Positions 1 through 64,000 of a stretch of DNA of 64,000 nt are shown piece after piece. Under the pieces are notes generated by a model that was not told the origin of the DNA, did not search any database, and was given only the letters and a program-made list of their open reading frames with translations. A program made the translations under genes and the position numbers. This DNA is from an uncultured Holophagales bacterium (GTDB lineage: Bacteria; Acidobacteriota; Thermoanaerobaculia; Multivoradales; UBA5704): positions 544,001 through 608,000 of the forward strand of contig CAWJGT010000001.1 of the NCBI GenBank assembly GCA_963842525.1. The letters are read 5' to 3'. Every line of letters begins with the position of its first letter. Positions within the stretch are counted from its first letter, which is position 1.

Positions 1-4
1 CACC

Positions 5-862
5 GTGCTCTTCGCCACCCACACGCCGGCCGGGTTCTCGCTCCTGCATGCCGAGATCGAGCCGTTCCGCTCCTATGTGATGACCGTGCGGCTGCGCGGC
101 GAGGAGCCGCCCGACGGCCTCTTCTTCGACACCGCCGATCCCTACAACTACACGCGCATGCAGCCCACCCCGGAGGGTCCGGTCCTGATCGTCGGCGGGA
201 AGGACACCAAGACGGGGGACGAGCACGAGGAGGAGAGCTACCGGGCCCTCGAGGCCTACATCCGCCAGCGCTGGGACGTCGAGTCGATCGAGCATCGCTG
301 GTCGGCCCAATTCTACGAGCCGCCGGACGGGCTGCCGCTGATCGGCGGCGCCCTGACCTCGCCGCGGGTGTTCGTCGCCACCGGCTACTCGGGGACCGGT
401 CTGGTGTTCGGCACTCTGGGCGGCATGCTGCTGGCCGACTTCGCGATGGACCGCGACAACCCCTGGGCCGAGGTCTACCGCACCTCGCGCTTCAAGCCGC
501 TCGCCGGCGGCCCCCAGGTGGCGAAGCTCGGCTTCGAGGTCGCCACCCGGTTTGTCAAGGACCGGGTGACGGTCCCGAAGGTGGGTGACCTGTCGGAGGT
601 ACCGGTCGGGGAAGGGCGGGTGGTCGAGATCGGCGGCGAGCGGGTGGCGGTCTACCGCGAGGAGGGCGGCGCGGTTCATGCGGTGTCGCCCGTCTGCACC
701 CACGCCTTTTGCATCGTGCATTGGAACGCGGCCGAGAAGAGCTGGGACTGCCCCTGCCACGGCGGCCGGTTCCAGCCGGACGGCTCGGTGATCGAGGGGC
801 CGCCGGTGAAGGGGCTGGAGCCGGTGGCGATCGAGTCTCTGACCGCCACCGGGCAGCGGTAG
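5..862 (+). CDS. FAD-dependent oxidoreductase with C-terminal Rieske [2Fe-2S] domain (5' end outside window)
   Basis: Rieske motifs CTHAFC and WDCPCHGGRF; oxidase C-terminal motif DGLPLIG...ATGYSGTG. Confidence 0.9.
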   Translation: MLFATHTPAGFSLLHAEIEPFRSYVMTVRLRGEEPPDGLFFDTADPYNYTRMQPTPEGPVLIVGGKDTKTGDEHEEESYRALEAYIRQRWDVESIEHRWSAQFYEPPDGLPLIGGALTSPRVFVATGYSGTGLVFGTLGGMLLADFAMDRDNPWAEVYRTSRFKPLAGGPQVAKLGFEVATRFVKDRVTVPKVGDLSEVPVGEGRVVEIGGERVAVYREEGGAVHAVSPVCTHAFCIVHWNAAEKSWDCPCHGGRFQPDGSVIEGPPVKGLEPVAIESLTATGQR

Positions 863-925
863 GGTACTCGTCTGGCTCCCTCTCCCCCGGTACCGGGGGA
901 GAGGCTGGGGTGAGGGGGGACGGGA

Positions 926-2269
926 TCAATCCTTCCAGATCGTCTTCCACCAGGGCTCGTCGTCCTCGGCGGCGGGCCCGCTCGCCTTCAGGTTCATCCG
1001 GCCGCGGATCTTGTTGATGTCCCAGCCGGTAAGCTTGGCCAGCGTCTGGGCCTGCTCGTCCAGGCGGTGCGGCAGATCCCGGCGGTATGCGGCGGCCTGC
1101 GGACAGCTATCGTTTCCCTTCCAAGGATGGCGCAGGATGTAGCGTCCCTGGAAGGTGGTGCGGTCCCCGGTCTCCTGGAACACGAGGTCCTCGGGGAAGT
1201 GGGCCGCGTCGTAGCGCACGTGGAGCCGGGAGAGGAAGACGTCCTGCGCGCCTCCGGGCATGTCCGGGCGCGGGCTTTTGCGCTCGATCCAGAAGACGCC
1301 CAGCTCGCGCAGCTCGTCGCTCGACAGCGGATCGGCGGCGCAGGGGTCGCACCAGGCCATGTCCCAGGCGTATTCGAGGAAGACCACGCGCATGTCCTCC
1401 TTCTGCACCTGCCGCGCGAACATCGCGCTGATAGAAGTCGGCGAACTCCTCCTTGACGAAGAGCGGGACCTCGGCGTCCGAGGGCAGGCGGACCGTGCGG
1501 TAGTTGGTGGTCTCGACGCGCCCCTTGCGGGTCAGGGCGTAGACGAACAGCTCCTGCGGGCCGTCGGCGTTGACCATGCCGAGGCGGATGGGGAGCATGA
1601 ACTTGGGCGATCTCGTAGGCGACCTGGATCGGCCGCAGGTAGGTGAAGCCGAGCTTCGACTGCTCCTTCAGGTTCACCTTGGCGACGAAGAACCGCATCC
1701 CCTGCTTGAGGTAGCTGCCGAGCACCTTCGAGGCCCCGGCGGGGACGCGGTAGCCGCTCTCGCGCAGCCAAGTCTCCAGCCCTGTGCTCTGCGTGGCCGA
1801 GAGGATCAGGATGTCGTACTCGCCCACCGTGTAGCTGGCCTCGATCGTCACCCCCAGGCTCTTCGCCCGGTCGGCGGCGCCGCCGGCCGCAGCCGACATC
1901 TGGGGAGCGGCCTGCCGCGACTCGTAGAGCACGGTCCTGCACGGATTCTCGTCGAAGTACTCGACCAGCCGCGGCGCCGAGTAGGCGTCCAGGTGGTCGA
2001 GCAGAGCCTTCTCCGCGACGTGGATCTGCTCCCTCTGGATGAAGGTCGGCACCGGGATGACGACGGCGAACTCCTTCGGGTCTCCCTTGAAGTCGTTGGC
2101 CATGGTCAGGACGGTCCGGTCGCCGTCGCGCACCAGGACGACCTGCGAGGCCTTGTTGAAGAGCTTCGTGTCGGCCTTGGCCACGTAGAAGCCGCAGAAG
2201 CCCAGGGCGGTGCGCGCGGTCACGATCATGAGGGCCGCGGTCAGACAGAGAAAAGGCGAGCCGTTTCAC
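926..2269 (-). CDS. DUF2330-family protein with about three apparent frameshifts (~2245, ~1610, ~1430)
   Basis: FCGFYVAKADTKLFNKASQVV, MLPIRLGMVNADGPQEL and FLEYAWDMAWCDPC are consecutive pieces in different frames; GTG start overlaps the upstream stop. Confidence 0.75.
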
Positions 2270-3126
2270 AGGATTCTCCTTTCGTGCCGCCAGGCGTAGC
2301 GCTCCCCGGGCAGGAGCCGGTCGAGGAGCGGCACCACGGGGGAGAGGAAGGCCAGGGACAGGAGCAGCCCGTTGGGCCGGTAGAGGACGAAGTGGACGAA
2401 ACCGGCGCCGAGGGCGACCAGCAGGGCGAACAGGATCCGGCCGGCGCGGGAGTCGGGCGTGGTCCTGGGGTCGGAGATCATGAAGAAGGTGAAGATCAGG
2501 AACGCGCCGCTGCCGAGCTGGTGGAGCGGGATGGCCGTCGGCTGCCCGAGCCAGAGCGCCCGGCCGAAGAGGACGGCCAGGTAGAAGGCCAGGAAGGCCC
2601 AGGTGACGTCGCTCCGGGCCGCCCGGTTCACCACCAGGCCTCCCAGGCAGGCGACGAGGAAGGCGAAGAACGCGGCGCTCCCCCACTGGCCGGGGGAGAC
2701 CCAGACCTGCCCGGTGGCGAGCATCATGGCGACGATGCCGAAGTTGGTCGGGTTGAACAGATGCTTGCCGCGCCAGCGGATCACGAACTTGCTGGCGATG
2801 GTCACGGCCGCCGCGACGAAGGCGAGGAGGAGCGAGCCCGTCCGCAGCAGCAGGCAGAGCGACAGCCCCGAGATCAGGGCGCTCCGCGGGTCGAACGCCG
2901 GGAGCCGCCAGAGCCGCGTGCAGGCATACTGGGTGAGCAGGGCGGTGGCGAGGAGGGCCGCCGCCTGGAGGGGATGCACCTCGAGGTCGAGCCGGGTGAC
3001 CCCGTAGATCAGGAGCGAGGCGAGGACGGCGATCTGGTAGAGCCGCGGGTCGCGGAGCGGGCGCAGGCGGGCGCTGGCCGCGGTCGCAGTGTTGGGATGG
3101 GGGGTGGCGAGGATCGTCGACGTCAT
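2266..3126 (-). CDS. RnfD/NqrB-like integral membrane protein
   Basis: Multi-TM protein with DPRLYQI, KHLFNPTNFG and FFMISDPRTTP motifs. Confidence 0.8.
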   Translation of the reverse strand: MTSTILATPHPNTATAASARLRPLRDPRLYQIAVLASLLIYGVTRLDLEVHPLQAAALLATALLTQYACTRLWRLPAFDPRSALISGLSLCLLLRTGSLLLAFVAAAVTIASKFVIRWRGKHLFNPTNFGIVAMMLATGQVWVSPGQWGSAAFFAFLVACLGGLVVNRAARSDVTWAFLAFYLAVLFGRALWLGQPTAIPLHQLGSGAFLIFTFFMISDPRTTPDSRAGRILFALLVALGAGFVHFVLYRPNGLLLSLAFLSPVVPLLDRLLPGERYAWRHERRIL

Positions 3127-3246
3127 CGGGGCAGCTCCTCGGACCCTTATTAGACACGCCGAGCCTGGGAAAAGAAACCGGCCTGCGAGGGGACACCCGC
3201 AACGGATTCCAGGTTAGAATCGTATGCACAAGCATCGACCAACGGA

Positions 3247-4537
3247 GTGAGGTTTTTCCCGATGCCAAGAAATGAAGCACGTCTGCTGTCCACACTGGCC
3301 TTCTTGCTCGTCTCGTTCGTCTCGACATCCGCCTGGGCCGGAACCCTGCCGCTAGGACCCAAGATCAACGTCAACGTCTGCACGACGTTCACCTGCTCGG
3401 TCTCTTCGCCGGCGGTCGCGGGGGCCGCATCCGGCGCCTTCGCGTTCGCCTGGGAGGGGACCAGCGCGGCCGATCCCCAGGGGATCTCCGGCCGTTTCTT
3501 CACCAAGACGGCGGCTCCCCGCGCGATCGTCCTGGTGAACAAGGACAAGCCCGCTCAGCAGTACGACACGGCGATCGCCGCGGACCGCGGGGGCAACTAC
3601 GTCGTGGTGTGGTCCGAGGTGAACGGGAACAACAGCGACATCGTGGCGCAAAGGGTCAATCCCGCCGGTGCGGCGATCGGCGCCCTCGTCCGGGTCAGCG
3701 CCGACCCTCCCGGTTCGCCGGTGGCTCCCGCGGACCTCGAGCCGGCGGTCGCCACCACGGCGGACGGCGGTTTCGTGGTCGCCTGGATCCGGGTGATCCC
3801 GCCCAGCGGGAAGCTCACCGGGCTCGCTGCCCGACATCCTGGTGCGCCGGTTCAGCAAGACCGGGGCTCCGACCGGGGCGCCGGTGAAGATCAGCACCGG
3901 CCTGGTCCGCGGCACGACGCCGGACCTGTGCGTCGACAGCTCCGGCCGGGAGGTCGTGGCCTGGATCACGGTGAACGAGAACGTGCCGTTCAAGCCGAAC
4001 AAGAAGGGCGTCGCTCTGCGGCGGCTCTCGGCGAAGAACGCTCCTCTCGGCAATACGCTCGTGGTGGCCCAGCCGCTGGCCACGGAGTCCGAGGTCGCGC
4101 TCTCCTGCGGGACCGGCGGCTCGTTCGTGGCCGTCTGGACGAGCGACCTGCCTTCGGGGGCGTCCGGCCCGATCGGAGTCGTGGGGCAGCGGTTCGACCA
4201 GGCCGGGAAGCGGGTGGGAGGGGTCTTCCAGGTCAACAGCGACGCCACAGGGGAGCAGACCTCGCCCGCTCTCTCGCACGATGCGGCGGGGAATTTCGTC
4301 GCAGTCTGGCGGACTCATTCGACCGTGGGCGAGAAGATCGCCGGACGCCGCTTCCGCTCCACCGGTGCGCCGGACGGTGCGGAGCTCACGGTGCACGCGC
4401 GGACCGCGCCGGAGGGGAGGCTCTTCCGGCCGGACGTGGCCCACATGGGCCCCGGCGGAGGGTTCGTCGTGATCTGGCAGGAGGAGAGCTTCGCCACGTT
4501 CGCCCAGCGCTTCCAGGCGACGGCGGCGCGGCGCTAG
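3247..4537 (+). CDS. Secreted repeat protein (probable beta-propeller-like), frameshift near 3825
   Basis: Signal peptide; repeated PAVA..GxFVVxW...I.xQRF units continue from ORF 3247 into ORF 3842-4537. Confidence 0.65.
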
Positions 4538-5323
4538 CTACAACGAACGCCCGGCGGGCGTGCGGCCGGCCGGTGTTCGCCCAGCCACCAGGGCGGTGAC
4601 GGCCGCCGCTCCGGCCTGCCGGAGGACGGCGGCCGCGGCCTCCAGCGTCGCGCCGGTGGTGGCCACGTCGTCGACCAGCAGCAGGTGGAGGGAGCGGACC
4701 CGTGCACCGCGCCGGACGTGGAAGGCGCCGTGGAGGTTGGCGAGCCGTCCCATCCTGCCCAGGGAGGTCTGCGGCGGCGTGGCACGGACCCTCCGGAGGA
4801 CCGGCATGAGCGGCAGGCCGAGGCGGGCGGCCAGGGCGCTGGCGATTTGCTCGGCCTGGTTGTAGCCGCGCAACAGCCGGCGGCGCCAGTGGAGCGGCAC
4901 GGGGATCACGGCGTCGAAGCCGGCGAGCTCGCTTCCCCACCGGTCCGCCAGCACTTCGCCGAGATGCCGCCCCAGGTAGTCGAGCCGCCGGAACTTGAGC
5001 GCCTGGACGACCGCCGGCAGCGGATCTTCGTAGCTCCACAGCGCGAGCAGGCGATCGAAGGCCGGCGGATGCTCCCGGCAGGAGGCGCAGGTCCCGCCGG
5101 GCAGCTCGATGCCCGTGCCGCAGATCGGGCAGGCGTCGGCCGGGACTGGCCGCAGCCGTGCGCGGCAGGCCCGGCAGAGCCCCAGGGCCACCCCTGTCGC
5201 GGGCAGCGGCTCGCCGCAGCCGAGACAGGGCGCGGGGAGGAGGACGTGGAGCAGCCGGTCGCGCCATCGTGGGAGCGGCGGCGTGACGCCGGAGGGTCCC
5301 TCTTCGTATAACCGTGCAGCCAT
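4538..5323 (-). CDS. comF: ComF family protein (double zinc ribbon + phosphoribosyltransferase)
   Basis: Four CxxC pairs, PVPLH, RGYNQA, LLVDDVATTGATL. Confidence 0.9.
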   Translation of the reverse strand: MAARLYEEGPSGVTPPLPRWRDRLLHVLLPAPCLGCGEPLPATGVALGLCRACRARLRPVPADACPICGTGIELPGGTCASCREHPPAFDRLLALWSYEDPLPAVVQALKFRRLDYLGRHLGEVLADRWGSELAGFDAVIPVPLHWRRRLLRGYNQAEQIASALAARLGLPLMPVLRRVRATPPQTSLGRMGRLANLHGAFHVRRGARVRSLHLLLVDDVATTGATLEAAAAVLRQAGAAAVTALVAGRTPAGRTPAGRSL

Positions 5324-5391
5324 GACCGGTGTGGCGTGCCGGAAGGCTATACTCGCCGGCGTGGCGGCCACGGCCGCAAAGGAGGGGGATC

Positions 5392-5946
5392 TTGAAGCAT
5401 CATCACCATCGCCTGCTGGGACTTGCGCTGGCCTGCGCCGCGCTCCTGCTGCCGGGCGCCGCCAGCGCCCAGGAGCGGTACAACTACACCGTCGGGGCCC
5501 TCGGCGGGATCGGCGGCTCGATCGACGTCGACCGCGGCGACGACCTCGCCAACACCGGCTATCAGCTCAACCTGACGATGATCACCGAGCCCAGGACGCA
5601 CGTGGGATTCCGCCTCGGCAAGCTCGCTCTCGACGGCGAGGAATTCTTCGGCTCGCTCCGCGAGGCCGAGCTCTCCTACGTGACGGTCGCCGGGGAATAC
5701 CGGTTCCGGCAGGCCTATTACGAATCCGGAGTCTACTTCGGGCTCGGGGGCTATCGCCTCGAAGGGATCGGAGGGGACGACCGGGACACCTCCGACACCT
5801 CGGTCGGCCTCGCCGTCGGCATCACCGGGGAGTTCAAGGTCAACCGGTGGCTCGGCGCGCTTGTGGAGATCTCGGGCCATTGGGCCGACTTCGACGAGGC
5901 GCAGATCTTCGCCATGGCCCATGGTGGCCTGGCGATCCATTTCTGA
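5392..5946 (+). CDS. Outer-membrane beta-barrel protein
   Basis: AAGGAGG RBS before TTG, signal peptide, alternating beta strands, C-terminal Phe. Confidence 0.75.
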   Translation: MKHHHHRLLGLALACAALLLPGAASAQERYNYTVGALGGIGGSIDVDRGDDLANTGYQLNLTMITEPRTHVGFRLGKLALDGEEFFGSLREAELSYVTVAGEYRFRQAYYESGVYFGLGGYRLEGIGGDDRDTSDTSVGLAVGITGEFKVNRWLGALVEISGHWADFDEAQIFAMAHGGLAIHF

Positions 5947-6024
5947 GGCGCTGATCGGAGGACCTCTAGGGAAAGGGCGGCCGGCGGAGGTTTTCGGATC
6001 TTCGCGGCGATCTCGAGCAAGGGC

Positions 6025-6633
6025 TCACGGGCCGGAGCTCGATACCGCTGCGGTGCTGGCCGGCAGGGAGCGGAGATGGCTCGCCAGGCTCTCCCGGATG
6101 GCGGGGTCGTCCCAGTTGGTCATGCCGACGAACTTTTCGACGACCTCGCCGCGCACCACGAGATAGGTCTCGGGCAGCTTGTTGGTGCCGTAGCGGTTCG
6201 CCACGTCCCAATCCGGGTCGAACAGCACCATGTCCCAACCCGACCCGAGGAAGGACGTCACCTTGGGGATCGAGTCTGCTACCGCGACCATGACGACCGA
6301 GAAGTCCTCGTGGGGGTTGAAGTCCTTCGCCAGGCGCTGCAGCGCCGGGATCTCCTGGATGCAGGGCGGGCACCAGGTGGCCCAGAAGTGGACCAGCGAC
6401 ACCGGCGCGAGCTGCGGTCCCAGCGTGGCGGGCTGGCCGCCGGCGTCATAGAGGAAGCCGCCAGGCTCCTTGAAGGTGCGCCCGTCGCGCGGCCAGAAGA
6501 GCGCGGCGAGCGCGCAGACCCCGAGCGCGGCAACCAGCAGCTTCGCCTGGAGCCCCAGCCCTTGCGGCGATCCGGTCGTGGCGGGCAGGGCCGGGGCCGG
6601 TGTCATCGTGTCGGTCTTGGTCGTGGAATTCAT
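6025..6633 (-). CDS. TlpA-family thiol-disulfide reductase
   Basis: HFWATWCPPC motif, N-terminal membrane anchor, LPETY. Confidence 0.9.
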   Translation of the reverse strand: MNSTTKTDTMTPAPALPATTGSPQGLGLQAKLLVAALGVCALAALFWPRDGRTFKEPGGFLYDAGGQPATLGPQLAPVSLVHFWATWCPPCIQEIPALQRLAKDFNPHEDFSVVMVAVADSIPKVTSFLGSGWDMVLFDPDWDVANRYGTNKLPETYLVVRGEVVEKFVGMTNWDDPAIRESLASHLRSLPASTAAVSSSGP

Positions 6634-6720
6634 GGTCGTGCTCCGGCGTTTTCCAAAGCGAGGGCCGGATCCTGACCCGATTCCCTCGCTTCCTAGAATA
6701 ACCCCATCGGACCTGAAAGT

Positions 6721-7854
6721 TTGTACAGCTTCGAAGAAAGTCGATTCGCACGCCCCCGTCGGGCGTTCCTGGTCGGCCTGATCGTGCCGGGCCGGCCGGG
6801 CCACGTCGTCGAGGAGCACCTGGACGAGCTGGCGCAGCTCGCCGAGAGCGCGGGCGCCGAGGTGGTGGGCCGCGCCATGCAGGGGCGCAGGGCTCCTGAT
6901 CCGGCCACCTACATCGGCCGCGGCAAGGCCGAGGCGATCGGTGCCACCGCCCGCGAGCTGGGTGCCGACCTGCTGGTCTTCGACGACGACCTGTCGGCGG
7001 GCCAGATCAAGAACGTGGAAGAGGTGAGCGGCCTGCCGGCGATCGACCGCAGCGGCCTGATCCTCGAGATCTTCGACCAGCGGGCCCGCAGCCGGGAGGC
7101 GCGCACGCAGGTCGAGCTCGCGCGCTGCAACTACATGCTCCCGCGCCTGACCCGGCAGTGGACCCACCTGTCGCGCCAGGGCGGTGCCAAGGGCGTGCGC
7201 GGCGGCGAGGGCGAGAAGCAGCTCGAGCAGGACCGCCGCCTGCTGCGCGCCCGCATCCGCCGACTGGAGGCGGACCTCGAGAAGATCGAGCGCACCCGCG
7301 GCGTGCAGCGGCGCGGGCGCCGCGGTGTGCCGACGGTCGCCCTGGCCGGCTACACCAACGCCGGCAAGTCGACGCTGTTCAACCGCCTGACGCACGCCGG
7401 CACCCTGGCGGAGGACCGGCTGTTCGCCACGCTGGACGCCAAGCTCCGGCGCGGCATGATTGGAGATAACGGCGATGGCAGCAACGGTGGCAACGGCGGT
7501 CATGGCGGCAACGGCAGCGCGGTCTTCTCCGACACGGTCGGCTTCATCCGCAAGCTCCCGCACCACCTCGTCTCCTCGTTCCGCAGCACGCTGGGCGAGA
7601 TCGCGGACGCCGACCTGGTGCTCCACGTGGTCGACCGCAGCCATCCGCGCTGGCGCGAGCAGTTGGAGGTCGCCGAGGCCGTGCTGGACGACCTGGGGGT
7701 GGACCGTGACCGCATCCTCCAGGTGTTCAACAAGAGCGATCTCGTCGCCTCCGGCGAGCCGCGAAACGGCGGCGTCTGGGTGTCCGCCGCGACCGGCGAG
7801 GGGATCGAGGCGCTGCGGGCCGAGATGGCGAGCCGTCTCGCCGCGCCGAATTGA
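6721..7854 (+). CDS. hflX: Ribosome-associated GTPase HflX
   Basis: GYTNAGKS, LFATLD, DTVGF and NKSD G-motifs; IFDQRARSREA. Confidence 0.95.
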   Translation: MYSFEESRFARPRRAFLVGLIVPGRPGHVVEEHLDELAQLAESAGAEVVGRAMQGRRAPDPATYIGRGKAEAIGATARELGADLLVFDDDLSAGQIKNVEEVSGLPAIDRSGLILEIFDQRARSREARTQVELARCNYMLPRLTRQWTHLSRQGGAKGVRGGEGEKQLEQDRRLLRARIRRLEADLEKIERTRGVQRRGRRGVPTVALAGYTNAGKSTLFNRLTHAGTLAEDRLFATLDAKLRRGMIGDNGDGSNGGNGGHGGNGSAVFSDTVGFIRKLPHHLVSSFRSTLGEIADADLVLHVVDRSHPRWREQLEVAEAVLDDLGVDRDRILQVFNKSDLVASGEPRNGGVWVSAATGEGIEALRAEMASRLAAPN

Positions 7855-7879
7855 CACATCCGCATCGACTCGCTAGTAT
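7851..7879 (+). promoter_or_regulatory. Sigma70-type promoter of tRNA-Ala
   Basis: TTGACA (7851-7856), 17 bp spacer, TAGTAT (7874-7879), just upstream of the tRNA. Confidence 0.8.
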
Positions 7880-7893
7880 TCCCCGGCTCGCGT

Positions 7894-9446
<1,553 letters not shown>

Positions 9447-9485
9447 GGATCATCCTCCGCTTGACTTCCGTCTGCACGATTTATA

Positions 9486-9665
9486 TCATATTTTGGGGTC
9501 CGGAGGACGGCCGGCGGGCAGATTTTTGGCGTCGCGTTGGGCACGATAGGCCTCGATCAGCAGCCGGGCGAGACGGTAGGCCTCTTCCCGCATGATCTCG
9601 AGCTGGCGATCGTCGGCCGGCGCCTCGTCGCCCAGGATTTCGCGGCATCTCTCCAGGGACAGCAT
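9486..9665 (-). CDS. 59-aa protein upstream of the integrase (MLSLERCREILG...), candidate recombination directionality factor
   Basis: Read from sequence (below the ORF track cutoff); ATG abuts the upstream stop; function inferred from position. Confidence 0.55.
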   Translation of the reverse strand: MLSLERCREILGDEAPADDRQLEIMREEAYRLARLLIEAYRAQRDAKNLPAGRPPDPKI

Positions 9666-10508
9666 CTATCCGGCGCTCCCAGGGCTCTGCGGGAGCAGGC
9701 CCAGCTCGTGGAGCCGCGTGCGGAGGCGGCGCCGGCTGATGTGGAGGTGGTGGGCTATGGTGGCGAGGCTGGGCTTCCGCCGGCCTCGCAGGCGGGCGGC
9801 CTGGAGGTGCAGGTCCCAGGCCTCTGCCAGGACGGCGTCATCGAGGGGTTTCGGGGGCTTGCCTCCCCGGCGGTGGCCTCCCCGGGCGGCCAGGGCCCGG
9901 AGGCGGGCGGGGTCGTTGACTCTGCCGGCCTGGCGGAGGGCTTTGAGGTGTTTGCGGGCGGTGGCTTCGGAGACGCCGAGCTTGCGGGCGATCTCGCGCA
10001 GGGTGAGCGGGTGGCGGCCCCTGCGGCCTTCCCACCAGTCCAGGAGCTCCTCGGCATTGACGGTGGCCGAGGGCCGGCCCCAGGTTGCCCCAGGGGTGCG
10101 CAGGCGCGCGAGCTTCGCGGCCTCGGCGCGGAGCTGGCGGTCGAGGCGGGCGGAGAGGTCGAGCCAGTCTCGCCAGCGGATGGCCCCGGCCGGGTCGGTC
10201 GTGTCGAGGTGGTCGTCTACGGCGATCAGGGCGACTCCCTGGGCGGCGAGGAGGTTGCCCAAGCCGGTGAGATGGCGCAGGGAGCGCGCCAGGTGGCCCA
10301 GGCTGGGTACGAGGATGCCTTGGATGGATCTGGCTCTCACGGCCACCAGGAGGCAGCGGTGGCCTTCTCTCGGGCCTTCGTGCCAGGGGCTTGGGTCGGT
10401 GTGCTCCGCGGCGATGGTCCAGCCTCTGCGGGCCGCGTAGGCGGCCAGGCCGGCGAGAGGGTGCTCGACGTCGTCGCCCGCGGTGCGGGCGTAGAGGGCG
10501 ACTTTCAC
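9666..10508 (-). CDS. Resolvase-like protein with degenerate catalytic motif and C-terminal HTHs
   Basis: VALYARTA instead of YxRVS, LGHLARS, IARKLGVSEATARKHL. Confidence 0.7.
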   Translation of the reverse strand: MKVALYARTAGDDVEHPLAGLAAYAARRGWTIAAEHTDPSPWHEGPREGHRCLLVAVRARSIQGILVPSLGHLARSLRHLTGLGNLLAAQGVALIAVDDHLDTTDPAGAIRWRDWLDLSARLDRQLRAEAAKLARLRTPGATWGRPSATVNAEELLDWWEGRRGRHPLTLREIARKLGVSEATARKHLKALRQAGRVNDPARLRALAARGGHRRGGKPPKPLDDAVLAEAWDLHLQAARLRGRRKPSLATIAHHLHISRRRLRTRLHELGLLPQSPGSAG

Positions 10509-10909
10509 GATTTCCTCCTGCGCTTGCGGGGTCGCGTTCGATTGCGGTAGCGCGCCAGGACTCTGCGGATGGCGGCCGCGGTGAGCGGGCCTCGGCCACT
10601 CTGGAAGAGCAGCTCCGGTTGGCCCCAAAGATGTGTCTGGTTGAGCCAGAGGATCAGGTGCGCGCCGAGGTCGTCGGGCAGGGCTCTGGACCAGCGGAAG
10701 CCCTGGCGGCGGACGGAGACGACCACGCGGCGCCTGGTGGTCATGGCGATCGCCGAGGCGCGGAGGGCGGCGATCTCGGCGGAGCTCAAACCGGCCGCGG
10801 CGAGCACGAGGATGGCGCTGTCGCGCAGGCCCAGGGGACGGCCGCGGTGCATTTCGCCCGGATTCACCCGCGCAAGGAGCGCACGCGCCTGCTCGCGGTT
10901 CAGGGGCAT
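10505..10909 (-). CDS. Truncated/degenerate tyrosine-recombinase-like protein
   Basis: GLRDSAILVLAAAGLSSAEIAAL resembles Xer box I without the catalytic Arg; no HxxR or Tyr region. Confidence 0.55.
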   Translation of the reverse strand: MPLNREQARALLARVNPGEMHRGRPLGLRDSAILVLAAAGLSSAEIAALRASAIAMTTRRRVVVSVRRQGFRWSRALPDDLGAHLILWLNQTHLWGQPELLFQSGRGPLTAAAIRRVLARYRNRTRPRKRRRKS

Positions 10910-12256
10910 CAGAAGGGATCCGGTCCGGCCGGGGCCGGGGTCGCTCGGTTGCGGAAGGAGGTGGTGGAGCCGGCCCAGGTCAGCTCGATGGTGCCGGTCT
11001 GCCCGTGCCGGTGCTTCGCGACGATCACCTCGGCGAGGCCTCGGAGGGTGTCGTCGTCGGGGTTGTAGACCTCGGGACGGTGGATGAAGGCGACCTGGTC
11101 GGCGGCCTGCTCGATGGCCCCGGACTCGGCCAGGTCGGCGAGCTGGGGCCGGGGATCGCTGCGGCGGGTGAGCTCTCGATTGAGTTGGGAGAGGACGAGG
11201 ACGACGACGCCCAGCTCGCCGGCGAGCTCTTCGAGGCGCTGGGTGATGTGCGCGATCTCCAGGCGCCGTTGCTCGAAGCGGGCTCCGGCATTGACGAGCT
11301 GGAGGTAGTCGACGACCAGGAGGGCCAGGTCGGGATACCGGGCTTTGAGCCACCAGGCCCTCGCCTCCAGATCGCGCAGGACGAGGCCAGGTGTGTCGTC
11401 GAGGTAGAGCGGGGCCGCCAGCATGCGCCGGGTGGCGGCGTACAGCTCCTGCCACTGGCGGCCGGAGAGGTGGCCGGCTCGCATGTAGCGGGCGGCGACA
11501 TCGGCTTCGGCGGAGCCGAGCTTCATGCCCAGCTCGTCGGAACGCATCTCCAGGGAAAAGACTCCGACCGGCTTCTGCAGGTCCACGGCGACATGGCGGG
11601 TGAGGTCGAGGGCGAGAGAGGTCTTGCCCATGCCGGGCCGTCCGGCGAGGACGTAGAGGCCGCCTTGCAGGAGGCCGGGGCCGAGGCGATCCCAGGCCGG
11701 GTAGCCGGTGGCGAGGCCCTGGAGGGTCTCGGGGCGGCCCTCCTCGATGGTGAGGAGGAGGCGGTCGAGCACCTGGCCGGCCCCCGCCCAGCGGACGCGT
11801 GCGGCGCGGCCGAGGAGGTGATCGGCGGTGTCACGGAGGCCGGCCAGGCAGCTCGGCGACGGGGCGGGCGGTGGTGGCGGTCTCGATGATGGTCTTCCGG
11901 GTGCCGGCGATGAGGTCGCGGCGGACGCTTCGTTCGCGGACGATCTCGGCGTATTCGTCGAGGCGGTCGAGGTCGGGCAGGTCGAGGTCGAGGGTGGCGA
12001 GGTAGGCCGGGCCGCCGACGTCGGCCAAAACGCCGGCCTGCTCGAGGTGGGCCTGGAGGGTGAGGAGGTCAGGGGTGGAGCCGGCGTCGGCGACGTCGAG
12101 GAGGGCCTGGTAGAGGACGCGATGGCGATCGACGTACCAGTCGCGCGGCTCCAGGCGGGCGCGCACCTGGACGATGCGCATCGGTTCCAGGAGGAGGGCG
12201 CCGAGGACGGCTCTCTCGGCTTCTTCGCTGTGGGGAAGGACGAGCTTGCGCTTCAT
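10909..12256 (-). CDS. dnaB: Replicative DNA helicase DnaB (phage), one frameshift near 11848
   Basis: N-terminal PHSEEAERAVLG; GRPGMGKT, VVDYLQL, LSQLNR, ESGAIEQAAD, KHRHG. Confidence 0.9.
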
Positions 12257-13131
12257 GACCTTGCCTTTCTCAGGCGGACGTCGTTGCCGCCTGTGCGGAC
12301 GCGGAGCCCGGAGAGCCAGCGGGAGAGCAGGGGCGGGGGCGTGGCAGCGTTGGGGTTGCGCAGCAGCTCGGGGAGGAGCTGGCTGGTGACGACGGTGGGC
12401 AGACAGGCCTCGTCCCGGGTGCGGGTGATGAGGATCAGGCGCTCCATGTACCAGTCGGCGGCGGCGCCGGAGAGGGGCTCGTCGAGGACGAGGAGGGGGG
12501 TGGCCAGGAGGGGGCCGAGGACCTCTTCGGCGGCGGCGAAGTCGCGCTGGATGCGTCGCGCCAGCTCGGGGCCGGAGATCCAGCGTCCACGCCTTCCGGT
12601 GCGGAGGTGCTCGGCGAGCAGGACGATGGCGAGGGATGTTTTGCCGGTCCCGGTGGGTCCCCAGAGGGCGACCCACCGGGGGGTGCCGGACCAGCTCTGC
12701 AGGGCTTCGGGCCAGGGGCGCTGGAAGTGGGTGGACCAGCTTTCGCGGGTGAGGCCGCGGAAGAGCTTGGGGATGCCGGCGCCGGCTTCGGTGAGGGCGG
12801 GCACGGAGGTGTGGGCGTCGTGGCAGGTGTGACAGAGACCGTCGGTGGGGATGGCGGTGAAGGCGATCTGGGCTTCGCCGCACTTGCGGCAGACCCAGGG
12901 CCGGCCGAACGAGCCCTCTCCCCCTGGCCCCCTCTCCCGTGCGTCCGCCGGCCCTCCGCCCCGAACGGGAGAGGGGGAATGCGAACCCTCACCCCCCTGG
13001 CCCCCCTCTCCCAGCCGCACTCCCTCCTCCCGGGCGAGGGGGGAATGGGTCCTCACCCCCTGGCCCCCTCTCCCATCGCTCTCCCTTCCACCGGGAGAGG
13101 GGGGACGCAGGCCGTTGTCTTCGTGGGTCAT
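12253..13131 (-). CDS. DnaC/IstB-like ATPase (helicase loader) with N-terminal repeat insertion
   Basis: CxxC pairs, GPTGTGKT, LLVLDE, PTVVTSQ; lies between the initiator and dnaB. Confidence 0.8.
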   Translation of the reverse strand: MTHEDNGLRPPSPGGRESDGRGGQGVRTHSPLAREEGVRLGEGGQGGEGSHSPSPVRGGGPADARERGPGGEGSFGRPWVCRKCGEAQIAFTAIPTDGLCHTCHDAHTSVPALTEAGAGIPKLFRGLTRESWSTHFQRPWPEALQSWSGTPRWVALWGPTGTGKTSLAIVLLAEHLRTGRRGRWISGPELARRIQRDFAAAEEVLGPLLATPLLVLDEPLSGAAADWYMERLILITRTRDEACLPTVVTSQLLPELLRNPNAATPPPLLSRWLSGLRVRTGGNDVRLRKARS

Positions 13132-14036
13132 GACTCCTCCGTGGTGTTGATGATTTCGAGGGCTTGCTGCCAGCGGATTTCGTCGGCGCCGGCGGCTCGC
13201 AGGAGGTCTCGGCCGGCCCGGGCGTCGAGGGGCCGGGCCGGCTCGGGCCGGACGGCCTGCTCGATGACCACGCGGTGGATGTAGCCGAGGGGCTCTCGCT
13301 TGTTTGCCAGGCCGGCCTGGATGAGCCGGCTGAGTAGGGCGAGGAGGGACTCGATGCCTCCGGCGGTCTTCGACCAGAGGCCGATCTGGGCGGGGCTTGG
13401 ACGTGGGATGCCCGCCTCTTCGAGCAGGAGGTTGACCCGAGAGACGGCGCTCTGCGGCTCCGTCAGGGGCCGGAGACCGAAGGTCTCCTGTTTTTTTGTC
13501 TTCGCTTTTGGGGGGTAAGGGGGGATTTGGGGGTCTGGGGGAAAAGGGGGGACCGGGGGGTCCGAAAAGGTGCACTCGGCTGCGCCTTTTTGGGCGGAAA
13601 ACGTGCAGCCCACTGCGCCTTTTCCTTCGGAAAACGTGCACTCGGCTGCACCTTTTTGGGCGGCGGATTCTTCGGAAAAAGGTGCAGCCGGCTGCACGTT
13701 TTTTGGACCCTCACCCCCCTGGCCCCCCTCTCCCATCGCACTCCCTTCCACCGGGAGAAGGGGGAATGGATTGGGTGGGCCGACGAGGAGGCGGTAGGTG
13801 GAGAGCTTGCCGCGGCCGTGGTGGGAGATGACGGCGAGCTCGCCTTCCTGGACCAGCTCGTCGAGGAGCTGCTGGACGCGGCGACGGCGGAGGCGAGATC
13901 GTTTCTGCAGGGTGGCCTGGTCGATGATCCACTCGCCGCGCTGGTCGGAGTAGCTGGCGATGACCATGAGGAGCACGAGATGGGAGCCGCCTTGCTTGGC
14001 GTGCTCCAGGACCGCGGCGAGGTGCTCAAGCCCCAA
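13128..14036 (-). CDS. Phage replication initiator (N-terminal winged HTH, internal iterons)
   Basis: LVLLMVIASYSD...RRVQQLLDELVQEGEL; internal GAAECTFS repeats. Confidence 0.75.
   Translation of the reverse strand: MGLEHLAAVLEHAKQGGSHLVLLMVIASYSDQRGEWIIDQATLQKRSRLRRRRVQQLLDELVQEGELAVISHHGRGKLSTYRLLVGPPNPFPLLPVEGSAMGEGGQGGEGPKNVQPAAPFSEESAAQKGAAECTFSEGKGAVGCTFSAQKGAAECTFSDPPVPPFPPDPQIPPYPPKAKTKKQETFGLRPLTEPQSAVSRVNLLLEEAGIPRPSPAQIGLWSKTAGGIESLLALLSRLIQAGLANKREPLGYIHRVVIEQAVRPEPARPLDARAGRDLLRAAGADEIRWQQALEIINTTEES
13565..13702. repeat. Four 26-bp quasi-palindromic iterons (putative origin)
   Basis: AAAA(G/C)GTGCA-N6-TGC(A/G)C(C/G)TTTT at 13565, 13598, 13631, 13677. Confidence 0.75.
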
Positions 14037-14691
14037 GGGTGGCTCCCAGCTTGGACAGGGCTCCCCGCAGGACAGGACGCGGGTCGTAGGCGGCGGCTGG
14101 ATCGGCCCAGAGATGCCATTCAGTGTGGCCCTTGAGGCAGCTCACGAGGCGGCCGGCGTGGAAGGCTTCGAGCAGCTCTCGGCGGTACGCCTCATCGGCG
14201 CAGGCCGCAAAGGACGGGGCGAGCGGCGACGTGGCCCCCGGCGAGATGTCGATCGCGCCGGGGGTCGCGCTCGCCGCGACGAAGCGGATGGCGATGCCTT
14301 GGAGCGGCGCAGCAGGGGGAGGTGCCGGCGTGGTGCGTTGGGGCGAGTTGCTGGCTGGCGGGGCCAGGCGCCAGAGCCAGGAGGCGGAGGCCGGGGTGTC
14401 GTCGTCCGCGGCGAAGCGCTGGCTTTCGATGGCGAGGCCTTCTTCGCGGAGGTCGCGCAGGCGGCGGTCGCCGGCGGCTCCCCCGGCCCAGGGCTCTCGC
14501 AGGACCCAGGTGGGGACCCAGCCGGGAGGCGCGAGATGCCGGCCGACTCTCCAGCGATGGAAGCGCCTGCTGGTCTCGACAAGGAGGTTGTAGACGCGGG
14601 CGGCGGTGCCGGAGATGGAACGGCCTCCTGGCAGGGTGGCCTCGTCGGCGAGGTGCCAGCCGGGCGGGAGGGGGGCCTGGTGGTGGGTCAT
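14026..14691 (-). CDS. Hypothetical phage early protein
   Basis: Tightly packed in the leftward operon; GAGG RBS; GDRRLRDLREEG segment. Confidence 0.6.
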   Translation of the reverse strand: MTHHQAPLPPGWHLADEATLPGGRSISGTAARVYNLLVETSRRFHRWRVGRHLAPPGWVPTWVLREPWAGGAAGDRRLRDLREEGLAIESQRFAADDDTPASASWLWRLAPPASNSPQRTTPAPPPAAPLQGIAIRFVAASATPGAIDISPGATSPLAPSFAACADEAYRRELLEAFHAGRLVSCLKGHTEWHLWADPAAAYDPRPVLRGALSKLGATLGA

Positions 14692-14695
14692 GGCC

Positions 14696-15070
14696 TCACC
14701 CCTGGCCCCCTCTCCCATCTTCCACCCGCCCTTCCCCGGGAGAGGGGGAACAAGCGCCAGCGGTGGCTCCTGCGGCGGTGGCTACGGCGGCTTCGAAGAC
14801 CTCGGCTTCGGCGAGGCGCTGCTCCCAGGTGGCTCTCCGGCGCTTGTCGAGGTCCTCGACGACCTCCATGTAGAAGGGCTGGCAGATGCGGTCCGGTGGG
14901 TAGTTCACCAGGGCGCAGTGCATGGTCTCGCTGCCGGCGAGGATGCCGAGCTGGCCCTGGTAGTGGGGGCACCAGTCCTTCGCGCAGAAGTACAGGACGC
15001 CGGAGCCTTCGACGAAGCGGGCTTCGGCGATGGCTTCGCCTTGGCGGAGGGCGAGATGGACCAGGTTCAT
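14696..15070 (-). CDS. Hypothetical Cys-containing phage protein
   Basis: ATG overlaps the stop of the upstream HTH gene; C-terminus is repeat-derived. Confidence 0.6.
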   Translation of the reverse strand: MNLVHLALRQGEAIAEARFVEGSGVLYFCAKDWCPHYQGQLGILAGSETMHCALVNYPPDRICQPFYMEVVEDLDKRRRATWEQRLAEAEVFEAAVATAAGATAGACSPSPGEGRVEDGRGGQG

Positions 15071-15336
15071 GAGGCGCTCTCGACTCCGACGGCTGCCTTG
15101 GCGTCAGGGTCTTGATAGTCGGGCTTGAGCTCCTCCGGCTCTACACCGAGGGCGCGTGCGAAGTCCCTTGCCTTTCTATCGGTTAAGGGCTGGAGACGGC
15201 GTTCGATCCGCGACACCTCGCCGCGGTCGGTAAATCGCCCGGCCCGGCGAACCCGGGCAACCAGCTCATCCTGAGAGACGGCCCTGAGAATCCTGGCCAG
15301 TTTGAGGGGGCTGATAGCGGTCGGCTGAAGGACCAT
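15067..15336 (-). CDS. Cro-like XRE HTH regulator (module 1, leftward)
   Basis: LKLARILRAVSQDELV...VSRIER...FARALGVEPEEL; first gene of the early operon. Confidence 0.8.
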   Translation of the reverse strand: MVLQPTAISPLKLARILRAVSQDELVARVRRAGRFTDRGEVSRIERRLQPLTDRKARDFARALGVEPEELKPDYQDPDAKAAVGVESAS

Positions 15337-15361
15337 GCGTGGTAGAATAAACAGCCGTACC

Positions 15362-15377
15362 TGGTATGTCAATACCA
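15362..15377. promoter_or_regulatory. Putative operator TGGTAT-GTCA-ATACCA
   Basis: 6-bp inverted repeat in the divergent intergenic region; same arms at 17882-17897. Confidence 0.65.
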
Positions 15378-15433
15378 TATCTAGAGGTAACCACGACTAG
15401 ATTTCCTAGTACAACATTTGGTATGCTCTCTCC

Positions 15434-15769
15434 ATGAGAGATCCAGAGGCGGAGGTGGAGGCCATCCGACAGGGGATTCGTGATCTCGCTCGACAGAACG
15501 ACCGTGGCTTCGCGTGGATCGATCGGAAGCTAGGATGGAGCGAGGCGACCACGAGCCAGATCATGCGAGGCCGCATCAAGCTCCAGGTGATGCACGTCTT
15601 TCAGATCCTCGAACTCTTTAAGGTCGAGCCTGAGGACTTCTTCGGGAATTTGTATGGCAAGCCGATAGAGACGGCGCGCCAGATGATGGCGCGCCGCCAC
15701 CTACACGCCGAGGCGCCGCAGGTCCGGCGGGACAGCCTAGGCCGCAGGAAGGAGACGTCTAAAACTTAG
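15434..15769 (+). CDS. CI-like HTH regulator (module 1, rightward)
   Basis: IDRKLGWSEATTSQIMRGRIKL...PEDFF; extended -10 TGGTATGCT just upstream. Confidence 0.8.
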   Translation: MRDPEAEVEAIRQGIRDLARQNDRGFAWIDRKLGWSEATTSQIMRGRIKLQVMHVFQILELFKVEPEDFFGNLYGKPIETARQMMARRHLHAEAPQVRRDSLGRRKETSKT

Positions 15770-16896
15770 ACCGCGACTGCTGGAATTGGTTGCCGAGGCG
15801 CCGGCTGCAAAAAGATTTCCTTCGATGCCAGCATGAGGGTTCGCACGACCTGCCCAACGGTAGAGGGCATGACCTCGAACCGAAGACGACGTGCAACGGC
15901 GGCCTCCGGCCCGATGCCAAGAGCTTCGAATAAGGGTTGTACCGCATTGACAGCAGCGAGCACTTCAGCCAGTCGGTGCTGGCGGGCCAAGACGATTCCC
16001 AGATCGAGCCGACAAAGGGCCTCTTCATAGAAAAGGCCAGCTTTAGCATAGGCTTCGCCCGTGCGGCGAAGGAGCTGCTCGGCGGACTCATCCAGGCCCA
16101 ACGCTTCATCGATGTGAGCCACCAGCCAAAGACGATGCGCCTGCACGAGGGGTTCATGTCTAAGCTCGTCGAACAGTGGCTCTGTCGCGGAATAGACGGC
16201 CCGTGCGTGACGCGGCCGACCTTGGTCAACTAAGTTCCACGCCAACGTATGGGAGATGGAGGCAGCGAGATGAGGGTCGAGGCTAGGCTCAACCCGATTC
16301 ATTGCTTTCTCCGCAAGCCGCACGGCGCGGATGGGATTCCGATTTTTGCCAGCGACCATGGCTTCGACAATAAGGCAGCGAGTAAAGCCGTTTTCGTCGC
16401 CAGCCGCCTCATAAAACGCTCGAGCCCGCGCCAAACTGGATTGAGCCAAATGAAAGCGCCGCCAATCGCGAAACAGAGAGCCGCGTAACTCCCACAACCT
16501 CGCAGCGAGAAGTGCACTGCCTGTTCCGAGGCTCAAGGCTTCTTCTGCCACGGCAAGCGAGGCTTCGGCCTCTGGGAAGTGCGCCAGCAGCCTAAGGCTG
16601 TTTCCCCTCTCGCACCAGGCTGCTCCTCGGGCATCTTGATAATGCTGTACTGGTCTTCTGTCGCAAACTGCGTCAGCGAGGATTGTTGCAAGTTCCGCCC
16701 AATGCACCATACCGCCGATGTCTGTGAAGCGAAGCGAAAAGCTGTAATCACTAAAGCTAAGAATGTCCTCCGTAGAAACGCTCCGCGGAGGATTGGAGGC
16801 TAACAGGAAACGTCTCGAAGGAGGGTGAGCCTTGAAGCGGTCAAGCAATATAGAAGAATCACGGCGCGCGTGGAGGATCATAGGATATAATGACAT
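15766..16896 (-). CDS. TPR-repeat protein (module 1, putative peptide receptor)
   Basis: TPR helices (AWCERGNSLRLLAHFPEAE, HTLAWNLVDQGR); similar to 18418-19509; start placed downstream of its own promoter. Confidence 0.8.
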   Translation of the reverse strand: MSLYPMILHARRDSSILLDRFKAHPPSRRFLLASNPPRSVSTEDILSFSDYSFSLRFTDIGGMVHWAELATILADAVCDRRPVQHYQDARGAAWCERGNSLRLLAHFPEAEASLAVAEEALSLGTGSALLAARLWELRGSLFRDWRRFHLAQSSLARARAFYEAAGDENGFTRCLIVEAMVAGKNRNPIRAVRLAEKAMNRVEPSLDPHLAASISHTLAWNLVDQGRPRHARAVYSATEPLFDELRHEPLVQAHRLWLVAHIDEALGLDESAEQLLRRTGEAYAKAGLFYEEALCRLDLGIVLARQHRLAEVLAAVNAVQPLFEALGIGPEAAVARRLRFEVMPSTVGQVVRTLMLASKEIFLQPAPRQPIPAVAV

Positions 16897-16921
16897 TATT
16901 AATGAACGCTTGGCGGAGAAC

Positions 16922-16950
16922 ATTCTCCCCGCGCGCGCGATGAGTGTCAA
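16922..16950 (-). promoter_or_regulatory. Sigma70-type promoter for TPR gene 1
   Basis: TTGACA, 17 bp spacer, GAGAAT on the minus strand. Confidence 0.6.
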
Positions 16951-16970
16951 GAACCTCCCTTCCCGGCCTT

Positions 16971-17234
16971 TTAGCCTCCGCACCTACCGTTAGGGTCAAG
17001 GCAACCGCCTCCTTCAGAGGTTGGCGCAACCCCATGGGGCGGAGACTTCGGATCGGGTACCACCCCGTCAGCAAGCCAGGCGGCGAGGTCGCTCCAGATG
17101 CTGGAGAACCAGCCGAGCACCGAGGCGCGGACCGCGGTTGGGGCTGCCTTTTCCTGAGCCGCGAGATGCGACGGCAGGGATGCGAGCGCGATGGCGATCG
17201 CGCTGGCCGCCATGAGTTTGCGGAACATGGTCAT
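16971..17234 (-). CDS. Secreted peptide precursor (module 1), C-terminus EGGGCLDPNGRCGG
   Basis: GGAGG RBS, Sec signal peptide, Trp-rich amphipathic helix, Pro-rich linker. Confidence 0.85.
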   Translation of the reverse strand: MTMFRKLMAASAIAIALASLPSHLAAQEKAAPTAVRASVLGWFSSIWSDLAAWLADGVVPDPKSPPHGVAPTSEGGGCLDPNGRCGG

Positions 17235-17479
17235 TGGACACCTCCCTTTGGATCGGATTCGTATTTATTGCGAACCCGGAAAAGATATTACGTCAACCGG
17301 AGACCGCGTACAACGCGGTCAAGCTCGGTATGGTACGCCTTAACGAGGTTCAGTGACACTACCTTTCCGCGACTGAGCGAAGCGGCGACTTCACGGGCGA
17401 GCTCGGCGGTGGCTGAGGCCTTGAGACGCCCTGGCGGCGGTGGTTGCCGAAAGGGTGGTGGTCGTGGACTAGGGCGTCT

Positions 17480-17893
17480 CTACCCCGCCCTACCCGCGGG
17501 GGGCGGCTGGTTGTCGGGCTGGCGGTGGTCCAGCTCGGCCCAGATGGCTTGGGCGGTGGCGCGGTGGACCATCTTGGGGCCTCGGATCTGGCAGAGGTCG
17601 CCGAGGTGGTTGCGGGCTACGAGGATCAGTCGGTGGCAGAGGGCGAAGTCGGCTTCGTAGTAGGTGAGCAGGCTTTCGAGGGTGTCCAGGGTTCCCTGTG
17701 TCATGCGGTTCCGCTCGTGGGTGCCGAGGGAGCTCTTCGCGACGTCCGCCTCGCGTGCTACCTCGCCCTGCGTCATCCCGGCACGGTAGCGGAGCAGGAT
17801 TAGCGCGACGTGGAGCTCGGCGAGGCTTGTTCTCGGGGTTCTCTTGACCGGCGATCTTCTGCGCTTCGCCGGCCGGGGATTTGGTATCTTCAT
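17480..17893 (-). CDS. XRE HTH regulator (module 2, leftward)
   Basis: LRYRAGMTQGEVAREADVAKSSLGTHER. Confidence 0.8.
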   Translation of the reverse strand: MKIPNPRPAKRRRSPVKRTPRTSLAELHVALILLRYRAGMTQGEVAREADVAKSSLGTHERNRMTQGTLDTLESLLTYYEADFALCHRLILVARNHLGDLCQIRGPKMVHRATAQAIWAELDHRQPDNQPPPAGRAG

Positions 17894-17897
17894 ACCA
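17882..17897. promoter_or_regulatory. Putative operator TGGTAT-CTTC-ATACCA
   Basis: Same arms as 15362-15377; second palindrome TTCCGTC-AA-GACGGAA at 17921-17936; extended -10 TGGTACAAT nearby. Confidence 0.65.
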
Positions 17898-17953
17898 GAA
17901 TTATTGGTTGATAGTACTAGTTCCGTCAAGACGGAATTTGGTACAATGAGCCG

Positions 17954-18349
17954 GTGCCTCCTCTGGAAGGTCTTGGACAAGCTCTTGAGGCTCTACGGCG
18001 GCGGAGAGGTTGGAGCGCTGCGGAGGCGGCTCGCCGGACGGGCATCGATCAGAGCAATCTCAGCAAATACGAGCGCAATGCCAAGGGCATCACGGCGGCG
18101 ACGCTGGATCGCATCCTCGACGCCTATGGGGCCACGCTGTCGGAGCTGGCCGCGACTCTGCGCGAGGTACAGGGCGGCCCGGCGGTGCGCTGGATCGTGC
18201 CCGGAGAGGTCAGCGAGGCGGACCTCCGGCTGGTCGTGAAGTTGGTGCTTGGGAAGAAGTGGGCGCCGGACGAGGAGGACGACGAGGAGGAGGAAGAGGA
18301 GACCGCGGAGGGCGAGGACGAGCTGAACGGCGGGGAGGACGAGGAGTAG
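17954..18349 (+). CDS. XRE HTH regulator with acidic tail (module 2, rightward)
   Basis: LRRRRGWSAAEAARRTGIDQSNLSKYERN; poly-E/D C-terminus. Confidence 0.88.
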   Translation: MPPLEGLGQALEALRRRRGWSAAEAARRTGIDQSNLSKYERNAKGITAATLDRILDAYGATLSELAATLREVQGGPAVRWIVPGEVSEADLRLVVKLVLGKKWAPDEEDDEEEEEETAEGEDELNGGEDEE

Positions 18350-18417
18350 GCCGGGCCCTCACCCCCTGGCCCCCTCTCCCATCCGCACTCACACCCGCCC
18401 GGGAGAGGGGGAAGAGG

Positions 18418-19509
18418 TTACTCGCTGGCGGTGCTGCGACGGGCGGGCTGGCGGACTTCCCTTTCCAGGTAGTGCGCGACCGTCTTGAGCAGCTCGGCTT
18501 TGGGATAGGCCATCGCATCGCGGAGGAGGAGGGCGGCTGTGCTCTCGCGGGCGATCCCGAGGGTACCGAAGACCTCGTGCACCTCGGCGCAGAGGTCGCG
18601 GGCCTCGCTGGTGCGTCCTGCGGCGGCCAGGAGCGCCGCCAGATGAAGGGTCGCGATGGCCTGCTCGTACAGCATGCCGACCGCGGCGAAACCCTCGCGG
18701 CAGCGCTCGTAACCCTGCTCCGCAGCGAGCGGGTGGCCGAGCCCGTCGTCGATGCGGGCGTTCAGGAGCACGATCCGGATGGCGATGCCGGGCTCTCTGC
18801 GGGAGAAGAAGAGGCGGCTGCACTGCCGGCTGAGGGCGTGGGCGTGTTCATATTTTCCGGCATCGCAGAGGCCCCAACAAAGGCTCTGAAGGCCGGAAAG
18901 CCGCAGCTTGTCATCGGCCCGATCGTCGATCGCAGAGAGGGCGCGGACGAAGGCCACGATCGCCTTTTGCGGCTCCCCCGCCTCTCGCAGTGCAATACCT
19001 TCGCTGATCAGAGCCGAGGCGTAGTTGGCGGAATCGCCAAGGGACTGGAAGAGAGCTGCGGCAGCGCGGAAGCTCGATGCCGCCGAGTCGAGGTGGCGAA
19101 GATCATGAAGCAGGCCGCCCTCGATCCAGCGCAGCTCCGCCCCAAGGACGGGCTTCTGCGAGCCGGAGGCCCATGCCTCCTTGGCCTGCTCCAGCGCTGT
19201 TGCTGACAAGTTGAACTCGGCCCGGCGGCGGTGCGCATTGGAGAGGTGCAGGTAGGCGCGGCAGAGAGCGTCGGAGGCCGAGGCGCTCGGTGGAAGCTGG
19301 CGTGCCACGGCGACGGCCGCCTCCGCACAGTCGAGCATCCTGTCGGGGTCGCCATACCGATGCTCGAAGCACTGCTCGACGAGGTGCTCGACCAGAGCGG
19401 GCTCGCGATATCGACGGAGCGAGCCGGCCGCCAGGAGGCGGCGAGGACGCGGGAGCTCGAGGAGCTCTCGGGCGAGCTCGTGGGGTGGGCGGAATCGGCT
19501 TGGCAGCAC
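18418..19509 (-). CDS. TPR-repeat protein (module 2, putative peptide receptor)
   Basis: RAYLHLSNAHRRRAEF, ALISEGIALREAGEP; paralogue of 15766-16896. Confidence 0.85.
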   Translation of the reverse strand: MLPSRFRPPHELARELLELPRPRRLLAAGSLRRYREPALVEHLVEQCFEHRYGDPDRMLDCAEAAVAVARQLPPSASASDALCRAYLHLSNAHRRRAEFNLSATALEQAKEAWASGSQKPVLGAELRWIEGGLLHDLRHLDSAASSFRAAAALFQSLGDSANYASALISEGIALREAGEPQKAIVAFVRALSAIDDRADDKLRLSGLQSLCWGLCDAGKYEHAHALSRQCSRLFFSRREPGIAIRIVLLNARIDDGLGHPLAAEQGYERCREGFAAVGMLYEQAIATLHLAALLAAAGRTSEARDLCAEVHEVFGTLGIARESTAALLLRDAMAYPKAELLKTVAHYLEREVRQPARRSTASE

Positions 19510-19577
19510 CTTGGCATTCCTCTACGGACTGGAATAACGTAGATGCAGATTATAGAGGGTGTCAAGGGGCGGAGGAC

Positions 19578-19606
19578 CACGGGCACGCGGGACCTGCGTG
19601 CCCGTG
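19578..19606 (-). terminator. Hairpin after peptide gene 2, followed by a TTGACA -35 (19560-19565) for TPR gene 2
   Basis: 11-bp stem CACGGGCACGC / GCGTGCCCGTG; no U-tract. Confidence 0.5.
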
Positions 19607-19612
19607 ATCACA

Positions 19613-19903
19613 CTACGAACGGGGTTGGCAGGTCGGGCTGCCCAAGGGGTCGATGCAAGGCGAGCCGTCGCTCTGGAGCGTGGATGGAGGGGCCGGATAG
19701 GCCGGGTCGCCGTTGGAGTCGAGCGAGTACGAGGTGTCGGGCGCGTCCAGGCCGAAGAGCGGCGCCAGGAGATCGACCACGGCAGCCCACCAGCTTGCGG
19801 CCTGGCTGTCGAGGCGGCCGCCGGGCCAGGCGTGCGCCGGCGTGACGGCGAGGCTGAGGGCCAGGGCGATTCCGAGCACGAGGATCCTCATCCGATTGGT
19901 CAT
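19613..19903 (-). CDS. Secreted peptide precursor (module 2) with DTSYSLDSNG and DGSPCIDPLGSPTC motifs
   Basis: GGGGAG RBS, signal peptide ending AHA, Trp-rich helix, same layout as 16971-17234. Confidence 0.85.
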   Translation of the reverse strand: MTNRMRILVLGIALALSLAVTPAHAWPGGRLDSQAASWWAAVVDLLAPLFGLDAPDTSYSLDSNGDPAYPAPPSTLQSDGSPCIDPLGSPTCQPRS

Positions 19904-20195
19904 CGTCTTTGTCTCCCCTGCGGCGGCGGCGCCCTCCATGGGCGGAGGCCCCGCATTGGGGCAAGTGTGGCAATGGGAGGAAGGGACGTAAAGGACGGCA
20001 AGGACAGCAGAAACGGATGCGGGCGGGGCCCGGGCAGGTTTTGCCCTACCTGGAAGAGAGCTGAGAAGTGGGGACGGACACGGAGGATGCTCGGGCGGAG
20101 CTGAGAAGGGGCCGGCGTGGCGGTATGGCCTCAACTGCCCGCCTGCAGCACCGCGGGAGACCAGAGGATACAGGAGCCTAGCCAGGCACTCACGG

Positions 20196-20326
20196 CGGAG
20201 GAAACGGCTGGCACCTATCCGGCACCTATCCGGGCTGACCGGAGGACACGTGAGCCAGACTCGGAGGAAACGGCTGGCACCTATCTGGAGCACCTATCCC
20301 GCCCCTATTTCCAGCAGCACCTATCC
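20196..20326 (+). repeat. Cluster of five GCACCTATC motifs
   Basis: Copies at 20211, 20222, 20277, 20290, 20317; 24-bp direct repeat at 20196 and 20262. Confidence 0.8.
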
Positions 20327-20374
20327 GGCAGGTTATAATACTGCGAACTTACCACTTGGGTGAGGGTCATAAGG

Positions 20375-22297
20375 ATGAAATGGAACGAGGGCCTAAAAGG
20401 CGCCTATCTGCGGATCGCAGCGACGAATAGATCCCCACTTCGCATTGTCGCTGGGCCGGGCACCGGTAAGACCTTTTCGCTGATGCGGAGAGTTGCTCGC
20501 CTCCTTCAAGAAGACGGGGTGAAGCCGAAGCGCATCTTCGTCTCGACATTTACTCGGACCGCAGCGCGAGATCTTGAGAAGACCCTTCGGGAGATGGACG
20601 CCGAAGGCGCCACCGACGTGCGCGCCGGTACTATCCACTCCTTCTGTTTCTCGGTGCTTGCCCGAGAGGAGGTTTTCCTTGCTACAGGGCGATCCCCCCG
20701 ACCCCTACTTACAGCGGAAGAGCGGTTCCTGTTGGAAGACCTTAGGGGGGAGCCTTTTGGGAAGTTGTCGGATTGCAAGAATTTGCTTCAAGCTTTCAAC
20801 GCCGCATGGGCAAGGCTACAGAGCGAAGAGCCTGGCTGGCCCGCCAATGCCATCGATCGGCAGTTTGAGGCAACCCTTGATGGTTGGTTGCGCTTTCATC
20901 AAGGGATGTTGATCGGAGAAATCGTTCCGGTCACACTCAGTTTCCTGCGAGACAATCCGTCGACGCCCATACTGACAGCGTTCGACCATGTTATCGTAGA
21001 CGAGTACCAGGACTTAAATCGTTCCGAGCAGGTCTTGCTTGATGTTCTTGCTGCGAATGGAAGATTTACCTTGGTTGGCGACGAGGACCAGTCAATCTAC
21101 TCGTTCAAGCATGCGCACCCGCAAGGAATTTCGCAGTTCAAGGTTAATCATCCTGAGACTCACGACGAGAGTCTCGAAGAGTGCCGCCGATGTCCGCAGA
21201 CTATAGTGAAAATGGCAAACGCACTAATTACATACAATCATAACCGTCAACCCAGGGAATTGGAAATAAGGAGTGAAAACTGCCAGGGTGAAGTGCATAT
21301 AATTCAATGGTGGGATATAGCTGAAGAGGCACAGGGGATAGCTCGGTTTATCCATGCTCGTGTCCAAGGAGATGTGGTCGGTGCTGGAGAGGTCCTCGTA
21401 CTTGCACCGCGACGACAGTTCGGCTATGCGATCCGGGACGCGCTGAAGAGGCTGGGAACGCCAGCTGTCAGTTTCTTCCAGGAGGAAGCTCTGGATGGCG
21501 ATCCAAAGAAGTTAGGAACGAGCCAAGCTCAACAAGCTTTCACACTGCTGAACCTACTGGCCGACCTGGAAGACCGCGTTGCGCTCCGCTGCTGGTGTGG
21601 TTTTGGTAGCCCGTCGCTTCGTAGCGGCGCCTGGAAGCGTCTTCGCCGCCACTGTGAGCAGACTGGACAGTCACCGAGGGAGGCTCTCGAGCAGATGATC
21701 CGGGGGGAGTTGACGCTCCCCAACTGCCAGGAGCTCGTTAACCGGTTCGCACTGCTTAAGGAGAGTCTTTCTGGCTTGACTGACCTATCGGGCAAGGGCC
21801 TGATTGACAGGCTATTTCCGGCAGATCAGCGATGGGCCCAGGCGCTTCGAGCGGCGGCTGAGACCATCGACAGAGAGGATGTCGATGCTCTAAAGCTAAG
21901 AGAGGGGGTGCGGACTGCGATTAGTCAGCCAGAGTTGCCGGTCGATGTCGATTATGTCCGCGTGATGAGCCTTCATAAGTCGAAAGGTTTGACGGCCGAT
22001 CTGGTTGTTGTCACTGGCTGCATCCAGGGTCTCATCCCGAAGGTTGATCTCGACCTAACGCCCGACCAGCAGGCAGTGATGCTTGAAGAGCATAGAAGAC
22101 TGTTTTACGTGGCATTGACTCGCGCTCGACAAACCTTGGTTTTGTCCAGCGTGATGCGCTTACCTCAAGAGTTGGCCTACATCTACCAGTTGGGCGCGGG
22201 GGCTGGCACCATGGCGACTACGTTTCTGAGCCAGCTAGGCCCTACACGGCCAGTGCCGGTCCAAGGTAAAACCTTTCTACGCAATCAGGGGTTGTAG
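20375..22297 (+). CDS. UvrD/Rep/PcrA-like SF1 helicase (cargo)
   Basis: AGPGTGKT, VDEYQDLN, VGDEDQSIYSF, MSLHKSKGL, RRLFYVALTRAR; TATAAT at 20334. Confidence 0.92.
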   Translation: MKWNEGLKGAYLRIAATNRSPLRIVAGPGTGKTFSLMRRVARLLQEDGVKPKRIFVSTFTRTAARDLEKTLREMDAEGATDVRAGTIHSFCFSVLAREEVFLATGRSPRPLLTAEERFLLEDLRGEPFGKLSDCKNLLQAFNAAWARLQSEEPGWPANAIDRQFEATLDGWLRFHQGMLIGEIVPVTLSFLRDNPSTPILTAFDHVIVDEYQDLNRSEQVLLDVLAANGRFTLVGDEDQSIYSFKHAHPQGISQFKVNHPETHDESLEECRRCPQTIVKMANALITYNHNRQPRELEIRSENCQGEVHIIQWWDIAEEAQGIARFIHARVQGDVVGAGEVLVLAPRRQFGYAIRDALKRLGTPAVSFFQEEALDGDPKKLGTSQAQQAFTLLNLLADLEDRVALRCWCGFGSPSLRSGAWKRLRRHCEQTGQSPREALEQMIRGELTLPNCQELVNRFALLKESLSGLTDLSGKGLIDRLFPADQRWAQALRAAAETIDREDVDALKLREGVRTAISQPELPVDVDYVRVMSLHKSKGLTADLVVVTGCIQGLIPKVDLDLTPDQQAVMLEEHRRLFYVALTRARQTLVLSSVMRLPQELAYIYQLGAGAGTMATTFLSQLGPTRPVPVQGKTFLRNQGL

Positions 22298-22335
22298 AGT
22301 GAAATGAGGGGCCAAATTACAGGATATCAAGGAGC

Positions 22336-25300
22336 GTGGCGAAAGGCGAAGCGGCGGATCAGGAGTGCAAGTTCATGAAAAAATTACCAGCGAAGACCAT
22401 TTCTCCACGGTGCCGCATTGGGCTCGTACAATTAGCGACGATTCCAGCCTACGTTACACCCAAAGTTGAGTGGCTTCGCGAACCTGCTCCTCCTCTTGAC
22501 GAAAAGACGCAACCATATCTAGCTGGCATAAAGAATAAGCCGGGGATTCAGGGATTGAGGGATGCAATATATGAAACCTACGGTCAGGACCTATTTTCAA
22601 AACTTCGCCTAATCCTTCAGGCGGTTGCGAGCCACCACGTGGATCTTCTTGTCTTTCCTGAGTACTCAATTCCTTTGTCAGCACTAAAGCAGCTGTCCCG
22701 CTGGGCGAGAGAAAACTCTTCGACGATTATCGCTGGAAGTCACACTGTAGTAATAACTCCTACTGCTCTCAAAGAATACGCAGATTGTGGTTTAAGAGCA
22801 GTTCAGGAATCGCCCAACGACTTTGCTAGAAAAGCGTTATCGCCAATATTCTTTGCAGATGGCCGTACAGATTTCCGCCTCAAGGTTACAAGATCCAAAT
22901 GGGAGCCAGATCTTCTGCTCGGTGAGGCTGACCAAGAACCTTTTACGATTACCCTTCAGGGGCAGGAAATCAGCGTTCAACTACTAATCTGTATTGATGC
23001 ATTAAGGCTTGGCATGGTCGGACGTGGCGCCAAACTGCTGGCCGTCTGTGCGTTGAGTCCACAGATCGAGCCTTTCCAGACTCTCTTTACACAAGCCCTC
23101 ATCAATGAAGTTCCCGGCGTAATAGCCAATAGTGCAGTATACGGAGGTAGCCAATTTTCATTGACGGGCCCATCCACAGCTAGTGACTTTGCTGAGCTTC
23201 TCAAGGTTGGCACTTCCGATGAGGTGCTCCTGATAGCCGATGTCGAACTCGGGAGGCAGTTCCAGAAACGGCGGTCTGTGGACTCCGAGCCCTCGTGGAA
23301 GCTCGTCGCGCGAAAGCCACTGCTGTATAGGGCGGTCTCATCACACGCCCGCTTAAGTGATTTGTTGGAATCGGCGAGGGCCAATACTACACTGCAAGTC
23401 CCCTTATCGGTACTCAATGAATTTGCGTTAGACCCTCATTTGCCAAAAGCTATGAGGCAACAACTTGAGATGTTTATTGGTGCATCTCAGGAAGGAGCGA
23501 TTACACCTGCGGAAGGGCAACTTCTACTAGATGCAATCTCAATTCCTGAGGTAATCCTTCCCTTCTGGAATCGGTGCCGACAAGGTTTAGAGGAATCCAA
23601 TCGCCAGATTGCCACACTTCTTCCTGATTACCCAGATGATGGCAGTCTAACAGACGCACTTCAGACCGTGAGCTATGGCATGAGGCACGCGAAAGGTAGG
23701 CTTCTGCCGCTGACTGTCCAACCATCACCACTTCGCGAAGGATCGGCGCAGGCTCCCCATCTATTCGTCAACCGCGAAGACGAGGTAGGTCGGCTTAGTA
23801 GACGACTTCTGAAAGATCCGGTCACCCTGGTAACAGGCCTGGCAGGAATCGGAAAGAAAACTCTTGTACAGAAGGTGATCGATGAGCTTTTTCCTCGGTA
23901 TCACAAGAAAGCCATTCACTGCGTCGATGGGATGACACCTTCTGAACTCCTGGAAGCACTTGCTGCAGCTCTTCTGGCGCCAGAACGGCTGAAGAAATTG
24001 GACGCTGCAAGCAAAGTACGTGAATGCCACATCTTGGTCGTTCACGATCTGGATCTGGTAGATTTTAGAGGCTCCGGCTTAGTGGATCTAGTGCAGTATT
24101 GGGAATTGCTCCACGGTACGGCGATCAGGATAGTTTTTCTTGCCTCAAGAAACATAAGCGAGCTTGATATTGCTAGCTTATCGCTAGGACCGCTCAATGA
24201 TGATGATACCAGGAGAATATTTGATTATTACTGCCGCCTATTTGGGGTATCGGCAATTGGGCAGTCAGATATTGTAGCTCATTTGTGGGGTTATCCGCTT
24301 GCAGCGCGAACAGCAGCCACGCTTCTGAGGGAAGGCGGTGGAGAAACGTTTGCGAAGCTTCGCTTCTTGAAGAAATTGCGGAGCGAGGTTGCAAAGATCC
24401 TCTTTAGAGGTTTGTCGCTCAGCGGCGAGGAGCGAAAGGCTTTGGAGGCGTTATCTATCTTTAGGAGGCCTGTAGAAGCTGAACTCGTGGAGAGGCTTGG
24501 AATTCAGGATAGTATTGATGGTCTCGAAAGCCGCTTCATACTATCACGCGAAGACGGGAGAATTTTTGTTATCCCACTTGTCCGGGAAGTGGCAATCGAA
24601 GATTGGATTAAACAGGGCGCTGCAACTGCTTATCATCGTATCGCGGCGAACCACTTCAAGGACCAAATTGCGTCCTCCGACAGCATACGCAGATTTGAAG
24701 CCACAGATGAAGCCGTCTATCATTTCTCCAGCATAGGCGACTTCGTTACAGCTCGCTCGCTCGGTGGTGATTGGTTTCAGCGGGCTCGCTCGGCATCACG
24801 AGATCTATATAGGCGCCGTGGCTATAAGGAAAGTGCGGCCATATGTGAAAAGGCACTTGAAACAACGCCGACAGATCGCGATTTTCTCGTAAGGCTTGTT
24901 ATGTGTTCCTCTAAATTGCGGAGGTGGCCTCGCGGGAAGGCGTGCATTGAACGACTGCGTTCTCTTGGTTCAGTGCCAGCCAAGGCTCTTACTTCCTATG
25001 GAGAGGCACTTGCGCGCGCGGGAATTCGACAGGAAGGGAAAGCCTATCTAGAGGAATGCCTAGAACAGCACCCGGGAGACCCCTATGCACTGGCTGTTCT
25101 TGCTAACGTGCACTTAGATGAGGGTAATCTGGCTCTTGCGAGAAACCTTGCTGACGAGGCACTAGAAGGAGATGCTCTGTGTGTGCGAGCGCTTGAAGTG
25201 GCGAGTATCATATCGCGCAGCGAGGGAAACAACGAGCGCGCGTATGAACTGGCTTATCGTCTCATGGGCATAGACCCCCAAAGAGGGGAAAGGATCTTTC

Positions 25301-25377
25301 AAAAGGCGCGAAGCGCTCTTGTTAAGAAATACGGCGGGGGTGTGCCCGGTGACCTGCTGAAGAGGCTTGAGTCTTGA
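22336..25377 (+). CDS. Nitrilase (CN-hydrolase) - STAND NTPase - TPR fusion
   Basis: RIGLVQL, LLVFPEYSI, IIAGSH, LICIDAL; FVNREDE, GLAGIGKK, GYPLA; C-terminal TPRs; AT-richer than flanks. Confidence 0.8.
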   Translation: MAKGEAADQECKFMKKLPAKTISPRCRIGLVQLATIPAYVTPKVEWLREPAPPLDEKTQPYLAGIKNKPGIQGLRDAIYETYGQDLFSKLRLILQAVASHHVDLLVFPEYSIPLSALKQLSRWARENSSTIIAGSHTVVITPTALKEYADCGLRAVQESPNDFARKALSPIFFADGRTDFRLKVTRSKWEPDLLLGEADQEPFTITLQGQEISVQLLICIDALRLGMVGRGAKLLAVCALSPQIEPFQTLFTQALINEVPGVIANSAVYGGSQFSLTGPSTASDFAELLKVGTSDEVLLIADVELGRQFQKRRSVDSEPSWKLVARKPLLYRAVSSHARLSDLLESARANTTLQVPLSVLNEFALDPHLPKAMRQQLEMFIGASQEGAITPAEGQLLLDAISIPEVILPFWNRCRQGLEESNRQIATLLPDYPDDGSLTDALQTVSYGMRHAKGRLLPLTVQPSPLREGSAQAPHLFVNREDEVGRLSRRLLKDPVTLVTGLAGIGKKTLVQKVIDELFPRYHKKAIHCVDGMTPSELLEALAAALLAPERLKKLDAASKVRECHILVVHDLDLVDFRGSGLVDLVQYWELLHGTAIRIVFLASRNISELDIASLSLGPLNDDDTRRIFDYYCRLFGVSAIGQSDIVAHLWGYPLAARTAATLLREGGGETFAKLRFLKKLRSEVAKILFRGLSLSGEERKALEALSIFRRPVEAELVERLGIQDSIDGLESRFILSREDGRIFVIPLVREVAIEDWIKQGAATAYHRIAANHFKDQIASSDSIRRFEATDEAVYHFSSIGDFVTARSLGGDWFQRARSASRDLYRRRGYKESAAICEKALETTPTDRDFLVRLVMCSSKLRRWPRGKACIERLRSLGSVPAKALTSYGEALARAGIRQEGKAYLEECLEQHPGDPYALAVLANVHLDEGNLALARNLADEALEGDALCVRALEVASIISRSEGNNERAYELAYRLMGIDPQRGERIFQKARSALVKKYGGGVPGDLLKRLES

Positions 25378-25726
25378 ACCTAGCCGGCCGAGGGCTGCTG
25401 GTCGAGCGAAAACTCCTCATTGAGGTTCTACGAGAAGGTGCGCGACTGTTACTTGGCCGCTGTGATCGAGTAAGTTTCAGCTAAGGTGAGCTTGAAGCCG
25501 TTGACCTTTGGCCAGACGAGCCGGGACGAGACGGCTGGCACCTAGCGCCGGCTCGACCGTGCTTCCCCGGAACCTACCGACCTTGGCCGAGGGCTTTTCG
25601 GCCCGGCGCTTCGGGCTCGCCTGAGGTTTCGGAATCCGGTGGCACCTATCCGGGCAGGCTACCACGCCGCGGCACCTCTGCCGGGATGTCGCAGCCTAGG
25701 AAAGTCATCGGCGCGTGGTTCTGCGC

Positions 25727-25981
25727 TCAGTGCACTACGGGCTGCAAACGACTTTCCCAATCGATCGGGAAGAAGCGAGCCTTCTCCCTCTCTCCTCTGA
25801 GCGAGTAGCCAGGCATCCCTTCTCTCTGATAGGCGGTCACTTCGAAGACTTCGCCATCGACTTCGACCCGATCGCCTGGCTGGTAGGCGGGGGGCACCTC
25901 CCTCCAGCGGGCCTGGAAGTCGGCGATTCGGGCCTCGGCCTCGCGGAGCAGCTCGGCGAGTTGGTCGGGGGTCAGTGCCAT
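25727..25981 (-). CDS. Small hypothetical protein
   Basis: MALTPDQLAELL...; GC-rich gene between AT-richer cargo genes. Confidence 0.5.
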   Translation of the reverse strand: MALTPDQLAELLREAEARIADFQARWREVPPAYQPGDRVEVDGEVFEVTAYQREGMPGYSLRGEREKARFFPIDWESRLQPVVH

Positions 25982-26217
25982 TGGGGGATTATAGGGCAAG
26001 GCGGGTGGCGCGGGGGGCGAAGGCCTCACTATCTCGGTGAAGAGGCTTGGCACCTATCGCCGGGGGTGATACCTAATCCGGGCACTTAGAAGCTGGCGAG
26101 TTTCAACTTGAAAGCAAACGGTTCCTTTGACAGACGACATCGACGACAAGCAATAGTTATCTTCCTCCTAAATGTTGAGCGTCGTCACGTATAGGGTGAT
26201 ACTATTAGGCATCAAGC

Positions 26218-28977
26218 ATGCGAGAGGAAATTATGACCAGAAAGGGTTCCGAGCCTCTTAGGACTCCGGGCGACAGCGTAGCTGAAGACGTTCATGCCAA
26301 AGGTTGGGATTTCGAACAACTCCTCGGCCAGCTAGAGGAAGAATATAGGAAGTCAGGTATACAGGACTTCTGGCACCGAGAGAGAGACGCTATCCGCTCT
26401 GCTCTTCAGAGCGTAGCTAGCACGCTCCCGAGAGCTCGTTACTCGCCCGATAAGGTGCTCGGCGTTGGAGGCTCGGGCGTGGTCATACGGTTGAAGGATT
26501 CGCTATTTCCGAGAGTAGACAACGCGCTCAAATTTCCTCGCCCAGTTGCTGGCAAGGTGGAACTCGTGGCAGAGTTGCTAGGAAGAGAGATTCAATATTT
26601 GGCGCAGCTCCGCCATCCTGGTATTGTAAAAATTCTGTACTATAGGTACGCCAAAGACATACCGGGCTATGGAACACTTCCGTTTTACTTAATGGAGGCG
26701 GTAGACGGCGTATCGTCCGGTAGGTTCGTTCGCAAGGAACTAACGCAGCAGCAGCAGCTCGTGGATCTAGTGCACAACACCGCTGCCATATTACAATATC
26801 TTCATACACTTCCAATCGGAGCCTTCGCCCACTTAGACCTCAAGCCCGATAATTTTATGGTTGACCACACAGGCCAACCTATTATGATTGATCTCGGCAC
26901 CTGCAAGCGCATTAGTCCAGAGGTCGATAATACTACCGTTGCATGCACGCGCTCATTCGCTCATCCTCAACTGATTCGCCAACTGACGGAAGATCCTTCT
27001 GACGAGAATCGCGCAAGGGGGGAAGTTCTACGCTCGGCTATCAGATTAAATTGGGATCTCTGGTCTTTTGGGTTAATGCTTATATCGTGGCTTGGATTTG
27101 ATCATAACACCGGGCATCTTGAGGTGCCCAGAATTCTTGATCTTTTAGATCCATATACCAGAAAGTATCTGCTACTCCTCTCTGCTCGCCTGCTTGCCGA
27201 GAATCCACCCACGTGGTTGCTGAAGAGAGTCGGCCTTAGTCATGAGTTCCTTAAGACGGTCCCCATTACTACCGCCTCGGAACTTAAGGAAGCGTTAGAC
27301 AGACTTGATGGCTCACAAGGTCCACTTGCTAGAGTCCAGGAGTTTCAGGTTCGAGGAAGTGGCACTATTCAGGCTGCACCTGGTACACATGTACCGGTTA
27401 CGAAGGCTTTGTCAGCGGTCCTTGAGCATAGACTTTTTAGAAGGCTAAACACGATCAGTCAACTGGGGTTAGTTTCGCAGGTGTACCCTGGCGCAAAGCA
27501 TACTCGAAGAGAGCACAGTTTGGGCACCTATGCAAATACCCTTAAGATGGTTCGGGTACTGTATAACGATCCTGTATCGCCGCTGTTCCGTCAAATTATT
27601 ACGGATGACGACTGCCGAGATTTGCTCCTAATTTCGCTACTTCATGATATAGGACACTTCCCTCTAGCCCACGACTTGGAGGATGTAGACAACAAACTAT
27701 TTAACCATGTTGAACTTACTCAGGCAATGCTCAAGGGCCTGTGGGAGAAGAAGAAAAGAGGCAGTACAAAGGTTAGCTTTGATTCACTCGAAGCCGTCTT
27801 CACTCTGTGGGGTACCACAAGCGATCGCCTAATGTCAATTTTGGCCGCAAAACCAACGAGCAATGACTCTAGCCCGAAACGCAAGTTGCTTCGCTCAATA
27901 ATAAGTGGACCCATTGATGCGGATAAGCTAGATTATTTGTTTCGAGATGCTCGACATCTCGACCTGCCATACCCAAACGGCGTCGATGTAGATCGCTTAT
28001 TCAAGTGCCTCACAACAGTCGTCGTGGACAGAATCGAAGGAGGCTACAAAGACATACCAGTTGTTGGGGTGCATGCAAAGGGGAAGGTATCTGCCGAGTT
28101 CCTTAGCATGGCGAGGTACGCCATGTTTTCTCAAGCATATTGGCATCATGCGGTGCGTGCGCAAAAGTCGATGCTCCTGCGGGCAGTTGAAGCCTTGCTA
28201 GGTGAGGAGAGCGAGTCAAAGATTAGAGAACTGCAATCAGCTTTTGTGTCGATGGTGTGTTCTCTCCCAGAGAGTCTATATGATTCAAGAGAAGTTAGGA
28301 GCTTGTTTGAAGATGATCCTCAAGCGGCTGACCGGTTAACTTCACCTCTTGGAGGGCACGGAACAGATCTTGCCGCCACTGATGCCGCCGTTCTTTCGTG
28401 GCTTTACAAGCGCCTGACTGATGCTAACCGTCCAGAGTCTTTGCTGATAGAGGGAATCCTCAGGCGCAACCTGTTCAAGCGACTTTGGGTGGTAAGCAGA
28501 GATATGGAGAGTCAGCGGTGGGACAAGATCGTCCGGATTTGGGAGAAGCTGGATAGGATCCAACGGCACAAGGTAGCTCACGAGTTTGAAAAAAAGGTCG
28601 CCGGCCGAATTGCAACAGAGGGATTGCAGAGCATAACTTCGATGGCTGCGGAAAGCGCAGAGGACAAGGTCGATCGCTTAACACGGGGGCAGAGCCCCTG
28701 GTTGCTAATCGATATACCAGGCGACCGACCTGGCTCTGAGATTGGACTTTATCATGTACTTGAGAGCCAACGTCGTAAGCTGCGGAAGGATGATCGGGCT
28801 GTCGGCGAGCTGGAGAAATCAATAGTCTGGGAAGAGTACGCTCGCAACCTTCTAAGGGTTGCAGGCAAGGTTAGGATCTTTTGCGCTCCTGATTTGGTTG
28901 ACAGCATAGAAGCTTCGGTTCCTTGGGAAAAAGGAATCGAAGATCTTACCACCGTCCTTGAGCGTGCCGAGGTTTGA
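26218..28977 (+). CDS. Ser/Thr kinase fused to HD-domain (SAMHD1-like dNTP triphosphohydrolase)
   Basis: LGVGGSGVV, ALK, HLDLKPDN, IDLG; then RRLNTISQLG..VYPGAKHTRREHSLG, LLHDIGHFPLAH, DADKLDYLFRD. Confidence 0.88.
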   Translation: MREEIMTRKGSEPLRTPGDSVAEDVHAKGWDFEQLLGQLEEEYRKSGIQDFWHRERDAIRSALQSVASTLPRARYSPDKVLGVGGSGVVIRLKDSLFPRVDNALKFPRPVAGKVELVAELLGREIQYLAQLRHPGIVKILYYRYAKDIPGYGTLPFYLMEAVDGVSSGRFVRKELTQQQQLVDLVHNTAAILQYLHTLPIGAFAHLDLKPDNFMVDHTGQPIMIDLGTCKRISPEVDNTTVACTRSFAHPQLIRQLTEDPSDENRARGEVLRSAIRLNWDLWSFGLMLISWLGFDHNTGHLEVPRILDLLDPYTRKYLLLLSARLLAENPPTWLLKRVGLSHEFLKTVPITTASELKEALDRLDGSQGPLARVQEFQVRGSGTIQAAPGTHVPVTKALSAVLEHRLFRRLNTISQLGLVSQVYPGAKHTRREHSLGTYANTLKMVRVLYNDPVSPLFRQIITDDDCRDLLLISLLHDIGHFPLAHDLEDVDNKLFNHVELTQAMLKGLWEKKKRGSTKVSFDSLEAVFTLWGTTSDRLMSILAAKPTSNDSSPKRKLLRSIISGPIDADKLDYLFRDARHLDLPYPNGVDVDRLFKCLTTVVVDRIEGGYKDIPVVGVHAKGKVSAEFLSMARYAMFSQAYWHHAVRAQKSMLLRAVEALLGEESESKIRELQSAFVSMVCSLPESLYDSREVRSLFEDDPQAADRLTSPLGGHGTDLAATDAAVLSWLYKRLTDANRPESLLIEGILRRNLFKRLWVVSRDMESQRWDKIVRIWEKLDRIQRHKVAHEFEKKVAGRIATEGLQSITSMAAESAEDKVDRLTRGQSPWLLIDIPGDRPGSEIGLYHVLESQRRKLRKDDRAVGELEKSIVWEEYARNLLRVAGKVRIFCAPDLVDSIEASVPWEKGIEDLTTVLERAEV

Positions 28978-29131
28978 AAGAAATGGAATCAGGGCCAACC
29001 TACGGCTCCTGGGCAGATCAATTAAAGAGGTCGATCTATAGGGTGAAGGATGTCGTTTTCACCTGTCCTCCTCCTTTTCACAATCGCTGGCGATCCAAAG
29101 AGACTGGCCTCAAACACGTTTTCGGACGCCC

Positions 29132-29497
29132 TTACTCATAGTCCCCTGGCAGCGTCGGCCTAGGAGGGGTGGTAGCGCCTTCCAGGCGCCGGGTGAGCGC
29201 TTCGTTGGTTCGGGTCAGGGCTTCGAGCTTGGCCTGCATCTGGGCTTCCAGGGCGGCTAGCTCGGCTTTGTGGCGGCGTTCACGCTCTTCGGCTAGGGCC
29301 TGGAGGGCCTCTCTTTCGCGTTGGTAGGCCTCCTGGCGTAGTGCGTGGCCCTCCTCGAGGATCCGCACGTCGAGCTGGAGTTGCTCCTGGCGCTTGTCCT
29401 GGCGGCGCTGGAGCCAGCGGCGGAGGAGCTCCAGGAAGGCGGCGCTGCCTCCGAGGGCGGCCAGGCCGGTGACGATGCGATCGACGAGCTCGCTCAT
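29132..29497 (-). CDS. Membrane-anchored coiled-coil protein, possible holin-like
   Basis: One N-terminal hydrophobic segment plus charged coiled coil; last gene of the late operon. Confidence 0.45.
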   Translation of the reverse strand: MSELVDRIVTGLAALGGSAAFLELLRRWLQRRQDKRQEQLQLDVRILEEGHALRQEAYQREREALQALAEERERRHKAELAALEAQMQAKLEALTRTNEALTRRLEGATTPPRPTLPGDYE

Positions 29498-29538
29498 GAG
29501 GGAGGGCCTCGTGATTTTCAGGCGGTAGCCGGAGGTGA

Positions 29539-29563
29539 GGGCAACCACAAGGGTTGCCCCTAC
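29539..29563 (-). repeat. GTAG-type REP-like palindrome
   Basis: GTAGGGGCAACCCTTGTGGTTGCCC on the minus strand. Confidence 0.7.
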
Positions 29564-29586
29564 ATGGGATTGCGTCGGGTTGGACA

Positions 29587-31068
29587 TCAGGACCTCCTAC
29601 AGAGGAGATAGGCGTCCGCCTGGGCGGGGGTGCCGTTGGTTGGGTGGTCGAGGGAGACCAGCTCGATTCGCTGGCCGGGGTGCAGGGCTGTGACCTCGTG
29701 GATGCGGCCCTGCTGGAGGAGGTCGGCGGCGTCGTAGGGCCAGGCGGGGCGGTGGTCGTCGATAGCGTTCGAGGTGTAGAGGGTGGCGCCGTTCAGGAGG
29801 AGGTCGACCTGGGTCTGGCCGGAGTCCCCTCCCCCATTGTCGGAGAGGCGGTAGAGGACGTCTTCGAGGATGAGGCCGTCGTGGAGGATCACGGCGTCAG
29901 CGATCGGGCCGGGGGTGGGTGGGAGGGGGCCTCGGAGGTGGAGGACGACGGTTTCCGCGGCGTAGGTGCGGCGGTCTTGAAGGTCGATGACCTCGTCGGC
30001 GTCGGTGGTGGCGATCCAGAGGGGGCCGAGGCTGGTGGTCTCGGGGGGTGGGGCGGTGGGGGCGGCGAGCTCCCAGGCGCCGTTCGCACGTTGGTAAAGG
30101 CACGTGGTGGTGGTGGGCGGGAGGAGGAGGTCGGTCACAGTCGAGTGATAGCGGAGGGTGCCCCCGGCTATGGCTCGGCCGGGGTGGAGGCGGAGATGGA
30201 GGCCGGTGCCGGGCTCGACTCGGTAGCGGTCGAAGAGGCGGAGGTCGGTGAGGTGGGTGGAGTCGATCTCGGAGACGGCCGAGGGCTGGTAAAGGACTTC
30301 AAGGACGGCAAGGACCGGCTCCCAGGAGGGCGCCGAAGGACGGACAGGGACGGGAGCTTGCAGGCTCTTGGTGATGGTGAGGCCGTTGGGGCCGATGGAG
30401 AGAACGGCGAGATAGGAGGTGCCGGGGGCCAGGGGGGTGGCGGTGGCGTCTTCTTGGGAGAGGGCGAGGGTGGTGGCGACGTGGCCGATGAGGTCACCTC
30501 GGTAGAGGAGGTGGCCGGCGGCGATGTGGACCTGGTCGTCGGACGGGACGGAGGGGGTGACCTGGAAGCCCTTCAGGAGGGTGCTGTGGCCTCGATCTCC
30601 CAGGCCGGTGAGGATGCCTTCTCGGGTGCCGGGCGGGACAGGTAGGGAGTGATCGGCGGCCAGGACGGCGAGACGGAATTGCCAGGTCAGCGAGGCGGCC
30701 GTGGCGGGCGGGCGGAGCTTGAAGTCTCCGTAGCGGATGCCTCCGGAGAGAAGGGTCCGGATGGGCAAGGAGCGCCAGGCTCCTACGGGAATCCAATCGG
30801 TGATCTCGAGGAACTGGCCAGGGGCGTTGCTTGCGTCCTGGCCGGCTAGGCGGAGGCGGCCCCAGAGCTCGTCGGTGGGGGGCACTCCTGAAGAGGCCCA
30901 CTGGCCGGTGGTGGGGCCGAGGACTTGAAGGACGACAAGGACATCAAAGACATCAGGACCGGTGTTCTGGAGGGCGAAGGGGATGATGGCGCTGTCCTGG
31001 CCGGCTTCGAAGGGGTCGATGGTGACATCGTGCATGGGGGTGAGGTCGGGATTGAGGATCTGGATCAT
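29587..31068 (-). CDS. Putative tail/baseplate structural protein
   Basis: Beta-rich; position in the co-directional late operon. Confidence 0.55.
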   Translation of the reverse strand: MIQILNPDLTPMHDVTIDPFEAGQDSAIIPFALQNTGPDVFDVLVVLQVLGPTTGQWASSGVPPTDELWGRLRLAGQDASNAPGQFLEITDWIPVGAWRSLPIRTLLSGGIRYGDFKLRPPATAASLTWQFRLAVLAADHSLPVPPGTREGILTGLGDRGHSTLLKGFQVTPSVPSDDQVHIAAGHLLYRGDLIGHVATTLALSQEDATATPLAPGTSYLAVLSIGPNGLTITKSLQAPVPVRPSAPSWEPVLAVLEVLYQPSAVSEIDSTHLTDLRLFDRYRVEPGTGLHLRLHPGRAIAGGTLRYHSTVTDLLLPPTTTTCLYQRANGAWELAAPTAPPPETTSLGPLWIATTDADEVIDLQDRRTYAAETVVLHLRGPLPPTPGPIADAVILHDGLILEDVLYRLSDNGGGDSGQTQVDLLLNGATLYTSNAIDDHRPAWPYDAADLLQQGRIHEVTALHPGQRIELVSLDHPTNGTPAQADAYLLCRRS

Positions 31069-31074
31069 CTCGGG

Positions 31075-32073
31075 CTACTCCAGGAAGAAAAGGAGATTGG
31101 GAAAAGCGTCGTGGATGGGGTGGCGCGCCACGGAGACGCGGGCGGTGGGCTCGCCGGCGGTGGCGGTGCTGGGGGCCTCGATGATGACGGGGAGGTCTCC
31201 TTCGGGCGGAGTGCCATAGAGGAGGGCGGTGATGCCGTCCGTGGAGACGGCGGCGTTGATGGCTTGGCCGAAGCCTTGGGCCAGGGCCCAGGCGCCGGTG
31301 GTGGGCCAGCGCGGGTCTGTGTCGGCTCCGAGAGTCGGGGGTAGAGATCGCAGGGTGTTGGACGGGACGGCCAGGCCGAGGGAGGTGCCGTCCGCGGCGG
31401 CGAAGCCTTGGACGAGACCGAGACCGGCTCCGTCCTGGGACTCGGCTCCGGTGAGATCGAAGGCGAAACGGGCTCCGGCGGCGTCGGTGACTTCGAAGTT
31501 GAGGTTGTCGTACCAGGTGGTCGCGAAGTGGAGGCTTGTCGGGGTCGCGGCGACGGTGGCCGCGGAGAAGAGGTCCCAGCTTGCGACGAGGGCCGAAAAG
31601 ACGACGGTGGCGACGGTCTGCGGGTTGGACAGGTCGCAGGCGGCGGTGCGAAGGGTGAGGGTGGCCTGATTGGTGTTGGGCTCGTCTTCGTGGTCGGGAA
31701 ACTCGACCCACCAGAGCTGGCCCTGATGGTAGACGGGGGGCGAGCACCAGGCGGCGACGGTGCCCTGGTAGGTGTGGAGCTGGGCGGCGGCTACATCCCA
31801 GACGGTCAGCTCGTTGTCGCCGCTGCGCCAAGCGAGGGAGCCGGGGCCGACGGCGGCGTTGGGATCGATGGCGATGAGGGTGCCGTTTCCGCCGGATAGG
31901 GACTCTCCGGAGAGTGGGATAGAGCCTCGGTCAGCTAGAAAGGTGCCGTCGCTAGCATAGAGGGCGGCGACCAGGTGGCCGGTGTCGAGGAAGGCGTAGT
32001 AGCGGGGCACGGCGGACGAGACGGAGACGGCGTAGGCGTCGGCTTTGCGGTGGCGGAGGCGGGTGAGGGGCAT
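31075..32073 (-). CDS. Putative tail-associated protein
   Basis: Late-operon position; beta-rich. Confidence 0.5.
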   Translation of the reverse strand: MPLTRLRHRKADAYAVSVSSAVPRYYAFLDTGHLVAALYASDGTFLADRGSIPLSGESLSGGNGTLIAIDPNAAVGPGSLAWRSGDNELTVWDVAAAQLHTYQGTVAAWCSPPVYHQGQLWWVEFPDHEDEPNTNQATLTLRTAACDLSNPQTVATVVFSALVASWDLFSAATVAATPTSLHFATTWYDNLNFEVTDAAGARFAFDLTGAESQDGAGLGLVQGFAAADGTSLGLAVPSNTLRSLPPTLGADTDPRWPTTGAWALAQGFGQAINAAVSTDGITALLYGTPPEGDLPVIIEAPSTATAGEPTARVSVARHPIHDAFPNLLFFLE

Positions 32074-32079
32074 GGGAGG

Positions 32080-32607
32080 TCAGGTCCTTCCGTAGGCGAT
32101 GGGGGCGCTGGTGATCGGGCGGGCGGTGGCGGCTACGGCGAGATCCAGGAGAAGAAGCTCGGGGGAGACGAACTGGAGGGCGAGGACCTCGAGGTCGGGA
32201 TTCAGGGTGCCTTCAGAAACAGATGGGTCGGGGTCGAGGAAGTCGATTCGGATCCGGTCGTCGAAGCCTCGGCCTTGGACGGTGACTTGGACCGTCTGGC
32301 CGGGGTAGTACTCGGATGGATCGAGTTTCTCGATCCAGAGGGTTCCGGCGGGGATGGTTTCGGAGGTGCCGATGCCGGTGATTCCGGAGCGGTGGAAGGG
32401 GGCGAGACTGGGATTGAGGAGGACGGTTCCGGTGTAGTGGTTGTTGGGGGTGCCTCTCGTAACGCAGCGGGCGTCGGTGCGCTGGAGGCGCTCGGTGCCG
32501 TCTTGGTGGCGGCCTAGGACTCTCGCGGTGCGGGCGGGGGCTTGCTCTCTTTCACGGCGATCGAGCAGGTTTCCCAGGAGAGTGAGGATCTTTTCGGCAC
32601 CGGTCAT
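32080..32607 (-). CDS. Putative tail protein with Ig/IPT-like C-terminus
   Basis: AGGAGG RBS; IEKLDPSE..PGQTVQVTVQGRGF. Confidence 0.5.
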   Translation of the reverse strand: MTGAEKILTLLGNLLDRREREQAPARTARVLGRHQDGTERLQRTDARCVTRGTPNNHYTGTVLLNPSLAPFHRSGITGIGTSETIPAGTLWIEKLDPSEYYPGQTVQVTVQGRGFDDRIRIDFLDPDPSVSEGTLNPDLEVLALQFVSPELLLLDLAVAATARPITSAPIAYGRT

Positions 32608-32764
32608 GGGGCGGCCTCCTGAGCCCTCTCCCCCTGCCCCCCTCTCCCGTGCGGCCACCGGCCCGCCTCCCCGAACGGGAGAGGGGGAAGGTGCGGAACC
32701 TCACCCCCTGGCCCCCTCTCCCATCGCACTCCCTTCCCCCGGGAGAGGGGGGACGCGGTCCGTG

Positions 32765-34990
32765 TCATAGAGGCTGCTCCAGGGTGTAGGTGGCTAGGAT
32801 CTGGGGACGCGGAGAAAAAACCCAACGCTCGGTGCGGCGGGTGACTAGACAACGGTGGTGGATGCCGCTGCGGGGATCTATCAGGAGGATGGTGTCTCCG
32901 GGTCTGGTGGCGCAGATGGGGCGGATGACGGTGTGGATGAAGGCCATTCTTCTCGCTCGCCGGCGGCTTGCTATAAAGGCGGCTTCTTCGGGGGATTGGG
33001 CGTAATCGAGGGTCAGGACTTCGACAGAGGGTCCCCACCAGGTGGCGGCGACGGGGTCTTCGAGGATGATCTCGAAGGGGGTTTGGGTGAGGCGGGTCCA
33101 ACTGGATTGGCGGTAGCGGGGGCGGGGGGCTCGGCCCATGACGAGGCGGCTCACGGCTCCGGTGCCGTCGTCGACCAGCTCTTCGTAGGTGGAGTCGTCC
33201 AGGACGTTGTAGGCGGTCGTCTTGAGGCTGGTGGTGGCCCAGGTCTCGTGGGTGAGATTGGAGCTGGAGTCTCCCCAATCGTGGGCTCCGGCGACGCGGC
33301 GGGGGGCGTGCCAGCCGGTGGTGGTCTCGACTTTGCCGGTCAGGAGGCCGTCGGCGGAGAGGTGGTTAGAAGTCGTCTTGCGGATGACTCTTTGGAAGGG
33401 GGCGAGGAGGTCTTTCTGGCCGGCTCCTGAATAGTTGAGGAACCAGGGGACTTCGGAAACGGCGGTGCGCTGGGAGTACCAGGCGGAGGTCTCCTGGACC
33501 TCTTTCGTCACGGCTCCGGTGTCACCGTATTCGTGGTGGATCTCGTCAACCTGGGCGAGGCCGAAGTCTTCGATGCGGAGGAGGGCGGTCAGGGCGGTTT
33601 CGAAGGGATACCAGCTCAGCGCGTCGTCGCCGATTCCGGCTCCTACGACGTTGGGTGTGGATGAGCCGGCGTTCCGGACGGCCATGGGGCGGCTGTACCA
33701 GCGGAAGGTCTCGATGCGGCGGGCGGTCTCGGTGCCTTCGGCATCGTAGGTGGGCAGCTCCCGGCGTTCGCCAGTCTTCACGAAGGATTCCTGGCGCCAG
33801 GCTCGGCAAGAGCCTTCCTCGTCGAGGAAAGCCTGGGCCCAGTAATAGCCGTCTTCGACGGGGCCGGGGGGCTCGCCGGCGAAGGGGGTGCGGAGCTTGG
33901 CGGCTCTCGGGTTGTACCAGCCCCATTGCCTTGTGATCTTGGCGATGGTCAGGCCGGCCTGGTCGTGGGTCTCGGTCTCCAAGACGGAAACGAGCTGGAA
34001 GGTCTCGGCGCTGGCGGCGGCGATGGGTTGGAGAGAGCCGTCGGTGAGCTGCATGGCGACGGCTTTCTTGACGGCGTAGAAGTCGAAGACCTCGTCTCGC
34101 TGCTTGGTGATCGTGATGCCGGTCGGGGCTTGCGTGGTCTGGGTCGAACGGATCACCCACTGGCTCGGGACATCGGTGGGGGCGGCGGACTCGATCGAGA
34201 GGACGTCTCGGAGGGTCCAGACGTCGTCGGGGGGCTCGGGGGGCTGGCGCAGCTCGACCCGGTAGGCTTGGACGAGCTGGTCGTCGGCGAGGCGCCAGGA
34301 CCAGCCCTCGGCTTCGCAGAAGGCGGCCAGAAAGGGCCAGAGCTTCTGGCTATCGGTGAGGAGGGGCTTGGTGTAGAGGGCTCCGGCGGGGACGTCTGCG
34401 GTGAAGCCGGCGTCGGTGAGGATCTCGCGGCAGATGTCTCCTCGGGTGAGGCCCTCGTCGGCGGCGAATTCGTAGCAGAGCTCGTGGCGATCGTAGAGGC
34501 GGGACGGGTCGCCGCATCTGACGCGAAGGGTGGGCTCGAGGCCTTCTTGCTGCTCGCAGGAGAGGACGTAGCCGAAGGCTCGGCGCCAAGTGCGGAGGGT
34601 GCCGATCGGGCCGGCGGTGACCCAGATTTCGACGGGGGTGGAGGTCCAGGTGGTCTCGGTGGATTGGATGGACCAGCGGCGGCCGACGAGGGTGAAGGAA
34701 AAGAGGACGGCGGGGGTGTCGATGGAGTCGTCGATTTCGAGGGGGCCTAGAACGGCGGAGGCTGGGAGCCAGGTGTGGCCTAGCTTGATTTGGAAGTTGT
34801 AGGCGATGGAGGAAGAAGAAAGATTTTCGATCAGGGAGCGGGAGACAACGCCCAACAGGGTCGCAGAGTTGGGGCTGGCGAGGTGGCCGCGGAGACCCTC
34901 ACCCCCGGCCCCTCTCCCATCCGCACTCCCTTCCCCCGGGAGAGGGGAGACAAGCTTGAAACTCGCGGAGGTGGCTACGATCGGCATCAC
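32765..34990 (-). CDS. Putative tail hub/baseplate protein
   Basis: 741 aa in the tail region; C-terminal TRPGDTILL. Confidence 0.55.
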   Translation of the reverse strand: MMPIVATSASFKLVSPLPGEGSADGRGAGGEGLRGHLASPNSATLLGVVSRSLIENLSSSSIAYNFQIKLGHTWLPASAVLGPLEIDDSIDTPAVLFSFTLVGRRWSIQSTETTWTSTPVEIWVTAGPIGTLRTWRRAFGYVLSCEQQEGLEPTLRVRCGDPSRLYDRHELCYEFAADEGLTRGDICREILTDAGFTADVPAGALYTKPLLTDSQKLWPFLAAFCEAEGWSWRLADDQLVQAYRVELRQPPEPPDDVWTLRDVLSIESAAPTDVPSQWVIRSTQTTQAPTGITITKQRDEVFDFYAVKKAVAMQLTDGSLQPIAAASAETFQLVSVLETETHDQAGLTIAKITRQWGWYNPRAAKLRTPFAGEPPGPVEDGYYWAQAFLDEEGSCRAWRQESFVKTGERRELPTYDAEGTETARRIETFRWYSRPMAVRNAGSSTPNVVGAGIGDDALSWYPFETALTALLRIEDFGLAQVDEIHHEYGDTGAVTKEVQETSAWYSQRTAVSEVPWFLNYSGAGQKDLLAPFQRVIRKTTSNHLSADGLLTGKVETTTGWHAPRRVAGAHDWGDSSSNLTHETWATTSLKTTAYNVLDDSTYEELVDDGTGAVSRLVMGRAPRPRYRQSSWTRLTQTPFEIILEDPVAATWWGPSVEVLTLDYAQSPEEAAFIASRRRARRMAFIHTVIRPICATRPGDTILLIDPRSGIHHRCLVTRRTERWVFSPRPQILATYTLEQPL

Positions 34991-35655
34991 TGCTCCGTCT
35001 CGACGAGGGCTATTCGTCTCGGCTCTCGGATCCAGTCTCGGTAGTGACGGGACTGGTCTTCGGCGGCGGTGACCATGGCGAAGAGGGGGACGAGTTGGAC
35101 GATCAGTCGGGTGCCTGATGGCGGGGGCTCAGAAAGCTTGAAGCGGCGGCCACCTTGCTCAAACCAGCAGTCGCCGGCGGATGGGGTGTCGGTGGCGTAG
35201 GTGGCGGGGTCGGGCTCTTGGATGGACAAGGCGGTGCTTCCCCAGCCTGGGCGGATGGTGGGATGGAAGCGCTCGGGTGGGGCTCCGGCGGGCGGGGTCA
35301 GGAGATGGTGGGACTGGCGCCAGGGGAGGTCCCATTCGGCGCGGTGGCCGTCGGCCAGGTAGCCGAGGGTGACGTGCTTCCAGAGGGTCAGGTCGTGCGG
35401 GCCGGGGAAGGCTAGACGTGCTTCGACTTCTTCGGCTAGCGGGCCTAGATGGCGGTAGTCGAGGGTGACTCCGTACCAGCGGCGGATGACAGGGGCGCCG
35501 GGAAGCGGGGCCAGGCGCTGCTCTCTTGTGCTGCCGTTCGCCATGCGGATGGTGCCGACGAGCTCGGTCTCTACGACTTCCCAGGAGTCGGCGGCGGCTC
35601 CGAGCAGGTGGAGGCCGTCGAGAGTCGGGGCGGTGGCGGCTCCGGTGGTGCTCAT
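34987..35655 (-). CDS. Putative distal tail protein
   Basis: Translationally coupled; IRMANGS motif. Confidence 0.45.
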   Translation of the reverse strand: MSTTGAATAPTLDGLHLLGAAADSWEVVETELVGTIRMANGSTREQRLAPLPGAPVIRRWYGVTLDYRHLGPLAEEVEARLAFPGPHDLTLWKHVTLGYLADGHRAEWDLPWRQSHHLLTPPAGAPPERFHPTIRPGWGSTALSIQEPDPATYATDTPSAGDCWFEQGGRRFKLSEPPPSGTRLIVQLVPLFAMVTAAEDQSRHYRDWIREPRRIALVETEQ

Positions 35656-36344
35656 CAGCCGCCTTTCTTCAGGGCGTCATAGAGAGCCTGGGCGAGGTCG
35701 GAGAACTCGCTTTCGGGGAAGGCTCTCTTGATGTCTCTTACGATCTCTTCGACTCTCTTCAGGGTGACGGAACCCTTGCGGAAGAGGTCGATGATGTCGG
35801 CGAGCTGCTTGGCGAAGAGGAGCTGGGTTTTGCCGAGATAGTCCTGGACTCTTGCGATCTCGACGGAGCCGTCCTGCAGGCCCTGGATGAACTCTCGGAC
35901 CTGGTCTCGGTAGAAATTGAAGTCGAGACCTCTCAGATATTCCCTGAGACGCTCGCCTCCGATCTGGGCATCGCCGTAAAGGGTGATGAGCTGTTGGATG
36001 GGAACGGCTCCGATCTTCACGGCGTCGATCAGCTCGCTCACGGCTTTGTTCCAGAGGTTCGTGTGGTTGGAGACGGCTTGCTGGAGGTCGTCGAGGCGGG
36101 TGGTGATCTGCGATTGCGCGGTCGCAGCTTGCTGGTGGAGGTCGGCTAGGGTGGTGGTGACAACCGCAGCAGTAGAGGTGGATTGGGCGGAGACAGAGGA
36201 CATCAAGGACTGCAAGGACTGCAAGGACGGAACGGCAGAAGACGTGGAGGTGGTGGCGAGACGCTGGGTGGCGTCTTGAGCCTGGTTGGCGCCCTCGGTG
36301 ATGCGATCGAGGAGGGCGGCGAGGTCCTGGAGCTGGGTGATCAT
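35655..36344 (-). CDS. Helical protein at the tape-measure position (short or partial)
   Basis: Ala/Gln/Thr-rich helical sequence downstream of the tail tube. Confidence 0.4.
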   Translation of the reverse strand: MITQLQDLAALLDRITEGANQAQDATQRLATTSTSSAVPSLQSLQSLMSSVSAQSTSTAAVVTTTLADLHQQAATAQSQITTRLDDLQQAVSNHTNLWNKAVSELIDAVKIGAVPIQQLITLYGDAQIGGERLREYLRGLDFNFYRDQVREFIQGLQDGSVEIARVQDYLGKTQLLFAKQLADIIDLFRKGSVTLKRVEEIVRDIKRAFPESEFSDLAQALYDALKKGG

Positions 36345-36568
36345 GGCTGGGTGGTGGTGAGCTGGGAAACGGCGGTGGCCGCTTCGTGGGCTTTGGCGAT
36401 CACCTGATCGAGCTGGGCGAGGAGGGGGGCGAAGGCTGTGCCTCCAGAGCTCTGGATGGACTGCAAGGCCGCGGCGAGCTCGCCGATGGCGGTGGCGGCG
36501 TCTCGGAAGATCTGCGGCTCGCCTTCCTGCTCGATGGTTAGGCGGGCTTTGACTTCGGCGTCAGGCAT
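36341..36568 (-). CDS. 75-aa protein resembling a tape-measure N-terminus
   Basis: MPDAEVKARLTIEQEG; overlaps both neighbours. Confidence 0.4.
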   Translation of the reverse strand: MPDAEVKARLTIEQEGEPQIFRDAATAIGELAAALQSIQSSGGTAFAPLLAQLDQVIAKAHEAATAVSQLTTTQP

Positions 36569-37910
36569 GGGGTGTCCAATCTCTGGAAGTGATGACCTCG
36601 ACGGTCAGGGGCGGGGCTATAGCGTCGTTGGTTTCGCCGATGAGGGTGATTTCCTCGGCGATGGCTCGGGTGTCTTTGGCGACTCGCTTCGCGGCGTCGA
36701 TCCTGGCGGAGGTGAATGTAAACGTGATTGATTCTCGATGGGTAGCGTCGAGCTGGCGGCCGGTGAAGGCGAGCTGAGTTTCTAGGCGGGCGGCGGCCTC
36801 GGCTTGGTCAGCGAAGAAGGGATCGACGAGGGCTCTCTCGATCTTCAGGGAGGGTGCGAAGAGACCGTCTCGCAGGAGGGCGTAGGGGTAGCGGCTGCCG
36901 TTGCCTCGTTCTTCGGAGAGGGGCCAGGAGAGATCGAGGTTGCCTTTGCGGCACCTCATGGTGGTCCAGGGGTCGGCGCCGGGGGCCGTGCGGAGGGCGA
37001 CGGTCCAGTGGGCGCTGGTGAAGCGTTGGAAGCCGGAGAGGATTGGGAGGTCGGGGTCTGTCCAGTGGCCGGGCGGGGCGAAGGTGAAGACGTCGCCGGA
37101 GGAGAGGGCGGCGTGGTCGGCGGCGGTGCCGGGCCAGATGATTTCGAGGGGATCTCGATTTTCGTCCCAGAAGCCCAGGTCGAGGCCGTCGGCTCCTTGC
37201 AGGTTCTGCCAGATGGCTTCGCCGTTGGGGTCGAGGACGACGTCGACGGGCGGGCCGGGGAAGGTGGGGGCTCCGGCGGTCTGCTCGACTTGGAACTGGA
37301 GACCGCCCTCGACTTGGGCGACCTGGACGTGAACGGGGCCGGCGGATGGGTTGCGCAGGGCTCCTCGGAGATAAGGGCCGAGGGCATAGGTGCCGAGGTT
37401 GGCGGGGGCCGCGGCGGGCGGGCCCATGCGGGTCCCGTGGGCGACGAGGCCTTCGAGCTTGACGGGAATCTCGGTGTTGTCGCCGATGGCGAGGGAGAGC
37501 TTGCCGAACTTGAGGCCGTAGAGCCAGGTGCGCAGGACGGGGCTCTTCGAGAGGAGGGCGTAGAAGGAGGTATCGACTCCGTTGCGAGAGGGATGGAAAA
37601 GGTATTGATAGATGCCGGGAGCCAGGACGGTCTTGGTGGCGAGCCCGAGAAGGTGCTCCAGGAAGTCAAGGATGGTGCCGGTCGTGAGACTGAGGGACCA
37701 GATGGACTTGCCTCCCTTCGGTCCTGGGACGCCTCGCTCCAGATAGCCGCTCTGATTGACGGCGGCTCCTTCTCTCTGGTCGTCGAGCAGATCGGAGTCG
37801 AGCGGCAGGACGGCTTTGTAGGTGGTGAGGCTGCCTCCTGGAACTCCGAAGTTTCTTTCGCGGCCTACGGCCCAGAGGACCGCAGAGCCTGTGGCTCCGA
37901 GCTGGTTCAC
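36561..37910 (-). CDS. Putative major tail (tube) protein
   Basis: AVGRERNFGVP start; follows head-tail joining genes. Confidence 0.55.
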   Translation of the reverse strand: MNQLGATGSAVLWAVGRERNFGVPGGSLTTYKAVLPLDSDLLDDQREGAAVNQSGYLERGVPGPKGGKSIWSLSLTTGTILDFLEHLLGLATKTVLAPGIYQYLFHPSRNGVDTSFYALLSKSPVLRTWLYGLKFGKLSLAIGDNTEIPVKLEGLVAHGTRMGPPAAAPANLGTYALGPYLRGALRNPSAGPVHVQVAQVEGGLQFQVEQTAGAPTFPGPPVDVVLDPNGEAIWQNLQGADGLDLGFWDENRDPLEIIWPGTAADHAALSSGDVFTFAPPGHWTDPDLPILSGFQRFTSAHWTVALRTAPGADPWTTMRCRKGNLDLSWPLSEERGNGSRYPYALLRDGLFAPSLKIERALVDPFFADQAEAAARLETQLAFTGRQLDATHRESITFTFTSARIDAAKRVAKDTRAIAEEITLIGETNDAIAPPLTVEVITSRDWTPHA

Positions 37911-38437
37911 GGGAGGGCCTCCTGGTCGCGCAGGTCGATGGCGGAGCGGTACTCGATATTGATCACGGTTAGGAGCAGATTGGACGGGAGCGGCGTGGCG
38001 TCGAGCTGCACGCGCTGGATGCGTGTGACTCCTTCGGTGAGAAGAGCGCCGTCCGGATCCTGGAGGACGCCGGCGTTGCGGCGGACGATCCGGCGGAGCT
38101 GGGCGACGATGCGGGAGCGCAGCAGGTCGGCGGTGTCACCCCAACCGGCCGGGGGATTGGTCACCAGGGCGAGTTGGACGACGGTGGTGTAGCTCGCGCC
38201 ATAGCTCGACGTCGTCTCTCGTTCTTCGTCGGCGAGGATCGAGAGGGCAAGGCAGGGGGCAGGCAGGGTCTCGGTGCGGAGGATGGAAGCCATTTCGAGG
38301 ATGGAAATCTGATCGTCTCTCGGGAAGACGGTGCGGAGGGGGGCGTCGGCGAGGAGCTGCTCTCGCAGTACCTGGAGGATGCGAGCGTCGAGAGACCAGG
38401 GGAGGGCTGGGTAGATGGTGGGATCAGGGAGTGGCAT
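37907..38437 (-). CDS. Putative tail terminator/completion protein
   Basis: Position after the gpG-like gene; LPAPCLAL. Confidence 0.45.
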   Translation of the reverse strand: MPLPDPTIYPALPWSLDARILQVLREQLLADAPLRTVFPRDDQISILEMASILRTETLPAPCLALSILADEERETTSSYGASYTTVVQLALVTNPPAGWGDTADLLRSRIVAQLRRIVRRNAGVLQDPDGALLTEGVTRIQRVQLDATPLPSNLLLTVINIEYRSAIDLRDQEALP

Positions 38438-38903
38438 GGAAGTAGTGCTCCTGGATGAGATCAAGAAGGGCCTGGACTTCGGCTGCGGTGACGTAGACGA
38501 AGGGGAAAGCCTGGACGGTGCGCTCGCGGCCGGTCTTGGGGTCGGTGAGGGTGCCGCCGTCCTGGAGGGTCCGGGCGAAGGGGGCTCGGGCGCCCACTTC
38601 GAGGGCTCGGTCTTCGAGCAGGAGGGTGGTGATGCTCTGTAGGAGGTCGCCGGCGCGGATGAGGGCTGGGCCGGCGGGTGGGTGGCCGTAGTAGGCGCGG
38701 ATCTTCTGGGTGACGGGTGCTAGTGGGGGCCAGGGGGATTCCGGGCCGGATTGGTCGTGGATGTGGGAGTGGAAGTAAGCCTGGAGCTTCGCGGCCAGGG
38801 CTTCGAGGAGGGGGCGCGGGGGCTGCTCCAGGCGGGCGGCGGCGGCTTCGAGGAGGGCCTGGGCGGCGGCGACGCCTTCGAGGGTGAGCGTGAGGCGGAG
38901 CAT
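38424..38903 (-). CDS. Phage virion morphogenesis protein (Mu gpG-like)
   Basis: GPESPWPPLAP..LIRAGDLLQSI..VG...ARTLQDGG..FPF. Confidence 0.8.
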   Translation of the reverse strand: MLRLTLTLEGVAAAQALLEAAAARLEQPPRPLLEALAAKLQAYFHSHIHDQSGPESPWPPLAPVTQKIRAYYGHPPAGPALIRAGDLLQSITTLLLEDRALEVGARAPFARTLQDGGTLTDPKTGRERTVQAFPFVYVTAAEVQALLDLIQEHYFHATP

Positions 38904-39072
38904 CAGGCCCCCTCCCCCGGCCCCTCCCCCGTGCGGCCACCGGCCGCCGCCCCGAACGGGAGAGGGGGGAAAAGAAGATCCTCACCCCCGGCCCCTCTCC
39001 CATCTCCCTCCCAGGCCCCCGCCGGGAGAGGGGAGAAAAGCAAGGACGAACACGGACGGACACGGACGGTCA

Positions 39073-39504
39073 TCACCAGTCCTCCAGGTCCTGGAGGCGG
39101 AGGCCTCGGGTGGTGGGGCCGGTGATGGCGATCAGCGGAGACACGTCGTCGGCTGGCGGGGCCTGGGGGAGGTCGAGGCTGGCGGCTCCTCTGGCGACGT
39201 CTCGGAGCCAGGTGAGGGCTTGCTGGGTCTCGGTCTCCAGGGCGGGGCTGGGCTGGCCTCCGGTCACGAGGCGGCGGTGGGCCAGGACGGCGACTTTGGC
39301 TTTCAGGACGGGGGGCGTGGTGGCTGGGGTGGATGGAAGCGTGGAGCGATAGCGGCCGAGGAGGTAAGACGTTGCTTCGGCTTCGGCCTGGTCGATGGCG
39401 GAAAGGAGGGCCGGCTCGCCCCCCTGGCCGGCGAGGCGGAGGATTTCCGCCTCGCCGCGGAGGGCGAGCAACTCGGCCGGGGTGAGGTAGCGGGGCGGCA
39501 TCAC
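39073..39504 (-). CDS. Mu gp36/DUF1320-like head-tail adaptor
   Basis: YLTPAEL..AIDQAEAEATSYLLGRY..ALTWLRDVARGAASL. Confidence 0.85.
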   Translation of the reverse strand: MMPPRYLTPAELLALRGEAEILRLAGQGGEPALLSAIDQAEAEATSYLLGRYRSTLPSTPATTPPVLKAKVAVLAHRRLVTGGQPSPALETETQQALTWLRDVARGAASLDLPQAPPADDVSPLIAITGPTTRGLRLQDLEDW

Positions 39505-39905
39505 CGGCGCTTGCGGGGCGCTTCGGCGGCCGCCATGGCGAGCTCGGGCTCAGGCTCGACCGGCGCGATGGAGGTCGGCTCCTGGACCCGCTCCGCCTTC
39601 AGGTTGGGATCGAGGACGCCAGGATCCACGGGAGTCGCGAAGGACTCCGGCTCCTGGACGCGCTCGGCCTTGAGGTTGATGATGGTGATCTCGACGTCAA
39701 CCGTGCCGGGCGAGACCTCCTGGATCAGGAGATGCTGGTCCTGGGCGATCTCGCGGGGCAGCATGTCGCATTCGAGATAGGTGGGCTGGGCTCCGAGGAC
39801 GAGGGTCATGGAACCGCCGGGATAGGAGACGGTGCGGCGGCGGGTGCCGGAGCCCTCAGGGCCTTTGGCGCTGACTTCACGGTCGGTGCGGATCTTGAAA
39901 ATCAT
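39501..39905 (-). CDS. Hypothetical protein with duplicated NLKAERVQEP
   Basis: AAGGAG RBS; follows the capsid gene. Confidence 0.55.
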   Translation of the reverse strand: MIFKIRTDREVSAKGPEGSGTRRRTVSYPGGSMTLVLGAQPTYLECDMLPREIAQDQHLLIQEVSPGTVDVEITIINLKAERVQEPESFATPVDPGVLDPNLKAERVQEPTSIAPVEPEPELAMAAAEAPRKRR

Positions 39906-39926
39906 GTTTCTTCTCCTTGTAAAAGC

Positions 39927-40853
39927 TCAGTCCGGGTCGATCCGGACCGCGCACTGGGGGAAGCCCGGCTCGACGCCGTACTCCCCATCCATTCCGAAGC
40001 TGATCTGGGCGTGGGAAAACGACTTGGTCGTGTCGAACTCGATGCCGTTGGGTTCTCTCGTGGGCATCCAGAGAACGGGTCTCGGACCGGTCGGGAGCGA
40101 GAGGATCATGTCCACTTTGTTTTCGGTCCCCGGGGCAGGGTTGTAGTCGAGCCAGAGGCTGAACTTTTCTTTCCAGGTGTTGGGATCGGCGCCGAAGCTG
40201 GGCTCGGTGCGGAGCAGCTCGTAGGCTTGGAAGACGTCCGTGGATCTCGTGATGACGATCAGGTTTTGCCTCACCTGGTCGGCGGAGGCGAGGGCGTCTC
40301 CCCAGAGGCGGATGGACATGAGCCGGAGGAGGGCGTTGGTGATCTCGGAACGCGCTTCCATTACGTCCGGCTTCGCAGGGATCTGGCGAACGACATGAAC
40401 GACGTTGGAGTAGCCGCGGCCGTCGGGGTGGACGTGATCGGTGTCGAAGAAGTTCTGGCCGTCGTAGGCGAGACGGTTGTGGCGCAGGACTTTCACCGCA
40501 AGCATGACCTTGCCCGCGGCGAAGCCTTCGGCGATGGCGGCAGACTTCTGCTGGACGGTCGCGAGGGCGGTGCCCCTCTCGATGTCGTTTCGATCGACGG
40601 CGTCGGTGATCTCATATTTCTCGCCAACGATCGTGATCGGAGTTGCGAAGGAGCGCTGGACGATGCGCTCCCCCACCCATTTGTGGAGCTGCGTGAAGAG
40701 GGTGGTCCATTCGATCGTGAGGCTTTTGGCTCTCGTCGGATTGGGGACGGTCGCGGTGAGCTGCGGCAATAAGGCATTCGCCGCGGACCGGTCGTAGAGG
40801 TCGAGGGCGTAGGGGGTGACGACGCGGGCGATGCTTTGAAGCTCGCTGAGCAT
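39927..40853 (-). CDS. Mu-like major capsid protein (gpT)
   Basis: WVGER, KYEIT.AVDRNDIE, AYDGQNFFDTDH. Confidence 0.9.
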   Translation of the reverse strand: MLSELQSIARVVTPYALDLYDRSAANALLPQLTATVPNPTRAKSLTIEWTTLFTQLHKWVGERIVQRSFATPITIVGEKYEITDAVDRNDIERGTALATVQQKSAAIAEGFAAGKVMLAVKVLRHNRLAYDGQNFFDTDHVHPDGRGYSNVVHVVRQIPAKPDVMEARSEITNALLRLMSIRLWGDALASADQVRQNLIVITRSTDVFQAYELLRTEPSFGADPNTWKEKFSLWLDYNPAPGTENKVDMILSLPTGPRPVLWMPTREPNGIEFDTTKSFSHAQISFGMDGEYGVEPGFPQCAVRIDPD

Positions 40854-40856
40854 GGC

Positions 40857-41324
40857 TTACTCCACAGGGGGCTCGGCGCCTGGCACCCGTTCGACGTCGA
40901 TAAACCAGGTCGACGGACCGTAGGGACGGGTGAAGCGTCCGGCTTGAATGGCGTTATTGGTGAAGGAGGCGGAAACGGTGTTGTCGTCGACGACGAAGGC
41001 GGGGGCGCCGGGCCGGGGAGTGCCTCCAGTGACGTTGAAGAGCCATTCGCCTCGGGTGTCGACTCGGACGTAGCGGGCGGCGTCGGTGTAATCACCGGAG
41101 GTGCCGAGGGTGCCCGCGGCGCCGAAGGCGTTATTGAGGCCTTCGCGGCAGACGCCTTGGACGGTGAGGCCGTCGGTGTCGGAGGCGGGGACCGCGCGCC
41201 CTGAGCCGCTGGTCGCGACGAGAGCTCCGACGAAGAGAACCGCTCCAGCGGCGGCCGGAAGCGGCAGGATCTGCGGTTGGTGCAGTGCCCAGATGCGTTG
41301 GGTGTCTTGTGTGAGCGGTGGCAT
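40857..41324 (-). CDS. Capsid decoration/cement-like protein
   Basis: LFVGALVA..GRAVPA..FVVDDNTV; lies between protease and capsid. Confidence 0.65.
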   Translation of the reverse strand: MPPLTQDTQRIWALHQPQILPLPAAAGAVLFVGALVATSGSGRAVPASDTDGLTVQGVCREGLNNAFGAAGTLGTSGDYTDAARYVRVDTRGEWLFNVTGGTPRPGAPAFVVDDNTVSASFTNNAIQAGRFTRPYGPSTWFIDVERVPGAEPPVE

Positions 41325-41333
41325 GGTTGAACC

Positions 41334-42296
41334 TCAGTTCGTGCGGAAGCCGAAGGCGGTGGTGGTGAATTGGTACTTGGCGTCGAGCTCGCGGCGACGC
41401 TCGGCGGAAAGGCCGAGGGCGGTGGTGGCCTGGAGCTCCTGGTCGGCCAGGCGGCCGGCGGTCATCGCTTCGACAGCGGGGACGGCGGCGAGGATATCGA
41501 GGAGCCGGTCGGCGATCGCGACTTCGGTGGGGGGCTTCGTGGGGTCGTCCTGCAGCTTCACGGTGGCGGGGGTGCGGGTGGCGAGTAGCTCGATGAGGAG
41601 CGGCTTGGCGAGATTCGCCATGGCGGGGGTGAGACTTGCTCCGAGAGCCTTCAGGCGGCTATCGGCTTGCAGCTCGGCTTTCTGCCTCAGGATGATGGCG
41701 ACGGCCTGGTCGCTTTCGACGACTCGCTGTTGCAGGGCGGCGCTCAGCTCGACTTCACCAGGGGCGGACGGTGGCGAATCACTTTCGGACACGGGGGGCT
41801 CCTTTCTGGAGGGCAGCACGTACTGCGGGCGGCAGAGGGTGACCGGCGGGAGGCCGGCGATTGCGGGTCGGGCATTGCCGAGGAGGGCGCAGCCGGTGAA
41901 GTACCAGCCTCCGGTCACCGGATGGCTGAGGGCGATTTCGGCGGAGCGGCGGGTGTAGCGCTTGGTGCGGATCAGCTCGACGGTGGCGGGGTCGAGGTCG
42001 GTGTAGCGGACCCAGAGGGCGTCGTCCTGGAGCCAGATGCGCTCGCACCAGCCGAGCGACGGGCCAGCGGTGTTGTGGTCGAGGTTGAGGCTCGCCATCT
42101 CGATGGAGGGGTCGTAGGCGGCGGCCATCTCAGCGAGGCGCTCGGTGGTGATGACGATGCCGTGGGTTTCGGTGAGATCGATGGGGACGAGGGCCGGGAA
42201 CTCCAGAGCCGGGGCTTCGCCGGCGGCCAAGTCGATAATGTGATCGGTGGCGGCGGGGGTCCAGAGGACGGCGCCGGTGATGATGCGCGGGGTCAT
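41334..42296 (-). CDS. Mu gpI-like prohead protease/scaffold
   Basis: LNLDH..SLGW..YTRRSAEI..ALLGNARPAIAGL. Confidence 0.8.
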   Translation of the reverse strand: MTPRIITGAVLWTPAATDHIIDLAAGEAPALEFPALVPIDLTETHGIVITTERLAEMAAAYDPSIEMASLNLDHNTAGPSLGWCERIWLQDDALWVRYTDLDPATVELIRTKRYTRRSAEIALSHPVTGGWYFTGCALLGNARPAIAGLPPVTLCRPQYVLPSRKEPPVSESDSPPSAPGEVELSAALQQRVVESDQAVAIILRQKAELQADSRLKALGASLTPAMANLAKPLLIELLATRTPATVKLQDDPTKPPTEVAIADRLLDILAAVPAVEAMTAGRLADQELQATTALGLSAERRRELDAKYQFTTTAFGFRTN

Positions 42297-44029
42297 GGGG
42301 TCACTCCTGGGCCTCGGAAGCCGGGATCGGGCAGTGCGGGGAGGCCGGTGTCGGGGGCGATGGGCCAGGGGCCAGTAGGCTCGGGGCCTGTGTAGCCTCG
42401 GGCGGCTGCTTCTTCGGCGGTGACGACTTCGATACGACAGCGGCAGTTGTGGCCGGCGGGGGTCCACCAGGTCTTCCAGATCGGATGATCGATCGCGAAG
42501 ACTTTGCCGTGCATGACGGCGTGGTTGTGGAGCGGACGTTCGCGGACTCGGTCGTCGTCTTCGGTCAACCAGATCAGGTAGGGGATCTGGCGGGAGGACG
42601 ACAAGGACGACAAGGACGACAAGGACGACAAGGACGACAAGGACGACAAGGACGACAAGGACGACAAGGACAGCAAGGACGGCAAGGACGGCAAGGACGG
42701 CAAGGACAAGGACGAAAAGGACGGGGAGGGGGCGGCTGGCCTTTTGACTACGGGCTCGCCTTCGCCGGGGGCGGGGACCCTCATGGTCATGCGGTAGTAG
42801 CCTTCGGGGACGGCGACGTCATCCGCGAGGGCATGGGCGATGCCCTGCATGCGCTGGGCTCGGTCGGCTGCGTCGGTGGAGTCGTAGACAGAGCGCGGGA
42901 TGGGGGCGCTGGGGCCGAAGTTCAGGAGGACCATCCAGCGGATGAGGGTGTCGGTCTCGAAGGAGCCCAGAAGGTGGGCGTCGTGATCGACTGTTTCGAG
43001 GCGAACTTCGTTGGAAACCTGACTCTTTGCGAAGGAGCCGGGGCCTTTGGCCAGGCCGCTCGTATCGACCTCGCCCAGCAGCAGGAGGGCTTCGGCTCGA
43101 TCGAGCCAGGAGAGGAAGGCGGCGTAGCTGGCGTCTCCTCCGCGGGAGGCTTCGAGGAAGGTGATGTCGAGGCCGTCCGGCAGGGCGATGGAGGTGCCTG
43201 TACGGATGGCGTCGAGGATGGCGAGCAGCCGGGCCTGCTGCTCCTTGTTGGCGACCTCCTGGCCGGGCTTGTAGGGGTAGGTGCCTTTCGCGAGCGGCTG
43301 CGCGAAGCGTTCGACGAAGAGGGCCCAATACTTCGAGGCGTGCTTCTTGAGGTACCAGACCCAATAGAGCCGGTCGAGCAGGGCTCTGCCCCACGGATTG
43401 TCCTTGGTGCCGTAGGACAAAACCTGGAACTTCATCGGCGGTGCGGCGACGGGTGCGATGCGCACCGGGTGATTGACGATGTGAAGGGATCTATCGCTCG
43501 CGGCCCAGCCGAAGCGCCACATGGGGCGATCGATCAGATCGACGGGGAGCCAGGCCCCGGCCAGGGGACCTCGCGGGGCCTGCTCCCACATGATTTCGTT
43601 GATGGCGACGCCTTTGAGAATTGCCTCCAAGGTGTTGGAGATCGGGACGACGCGGAGCGGGATCTGCGACAACGCGGTGCGGACGAAGAGGGCAGTCTCT
43701 TCGGCCTTCGGAGAAGAACCAGCGGCTCGGATGAAGCGCGGCAGGGAGAGGACTGCTTTGACTCTTTTTTCCCAGAGGCCGGCCATGGTCGTGTCTGTAT
43801 CGACCATCCGGTTGTAAAGCTCGCCCACTCGATCGCCGACCTCGGACCGCTCGCGCACGAAGCGGGAGGGGTGCTGGATCTCCTGCCATCTTCCGAAGGC
43901 GCGGAAGAACATGGGATCGCCCCCGAGCTCGCCCACGAAAGGGCGGAGCTTGCGCTCCGCCTCCAAGGCGGTGACGACCAACTCGGCGAAGAGCTGGGCG
44001 GTCGGGGCGAGCGCGAGGGCGGTCTCCAT
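42293..44029 (-). CDS. DUF935 portal fused via a Ser/Leu repeat linker to a Mu gpF-like minor head domain
   Basis: NPWGRALL..WALFVERFAQP; C-terminal DDRVR..H..MHGKVFAIDHPIW...PAGHNCRC. Confidence 0.85.
   Translation of the reverse strand: METALALAPTAQLFAELVVTALEAERKLRPFVGELGGDPMFFRAFGRWQEIQHPSRFVRERSEVGDRVGELYNRMVDTDTTMAGLWEKRVKAVLSLPRFIRAAGSSPKAEETALFVRTALSQIPLRVVPISNTLEAILKGVAINEIMWEQAPRGPLAGAWLPVDLIDRPMWRFGWAASDRSLHIVNHPVRIAPVAAPPMKFQVLSYGTKDNPWGRALLDRLYWVWYLKKHASKYWALFVERFAQPLAKGTYPYKPGQEVANKEQQARLLAILDAIRTGTSIALPDGLDITFLEASRGGDASYAAFLSWLDRAEALLLLGEVDTSGLAKGPGSFAKSQVSNEVRLETVDHDAHLLGSFETDTLIRWMVLLNFGPSAPIPRSVYDSTDAADRAQRMQGIAHALADDVAVPEGYYRMTMRVPAPGEGEPVVKRPAAPSPSFSSLSLPSLPSLPSLLSLSSLSSLSSLSSLSSLSSLSSLSSSRQIPYLIWLTEDDDRVRERPLHNHAVMHGKVFAIDHPIWKTWWTPAGHNCRCRIEVVTAEEAAARGYTGPEPTGPWPIAPDTGLPALPDPGFRGPGVTP
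42596..42723 (+). repeat. 9-bp tandem repeat (GGACGACAA / GGACGGCAA), about 12 full copies
   Basis: Directly visible; encodes (SLS/SLP)n in the portal. Confidence 0.95.
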
Positions 44030-44031
44030 GA

Positions 44032-46023
44032 TCAGAGGGCCTTCAGGATGTCGAGGGAATCGATCGGGCTTGCGGCGGGGGTGGCGTAGATCAGGGGCGG
44101 CGTGAAGGCGCTCCAATCAGCGGTGAGCTTGCGCAGCTCGGCGACTCGCAGGGCATCGACGAGGTGGTCATTGACTTTCGAAAAGCGGCGGGCTTCGCCG
44201 GACTGCGAATAGGTGTGGTTTGCGAGGAGGTGGCGGACTTCGGGGTCGAAGGGCAGCTCGAGGCCTCGGCCGTGGAGGCGGCGCTCGATCAGTTGGGTGC
44301 CCAGCTCTTTGTAGGAGATGAGAACTTCGCGGCCGGTGGCCGGATCGAGCTGGGCTTCTCCGGTGGTGGGATCGAGAGCGGGCGTGGCGCGATTGAAGAC
44401 GTAGCCGCTCAGGCGGTCGCCGAGATCGGGGATGAGGAGGTCGACGAGGACGCGGCCGACTCCGGTGGCGTCGATACCCCAACCGCCGGCCGGGGCAAGA
44501 ATTGCGTCGAGGGCGAGGATGAAGTCCCGCTGCGCGTACCAGTTCCAGCCGGTGAGGTGGAGGCGGAGGACTACGGTGTCGGCCAGGCCGTTGCGACGTT
44601 CGAAAAGGATTTCCGTCACGGTGGCGGAGCCGACATCCACTCCGGCGGTGAGGTCTCCGGGGATGGGGCGGAGGAAGAAGTGCGCCAGATCCCAGATGGC
44701 CTTCTGGCGCTGAGTGGCGTCCCAGGTGTCCCAGGCGGCGACGTCGAGGGTGTCTTGGAGGACGGTCAGGTAGGGCTGCAGGGTGGCTTCTTCCGCGAGG
44801 TCCTCGTCGGGGTGATCGTCGGCGCCGCGATCCTCACCCCCGGCCCCTCTCCCATCTCCCTTCCTCTCCCCCGCCGGGAGAGGGGAGGAAGAATCGCCCC
44901 AGGGATAGGAGGGGTTGAGGCGGCGGGAGAGGGCGTCGAGGTGGCCGGCTCGGGTGTCCCAACGGAAGGCGATGGAGAGGTAGTCGGGGATCCAGGTCAG
45001 AGCGGGCTTGAGGAGACGCTCGGGGAAAAGTGAGTACTCGGGGTCGCCAGGGAGACCGAGGATGTTGTGGACGTAGCCGGGCTCGTCGGGACCACCGTAG
45101 AAAGCGATAAATTCCTGGCGGCGGTCTTCGCTCCAGAAGGGGGCGGGCATGATGGTCTTCGGCCAGTGGAAGCGGACCCAGATCCGGCCTCCGAGGTCTC
45201 GCGCCAGGACGCGGACTCCCTCCGGCGTCGCGGAGACAGTTGGGCGAAGGAGCTGCTCGATCACCAACTCGGGTGTTTCGGCCGGGATGATCGAATCGGC
45301 GGGGACTGCGTTGTCGGCGATCCTTTGGAAGGTGCAGAGGCGGTCGCCGGTGGGCACGGAGTAGATGCGGATCTCGCAGCCGGGCTTGGCGGCTCTCCAG
45401 AATTCGGCCCAGCTTCTCGGATTGACAACCTTTGCCGCTTCGTCGTGCAGGAGCCAGCCGCGCACGTGGATGCCGCGGTAGGCGCGGCCATCGTGACCCG
45501 CTGGGCGGAAGAGGACGCGCAATCCATTGCGCCAAGTCAGACGACGATAGGGCTTGGTGGTGCGGGTGCGCAGGGAATCGCCGAGGAACGGGTTGGCAGT
45601 GAGCTGCCACTCGACCTCTTCCCAGATTTCGTCGAGGTCGCCGTCCAGGGCGGAACCGACCAGGACGCTGCCCCGCTCGGCGGCGAGACAACCCCAGAGC
45701 AGGAGGCCGACGATTTCGCGGCTCTTGCCGACTTCGGCGCCGTCCTGGTGGACGACGTGCCCGCGGAAGCGCATCGACGGGCGCTGGTAAGGGAAGAGGC
45801 TCCAGAGCCCACCGCCGTCTTCCGGTTTGTTGACCAGGTTCGTCTCGACCCAGAGCACCGGATCGGCGTTGATCAGCCACCACTGGAGGCGGTCGGTGTC
45901 GAGGACCTTGCCGCCGAGCTTGAGGTCACCGCGTTCGAGGGCTTGCCAGGACCAGCGGTTGCGCCGGAGGAGGGCATCGATCAGCTCGGGCAGCGCGGGG
46001 TGGAGCAGCTCGATGCTATGCAT
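44032..46023 (-). CDS. Terminase large subunit
   Basis: LFPYQ, GAEVGKS, LLHDEAA, GVDVG, IDATGVG, NDHLVDA. Confidence 0.88.
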   Translation of the reverse strand: MHSIELLHPALPELIDALLRRNRWSWQALERGDLKLGGKVLDTDRLQWWLINADPVLWVETNLVNKPEDGGGLWSLFPYQRPSMRFRGHVVHQDGAEVGKSREIVGLLLWGCLAAERGSVLVGSALDGDLDEIWEEVEWQLTANPFLGDSLRTRTTKPYRRLTWRNGLRVLFRPAGHDGRAYRGIHVRGWLLHDEAAKVVNPRSWAEFWRAAKPGCEIRIYSVPTGDRLCTFQRIADNAVPADSIIPAETPELVIEQLLRPTVSATPEGVRVLARDLGGRIWVRFHWPKTIMPAPFWSEDRRQEFIAFYGGPDEPGYVHNILGLPGDPEYSLFPERLLKPALTWIPDYLSIAFRWDTRAGHLDALSRRLNPSYPWGDSSSPLPAGERKGDGRGAGGEDRGADDHPDEDLAEEATLQPYLTVLQDTLDVAAWDTWDATQRQKAIWDLAHFFLRPIPGDLTAGVDVGSATVTEILFERRNGLADTVVLRLHLTGWNWYAQRDFILALDAILAPAGGWGIDATGVGRVLVDLLIPDLGDRLSGYVFNRATPALDPTTGEAQLDPATGREVLISYKELGTQLIERRLHGRGLELPFDPEVRHLLANHTYSQSGEARRFSKVNDHLVDALRVAELRKLTADWSAFTPPLIYATPAASPIDSLDILKAL

Positions 46024-46673
46024 CGGAGTCTTCCCCCTCGCCGGCGAGTCCTCGCCGCATCTGGCTCACCCATGCAGCACGTCCCGCCAGGCCGAGGCCG
46101 TGGTCTCTTTCGCGCTCGCCGCTCGCTTTCGGGGTGATCGCTTGATCTGCGGCGGTGTGGCCGAGCTGCCGCAGGAGCTGGAAGGTGTTTGCTGCACGGG
46201 GATTTTCGACGGGGCGCTCGGCGACGATCTCGAAGCTCGCCTTCGGCGTTGCGGCCCACGACGGGGACCTGGACGACGAGTCCCTCCCGCATGAGGACCG
46301 CGAGCTCGTCGTGAGCCAAGGCGAGCTGGCCGGCCATCGATGTCGCAGCAAGCTCGGCCAGGCCGTTGAGGTCGCCGGCCTGGATGGCAGCCAGGTATTT
46401 CTGCATCACATCGTGATGACCCAGGGAGACGAGGCAGGCAGAGAGGCCGGCGCCTCGCGCCTCGACGGCGCGCTTGACGTCGCAGGTGCCGGTGCCGTCG
46501 TTGGGGCAGACGGCCGGCTTGCAGGGTGGAAGCGCCTGGCCGAGGGCGGTGGTCGCGTACTGGCCGGTCTTGACCGCGGCGGCGCGGCGCTGGGCGCGCT
46601 CTTTCGCGGACAGGGGCTTGCCCTTGGGCCGGCCGCCCTTGCCTTTGCTCTCCTGCTGTGTCCGCTTCGGCAT
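46016..46673 (-). CDS. Putative terminase small subunit, frameshift near 46230
   Basis: KGGRPKG..AVKTGQYA; continues in a second frame as PVENPRA..ITPKA; overlaps the terL start. Confidence 0.6.
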
Positions 46674-46702
46674 CTTGACAACGCTCCTCGTTCGGGAGCA
46701 GC

Positions 46703-47782
46703 TTGAAAGACATGAGCGCTAGACCCCAAATCGGCGACCCCCGGCGTACAGGTGGTAAACAGCAGATTGCAAAGAAGTTAGATCCTCTCGGCGGTACCGC
46801 GGAGAGTCACAGGACCTGTGATTCACTCGACGGTTGGACGGCCTTCTTGATCAGCGTCCGTGGGCGGACGGAGGGGACGGTGCGGCGGTATCGGCGGCTG
46901 GTCGAGCGGCTGTTGGAGGACTCTGGAAAACCGTTCGCGCAGCTCGGCCGGGAGGACGTTGAGCGGCATCTGCGGCGGCTGCATCTGGCCGGCCGTGGAG
47001 AGTCGGTGCGCCAGGGGGTGGTCGTGGCGATCCGCTCTCTCGGCGAGTGGTGCATGGCTCGCGGGATCTTCGATGTGAATCCGTGGGCGTCGCTGTCGGG
47101 GCCGCGGCCGTATCAGCGGGAGATCAAGGTGCTGACGGTCCGTGAGGTGTCGCGGCTGCTGTGGGGCGAGCGGCCGGGGACACTGCCTCGCGATCTTCGA
47201 AAGATGCGGGACCGGGTGCTGCTGGGCGTGGCCTATGTGGCGGGACTTCGCGCGTCGGAGATTGGGCCACTGGAGGCCGAGGGGGTGGTGTGGCAGGAAG
47301 CGACTCAGACGTTCAGCATTCTGGTGCGGCGCGGGAAGGGGGCAGGCGCGGATGTGCGGTTGCCGCTGGATCGGCCGGTGTCTCGGATGCTTGCCATGTG
47401 GCTGGCGGCGCGGCCGGCGGGCCGGTTCCTTTGGGGACGGGCGCTGACGCGGGGGGCGGTGCGCAAGGTCTTGCTTCGGCGGTTCGCGGAGGTGGGGATC
47501 GAGGCGGGTGGGCGGCGGATTTCGCCTCATGTGCTACGGCACAGCCTGGCGACGCATTTGCTTGCGCAGGGGCTGGATATCCGGGAGGTGCAGCTTCTGA
47601 TGCGGCACCGGTCGATTGCGACGACGGAGAAGTATCTGCATGTGAATGTGGATCGGCTCGGGGCGGTGTTGGTGCGGCGGAGTCCTTTGGAGGGGCGGGG
47701 GCGGAAGAGGGTGGCGAGCTCGCTGCGGCCGGCGATGGCTCAGCTTCTCGGGGAGCTTGGGGGGCTGGTGCGGGGGGAGTGA
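46703..47782 (+). CDS. XerC/D-like tyrosine recombinase
   Basis: Complete catalytic set: GLRASE, RRGKG, HVLRHSLAT, MRHRSI, TEKY. Confidence 0.92.
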   Translation: MKDMSARPQIGDPRRTGGKQQIAKKLDPLGGTAESHRTCDSLDGWTAFLISVRGRTEGTVRRYRRLVERLLEDSGKPFAQLGREDVERHLRRLHLAGRGESVRQGVVVAIRSLGEWCMARGIFDVNPWASLSGPRPYQREIKVLTVREVSRLLWGERPGTLPRDLRKMRDRVLLGVAYVAGLRASEIGPLEAEGVVWQEATQTFSILVRRGKGAGADVRLPLDRPVSRMLAMWLAARPAGRFLWGRALTRGAVRKVLLRRFAEVGIEAGGRRISPHVLRHSLATHLLAQGLDIREVQLLMRHRSIATTEKYLHVNVDRLGAVLVRRSPLEGRGRKRVASSLRPAMAQLLGELGGLVRGE

Positions 47783-47840
47783 CGGGCGAGGGAACGAACA
47801 CAGACGGACACGGACTGGCACGGCAGACGCGGTGCGACGA

Positions 47841-50549
47841 TCAGGAGCCATTGAGTGGGTCGAGCAGGAGTTCGAGCAGATCCCGGCGGATTTTCCGCTG
47901 ACGGGCTGATGGGATCGAGTCTTCGTCGCAGGCGAGAAGCCATTGCAGTTTGGCGATCAACTGGGCTTCGGTGTTGGTGTCGTTAAGCTGGCGGACGGTC
48001 AGGAGCAGGTTCCAGGTGGAAATCGTGGTGTCGGGGTGCTCACTTCCCAGCACGCGCTCTAGGATTTCCAATGTCTGTTCTTGCAGCCTCCTGGCACCGT
48101 CGAGAGCGCCAAGAGCATAGAGGATTTCTGCCAGGATTCTCCTCGACATCAAGGTGTGGCGGTGCTCGCCCCCCAGCACGCGTTCTTGGATTTCCAACGT
48201 CTGCTCTTGCAGCTTCCTGGCACCGTCGAGATCACCGAGAGCATGGAGGATTTTTGCCAGGTTGTGCCTCGACACCAAGGTGTAGGGATGCTCGCCCCCC
48301 AGCACGCGCTCGTGGATTTCCACTGTCTGTCCTTGCAGCTTCCTGGCACCGTCGAGATCACCCATACCAAAGAGGTTCCTGGCTAGTCTGTTTCTCGAGA
48401 TCAAGGTGTAAGGGTGCTCGCTCCCCAATACGCGCTCGTGGATTTCTACTGTCTGCTCTTGCAGCTTCCTGGCACCGTCGAGATCGCCGAGAGCATCGAG
48501 GATATCGGCCAGGTTGTCCCTCGACGTCAAAGTGTCGAGATGCTCGCTCCCCAGCAAGCGCTCTTGGATTTCTAGTGTCTGCTCTTGCAGCTTCCTGGCA
48601 CCCTGGAGATCACCGAGAACATAGAGGCTTCTGGCTAGGTTGGCGCTCGCCACCAAGGTGTTGGAATGCTCGCTGCCCCAGTCCTCTAAGGACAGCGCCA
48701 AAGCCTCTTCGATATCAACCTTGGCGGCTCGGATGTTACCCAAATTGAATTGCGCAAAACCAATTAAGTTAAGAGCTTGGGATCGCTTCATAGGCTCATG
48801 ACATACTAGCTTCCAGGCGGCCAAGGCATCTGTCAGTGACTCAGAGTATCGTCCAACAGCTATTAGCAAACTTGCGCGCAGCAGGTGGAAATCGGCGAGT
48901 CGATCAAACGGCAGCACGGATAAGTCGTTCTCGCCCACACCGATCGTCGCCTGTGCGTAGGCCTCAAGTACTGCCAGCCGTCGAAAAGCTGGCCATGCCA
49001 CTGAGTCGTTGGCCACGCGCCACACCAGCTCAGGATCGATCTCCTCGCACTCAATTTCGGCGCGAACCTCGGCTTGCAGAGCATCGGCTGCCTCCAAGCT
49101 GATCCACCAAGCCAGCGAGCGTTCGTAGGGCTCGCGCTCCCGGTCGCCTAGGTGGTCGGCGATCGAGAGAAAACAACGCGCCCAGCCCCTCTTGGTCATA
49201 GGCACCCTCTGCTCCAAGAACCGCAGCAAGGTTGCGGCTCGCATTTCTCGGTCCATCTCCGACTCCTGGTCCAGGACCACCCGCGGCAGCAGCGGATGCG
49301 TGAAGGCGTAGGCGTTGTATCCGTGGAACCCGGCGATGTGGAAACCCAGGTCGGTCAGCCAGCCGAGCTCGCCTACCAGCACGTCGTCCACCCAATCGAT
49401 CGCCGCTTCGGCCGTGGGCTCGTCGAGGTCCAGGTGCTCGATCAACGCTGCCATGGGTATGTAACGACCGCAGAGCGCAGCGAGAGATAGGAACTCGCGG
49501 AGCACACGGGCCAGCTCCGGCTCCTCCTCAGCCAACGTGGCCAGGGATTTGTCTACCTCCTCGAAAAGGCCGCGGGAGAAAGAGTGGACGAGTCTGGGAT
49601 CCTTTAAACCAGCCGGTGGTAATCGCCACGTTTCACCCTCAGAAAGCAGGATCTCGGCCTCCATCAGATCTGCTAATCGGTTCGTGATCGCTGCAGGCCG
49701 TCCGTGACAGCAGTTCATCAGCGCCGACACCAGATCGTCGGGAAACTCGTTTGGCTCAAAGCGCCGATTGAGCAGATCCCGCAGCTCGGCTTTTTCGAGG
49801 GGTAGCACGTCGAAGCGTTCGAGCGCGGAGCGGGCCTCGGGTGCGGCTCGCTCTGTGGCCTGGTCCAGCGGGCAGGAGAGCACCAGCAGCAGGCGGTCAG
49901 GGGCCCGTTCCGCCTCGCGTATCAGCCAGCGGCGCAAGTTGCTGGTCAGTTGCGGGCTATCGGTCACGTGTACCAGCAGCTTGCGGTCCCGGGTGAGCTC
50001 GTCAAGAAAGCGGTGCAATGTATCGGGGTCGTCGCGCGGCGGCGCACTGTTACCGCGAGTGGGCTGGCTCAGTACGTCGGCGAAGCGCTTCAAAGGATCT
50101 TCGAACTGCCAGAGTAGGGAGAGGAGCGAGGCCGCTACCACGGACGCTTGGCCGATCAGATCGAGCTTGCTCAGCGTCTTCGCCGCAGACTTCACCGCTC
50201 CCTTGACCTTGTCCCGCGCCGCCTCCCGCTGGCGTTCCTCCTGGTCGATCAGGTGGCGGAGGTATTCGGTGAGTGGGTTCTGAATATCGGGCTCAAAGCC
50301 GTCGAGATCGAGGTGCCAAACGGCCACCTTGCGCCGCTGGTCGCGCGCTCGCTGGGCGGCGGCATCGCAGAGGAAGCCGCGGCCGATTCCCGGCTCTCCC
50401 CCGAGCACGACGACTGCCGGGGAGCTGTCGTCCAGCAACAGTTCCATCAGAGCATCGATGTGCTCGTCCCGTTGGAAGTTGAACCGGCCATAGAGGGATT
50501 CCGGCCACTCGAACCAGAGCTTACGGAGATCCTTCGCCCGCGGGATCAT
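47841..50549 (-). CDS. STAND-like NTPase (degenerate Walker A) with kinesin-light-chain-type TPR repeats
   Basis: GEPGIGRG; CHGRP; 42-aa repeats LGSEHPxTL..GDLDGARKLQEQ (126-bp DNA repeats, ~48030-48670). Confidence 0.8.
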   Translation of the reverse strand: MIPRAKDLRKLWFEWPESLYGRFNFQRDEHIDALMELLLDDSSPAVVVLGGEPGIGRGFLCDAAAQRARDQRRKVAVWHLDLDGFEPDIQNPLTEYLRHLIDQEERQREAARDKVKGAVKSAAKTLSKLDLIGQASVVAASLLSLLWQFEDPLKRFADVLSQPTRGNSAPPRDDPDTLHRFLDELTRDRKLLVHVTDSPQLTSNLRRWLIREAERAPDRLLLVLSCPLDQATERAAPEARSALERFDVLPLEKAELRDLLNRRFEPNEFPDDLVSALMNCCHGRPAAITNRLADLMEAEILLSEGETWRLPPAGLKDPRLVHSFSRGLFEEVDKSLATLAEEEPELARVLREFLSLAALCGRYIPMAALIEHLDLDEPTAEAAIDWVDDVLVGELGWLTDLGFHIAGFHGYNAYAFTHPLLPRVVLDQESEMDREMRAATLLRFLEQRVPMTKRGWARCFLSIADHLGDREREPYERSLAWWISLEAADALQAEVRAEIECEEIDPELVWRVANDSVAWPAFRRLAVLEAYAQATIGVGENDLSVLPFDRLADFHLLRASLLIAVGRYSESLTDALAAWKLVCHEPMKRSQALNLIGFAQFNLGNIRAAKVDIEEALALSLEDWGSEHSNTLVASANLARSLYVLGDLQGARKLQEQTLEIQERLLGSEHLDTLTSRDNLADILDALGDLDGARKLQEQTVEIHERVLGSEHPYTLISRNRLARNLFGMGDLDGARKLQGQTVEIHERVLGGEHPYTLVSRHNLAKILHALGDLDGARKLQEQTLEIQERVLGGEHRHTLMSRRILAEILYALGALDGARRLQEQTLEILERVLGSEHPDTTISTWNLLLTVRQLNDTNTEAQLIAKLQWLLACDEDSIPSARQRKIRRDLLELLLDPLNGS

Positions 50550-51060
50550 GCCAGCCCTCCAGTGGAGACTGAATCTGAAGATGCCGGGATGATTATAGAG
50601 CGCGGCAAGGACTCGCAGGACGCAGTGCCCAAAAACGTGGTTCTGAGCACCGCTGTTTCCGGCCGGCCGGCGTCGCGGAAATGCCTGTGCGGCTTGGGTT
50701 TGGCCGTGGTCATCCGTCTTTCAGACCCCCTCTCCTCCCGCCGCAGCTCCGAAAACGAAACCAGTTCCGTTTTTTCCACAGGGTAAAAGGCCCGCCGGGA
50801 CTGCGTTTCCGCGACTTTGACTGGTCAAAAAAGGCGGTTCTAACCGGCGCAGAAAGGCAACCGCAGGAAGGTGGTTTGGACGGACCCGCCGGGCGGCGGT
50901 TGGGGGACGCCGCGGCAGGCGCGGACGAGCGTGTGCTGGGGCAGCGCGTTGGACCTGGAGTGCGTGGGGTTAGAGTGAGTCACTCACCACTGAAGCCACT
51001 CCGTATCGCAGACGGCACACCCGCTGTGTTGAGTCGCGCTGTGATAGCAGCGCCCCAGGG

Positions 51061-51103
51061 GGAAGGCAGAGGAAGCCCCGCGAGCGGCTTCCTCCTGCCT
51101 TCC
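51061..51103. terminator. Strong hairpin downstream of the small peptide gene
   Basis: GGAAGGCAGAGGAAGCC ... GGCTTCCTCCTGCCTTCC. Confidence 0.55.
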
Positions 51104-51121
51104 GGAAGAGCGTGGTTCTGC

Positions 51122-51334
51122 CTACTGCATCTCCGTTTCGGACTCTTTGCACCTGTCACCGAGTGCCAAGCACGTGCACGAACCATCGTCGTAGGTGCAC
51201 TTGAACGTACCTGGCCCGCATGTACACGAGCTAGCTATGACCCCCGGTGGCTGACCAAAGAGAGGCACCGCGGCCACGATCGCCCAGGTCACGGCAAGGA
51301 GTCCGAAGATCCTTAGAATCGCTTGTCTCTTCAT
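51122..51334 (-). CDS. Small secreted six-cysteine peptide
   Basis: AAGGAGG RBS; signal peptide; CTCGPGTFKCTYDDGSCTCLALGDRC. Confidence 0.75.
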   Translation of the reverse strand: MKRQAILRIFGLLAVTWAIVAAVPLFGQPPGVIASSCTCGPGTFKCTYDDGSCTCLALGDRCKESETEMQ

Positions 51335-51644
51335 TTTCGACCCTCCTTTCTGGGTTTAGTTGTGCTCCTACTAGTAGAGGTGCCCACGTTATGGGTAGCG
51401 TGACAAGAACCGGGCCGCCGGGGGCGGGGGCCGAGGCCCCTGGCAGGGGCCGGAGGGGGATGGGCGGGGCGGGGTGGTCGAATGAACCCGGCAGGTTGGC
51501 GGAGCGCTTCGAAGGCATGGCTCCATCCGGCCAGCGGAGCCAATCTGCCGGACCTTGCTGCGGGGGGAGCGGGTCGCGCACTGTGCTTCCACGAAACCTT
51601 GGGAACGCGCTGTCTTTGGGAGGCCCGGGTTGTTGCCCGCCCCT

Positions 51645-51741
51645 GGTTAACATAGTGCGAGCGCATTATGTTAAGGCGAAGCCCGTAGGCGGGGAGTGGC
51701 GCAGGGCGAGGTTCGGATAAAGCGCTTTATTTATCGGAACC
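51645..51741. other. Two 11-10-11 inverted-repeat sites resembling Xer-type recombinase cores
   Basis: GGTTAACATAG-N10-TTATGTTAAGG (51645-51676) and GGTTCGGATAA-N10-TTATCGGAACC (51710-51741). Confidence 0.6.
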
Positions 51742-51859
51742 TCGCCCGTGTGGGAGGGGGAGCCGCCCCCGCCGGAGCCAGGGGCGGGCAGCTCCCGGGC
51801 CGAGGGTGGGGGAAGCTCCGGAACGCCACTGCACGGTGCGGGACCCGCGGGCGGGGGAG

Positions 51860-52825
51860 ATCAAAATGGGGCGGGCGGACGGAGATTGGGTGGGCGCGCC
51901 AGAGGACCGGAGGCAGGCTTTTCACGGCCGTAGGCTCTGGGGCGGCCACCCGGCCTTATTTCATACACCGCTGCCATCACCACGTCAGGATGGACCTCGA
52001 GCGGGTGGGAGCAGGTTGCGGAGCGCCCCGCGCGGAGTCAAGCTGCGGGGCGGAAAGCTGCGGGGACCACGATGGCTCTACCGCCGATGGAGCGAGTACG
52101 TCCCCGCACGGAGCTGCATCGGCGGGGCACGGCGGCTCGCAAGCCCTCCCCATCAAATGGGTGGGCGGGTGTGGAATTGGGGTGTGCGTCCTGGAGGACC
52201 GGAGGCCGGCTGCTCACGGCCGCAGGCTCCAGGACGGACACCCCGGCCTCGCAGGATGGAGGCACCGACTGCGAAGAGGCTGAGCGCAGAGAGGGTGGGA
52301 GCAGTTCGGCGAGCAGCTTGCGCGGAGCCGATCTGCGGGGCGGAAAGCTGGGAGTCCACGATGGCCCTACCGCCGATGGAGCGAGTACGCCCCCGCACGG
52401 AGCTGCATCGGCGGGGCACGGCGGCTCGCAGGCCCTCTCCATCAAATGGGTGGGCGGGCGTGGAATTGGGGTGTTCGTCCTGGAGGACCGGAGGCCGGCT
52501 GTTCACGGCCGCAGGCTCCAGGACGGACACCCCGGCCTTGCAGGATGGAGGCACCGACGGCGAAGAGGCTGAACGGAGAGAGGGCGGGAGCAGTTCGGCG
52601 AGCAGCTTGCGCGGAGCCGATCTGCGGGGCGGAAAGCTGGGAGTCCACGATGGCCCTACCGCCGATGGAGCGAGTACGTCCCCGCACGGAGCTGCATCGG
52701 CGGGGCACGGCGGCTCGCAGGCCTTCCCCATCAAATGGGCGGGCGGGTGTGGAATTGGGTGGGCGCGCCGAAGGACCGGAGGCAGGCTTTTCCCGGCCGC
52801 AGGCTTCGGGGCGGCCACCCGGCCT
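51860..52825 (+). repeat. ~290-bp tandem repeat, about 3.3 copies
   Basis: TGCGGGGCGGAAAGCTG at 52044, 52334, 52623; the 51860-51955 segment recurs at 52730-52825. Confidence 0.9.
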
Positions 52826-52865
52826 TTTCAAAAGACGGTCGCCGTCCCCGCCTGGCGATGGAGCT

Positions 52866-53171
52866 CGCTCGGGTGGTCGGCGGGGCGCTGCCGTCCTCGC
52901 CCGGCTGCTGGCGCGCGGGGTGGTGGCGTGTGCGTCAGCGAGCTGGTGGGGGTGCGCCTTTCACGGGAGTCTCCGGGGACGCGGGTGGGTGGCGGGGACG
53001 TTGCCGTCGCTGCGGACGGATCGATCTCGCGCGGGTGGTCGGCGGGGCGCTGCCGTCCCCACCCGGCTGCATGGCGCGCGGGGTGGTGTGGCGATTGTGT
53101 CAACGGCCAGGTGGGGGCGCGCCTTCGACGGTGCTCCGGGGCCGCGGGTGGGTGGCGGGGACGTTGCCGTC
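52866..53171 (+). repeat. ~160-bp imperfect tandem duplication
   Basis: GGGTGGTCGGCGGGGCGCTGCCGTCC...GGGTGGGTGGCGGGGACGTTGCCGTC occurs twice. Confidence 0.8.
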
Positions 53172-53256
53172 CCTGCGGGAGCTGGCCGCCGAGAGGGTGG
53201 ATGGTTGGGGAGTCGTCCGCCCCCCCAACGCCTGAGCACAGAACGTGGACGGCCCG

Positions 53257-53290
53257 GCCCCCGCGGGCGGGGGGCTTCTTCTTTTTCTTT
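53257..53290 (+). terminator. Putative intrinsic terminator
   Basis: GCCCCC..GGGGGC stem followed by TTCTTCTTTTTCTTT. Confidence 0.5.
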
Positions 53291-53894
53291 CCTGCCCCTT
53301 ATCGGCCCGCTCGCCGGGGCTGTGCGTAGATGTGGGAATCCCGGCGAGGTGGTGGCCGGTGGGCCGGGATTTCCAACGGGTGTGGGAAGGTCCGGGGGTG
53401 GAAGGGCGGCGGCCCGGAGCTTTCCATACCCGGTCAGCTTCCACAGCCCGGGAGGGGGAAAGCCGCCGTCCCCACGATGGATGGACCTCGAGAGGATGGG
53501 GCGGATGGTCGCCGTCCCCACGGAGGGCGGAGCTTCGCGCGGGGGCGATTGCGGCCAGCAGGCCGGGGGAAGCTGGCCGTCCCCCCGATCGGTGGGGCTT
53601 GAGAGGGTGGGCGGCAGGGTAGGCGTCTCGCAGATGTATAGATATTTTGCTATGCAAATTCTATCTGCTGCGCGCGCCCCTCACAAGGTCGCCCAGGCCG
53701 CGTCCAGGCCTGCGTAGTCGCGGCCGGACGTGCGTGCAGACTTGCGTGCGGACCTGCGCGAGCCGCGTGCAGGCCTGCGTGCGGCTTGCGCGGGCCGAAT
53801 CCTGCGGCCCCCACCCCCCTCCCTCCCCTTCGGATATGCTCTCTCGCGGATGGCGGATCTCGATGGAGGAACGAAACTCAGGTGCTTCAGCCCC

Positions 53895-53991
53895 CTACTC
53901 CACTGCTGCGCCGGCTACCTGCCCCCACGCATGGACGTCCCGCAGCCAGGCGAGGAGTGGGTTCCAACTCTCGCGGAGTTGGTCCACCAAA
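53895..53991 (-). other. attR, including the detached integrase C-terminal coding segment (LVDQLRESWNPLLAWLRDVHAWGQVAGAAVE*)
   Basis: Core TCCACCAAA at 53983-53991 is read in the same frame as the integrase; stop at 53895-53897. Confidence 0.8.
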
Positions 53992-54169
53992 TCACCTTCC
54001 CGGTCTTTTCTTGACCTGACAAACTGAAATTCTCGGCGCTGCTCGCCGTCTGGCCGCCGGCCTTTGCCATGGAGCCGGGCCTCTTCGTTTGGTGGAACGA
54101 TCTCACCAGCCGCTGGTGGGAGCTCCTGCTGGCTCTCCTGGGTCTCGCCCCGGCCGGAGGTCCAGGCGC

Positions 54170-54813
54170 ATCTGCGCTTCCTGGCCGGCGCCGTCCTCGC
54201 GGTGGCGCTCCTGGTCCCCGCGAGCCTCGCCGTCACCGGAGGGCAGGACGCGTACCGGGCGTTCCTCGCCAATACCCGCAAGCACCAGGCGACGCCGTTG
54301 ACCAATCACATGGGGCTGCGTACGGTGGCGGCCTGGCGGCCCACCGAGGTCGGGCGGCGCCTGGTCGACGAGACCGCCGCCGATCCCTGGCTGCGTTGGA
54401 AGGAGGCGCGGTTGGCGGCGTGGCGGCAAGTGCGGCCCCTCTCGGCGCTCCTCGCCGGTACAGCTCTCGTCCTACTCGGCCGGGCGGCGCGCCGCCGGCC
54501 GGAGCCCTGGGTCGCGGCAGCGCTCGCAGCGCTCTGGATCGCTTTCGCGGTCGAGCTCACCTCGTACTACTACGCGTTCGTTCTGGTGCCGGCGCTCCTG
54601 TGGGTGGAGAAGCGGTCGGCCGGCATCGCTCTCCTCGCGCTGGCGGCCTTCTCGCAGCTCGTCTCGCTCGGTCCCCTTCTGAGGATGCCGGGGATGCCGG
54701 CCTGGCTGGACGAGCAATACACGCTGATCTCCCTCGCGACGATCCTGGTGTTTGCGGGGATTCTCGTCGCCTTCGGGACCCCTTCCCTGAAGCCGAAAGG
54801 GCGTCTTCCTTGA
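54170..54813 (+). pseudogene. C-terminal part of a polytopic membrane protein, apparently 5'-truncated
   Basis: Several TM helices, TPLTNHMGLRT, ELTSYYY; no convincing start or RBS. Confidence 0.5.
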
Positions 54814-54967
54814 AACGCCTCCTGCCATTGGCTACACTCCCGTGTGGATTGAGCGGCGAAGTGGGTTGTCCGACCGGAGCTGCGGCCCAGGCCTTGCCAT
54901 GGCTCCACGGGTCTCGTTCTCCTCTCGGGAGCCGGGCCGCTCGATGGAGTCATGTCGGGAGAGTGTC

Positions 54968-55345
54968 TTGCAGCCCAGGAAAGTGCTCGTCGTCGACGAC
55001 TCGAAGCTGATGCAGAAAATGTACGAGGTGATGCTGCGGCAGTATCCGCTGGTGTACGCGTCGGACGGCCTCCAGGCGCTCGACCGTCTCCGCGAGCACG
55101 CGGACATCGACCTCGTGCTGCTCGACATCAACATGCCGAACATGAACGGCTTCGAGCTGCTCTCCAGGCTGCGCTCCGACGGGGTGCACGACGACCTGGC
55201 GGTGATCATCATCAGCACCGAGGGGCGGGACGAGGACGCCGAACGGGGTCTCCAGGCGGGAGCGGCAGCGTACATCAGGAAGCCGTTCCACAGCGAGGAC
55301 ATCCTGGAGAAGATTTCGCAGATCCAGAAGGGTGCCGAAGCTTGA
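54968..55345 (+). CDS. Single-domain response regulator (CheY-like)
   Basis: VLVVDDS, LLDINMPNMNG, YIRKPF. Confidence 0.92.
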   Translation: MQPRKVLVVDDSKLMQKMYEVMLRQYPLVYASDGLQALDRLREHADIDLVLLDINMPNMNGFELLSRLRSDGVHDDLAVIIISTEGRDEDAERGLQAGAAAYIRKPFHSEDILEKISQIQKGAEA

Positions 55346-56124
55346 GCGACCGGAGCGTCAAGGAAGCCAACCCGCGGGTCCAGCCCGCCCCCGTCCCCGG
55401 CCTGGAGCTGGTGGCCGAGCTGCGTTCGACCCTGGAGCGCGTCGGCGAGCTGGCGCGCATCGTCGAGCTCAACCTCCGCGAGGCCACCCAGCACGACGAG
55501 CCGTCGTCGTCCGACGAGCGGGCCCAGGAGCTCGAGCGGCGGCTAGCCACGGCGGAGTCGGACGTCAAGGAGCTGGCCTCCCGCCTGGTCGACTCCGAGC
55601 ACCAGAGCGGCCGGCTGATGAACCTCTATGTGGCCACCTACCAGCTCCACGCCACCCTCGACCCGGCGGAGGTGCAGGCGACGATCGCCGAGATCGCCAT
55701 CAACCTGCTGGGGGCCGAGCAGTTCGTCCTGCTGCTGCGCAAGGACGACGCCGACGACTACGAGATCGCCCTCCTCGAAGGGATGTACGACGGGGTCAAG
55801 CCGCCCTACGACGGCGAGTCCTACAGCGCCGGCGACCCCATGGTCGACGCCACCTTGAAGGACGGCGTGCTGCGCCTGGGCCCCACGCCCGAGTCGCCGG
55901 TTCTGGCCGCGGTGCCGCTGCGCGTGCAGAACGACATCGTGGGAGCGCTGGTGGTGCTCAAGCTGCTGGAGCACAAGCCGGTGCTGCGGGCCGAGGACCG
56001 CGACCTGTTGGACCTGCTGTCCGCCCATGCCGCCTCCGCGCTGTTCGCCGCGCGGCTCTTCGCCACCAAGGACCGCAAGCTCCGCACCCTGGAGAGCCTG
56101 GTCAAGCTGGCCCGCGGGGAGTGA
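55342..56124 (+). CDS. Coiled-coil + GAF domain protein
   Basis: NLYVATYQLHATLD, LAAVPLRV..VGALVV..EDRDLL. Confidence 0.85.
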   Translation: MSDRSVKEANPRVQPAPVPGLELVAELRSTLERVGELARIVELNLREATQHDEPSSSDERAQELERRLATAESDVKELASRLVDSEHQSGRLMNLYVATYQLHATLDPAEVQATIAEIAINLLGAEQFVLLLRKDDADDYEIALLEGMYDGVKPPYDGESYSAGDPMVDATLKDGVLRLGPTPESPVLAAVPLRVQNDIVGALVVLKLLEHKPVLRAEDRDLLDLLSAHAASALFAARLFATKDRKLRTLESLVKLARGE

Positions 56125-56172
56125 TCCCTCGGATCGATCCACCTCCGTTGCCGTCCTGAAGCGAGCCGCACG

Positions 56173-57759
56173 ATGGGTATCTCGGGAAGCCTCAAAGACG
56201 TCTCCGTCGCCGATGTGATGCAGTTCATCCATCTCGGCCGGCGGACCGGCACCCTGCTGCTCCACCGTGGCGCGCAGCGGGCGATGATCGGCTTCCACTA
56301 CGGCCGGCTGGTCAGCGCCCAGGCGCCCAGGACGCCCAAGCTGGGAGACCTCCTGGTCTCGTCGGGCATGATCGACCGCGGCATCCTCGACAAGGCCATC
56401 CAGACGCAGAAGGACTCGATCGAGCACCGCTCGCTCGGGCAGATCCTCGTCTCCTCGGGCTCGATCGAAGCCGAAGGGCTGCGCAAGGTGATCGGCCAGC
56501 AGATCGAGCAGGCCGTCTCCGAGGTCATGGTCTGGGACAACGGCACCTTCGAGTTCGCCATCGACGACCTGCGGCCGATCGACGACATCGCCCTCTATCC
56601 CAGCGACGTCCTGCCCGACGCCGACATCAACACGCAGATGGTGCTGCTGGAGGCGGCGCGCATTTTCGACGAGCGCAACCGCGACCGTGCGGAGGGCGTG
56701 GTGCCCGAGGACACCTGGCCGCGCGGCGGCTACGAGGCCGGGGACGCCACCAACCCGACCATGGTCATGAGCCCGTCGGTACGGGCGGCGACTTCCGGGG
56801 CCTCCGCGGTGGCCGAGCCGGAGGACGAGGTCGAGCGCCAGGGGCCGAAACACGCCGCGGAGCTGCTGCGCCTGCACGTGGTCTCGCCCGACCAGCCGTT
56901 CGTCCAGGCCCTGGCCGACGCCCTGCAGCACGAGCTGGCGGCGGTCGAGCTCAAGGGGCTCGGCCAGGCGGGCAAGACCGAGCTCCACGAGGTGCCGCCG
57001 ATCGTCCTGCTCGACCTGCGCGGCGAGGAGGTGACCCTGGAGCAGGCCGCTTCCCTCCACCGCGCCCGGCCGCGCGCCTCCCTGATCGCCCTGGTCGAAC
57101 CGGGCACCTCGTTCGTGCGGGTCTACGAGGCCGGCGTGCTCGCCGCGATTCCCGCCGAGGTCGAAGCGGTGGTCGCCTGTGTCGAGAACGTCATCGAGAG
57201 CCGGCGCGACCTGGTCCGCGGCCTGCCGCGCGAGGCGTCGCGGCCGGGGATCGAGCGGCTGCGGCGCGTCTACGGCGACCTCCGTTCGGGCCTGATCTCG
57301 GCCACCGTGGCGCTCAACCTGATGCACATCATTTCGGAGTCGGTGGAGCGGGCCGTGCTGTTCCTGGTCAAGCGGGACCACCTGACGGCGCTCGGCGCCT
57401 TCGGCGTCGACGTGCGCGGCCGGCCGCTGGCGGAGTCGACCCGCGCCCTCAAGCTGGACATGACCGGGGACAGCGCGCTCATGCGCAGCCTCGAGAGCGG
57501 CGAGGTCCAGTCGGTCGAGTTCGACGAGGCGGGCCTCCCCGACGCCCTGCGCACCATCCTGGGCCGCCCGCGCACCGGCCAGATCGTGGTCTTCCCGGTG
57601 CTCGGCGCGCAGCGCGTGATCTCGATCATCTACACCGACAACGGCGACCGCGACGAGCCGATCGAGGACATCGACATCCTCGAGCTCGCCACGGCCCAGG
57701 TCGGCATGGCCTTCGAAAACGAGCTGCTGCGCCGGCAGATCTCGCAAGGCCGGGATTAG
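56173..57759 (+). CDS. DUF4388 + GspE/MshE-N-like + degenerate receiver + GAF protein
   Basis: GSLKDVSVADVMQFIHLGRRTGTL; KLGDLLV..LGQILV; C-terminal GAF. Confidence 0.85.
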   Translation: MGISGSLKDVSVADVMQFIHLGRRTGTLLLHRGAQRAMIGFHYGRLVSAQAPRTPKLGDLLVSSGMIDRGILDKAIQTQKDSIEHRSLGQILVSSGSIEAEGLRKVIGQQIEQAVSEVMVWDNGTFEFAIDDLRPIDDIALYPSDVLPDADINTQMVLLEAARIFDERNRDRAEGVVPEDTWPRGGYEAGDATNPTMVMSPSVRAATSGASAVAEPEDEVERQGPKHAAELLRLHVVSPDQPFVQALADALQHELAAVELKGLGQAGKTELHEVPPIVLLDLRGEEVTLEQAASLHRARPRASLIALVEPGTSFVRVYEAGVLAAIPAEVEAVVACVENVIESRRDLVRGLPREASRPGIERLRRVYGDLRSGLISATVALNLMHIISESVERAVLFLVKRDHLTALGAFGVDVRGRPLAESTRALKLDMTGDSALMRSLESGEVQSVEFDEAGLPDALRTILGRPRTGQIVVFPVLGAQRVISIIYTDNGDRDEPIEDIDILELATAQVGMAFENELLRRQISQGRD

Positions 57760-58490
57760 CCGCCGATTCCCGCCAGCGGATTGAACGGCTTCGCCGTATA
57801 CCCGGCGGGGGGCTCGTAAAGGCCGGCCGGGGCATCCTTCGTCTCGGCCGAGATCAGCTCCTCGCGGGTCTTGAACCGGGCGCCCATGGCGTCGACGCTG
57901 TCCTCCCGCAGGACGGGAAAGCCTTCGACCTTCTCGAGCTCGCGGGCCCAGTCCGCGGCGCCGGGCTGGAGGGCGGCCAGGGTGGCGGCCAGGCGGTTGA
58001 GGTTCCGCCAGGCTTCGACCTCGGGGCTCACCCACAGGGTGCTGGCGATCTTCATGCCCGTGGCATTGGTGATCTCCATCTGGACCCGGCGGGCGTTCCA
58101 GGCGTTGACCTTGCGGGTCTCTCCCGTAGAGGACACCTTCACGGCGAGCTTCATCTGCTGCGCCCAGAGCGCCCCCACCTGTTCCTGCCCCTTGGGCATC
58201 AGGCGGACGAAGTCGACCGGCAGGATCAGCTCGCTGTAGGTCTTCTCGGGATGGTTCACGACGTACAGCTTGTTGCGGTCGAGGCGCAGGATCGTCGAGC
58301 TCTCCCCCTCGTCGCGGCGCAGCCGGTCGGCGCCCACCCAGATCCGGACCTCCGTGTCCTTGGCCGGCTGCGTCTCGCCCGCGACCTGAAAGGCGTCGGT
58401 ATGGCTCTTGAGCGTCAGCAGGGAGTCGGCGCCGGAGGCCGAGGCCCAGGCGAGAAACAGAAGCGCGAGGAGGAAGGCACGTCGAGGCAT
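57756..58490 (-). CDS. Secreted DUF4412-like protein
   Basis: Signal peptide; TGETRKVNAWNARR, GFPV, YEPPAGY. Confidence 0.7.
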   Translation of the reverse strand: MPRRAFLLALLFLAWASASGADSLLTLKSHTDAFQVAGETQPAKDTEVRIWVGADRLRRDEGESSTILRLDRNKLYVVNHPEKTYSELILPVDFVRLMPKGQEQVGALWAQQMKLAVKVSSTGETRKVNAWNARRVQMEITNATGMKIASTLWVSPEVEAWRNLNRLAATLAALQPGAADWARELEKVEGFPVLREDSVDAMGARFKTREELISAETKDAPAGLYEPPAGYTAKPFNPLAGIGG

Positions 58491-58501
58491 GGCGAGCTAG
58501 C

Positions 58502-58993
58502 TTAGCCGTCCGTGCCGGGCTTGACAATCTGAGCCAGCGGAGCCGCGTCCTTGCGCCGCACGTAGAGGAGCTTCTCGACCTCGGCCACCACGTCGTCCCG
58601 TTCGTCGACGACCTCGACCTGGAAGACCGGCTCGATCTTGCCGTCGCGGTCCGCGGCGGCCCGGATTTCGGCGATGCGCTCCTCGGGGATGTGGAAGGTG
58701 GCGCGCACGGTGCCCCGTCCGGGACGGCGGAAGCGGATGGTGGCCGCCTTGTCCCAGACGACGTAGTCCCTCCCCAGGTGCTCCAACAGGATCAGCATGA
58801 GGAAGGGGTCGCACATCGTGTAGAGCGATCCCCCGAAGTGGGTGCCCACGTAGTTGCGGTTCCACCACCGCAGCTTCATCCGCACCTCGAAGGTCCGGAA
58901 GTCGGGAGAGACACGCACCCGCACACCGGCCCCCAGGTAGGGCGGGTACAGGTTCAGCAGCCGGAGCATCCACCGCGTGCGGGATCGGGTCAT
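58502..58993 (-). CDS. DUF4442 hotdog-fold protein
   Basis: NLYPPYLGAG, NYVGTHFGGSLYTMCDP, VWDKAA. Confidence 0.85.
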   Translation of the reverse strand: MTRSRTRWMLRLLNLYPPYLGAGVRVRVSPDFRTFEVRMKLRWWNRNYVGTHFGGSLYTMCDPFLMLILLEHLGRDYVVWDKAATIRFRRPGRGTVRATFHIPEERIAEIRAAADRDGKIEPVFQVEVVDERDDVVAEVEKLLYVRRKDAAPLAQIVKPGTDG

Positions 58994-59078
58994 GGGACGG
59001 AGATTATCGCCTCTTGGGAGGGTCAAGGCCCGGGCAGGCTCTCGGGTCCACCCGAGCCTTTCGACGGCCAGCGCGAGG

Positions 59079-59270
59079 CTAGGCGCAGGTGTGGCTGGGG
59101 TAGCAGCTCACGCAGGTGTGCTGAACGCTGCAGATCATGGCGCTTTCCACCGGACACTTCGGCGGCGGCGCGGGAGCGGCCCCGACGAGCCCCGCGAGGT
59201 TCTGGTTGTCGAGGACTCCCAGGGTCTCCTTGGAGAGCTTCAGCTTCTTGACGTTGTTGTTCTTCTTCAT
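59079..59270 (-). CDS. Lanthipeptide-like RiPP precursor
   Basis: Leader KKLKLSKETL..LVGA; Cys/Ser/Thr-rich core; AGGAG RBS. Confidence 0.8.
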   Translation of the reverse strand: MKKNNNVKKLKLSKETLGVLDNQNLAGLVGAAPAPPPKCPVESAMICSVQHTCVSCYPSHTCA

Positions 59271-59374
59271 GACGGGTCTCCTGGTCGTTCCGGAATGTCT
59301 CAAAGGGCTGAGCTTCCAGAAGGGTCTGAGGAGAGGAACGAGCGCTCCGCACAGATCCCCTCACCAGCGCGCAA

Positions 59375-59791
59375 TCAGTGCTCAGGGACGCGCAGCCGGA
59401 GAGTGGGGAAGATCGGCGTGAAGTCGTCGCCGTTCCTCGTGATGAGACCCTCGAAGCGAGCTGCGAAGGCTCCGATCAGGATGTCGGCCAGCGGCCTCTT
59501 GGAGAGCCCACCGGAGCGCCGGCGCTGAACGAACTCAGCCCAGGCCTCATGGGCACGGAGGGTGTCCGCCCAGGTCCAGTCCTGACGGAAGTCCACTCCG
59601 ACCCCGGAAAGGAATTCGTCCTGCAGGCTACGGTCCGCCTGGAATGCGGGAGCGAGCTCGGTGTAGGTCATGGGGCAGATTACCAAGCCGGCCTCGGCGC
59701 ACGCTTCCAGCGTCTGGGCAGAGACGACGCCAAAGGTTGGATCTTCATCCAGGACGTCGATGAGGACACAAGTGTCCACAACCCACGCCAT
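59375..59791 (-). CDS. PIN-domain toxin (VapC-like)
   Basis: VVDTCVLID, ADILIGAFA, LITRN. Confidence 0.9.
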   Translation of the reverse strand: MAWVVDTCVLIDVLDEDPTFGVVSAQTLEACAEAGLVICPMTYTELAPAFQADRSLQDEFLSGVGVDFRQDWTWADTLRAHEAWAEFVQRRRSGGLSKRPLADILIGAFAARFEGLITRNGDDFTPIFPTLRLRVPEH

Positions 59792-60048
59792 CAGCGATCG
59801 CCTTCACGCAACTCATTCATCCAGTCCTCGGTCCTGCGTGCCGGTCGGAAGCGCCGGGCGAAACCGAGCATCGCCATGGCGCCTCGTGGCTCCGGCTCCG
59901 GGAGCACCTGGACGCGGATCTCATTCTCTCCCGACTTCTCCCAGAGCAGGCGTTGCCCCTTCTCGATGCCGAGCTCTTTCCGGAGGTTGGCCGGAATCGA
60001 GACCTGGCCCCGCTCGGTGACAACGGAGACATTGGAAGCTCCAGGCAT
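59791..60048 (-). CDS. AbrB/MazE-family antitoxin
   Basis: VTERGQVSIPANLRKELGI; coupled to the PIN gene. Confidence 0.9.
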   Translation of the reverse strand: MPGASNVSVVTERGQVSIPANLRKELGIEKGQRLLWEKSGENEIRVQVLPEPEPRGAMAMLGFARRFRPARRTEDWMNELREGDR

Positions 60049-60162
60049 GGCGCCAGTCTATCATGCAGACTCATCATGTGGGACCCGGTGGCTTATAGAG
60101 ATGGGCCGGCGACGGAGGGGGACCGGCAGGGGGTGATCGCGGCGACGAACGCGCCGGCGAGG

Positions 60163-63100
60163 CTACGCCAGATCGATCTCAGCCAGGTACGCCTCCTCCA
60201 GGTTGGGCTCGACCGGGTTTCCTTCGAGGGGCTCGCCGGGGCGGGCGATGGCGCGCACCTGGATGCCTTCCAGGCGGCGGACCCGGGCAGTGATGCGGTA
60301 GGTGTGGCCGAAGGCGGCGAGGTCGGTGTCGGCGATCAGCGCCTCGAAGACCCGGCCGCGGGCGCGGGCGGCCAGCTCCTCGGGCGTGCCGTCGAAACGG
60401 AGACGGCCGCGGTGGAGGAGGAGCAGCCGCCGGGCGGCGGCTTCGACGTCGCTTGCGATGTGGGTCGAGAAGAGGACGATCCGCGCGCCGGCCTGCTCCA
60501 GGAGGATCTGCCGGAAACGGCTGCGCGATTCGATATCCAGCCCGGTGGTCGGCTCGTCGACGATCAGGATCGGCGGCGCCCCGAGGAGCGCCCGCGCAAT
60601 GCCCACCCGCTGCCGCATGCCCCCCGAGAAATCCCGCACCTTGCGCCCGGCATGCTCGGAGAGCCCCACGGCCGCGAGCAGCCGCTCGATCTCGTCGTGC
60701 CGCGCCCGCGCGTCGTCCATCCCCCTCTCCAGGGCCCAGTGGTCGAGGAACTGCTCTGCCGTGAAATCAGGATAGGCATTGAACTCCTGCGGCAGGAAGC
60801 CGATCCGCCGCCGGTACTCGGCCAGGTTCTCGGCCGCGACCGGGACGCCGCGGTAGATCACGTGGCCGCGGGTGGGCTGGAGGAGGCCGGTCAGCAGCCG
60901 CAGCAGGGTGGTCTTGCCCGCGCCGTTCGGCCCCAGCAGGCCGATGATCCCCGGCTCCAGCGCGAAGCTCACGCTTGAAAGGGCGGGGACGCCCGAGCGG
61001 TAGATCTTGGTGAGGCTGCGCACCTCCAGCGCCGGCGGCCCGGGCTCGCTCCAGACCGGAGGCCGGCGCCGTTGGCGGTCCTCCTCGGGGTCGCGGGTGC
61101 GCCAGCGCGCCAGGCCGGCCCGCAGGGGCGCGACCACGAAGGCGGCGGCGAGCAGGGAGGCGCCTCCCGCCAGCGCCGCGGCCCGCAAGGGGACCACCCA
61201 GCGGAAGCGGATCAGGTCGGCTCCTACTGTAGGCGCCGCGAGGGCGAGGGTCATGGGAAGGACGGCGGCGAAGACCCAGGCGCTCTCCCGGCGCAGCGCA
61301 CGGTACAGGCCGGCGGGCGGATCGGCAGGGCCTGAAAAGGGGGCTCCCGCCGCAGCCAGCTCGGCGACCGCCGGCAGGGCCAGCGCGAGGGCCGCGGCCA
61401 GGGCGAATACCGTCAGCTCGTCGGCTTCCCCGAGGCTCGCGCGGATGAGCGGTGCCGCGGCCAGCAACCCCACCGCCAGGGGAACCAGGGTCACCAGGGC
61501 TTTGAGCGGCGAGCCGAGACGGCAGGTCCCCACCGCGAAGAGCAGGAGGGGGACGGCGAGCGCCAGGCCGAACGCCCGCCAGCGCTCGCGCTGCCAGAGC
61601 TGCGGGGCCAGGGAGGGCCGCTCCAGGTCGACGCCCGCCGGAAGCGGGAGCTGCTCCAGGTTGCGGTCGATGTTCTTCACCAGGTCGCGGCGCAGCTCCT
61701 CGCTGTTCAGCGGAAGCTGGACCTCGACCGGAAGCACGAAACGTCCGGACTGCCGGCCGATCCGCGGATAGACGACCTCCTCCCGCAGGCCCAGGACGGC
61801 GGCGGGGACGACCGTCCTCTCGCCGAGGCGGAGCGGCCGGCCCAGCACCTGGGCCGCCAGGGGGATCGCCCGGTCCGGGTCCTCCGGGGTGCCCGCGGGC
61901 ACGACGACGAGCGAGCGCTCCGCTCCGGTCGTGGCGTTCCGGGGCAGGGGGACCTCGACGGGCGGCCGGCTCGCGGCGCCCAGCCTCGAGGCGATCTCCT
62001 TGACCTCGCCGGGCGGCGATCCGCCGAGGGGGCGCAGGCTCAGCAGGATCGAGGGGTCGCCCCATCCCGAAATCCACCAGCGCCGCACCTTAAGGTTGTC
62101 CAGCCGGTTCAGGATGCGGTCGTAGGCGATGCGCAGCGATCCCAGGTCGGCGCTACGCAGGACGAACCGGTAGCGCTGCGTCTCCTCGTCCAGCCGGGCC
62201 CGGTCCTCCAACTCGAAATCCAGGGCGCGTCCTGCGGCTGCCTGGAGGCCGGAGTCGATCTGCGCCGCGCCGGCGCCGGGGATCCTGTAGCGCAGGCGGG
62301 TCGCGAGCCGCGCCATGCGGTCGGGCCGGCGGTCTTCGGGGCGCACCTCGGCCCACACGAACGCCTGCCCGGGCCGGGTGTTGCTGCCGAAGCGTACGAC
62401 CTCCGCAGTCCGGGCGAGCTCCTCTTCGACCTGCCGGACCTGCTGCTCCGCCTCGGCGAGCGTCGAGCCCTCGGGCAGGCGGAGCCGGACGGTGAGGTTC
62501 CCACCGTCCGGCGACAGGTCGCCCGGCTTCGGGACCAGGGCGCTGGAGAAGAGGGTGACGGCGATGGCACCGGCCGTCACCACGGCAAGGAGGACAGTCC
62601 CGGGATCGCGCAGGGTCCGGCGCTGGCTGGCTGCGAGGCGGTTGGGGAGGAGGCGGACCCTCTCTTCCGTCCCGGGGAGGAGGGCCGCTGCCGCCAGCGC
62701 CGCCGCCAGGGAGAGGAGCAGCGCGCGGGCGGGCTCGCCCAGGAGAGGGCCCAGGTTCGTACCTGCCAGGGCGACGGCGATCGGCACGGCCGCGGCGGCT
62801 GCCACAGCGGTCGCCGCCAGAGGCCAGAAACCCTTCCCTTCAGCCCGGAGGATGCGGAAGGCTGCGGCAGGGAGAACGCCTGCCACGCCCACCGCGAGCG
62901 CGACCAGGGTGGTGACATTCAGGGAGATGTTCGCCAGCCAGAGGGCATTGGCCGCCGCGGCGACCCCCGCTGGCAGGGCGAGCCCTAGCGCGAGAGCCCC
63001 CGGCCGGCCAGCCAGGACACCGCCGGCCGCGGCAATCGCAGCCGCGGCGAGGAGGGCGCCCAGGGCGAGCCGGCCCAGGAGGCTTCGCAGGGGCTCCGCC

Positions 63101-64000
63101 TCGCTCCAGTCGACCGTACCGCGCAGGCCGCCGGGGAGAGAGGCGACCCGCTCGCGCAGGGCGCGGTCGGTGGCGAGAAGCGGCGCGCCATTGGCCCGGT
63201 AGATAAAAAGGGCCTGAGCGGGTGTGCCGTTGTAGCGGACACGGATCCACGGCTCCCGCCAGCGTGGGCGGACCGCCGCGAGGGCGCCGAGCGGGATGGC
63301 GCCGCCCGCCCGGCCGGGGATGGGCAGGCGCGCCAGCTCGTCCGGGGACGCGGGCGGGATCACGACCGGCAGGCGCCGGTCTCCCAGCCGGACCCGCCCC
63401 AGGAGCACGGTGCGGAGGGAGCCCTCGACCTCGCGGCGGACGGCCATGGCGGTCCCCCAGGGATCGAGTGTGCCGGGAGCCAGCTCGATCCGGACCTCCT
63501 CCTGGCGCAGGCCGAGCGGCTCGACGGCCCGCACCCCCGGGATCGATCGCAGGACCTCGGCAGTCCGCTCGGCGTCCGCGTCCCGTCGCACGCCTTCCAG
63601 CCAGACGACGGCAAGGAGCTCGCCCTCGGCCTGCGAAGCGGGCGCGATGTCGAGCCGGGAGCCCGCCGGCAGACGGTCCCGCAGGCCCGCCAGCTCCGAT
63701 TCGAGCCGCGCCGCTTTGCGCTCCGGATCGGTGCCGGGTGCAAACCGCACGGTGAGAGTGGCCCCGTTCGTGCTCACCTCGCCGCGCGTCCCCTGCACAC
63801 GGCCGAGGCTGCGGACAGCCCCTTCGATCTCCTCGATCCAATCGCGGGCGACCTCTCCCGGCTCGCTCCCCTCTTCGGACAGGGTCAATTGGACCGTCAG
63901 CTCCGGGAAGCTCTGCCGCGGCAGGTAGTCCATGGGCAGGCGCACGAAGGCCACGGCGCCCAGGAGGAGCAGGCCGAGGGTGAGGATGAGGCGGGCGCGG
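60163..64000 (-). CDS. RND-permease-like protein fused to a C-terminal ABC ATPase (5' end outside window)
   Basis: AcrB-like segments (LPMDYLP..FPEL, ISLNVTTL, LPEGSTL); GPNGAGKTT, FSGGMRQR, IVDEPT, STH. Confidence 0.8.
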   Translation of the reverse strand, partial: RARLILTLGLLLLGAVAFVRLPMDYLPRQSFPELTVQLTLSEEGSEPGEVARDWIEEIEGAVRSLGRVQGTRGEVSTNGATLTVRFAPGTDPERKAARLESELAGLRDRLPAGSRLDIAPASQAEGELLAVVWLEGVRRDADAERTAEVLRSIPGVRAVEPLGLRQEEVRIELAPGTLDPWGTAMAVRREVEGSLRTVLLGRVRLGDRRLPVVIPPASPDELARLPIPGRAGGAIPLGALAAVRPRWREPWIRVRYNGTPAQALFIYRANGAPLLATDRALRERVASLPGGLRGTVDWSEAEPLRSLLGRLALGALLAAAAIAAAGGVLAGRPGALALGLALPAGVAAAANALWLANISLNVTTLVALAVGVAGVLPAAAFRILRAEGKGFWPLAATAVAAAAAVPIAVALAGTNLGPLLGEPARALLLSLAAALAAAALLPGTEERVRLLPNRLAASQRRTLRDPGTVLLAVVTAGAIAVTLFSSALVPKPGDLSPDGGNLTVRLRLPEGSTLAEAEQQVRQVEEELARTAEVVRFGSNTRPGQAFVWAEVRPEDRRPDRMARLATRLRYRIPGAGAAQIDSGLQAAAGRALDFELEDRARLDEETQRYRFVLRSADLGSLRIAYDRILNRLDNLKVRRWWISGWGDPSILLSLRPLGGSPPGEVKEIASRLGAASRPPVEVPLPRNATTGAERSLVVVPAGTPEDPDRAIPLAAQVLGRPLRLGERTVVPAAVLGLREEVVYPRIGRQSGRFVLPVEVQLPLNSEELRRDLVKNIDRNLEQLPLPAGVDLERPSLAPQLWQRERWRAFGLALAVPLLLFAVGTCRLGSPLKALVTLVPLAVGLLAAAPLIRASLGEADELTVFALAAALALALPAVAELAAAGAPFSGPADPPAGLYRALRRESAWVFAAVLPMTLALAAPTVGADLIRFRWVVPLRAAALAGGASLLAAAFVVAPLRAGLARWRTRDPEEDRQRRRPPVWSEPGPPALEVRSLTKIYRSGVPALSSVSFALEPGIIGLLGPNGAGKTTLLRLLTGLLQPTRGHVIYRGVPVAAENLAEYRRRIGFLPQEFNAYPDFTAEQFLDHWALERGMDDARARHDEIERLLAAVGLSEHAGRKVRDFSGGMRQRVGIARALLGAPPILIVDEPTTGLDIESRSRFRQILLEQAGARIVLFSTHIASDVEAAARRLLLLHRGRLRFDGTPEELAARARGRVFEALIADTDLAAFGHTYRITARVRRLEGIQVRAIARPGEPLEGNPVEPNLEEAYLAEIDLA

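Follow-up and report, generated by a model that had tools for sequence, protein, structure and literature searches.

A single open reading frame at 22336..25377 (forward strand) of the window, the 64,000-nucleotide stretch of DNA from an uncultured Holophagales bacterium that is analysed here, encodes a protein in which an N-terminal nitrilase-superfamily (CN-hydrolase) domain is followed by a STAND P-loop NTPase and a C-terminal TPR array. The best explanation for it, which we hold to be moderately probable, is that of a stand-alone, horizontally acquired conflict protein, most likely anti-phage, with an NLR/Avs design and carried as prophage cargo. The frame, stop included, gives 1013 amino acids when read from the GTG at 22336, where an AAGGAG lies only 1 nt upstream, whereas the ATG at 22375 (Met14) is preceded by an AGGAG at a distance of 9 nt. 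Since a database protein of identical sequence (P0004) has a length of 1000 amino acids, the true start of the gene is probably this ATG, which would yield a product of that same length.

A divergent nitrilase on a putative STAND-TPR sensor

The N-terminal domain (residues 14-345; 22375..23370, forward strand) lies far from the standard sequence models of its superfamily. Pfam CN_hydrolase (PF00795) gave no match to the protein at E<=0.1, and thus none at the gathering score, was absent from the 25 listed of the 32 families matched by 45 relatives, and phmmer with residues 1-355 returned 0 matches in the PDB at E<=10. The AlphaFold2 model of residues 14-345, built from a 100-row alignment (pLDDT 95.7, pTM 0.93), nevertheless has the four-layer alpha-beta-beta-alpha nitrilase fold. 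The top Foldseek matches listed for this model were all nitrilase-superfamily proteins (E ~1e-10, probability 1.00), and VIA-align superposed it on 6ypa_B with Z 21.4 and rmsd 4.3 (224 aligned), the best 50 of the 239 chains at Z>=8 having Z 19-21 and belonging, all of them, to the nitrilase superfamily. By both methods, the closest solved structures are metabolic amidases and nitrilases, and the BFVD viral structure library contributed one match, an unrelated phage CN hydrolase. The CN-hydrolase fold that an earlier note on this DNA had read from the letters, proposing a structure search as a check, is therefore borne out at the level of the predicted structure.

The active site comprises the Glu-Lys-Cys triad plus a second glutamate: E109 (22660-22662) in the FPEY stretch (residues 107-110), K183 (22882-22884), E190 (22903-22905) and C219 (22990-22992) in the LICID stretch (residues 217-221), all on the forward strand. 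The glutamate and cysteine are those that the earlier note had picked as candidates, and the catalytic lysine, for which it named no position, is K183, K188 being variable in larger alignments. When the domain was aligned by hhalign with a Pfam-positive CN_hydrolase (the L008 ORF, PF00795 E 2.9e-25; probability 96.2%, E 2.4e-9), FPEY, K183...E190 and LICIDA paired with FPEY, K...E and LICYDA, respectively. Neither E109, K183 nor C219 varies among 45 full-length relatives or among 100 relatives, and across 244 domain sequences E109 is kept in 244, K183 in 243, E190 in 233 (with Asp in a further 9) and C219 in 244. This retention of the tetrad argues that the domain is under selection as an enzyme and, together with the modelled fold, makes its place as a divergent branch of the nitrilase superfamily secure.

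The part that follows, a linker encompassing residues 346-470 (23371..23745, forward strand), has no Pfam match and is poorly conserved, with a median identity of 12.6% over 44 relatives, the lowest among the four parts of the protein. It leads into a P-loop NTPase with a helical/winged-helix part (residues 471-800; 23746..24735, forward strand), supported by Pfam, conservation and profile alignments, in which nSTAND6 reaches 28.5 bits over residues 480-546 (cut-off 27.7), AAA_16, nSTAND1 and AAA_22 match as well, and NB-ARC is added to the list in relatives. Its motifs are F477xxR480, a Walker A at G501-K507 (23836-23856, forward strand), a Walker B ending at D571, G652-x-P654-L-A, H767 and H796, the names of the GxP and conserved His motifs being those in use for NB-ARC. 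Among 45 relatives, R480 and the G501, G506 and K507 of the Walker A (GLAGIGKKT) are invariant, G652 and H796 are present in 100%, H767 in 95% and P654 in 93%, while D571 of the Walker B (ILVVHD) is conserved in at least 60%. A P-loop with Walker A and B motifs, a helical/winged-helix extension with GxP and His motifs and then repeats is the STAND arrangement, in line with the P-loop STAND domain that the earlier note had placed at the centre of the protein. No NACHT family appears among the 12 Pfam families matched at E<=0.1, so the NTPase is not classed as a NACHT module, and phmmer with the NTPase part found no PDB match below E 0.2.

The C-terminal TPR array (residues about 801-1013; 24736..25374, forward strand), likewise foreseen in the earlier note, is matched over residues 861-982 by TPR_19 (E 5.9e-10), TPR_16, TPR_14, TPR_17, TPR_2 and TPR_9, and is presumed to be the sensor. 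Positions 454-995 of the family profile align to the STAND-TPR protein PH0952 (6mfv_A) with an E of 7.1e-33, much of the score coming from the TPR repeats; as solved, PH0952 has no nitrilase domain. Neither Pfam nor PADLOC found a second effector-like domain elsewhere in the protein.

Ties to defence nitrilases and to Avs-type sensors

Of the PADLOC v2 models, just four, all of DRT nitrilases, match the protein at E<=0.1. Among 45 family members, RT_UG5-nitrilase matches 25 and RTasNitrilase 20. The link between nitrilase domains and RT-based DRT1 defence, drawn in the earlier note, receives further backing from the PDB. A first profile search was dominated by TPR proteins and, rerun with a domain-only alignment, gave DRT1 (9yfd) as the best match of the N-terminal domain (E 7.6e-7, the next being at 0.11) and paired C219 with C1116, the catalytic cysteine of DRT1. 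In PMC13275509, the DRT1 nitrilase is described as the effector of an abortive-infection system, needed for the anti-phage function. The nitrilase domain of DRT1 (UG1) and of the UG5/UG29 class 3 RTs is thus the nearest sequence relative of ours and shares its E-K-E-C tetrad, even though the relationship is distant: hhalign with an RT-nitrilase fusion (P0182) gave a probability of 96.1% and an E of 3.5e-9 over 196 columns, so that the canonical CN_hydrolase performs about as well (2.4e-9). A FastTree phylogeny of 128 N-terminal domains plus the RT-nitrilase and the canonical CN_hydrolase placed these two outgroups together, and its long branches leave a sister relation with the DRT nitrilases unsettled. 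The two systems also differ in their construction. DRT1 carries its nitrilase at the C-terminus and is switched by protein-primed DNA synthesis and filament formation, whereas here the nitrilase is N-terminal and the switch would be a STAND NTPase with TPRs; no RVT match was found by Pfam in the protein or its two neighbours, which sets it apart from the class 3 reverse transcriptases of DRT.

In its layout, the protein most closely recalls the Avs proteins (Avs2, Avs3 and Avs4), as the earlier note had proposed, since these are likewise single polypeptides that run from an effector at the N-terminus through a STAND domain to a TPR sensor at the C-terminus, encoded by single, mobile genes near other defence genes. 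Their effectors are nucleases, proteases or SIR2, whereas the one described here is a nitrilase, and neither Avs nor NACHT nor other STAND defence models of PADLOC v2 match the protein. Ten PADLOC v2 families are matched by the 45 relatives, none of them an Avs model (newer Avs families lie outside PADLOC v2), and only 3 relatives touch the candidate models PDC-M16A or mad8. According to 10.64898/2026.08.25.746987, Avs families number more than 90 and their effectors are switched on by STAND tetramerisation, and the same activation, through an oligomerisation that brings the effectors together, would be expected here.

The earlier note had recognised no named system in this combination and suggested PADLOC as a check. 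That holds for PADLOC v2, but less so for the literature, where the figure legend of a bacterial NACHT preprint (10.1101/2022.07.19.500537) already lists CN-hydrolase among the domains of NACHT-module proteins. These bNACHT proteins share the NLR-like design but have a NACHT module, in place of which the present protein matches nSTAND6, AAA_16 and nSTAND1. A literature search that covered papers outside the supplements of Avs and NACHT surveys found none testing or describing a nitrilase-STAND, nitrilase-Avs or nitrilase-NLR family.

Prophage setting and distribution of the family

The gene lies in a prophage, with a tRNA-Ala, a serine integrase, DnaB, DnaC and a replication initiator to its left, and head, protease, portal and large terminase genes to its right, and occupies a cargo position with regulatory and replication genes on one side and tail genes on the other. 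No att-like repeat of 13 nt or more was found for the tRNA-Ala end, and the prophage thus far has no defined right boundary. The motif GGCACCTATC, repeated locally, recurs upstream of the prophage cargo genes. The AT-richer DNA remarked upon in the earlier note is a G+C content of 50.8% in the gene against 67.8% in the window outside 20000-29000, which gives the gene a foreign look.

This pattern extends to the family, which has about 324 representatives distributed sparsely and patchily over chromosomes of several phyla. The gene is present in none of 5 genomes of the same genus, 2 of 24 of the same family and none of 16 from the order's remaining families, and 400 further genomes of the phylum have no homologue at E<=1e-10. 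Its G+C content falls at least 3 points below that of its flanks at 22 of 33 non-redundant loci and is higher at 1. Sequenced plasmids and phages gave no tblastn match, IMG/VR viral contigs contributed only one locus (L009), and PHROGs found no phage genes around either this contig or the closest homologue (L003, 52% identity).

Next to the gene are a UvrD-like helicase (20360-22297, forward strand), which ends 38 nt before the GTG and is itself preceded by a TPR protein of 363 aa and by an ORF of 226 aa assigned to no family, and a kinase-HD protein (26218-28977, forward strand). PADLOC relates the helicase to GajB and RTasHel and the kinase-HD protein to PD-T4-6 and mad6. The helicase matches are not specific, because a randomly drawn unannotated UvrD-like ORF from the same genome outscores it on both models, and Gabija was rejected since no GajA (ATPase-TOPRIM) adjoins the helicase, whose downstream neighbour is the nitrilase-STAND gene.

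Defence genes in general are modestly enriched around the family. With PADLOC matches counted at E<=1e-12, the 4 ORFs closest to the gene include one at 13 of 34 family loci, against 5 of 32 random loci drawn from this one genome (one-sided Fisher p 0.036), or 16 of 112 against 5 of 124 by ORF (p 0.005), some of the matches counted being generic subtilase, homing endonuclease or methyltransferase pieces. Taken with the prophage cargo position and the family-wide low G+C content, this enrichment supports a defence context.

Proposed mechanism, alternatives and the wider class

If the protein works as an anti-phage sensor, it would rest as a monomer with an inactive nitrilase until the TPR array binds its trigger, which by analogy with Avs may be a conserved phage protein. 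The NTPase would then oligomerise with ATP and bring the N-terminal domains together, and this assembly would switch on the hydrolysis of C-N bonds, as might be expected from nitrilase-superfamily enzymes, which need homo-oligomers for activity, a need thought to extend to the DRT1 effector (both from PMC13275509). The target would be an essential amide-bearing molecule, candidates being NAD+, some nucleotide or cofactor, or the side chain of a protein, and its destruction would stop the growth of the infected cell, thereby sparing the lysogen population and the prophage.

An alternative is a ligand-gated enzyme or signalling protein with no part in defence, in which STAND and TPRs would respond to some metabolite or protein of the cell and turn on an amidase of nitrogen or small-molecule metabolism. 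STAND-TPR proteins of the MalT and cyclase-STAND types are ordinary regulators too, the profile matches PH0952 (a "TPR sensor"), in one sub-lineage the domain is joined with a class III cyclase and MalT-like TPRs, an architecture that ordinary signalling also employs, its neighbours in structure searches are amidases of metabolism, and 21 of the 34 family loci have no defence match among their four nearest ORFs. We nonetheless regard this reading as unlikely, in view of the sparse and patchy distribution, the G+C deficit at 22 of 33 loci, the lack of any conserved metabolic neighbour, the cargo position in the prophage and an enzyme domain whose nearest sequence relatives are defence nitrilases. 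The same prophage position, between regulatory/replication and tail genes and with GGCACCTATC upstream of the cargo genes, would suit a gene in the service of the phage, for instance one that monitors the host state or a competing element and hydrolyses some host molecule in lysogeny control, host takeover or counter-defence. Such a role is quite improbable, given that most relatives examined lie outside a recognisable phage context, that a single IMG/VR locus was found, and that the architecture is one of autonomous sensors on the chromosomes of several phyla.

A system of three genes, formed with the upstream helicase and/or the downstream kinase-HD protein, would account for the shared strand, the low G+C content of all three genes, the short gap after the helicase and the PADLOC matches of both neighbours. 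It is very improbable, and both proteins were rejected as partners: tblastn found no homologue of either at any of 87 related loci, no flank family is conserved (the largest is present at 5 of the 87), the GajB and RTasHel scores are exceeded by a random ORF, and an 840-nt spacer of 61% G+C with an opposite-strand ORF precedes the kinase-HD gene. As for the nitrilase-like domain having no catalysis and acting as a scaffold or in oligomerisation, with the output elsewhere, its escape from the Pfam model and the structural role that the DRT1 nitrilase core also plays, according to PMC13275509, would agree with it, but the near-complete retention of the tetrad over 244 sequences and the protein's lack of any further effector-like domain make it very improbable.

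The anti-phage reading, if correct, would mean that the NLR-like sensors of bacteria draw on one more class of enzyme as effector, and would supply a further case of defence cargo carried by a prophage. Without a role in defence, the protein would instead be a rare case of an ATP-gated amidase. A related enzyme on a different and well-understood switch would offer an independent, simpler route to the nitrilase substrate, as well as to the rule that oligomerisation activates nitrilases, and the hundreds of natural variants and the absence of a partner gene are an asset for such study.

More tentatively, and as a doubtful rather than an expected outcome, there may be a class of "immune nitrilases" operating on at least five switches (the RTs of DRT1/UG5, CARF, STAND-TPR, STAND-WD40 and HerA-like ATPases) and sharing one common essential amide-bearing target. 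Should this be true, that target would stand for abortive infection by a novel biochemical route, and the STAND form would be the easiest in which to find it, since everything is contained in one protein and the switch is simple. One effector on different switches is as expected of conflict modules, and the nitrilase domain is indeed also fused to a cyclase plus AAA_16 and MalT-type TPRs (the class III nucleotide cyclase and MalT-type STAND fusion forming one sub-lineage), occurs with pentapeptide and WD40 repeats and in a form split into two ORFs, and adjoins a HerA/TraD-like ATPase.

A nitrilase-like domain on a STAND-TPR protein

The gene at 22336-25377 (+) is one uninterrupted frame of 1013 codons. 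It is autonomous and mobile, and its product has an NTPase and a nitrilase active site that are both intact, as well as a repeat array. The earlier note had described this protein as an N-terminal CN-hydrolase fold, a central P-loop STAND domain and C-terminal TPRs encoded in AT-richer DNA, an observation confirmed here. The gene has a G+C content of 50.8%, versus 67.8% for the window outside 20000-29000. Residue numbers follow the frame from GTG 22336; AGGAG is better spaced before ATG 22375, and the identical protein on record (P0004) has 1000 residues, so that the product is probably 1000 aa long, starting at ATG 22375.

At the sequence level, the nitrilase-like domain (residues 14-345) has no match to Pfam CN_hydrolase at E<=0.1, no relevant match in NCBIfam and, by phmmer of the N-terminal part, none in the PDB, the sole hint being the PADLOC RT_UG5-nitrilase model (E 3.5e-6, residues 88-135). 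Exhaustive searching with the domain by phmmer retrieved 324 representatives at E<=0.001, of which 136 remain at E<=1e-10 and 12 at E<=1e-30. The fold itself was established by structure search: the AlphaFold2 model built from a 100-row domain alignment (A3; pLDDT 95.7, pTM 0.93) has only nitrilase-superfamily enzymes among the top Foldseek matches listed (E about 1e-10, prob 1.00), and VIA-align gives Z>=8 for 239 chains, including the Pyrococcus amidase 6ypa_B (Z 21.4, rmsd 4.3, 224 residues) and the beta-ureidopropionase 8pt4_C (Z 21.2, rmsd 3.0, 230 residues).

A profile built from short members of the family (A4) can be aligned, with a probability of 96.2%, to a Pfam-positive CN_hydrolase encoded at the related locus L008 (PF00795, E 2.9e-25), an alignment that pairs FPEY with FPEY, K183...E190 with K...E, and LICIDA with LICYDA. 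Over 244 domain sequences, which were not dereplicated, the glutamate and cysteine first proposed from FPEY and LICID (E109 and C219) are kept in all 244, H136 and K183 in 243, N265 in 239, and E190 in 233, with Asp in nine more; K183 is the lysine of the catalytic triad. Against PDB sequences, the best match of the A4 profile is DRT1 (9yfd_A, E 7.6e-7), followed by a formamidase (0.11), among 11 sequences at E<=10. In the DRT1 alignment, C219 falls on C1116, named as the catalytic cysteine in PMC13275509.

The central region passes the Pfam nSTAND6 cut-off (28.5 vs 27.7 bits), and AAA_16, nSTAND1, AAA_22 and ATPase_2 match below theirs. R480, G501, G506, K507, G652 and H796 are invariant in 45 full-length relatives, P654, H767 and E792 are kept in >90% of them, and Walker B reads ILVVHD(571). 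We take these motifs to resemble the FxxR, P-loop, GxP and His motifs of STANDs of the AP-ATPase/NB-ARC type; among the 45 relatives, Pfam finds NB-ARC in six and nSTAND6 in 13. TPR models cover residues 861-982, and positions 454-995 of the full-family profile align with the STAND-TPR protein PH0952 (6mfv_A, E 7.1e-33), a score largely due to the TPRs. The best-conserved part is the nitrilase-like domain, with a median identity to 44 relatives of 27.5%, and the least conserved are the linker (12.6%) and the TPRs (18.7%).

A dispersed family without fixed neighbours

Six related loci come from species genomes labelled as Acidobacteriota, Terriglobia, two Lachnospiraceae, a Deltaproteobacterium and a member of the Pseudomonadota (a stand-alone hydrolase), and one from IMG/VR; in metagenomes, relatives are encoded in 148 of 271 candidate stretches, the best 80 of which were retained. 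The nitrilase-like domain is present in 87/87 loci, forming 57 groups at 85% identity. One family member from a cultured organism (P0169) is named 'CN hydrolase domain-containing protein' in UniRef.

Most loci encode a nitrilase-STAND-TPR protein of about 1000-1190 aa. A lineage of about 1505-1520 aa carries an inserted class III adenylate/guanylate cyclase, with AAA_16 and MalT-type TPR (L069:5956-10509 and about 20 near-identical metagenome loci), and relatives of about 1900-1990 aa have pentapeptide and WD40 repeats at the C-terminus. At two loci (L017 and L081) the nitrilase-like domain and the STAND-TPR part lie on separate ORFs. At another (L080:1703-5502) the nitrilase-like domain stands alone in a 434-aa ORF overlapping the 5' end of a gene for an 840-aa HerA/TraD-like ATPase (DUF87, TrwB_AAD_bind; PADLOC mad8), a pairing that recalls defence pairs of the SIR2-HerA type. 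A distant relative of the domain is found in a 1226-aa RT-nitrilase (P0182).

The gene has no conserved neighbours: no family among the 894 flank ORFs is represented at more than 5/87 loci, and tblastn with the helicase and kinase-HD proteins encoded beside the gene in the window gave no match at E<=1e-5 in the 87 loci. Among 33 non-redundant loci, the gene's G+C content falls at least 3 points below that of the flanks in 22 and exceeds it in one (median -4.7). The gene was detected in 2/24 genomes of the same family, 0/5 of the same genus, 0/16 from other families of the order and 0/400 additional genomes of this phylum (E<=1e-10, with five candidates scored per genome).

Defence association and proposed mode of action

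The reading of this protein as an NLR/Avs-like anti-phage sensor is partly supported. In its favour are the nitrilase-STAND-TPR build and a modest excess of defence genes nearby. The latter was assessed by PADLOC (E<=1e-12) in 34 non-redundant loci whose flanks total at least 4 kb; on either side of the gene, the two closest ORFs of 150 aa or more were scanned, 112 in all. Matches were found in 13/34 loci and 16/112 ORFs, comprising type IIG restriction-modification (L016, L035), HmaB/HmaC and LmuB (L021), PDC-S15 and IetA (L018), an AriAB/GajA/OLD-like ATPase (L014), SoFic (L028), PDC-S31 (L040), and mad2, mad3 and a weak PifA match (L012, L023, L010), together with three generic or doubtful cases: a CspB-type subtilase (L005), a homing endonuclease (L027) and the HerA-like partner of L080. 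For the control, 34 loci of 13 kb were drawn at random from one genome, that of the window, and 32 were scanned, two being left out for their size; ORFs chosen alike (124) gave matches in 5/32 loci and 5/124 ORFs (MotB-like, mad3, TIR-TM, TPR and a UvrD-like ORF). By one-sided Fisher tests, the difference has p 0.036 for loci with any match, p 0.015 after generic matches were removed by the author's judgement (10/34 vs 2/32), and p 0.005 for ORFs; against this one-genome control, the enrichment is real but modest.

Against the Avs-like reading, no Avs model (PADLOC) and no NACHT model (Pfam, PADLOC) matches the protein. This agrees with the earlier note, which did not recognise the combination as a named system, and our literature searches found no paper describing or testing the family. 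The enzyme domain is like that of DRT1 and UG5, but the protein lacks their reverse transcriptase. A figure legend in 10.1101/2022.07.19.500537 lists CN-hydrolase among the domains of NACHT-module proteins, and PMC9226505 places class 3 RT nitrilases in a clade separate from metabolic nitrilases. On balance, we lean towards a role as a defence sensor.

Such a sensor may work in the same way as Avs proteins. By analogy with the Avs work in 10.64898/2026.08.25.746987, a trigger would bind the TPRs and lead to ATP-dependent oligomerisation, which, going by the nitrilase enzymology summarised in PMC13275509, would assemble the nitrilases into dimers or tetramers. These would then cleave an essential amide-bearing target, causing growth arrest; the DRT1 authors suggest ATP, GTP or NAD+ as candidate substrates.

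The prophage setting

The gene belongs to a low-G+C trio (20360-28977) placed in the accessory region of a prophage, since on its left lie the tRNA-Ala (7894-7969) and, right of that tRNA gene, a serine integrase (phrog_95, 1.2e-82) with DnaB, a DnaC-like loader and a replication initiator, and on its right the major head protein, the head protease, the portal and the large terminase. More closely, the trio stands between regulatory genes and unannotated minus-strand ORFs, presumed tail genes that have no PHROG match.

The upstream gene (20360-22297, +; 55.5% G+C) encodes a 645-aa UvrD-like helicase (phrog_1967, 1.1e-63), which may serve in phage replication, defence or counter-defence. It matches the PADLOC models GajB (1.6e-48) and RTasHel (1.6e-46), but another UvrD-like ORF, unannotated and drawn at random from this genome, outscores it on both, and no GajA-like gene was found beside it. 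The downstream gene (26218-28977, +; 50.3% G+C) encodes a 919-aa protein in which a Ser/Thr protein kinase (Pkinase 5.9e-19; PADLOC PD-T4-6 5.4e-20, mad6 3.8e-18) is fused to an HD phosphohydrolase and HD_assoc_2 region, and is likely a second defence cargo gene of the prophage.

Six exact copies of the 10-mer GGCACCTATC, all on the + strand, fall within 20210-20325, ahead of the helicase gene, and 25537-26058, which lies between the nitrilase-STAND gene and the kinase-HD gene; both stretches immediately precede low-G+C gene blocks. Allowing up to one mismatch gives 16 matches vs 3.2 expected, a number reached by 0/100 shuffles, and the 12-mer CTGGCACCTATC occurs just four times in the 9.9-Mb genome; this repeat might act as an operator or mark cassette junctions.

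The prophage DnaB-like helicase (10909-12883, -) seems to be split over two frames: ORF 11831-12883 ends with its N-terminal part, and 10909-11772 holds its C-terminal part, an arrangement that a frameshift, an assembly error or an insertion could explain. In the regulatory region, two TPR ORFs, 15766-16983 (-; 405 aa, in DNA of 57-60% G+C) and 18418-19509 (-; 363 aa), adjoin divergent HTH-like small ORFs. Just past the terminase end, in lower-G+C DNA, 47841-50549 (-) encodes a second STAND-TPR protein of 902 aa without a recognisable effector domain, matching AAA_16 from residue 27, TPR_10 (3.4e-58), TPR_12 and MalT-like TPR.

Follow-up and report, generated by a model that had tools for sequence, protein, structure and literature searches.

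The locus and its prophage setting

Within the 64,000-nucleotide stretch of DNA that was analysed (the window), a single intact open reading frame carries Hanks-type kinase motifs followed by the H...HD...D set of an HD hydrolase, as the initial annotation had recognised. Counted from its first ATG, the encoded protein is 919 aa long, and the reading frame closes with a stop codon at 28975-28977. Translation probably begins instead at the second ATG (26233), which would give a protein of 914 aa. We favour this codon because the purine-rich GAGAGGAA lies 4-11 nt upstream of it, because a relative that is 91% identical to the fusion protein (P0004) is 914 aa long, and because another relative (P0005) begins at the Met that matches it. 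The features of the gene and its surroundings are collected in Table 1.

Table 1. Features of the kinase-HD gene, the cargo island and the surrounding prophage.
Feature	Position in window	Strand	Basis or remarks
Surrounding prophage	7894..46673		PHROGs annotation of flanks
tRNA-Ala	7894-7969		marks prophage left end
Serine integrase	7935-9446		marks prophage left end
Other cargo of the same low-GC island	20360..25377	+
UvrD/GajB-like helicase	20360-22297	+
Protein with weakly nitrilase-like N-terminus, nSTAND6 NTPase and TPR repeats	22336-25377	+
9-mer GCACCTATC, two exact copies	25642-25650 and 26050-26058	+	upstream of kinase-HD gene
AT-rich 5' region, GC 0.44	26085..26217	+	composition
Kinase-HD fusion gene	26218..28977	+	ORF, start context, alignment with relatives
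N-terminal extension, residues 1-70	26218..26427	+	Y43, W52 and E55 conserved in family
Hanks-type Ser/Thr protein kinase core, residues ~71-330	26428..27207	+	Pfam, PknB profile match, alignment
Conserved linker, residues ~331-384	27208..27369	+	E375 invariant
SAMHD1/EF1143-type HD catalytic core, residues ~385-680	27370..28257	+	alignment, PDB profile matches
C-terminal lobe, residues ~681-919	28258..28974	+	conserved across family
Prophage late operon, downstream of island	29132-46673	-	tail completion, head-tail adaptor, major head, portal, large terminase

A prophage surrounds the gene, which occupies the space between the regulatory region and the end of the late operon and is encoded on the strand opposite that operon. 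Genes for a DnaB-like helicase and a replication initiator, together with repressor-like genes, come after the left end of the prophage. The low-GC island to which the kinase-HD gene belongs has a GC content of 0.50-0.56, against 0.67 in its surroundings, and the gene itself is AT-richer, as previously noted, with a GC content of 0.503; the late operon next to it has 0.669 and the window as a whole 0.657. A sister prophage on another contig of the same genome (C9) is 85% identical across the adjoining 5.8 kb of late genes and carries in the same slot a different 2.7-kb low-GC cargo, without a kinase-HD gene. The kinase-HD gene sits in a variable cargo slot of the prophage, as a 'moron' does. 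The host is a GC-rich soil-type bacterium, in which the gene looks foreign by composition. The other cargo of the island, the helicase and the nSTAND6 protein, is probably a separate system, since the two are not neighbours of fusion homologues elsewhere; of all the neighbours in the window, the UvrD-like helicase is the only one with a relative beside a homologue, at one locus and with 25% identity.

The gene had also been credited with a promoter-like region of its own, a description that we withdraw. The region in question is merely AT-rich; a TTGACA hexamer is present, and a sigma-70 scan returned zero sites between 26085 and 26217. The 9-mer GCACCTATC, which occurs twice upstream of the kinase-HD gene, is also repeated five times upstream of the neighbouring helicase gene and is operator-like.

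Two apparently active enzyme halves on one chain

The N-terminal half is apparently an active Hanks-type Ser/Thr protein kinase. Pfam Pkinase matches residues 76-291 (5.9e-19, 68.9 bits against a cut-off of 31.7), and a profile built from N-terminal halves matches PknB at 3.3e-34, reaching the P+1 loop and the APE region. The kinase motifs comprise G82-x-G84-G85-x-G87, K105, E124, H205-L-D207-L-K209-P-D-N212 and D225-L-G227. Their residues are invariant in an alignment of 31 sequences (A1), apart from G87 (30/31); in an alignment of 34 genome loci (A3), invariance is confined to G84, G85, K105, E124, D207, K209 and N212, with counts of 21/34 for G82, 31/34 for H205, 33/34 for both D225 and G227, and 27/34 for L226. 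The Asp of subdomain IX and the Arg of subdomain XI, which are among the features that separate protein kinases from small-molecule kinases, are conserved as D280 (31/31 in A1, 34/34 in A3) and R324 (31/31 and 33/34).

The kinase is of the non-RD type, with Leu replacing the Arg of HRD, and its DFG motif reads DLG. The activation segment carries T239 (31/31 in A1, 24/34 in A3) and T244, which falls on the GT in the P+1 loop of PknB and is Thr in 30/31 sequences and Ser in the remaining one. The S-P-E region of PknB corresponds to A248-H-P250; the APE Glu, however, is not conserved in A1, and a family-specific insert of ~25 residues lies after the activation segment, between APE and subdomain IX. 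Domain searches matched no known domain to the N-terminal extension (residues 1-70), and a family search with the linker (residues ~331-384) gave zero matches.

The second half begins with an HD core whose metal-binding tetrad, H433, H476, D477 and D569, is invariant (31/31); in the alignment with 2o6i we take these residues to fall on H66, H110, D111 and D183 of EF1143 (EF1143 numbering). Equally invariant in A1 (31/31) are R430, H485, H497, K570, Y573, R576 and D577, presumably further active-site residues judging from the SAMHD1 literature. D567 is also listed among the key residues of the core, and H480, at the HDxGH position of SAMHD1, is Gln in 16/31 sequences. Pfam HD_assoc_2 is matched at 30.9 bits (cut-off 23.1) and Pfam HD below threshold (19.3 against 22). 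Searched against the PDB, a profile of the HD half matches 2hek (6.4e-39), 2q14 (5.9e-35), 2o6i (EF1143; 4.4e-31), mouse SAMHD1 (5.3e-22) and human SAMHD1 (~1e-19). All 30 PDB matches at E <= 0.001 belong to the SAMHD1/EF1143 clade (SAMHD1, EF1143, aq_1910, 2q14, 9mr6 and the C. elegans homologue), and hexameric Dgt is absent from these 30. These matches place the HD half in the tetrameric SAMHD1/EF1143 dNTPase clade and not with Dgt. The HD module is apparently active, and we infer dNTPs as its substrate because of this clade membership. Catalytic detail may differ from that of textbook enzymes in both halves, since the APE Glu is not conserved and H480 is so often Gln.

Among solved structures, EF1143 of E. 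faecalis (2o6i), 2hek and 2q14 are closest to the HD half. EF1143-type proteins stand alone, are ~370-480 aa long and lack a kinase, whereas the fused HDs form a separate clade with two inserts in the core (449-465 and ~498-545) and PLAHD where the stand-alone proteins, which lack both inserts, have PFSH; A484 of the fusion sits where Ser occurs in 25/25 stand-alone HDs. SAMHD1 is homologous to the HD half throughout its catalytic domain, with the same H..HD..D set and the shared motifs RxxHSLG, HDxGHxPxxH and DxDKxDYxxRD, and one stretch of the C-terminal lobe of the fusion aligns weakly with that of mouse SAMHD1. Both proteins also place an N-terminal regulatory module before the HD core, a SAM domain in SAMHD1 and a protein kinase in the fusion. 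SAMHD1 lacks the inserts of the fusion family, and the similarity is too distant for a statement on descent. The antiviral activity of SAMHD1 is modulated by Thr phosphorylation, which cyclin-dependent kinases carry out in trans at a C-terminal Thr, unlike the fusion, where the kinase is on the same chain as the HD module. No equivalent of that C-terminal phosphosite was identified in the fusion, and the parallel in phosphoregulation remains an analogy.

A large, patchily distributed and mobile family

The kinase-HD fusion comprises at least 150 clusters at 50% identity in at least 12 bacterial and archaeal phyla; E <= 1e-133 holds for every one of the 150 top-scoring representatives at that identity level. 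A domain-architecture search, which the initial annotation had proposed as a check, found both kinase and HD-type Pfam families in 113/120 homologues among the matches listed; the 15 longest fusion variants contain no extra domains. In the tree, a single branch (SH-aLRT 99, recovered also by FastTree) splits the HD parts of 35 fusions from 25 stand-alone HDs. Pairwise identities of the kinase and HD halves are correlated with r = 0.89 over 561 pairs, and the two halves remain fused in all 35 genome members examined. These comparisons show an old fusion of single origin that is passed on as a unit, with halves that co-evolve. A literature search, in which subscription journals were thinly covered so that absence is unproven, returned no paper on a fusion of a kinase with a SAMHD1-type HD domain.

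The tree of the fusion family intermixes phyla. A full-length match is present in one of the six genomes of the genus, the source genome counted, and distant fusions occur in 3/60 other relatives, each as a lone low-GC3 gene; the fusion is found in 4/61 related genomes overall, and only 2/301 genomes of a phylum sample have a match. Some match was found in 59 of the 61 related genomes; for most of the listed ones the top match falls on the HD half (residues ~399-650), and the matching open frames are mostly ~400-500 aa long. These HD-only frames are likely a housekeeping paralogue. The GC content of the fusion lies more than 3 points under that of its flanks at 27/32 loci, with a median difference of -7.2 points. 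Full-length fusions were found at 0/43 loci on viral contigs, in 0/10 phage records and in 0/2 matching plasmid records, and nearly all family members are in chromosomal, non-phage surroundings. Carriage by a prophage, as in the window, is unusual for the family.

Among the 402 ORFs that neighbour homologues at 39 loci, members of any one family recur at four loci at most, and, lacking a conserved neighbour, the fusion works as a stand-alone gene. Fusion genes often adjoin restriction-modification, BREX, Argonaute or Shedu genes, integrases or transposases. At 18/38 loci a defence or mobile gene is at most two ORFs away (Pfam gives 16, by annotation reading), and PADLOC at E <= 1e-15 gives 11 loci, with pAgo, PglX, HmaB, type I/II methyltransferases, HNH and candidate PDC systems; at the other 20/38 loci the neighbours are merely housekeeping or unannotated. 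PADLOC matches occur also at 11/25 stand-alone HD loci, a control that is not neutral and therefore gives no clean baseline for the defence association of the fusion. The fusion behaves as a horizontally mobile accessory gene with a defence-like genomic context.

We considered whether the gene might belong to a defence family already described. The top PADLOC matches of the kinase half are PD-T4-6 (5.4e-20) and mad6 (3.8e-18). Only model positions 8-164 of 292, the N-lobe and catalytic loop, are matched, ordinary neighbouring kinases reach 1e-78 against ~1e-20 here, which indicates generic kinase similarity, and with NCBIfam MAD6 the score is 40.3 bits, short of the cut-off of 460; we rejected membership of the PD-T4-6, Stk2 and Mad6 families. 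Stk2, PD-T4-6 and Mad6 of MADS belong to the same kinase superfamily as the fusion but lack an HD module. The PADLOC model for the defensive dGTPase was rejected as well, the HD half alone reaching E = 0.01 and 13.2 bits over model positions 48-125 of 395. Among known defence models, none covers the HD half.

The 'kinase' domain of the defensive dCTP deaminase is, judging from its mutated nucleotide-binding motif, of the P-loop nucleotide kinase type and not a Hanks kinase, and its effector is a deaminase whereas that of the fusion is an HD hydrolase. As described in sections of Tal et al., this deaminase, like the fusion, joins a nucleotide-binding 'kinase' domain and a nucleotide-destroying enzyme on a single chain, and both domains are required for defence, the mutations in the nucleotide-binding motif being G29A/C30A (10.1101/2021.04.26.441389). 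The defensive dGTPases (Dgt) treated in the same sections share with the fusion the proposed depletion of DNA precursors on infection, membership of the HD superfamily and a frequent location near restriction-modification genes; they differ in belonging to another HD clade and in lacking a kinase.

A proposed model of kinase-controlled nucleotide depletion and its alternatives

Our preferred reading, to which we give slightly less than an even chance, is an anti-phage defence in which one protein uses its own kinase to control the depletion of dNTPs. In such a model, the prophage would carry as cargo a defence gene that moves horizontally and acts alone, and its product would be one polypeptide with two live enzymes. 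The effector would be the C-terminal SAMHD1/EF1143-type HD module, which once switched on would convert dNTPs to deoxynucleosides and triphosphate and so starve an infecting phage of DNA precursors. The switch would be the N-terminal Hanks-type kinase with its N-terminal extension and family-specific insert; it would be held off in the uninfected lysogen and activated by an infection cue, probably through autophosphorylation of the activation segment (T239), and the active kinase would then switch the HD module on, acting either in cis or, inside an oligomer, in trans. Three lines of published work bear on this proposal: dGTPases and the dCTP deaminase with its kinase domain defend through nucleotide depletion (10.1101/2021.04.26.441389), the same report suggests that E. 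faecalis-type enzymes acting on all dNTPs may defend likewise (10.1101/2021.04.26.441389), and EF1143, a dGTP-activated tetramer, and SAMHD1 are described as dNTPases (PMC9257424).

The earlier proposal of a single-chain, kinase-gated nucleotide-depletion defence is partly supported by our data, which show a single chain with two conserved catalytic sets and no conserved partner, and the context of a mobile defence gene: a prophage cargo slot, low GC, a patchy distribution, and frequent defence or mobile neighbours. Hydrolysis of dNTPs by the HD half, the direction of control from kinase to HD module, the trigger and the anti-phage phenotype are all things that we infer. Stated in full, as a prokaryotic single-chain version of 'kinase controls SAMHD1', in which a Hanks kinase senses infection and phospho-switches a dNTPase to provide stand-alone nucleotide-depletion immunity that has spread horizontally over at least 12 phyla, the proposal is tentative and rather doubtful.

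The gene could instead encode two independent effectors: on infection the kinase might phosphorylate many host or phage proteins and so arrest growth in the manner of Stk2, the HD module meanwhile degrading nucleotides. Or the HD module, through binding sites for nucleotides or nucleic acid like those of SAMHD1, could be the sensor and the kinase the output. We regard this as unlikely. All of the kinase catalytic residues are present, along with the Ser/Thr-type P+1 residue T244, Hanks kinases such as Stk2 and PD-T4-6 defend alone (PADLOC models, and passages of PMC13276650), and SAMHD1-type enzymes bear allosteric nucleotide sites at their subunit interfaces, according to parts of PMC9257424. 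Functional coupling nevertheless fits better with halves that stay fused in 35/35 members and correlate at r = 0.89, and with the inserts and substitutions in the HD core; moreover, the invariance of the HD catalytic residues indicates that this half is not merely a sensor. A different question is what the HD module acts on. A non-canonical target, such as NTPs, modified phage nucleotides, a signalling nucleotide or nucleic acid, would be compatible with the two family-specific inserts, with PLAHD in place of PFSH and A484 in place of Ser, with the frequent Gln at H480, and with nucleic acid binding by SAMHD1, as reported in PMC7854603. We give this little probability, since neither the metal tetrad nor any of the other conserved dNTPase-clade residues (His, Asp, Tyr and Arg) varies and every PDB relative found is in that clade.

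The remaining alternatives concern the purpose of the gene. A signalling-controlled regulator of dNTP pools, serving for instance dormancy, development or the cell cycle in soil bacteria and travelling horizontally, would belong to physiology rather than immunity, in line with bacterial dNTPases that have housekeeping roles, such as the Caulobacter Dgt that promotes cell-cycle progression (PMC12186491), and with housekeeping or unannotated neighbours at 20/38 loci. This is distinctly improbable for a gene that is found in only 4/61 relatives and 2/301 genomes of the phylum sample, whereas some match, for most of the listed genomes a likely housekeeping paralogue, is found in 59/61, and that is compositionally foreign at 27/32 loci and occupies a prophage cargo slot in the window. 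Its kinase, moreover, is a PknB-like protein kinase and not one that acts on nucleosides. That same location, together with the operator-like 9-mer GCACCTATC common to the gene and the neighbouring cargo unit, would suit a gene that serves the prophage, for instance as a control on the host's replication or on nucleotide pools in the lysogenic state or upon induction. But the sister prophage lacks the gene, fusions are absent from the relatives on viral contigs (0/43) and from the matches in phage records (0/10), and almost all family members are in chromosomal, non-phage contexts, and we consider service to the prophage very improbable.

Nucleotide depletion (by dGTPase and dCTP deaminase) and kinase signalling (by Stk2 and PD-T4-6) are known separately as bacterial antiviral strategies, and human SAMHD1 is a textbook dNTP-depleting restriction factor under phosphorylation control. 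The fusion family is large and unstudied, and its members probably shield cells against viruses by breaking down the precursors of DNA. A review of January 2026 still treats a role of the SAMHD1 clade in prokaryotic immunity as an open possibility (PMC13276650). If the kinase-controlled depletion model is correct, a role in defence would be demonstrated for the first time for prokaryotic members of the tetrameric SAMHD1/EF1143 clade, and a direct functional bridge would link that clade to prokaryotic immunity. The fusion would also be the first defence protein with a protein kinase wired in cis to a metabolic effector, and a simple one-gene model of phosphorylation gating a SAMHD1-type enzyme. 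The family as a whole would represent a new class of defence genes, widespread among archaea and soil bacteria and absent from present defence catalogues.

Two enzyme modules in one chain

The fusion gene had been described as an AT-richer ORF of 919 aa, and this is confirmed: the ORF is intact, gives 919 aa when counted from its first ATG, and has a GC content of 0.503, compared with 0.669 in the adjoining late operon and 0.657 in the window overall. Translation probably starts at the second ATG (26233), because a purine-rich GAGAGGAA stands 4-11 nt upstream of that codon, a relative 91% identical to the fusion protein (P0004) is 914 aa long, and the first residue of another relative (P0005) is a Met that aligns with this position; residue numbers below are those of the 919-aa version. 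The initial annotation also proposed a promoter-like region 5' of the gene. The segment 26085-26217 is indeed AT-rich (GC 0.44) and carries a TTGACA hexamer, but the promoter itself is unconfirmed, since a sigma-70 scan gave no site there.

The Hanks-kinase motifs noted in the N-terminal half proved to be intact, and the catalytic residues are kept both in an alignment of 31 relatives and in one of 34 genome-locus members. Pfam Pkinase matches residues 76-291 above its cut-off (5.9e-19), and a profile of the 34 N-terminal halves matches M. tuberculosis PknB (3.3e-34) in an alignment that starts at the Gly-rich loop and covers the P+1 loop and the APE region. Both alignments show G84, G85, K105, E124, D207, K209 and N212 without exception (31/31 and 34/34), and there is little or no variation at D225-L-G227, D280 (subdomain IX) and R324 (subdomain XI). 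The kinase is non-RD, with HLD replacing HRD and DLG replacing DFG; in the alignment of 31, A-H-P stands in place of APE, without a conserved Glu, and a ~25-residue insert comes after it. The activation-segment residue T239 (31/31 and 24/34) falls, by the PknB alignment, within 1-2 residues of the PknB activation-loop phosphosite; residue roles in SAMHD1, PknB and the stand-alone HD dNTPase EF1143 of Enterococcus faecalis are taken from general background. A Pfam APH match (5.9e-07) raised the reading of a small-molecule kinase, which we rejected on two grounds: the similarity reaches the level of PknB, and subdomains VIII to XI are present.

In the C-terminal half, the H...HD...D set of dNTP triphosphohydrolases is borne out by H433, H476-D477 and D569, which are found in 31/31 relatives, as are R430, H485, H497, K570, Y573, R576 and D577. 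Searched against the PDB as a single sequence and as a profile, this half matched nothing outside the SAMHD1/EF1143 clade; all 30 matches lie in that clade, with no hexameric Dgt among them, and they include Aquifex 2hek (6.4e-39), 2q14 (5.9e-35), EF1143 (2o6i; 4.4e-31), a C. elegans homologue (8.6e-27), mouse SAMHD1 (5.3e-22) and human SAMHD1 (~1e-19). Because the C-terminal region of the family contains a second, weak stretch of alignment to the mouse SAMHD1 C-terminal lobe, residues 385-919 look like a whole SAMHD1-type core, more than an HD motif. Set against 25 stand-alone relatives, the HDs of the fusions carry an insert at 449-465 with the motif DPxSPLFRQ and another at ~498-545 containing W531; they have PLAHD where the stand-alone proteins have PFSH, and conserved residues of their own (T395, T599, K621, W642 and K650). 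Judged on sequence, the protein passes as a member of the SAMHD1/EF1143 clade and, apart from its divergent APE region, of the Hanks kinase superfamily.

Origin and spread of the fusion

The initial annotation had read the two modules as one chain, and a domain-architecture search supports this for the family at large. A word-indexed search found 175 relatives; among the 120 listed, on which the domain count was made, 113 combine a kinase family with HD or HD_assoc_2, at 33-91% identity and with lengths mostly of 870-940 aa. When 1.84 billion cluster representatives were searched exhaustively with a profile, 1914 proteins scored E <= 1e-30; the best 150 all have E <= 1e-133, and most of these are 840-990 aa long and cover the whole profile. 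A protein atlas holds four clusters of kinase-HD architecture with 70, 150, 51 and 56 members, and the 15 longer variants examined contain no extra domain.

From species-representative genomes we retrieved 122 relatives and kept 80 loci, of which 34 are full-length fusions, belonging to Actinomycetota (9), Acidobacteriota (7), Bathyarchaeota (4), Verrucomicrobiota (3) and 8 other phyla including Nitrososphaerota. In HD trees, a single branch parts 35 fusions from 25 stand-alone HDs (SH-aLRT 99, in a tree made without the two shortened rows L006 and L042; FastTree 99). Phyla are intermixed within the fused clade, where the nearest neighbours of the window member come from Desulfobaccales, Pyrinomonadaceae and Nitrospiria, and the pairwise identities of the kinase and HD halves are correlated (r = 0.89 over 561 non-independent pairs). 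The architecture counts, the split in the HD tree, the mixing of phyla and the kinase/HD correlation together point to a single old fusion that was passed on as a unit and spread horizontally.

The distribution among close genomes is patchy. Among 61 related genomes, a close copy occurs only in the window's own genome, and distant fusions of 28-32% identity occur in three others (G059, G009 and G028), each as a lone gene with a GC3 of 0.53-0.61 among neighbours at 0.85-0.99. Some match at E <= 1e-10 is present in 59/61 of these genomes; among the matches listed, the best is mostly to the HD half (~399-650), in ORFs mostly of ~400-500 aa, which are probably a housekeeping paralogue. In a phylum sample of 301 genomes, with three candidates scored per genome so that some members may have been missed, 2 gave a match at E <= 1e-60. 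The best match in a metagenome scan had 57% identity, and the relatives at 64-91% were not among its returns. Across loci, the fusion gene lies more than 3 GC points under its flanks in 27/32 cases and over them in one (median -7.2 points). Full-length members were found in none of 43 loci on viral contigs, 10 phage records and 2 matching plasmid records.

A cargo slot in a prophage

Local gene calls were GC3-guided and annotated with PHROGs; longest-ORF calls are often in the wrong frame in GC-rich DNA. The resulting map is that of a prophage whose left attachment site is likely the overlap between the tRNA-Ala and serine recombinase genes; no repeat of the tRNA 3' end, which would mark the right end, occurs within the window.

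Features of the prophage, its island and the adjoining DNA (window coordinates)
Feature	Position	Strand	Remarks
tRNA-Ala(GGC)	7894-7969		overlaps 3' end of large serine recombinase (integrase) gene
Serine integrase	7935-9446		PHROGs
DnaB-like helicase, replication initiator, repressor-like HTH	after integrase		PHROGs
GC-rich repeat, ~62 nt, nine copies	in 13048-44890		mostly between prophage genes; matches sister prophage too
TPR or HTH-plus-TPR proteins	15769-16983; 18421-19509	-	adjoin repressor-like gene
9-mer GCACCTATC, five copies	20211-20325	+	in 150 bp 5' of helicase gene
Low-GC island	~20.3-29.0 kb	+	between regulatory genes and late operon
Perfect TATAAT	20334-20339		8 nt after last of the five 9-mers
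UvrD/GajB-like helicase	20360-22297	+	PADLOC GajB 1.6e-48, RTasHel 1.6e-46
1013-aa STAND protein	22336-25377	+	weakly nitrilase-like N-terminus, nSTAND6 NTPase, TPR repeats; 38-bp gap from helicase gene
Spacer, 840 bp	between STAND gene and kinase-HD gene		host-like GC 0.61
9-mer GCACCTATC, two copies	25642-25650; 26050-26058	+	5' of kinase-HD gene
84-aa ORF	25730-25981	-	in the spacer; host-like GC; Pfam and PADLOC negative
Kinase-HD fusion gene	26218-28977	+
Late operon	29132-46673	-	tail completion, head-tail adaptor, major head, portal, large terminase
Tandem 9-nt unit AGGACGACA and variants, ~19 copies	42568-42738		inside portal-protein gene
Tyrosine integrase, then 902-aa AAA_16 + TPR protein	46703-50549
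Four repeats spaced 126 bp	48019-48678		in gene of 902-aa protein
Odd tRNA-like gene	52982-53067	+	two-base anticodon (ARAGORN); Rfam without confirmation

A sister prophage on contig 9 of the same genome (locus L170) matches the adjoining late genes at 85% identity across 5.8 kb and also contains the sequence immediately left of the island. At the equivalent slot it carries 2.7 kb of low-GC DNA (L170 10725-13743) with + strand ORFs of 130, 151 and 451 aa, which have no match in Pfam or PADLOC. Because the sister prophage holds other cargo at the same slot, this is a variable cargo site, like those in which prophages carry defence genes. In both prophages the repressor-like gene has TPR or HTH-plus-TPR proteins of 325-630 aa next to it (L170 1334-5923 in the sister), which may be lysis-lysogeny regulators. 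Beyond the late operon, the segment from the tyrosine integrase to the 902-aa protein may represent either a second mobile element or a further gene of the STAND type.

Within the island, the helicase and the STAND protein are probably a system of their own, a two-gene candidate for defence. The STAND protein is rare: three of 5.8 billion proteins are relatives with at least 25% identity, and 300 other genomes from the phylum yielded none. Its nitrilase-like N-terminus gave no Pfam CN_hydrolase and no PDB match; its sole support is a weak PADLOC match (3.5e-06) together with the name that one source gives to a relative of 25% identity. The 9-mer GCACCTATC occurs in 7 copies, all on the + strand, where 0.31 would be expected, and its placement 5' of both the helicase and the kinase-HD genes looks like that of a candidate operator common to the two cargo units. 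A search 5' of the cargo in the sister prophage gave no copy of it. A sigma-54 reading of a TGGCAC-containing repeat was rejected by eye, there being no TTGC element at the needed spacing.

Defence-gene neighbours and a predicted mechanism

The window's neighbours do not travel with the family: their homologues are missing from the 80 loci, save for one weak UvrD match, and all-against-all clustering of 402 ORFs within 7 kb gave no neighbour family present in more than 4 of 39 loci. By our reading of Pfam matches, defence or mobile genes stand within two ORFs in 16/38 loci. They include NACHT, Shedu SduA_C with an integrase, PglZ with a methylase and AbiEi, Schlafen/RhuM, HsdM, Eco57I-type methylases, DUF1156, TniQ, a DDE transposase, a serine recombinase with an AEP primase, and Replic_Relax. 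PADLOC at E <= 1e-15 places known or candidate defence proteins within the same distance in 11/38 loci; the union of the two is 18/38, and the other 20 have housekeeping or unannotated neighbours. PADLOC matches also occur near the stand-alone HD relatives in 11/25 loci; they include HmaA and type I restriction-modification operons. Since this control is not neutral, we give no enrichment figure for defence proximity; the counts suggest that the whole branch of SAMHD1-type enzymes associates with defence genes.

Two other arrangements came to light in these loci. A conserved ORF of ~190 aa follows the stand-alone SAMHD1-type HD gene in 13/25 loci (L049-L077); one such ORF has a DarG-like PADLOC match, a PDB search was negative, and several of the pairs lie inside type I restriction-modification or Hma-type clusters. 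The pair may be a second, two-gene deployment of a SAMHD1-type enzyme. In two Bathyarchaeota loci (L036 and L064), the same Eco57I-type methyltransferase and calcineurin-like phosphoesterase flank the kinase-HD gene, with a mad3-like SMC/AAA_23 ATPase also in one of them, which could be a multi-gene variant or mere shared ancestry.

The initial annotation proposed a kinase-gated nucleotide-depletion defence. From its place in the SAMHD1/EF1143 clade, the HD module is predicted to hydrolyse dNTPs; EF1143 and SAMHD1 are dNTPases (PMC9257424). The kinase would then be the switch that turns this module on. The direction of gating, from kinase to HD, is the weakest step of the proposal. A study of nucleotide depletion describes dGTPases that act in defence, together with a dCTP deaminase that requires its kinase-like domain (10.1101/2021.04.26.441389), and Stk2, described in a review (PMC13276650), provides a precedent on the kinase side. 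Two enzymes fused in this way might instead act as dual effectors in parallel, or the HD module might be the sensor and the kinase the output; we consider these arrangements less likely. Gating of the HD module by the kinase is preferred because an unregulated dNTPase would be toxic, and because the inserts and surface changes specific to the fused HDs could receive a signal.

The fusion protein stands outside three known defence groups. The PADLOC model of the defensive dGTPase family matches it at E = 0.01, its matches to PD-T4-6 and Stk2 are partial and generic, and MADS Mad6 scores 40 bits against a cut-off of 460. No paper that describes the joining of a Hanks kinase to a SAMHD1-type HD came up in a full-text literature search, the scope of which lay outside most subscription journals. 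A January 2026 review gives dGTPase and dCTP deaminase as the only cases of nucleotide depletion and speculates on unidentified SAMHD1-like proteins in bacterial defence (PMC13276650). Our comparative analysis of sequences and loci shows two catalytically competent-looking enzymes that are permanently fused and co-evolving, encoded by a gene whose behaviour is that of mobile defence cargo.
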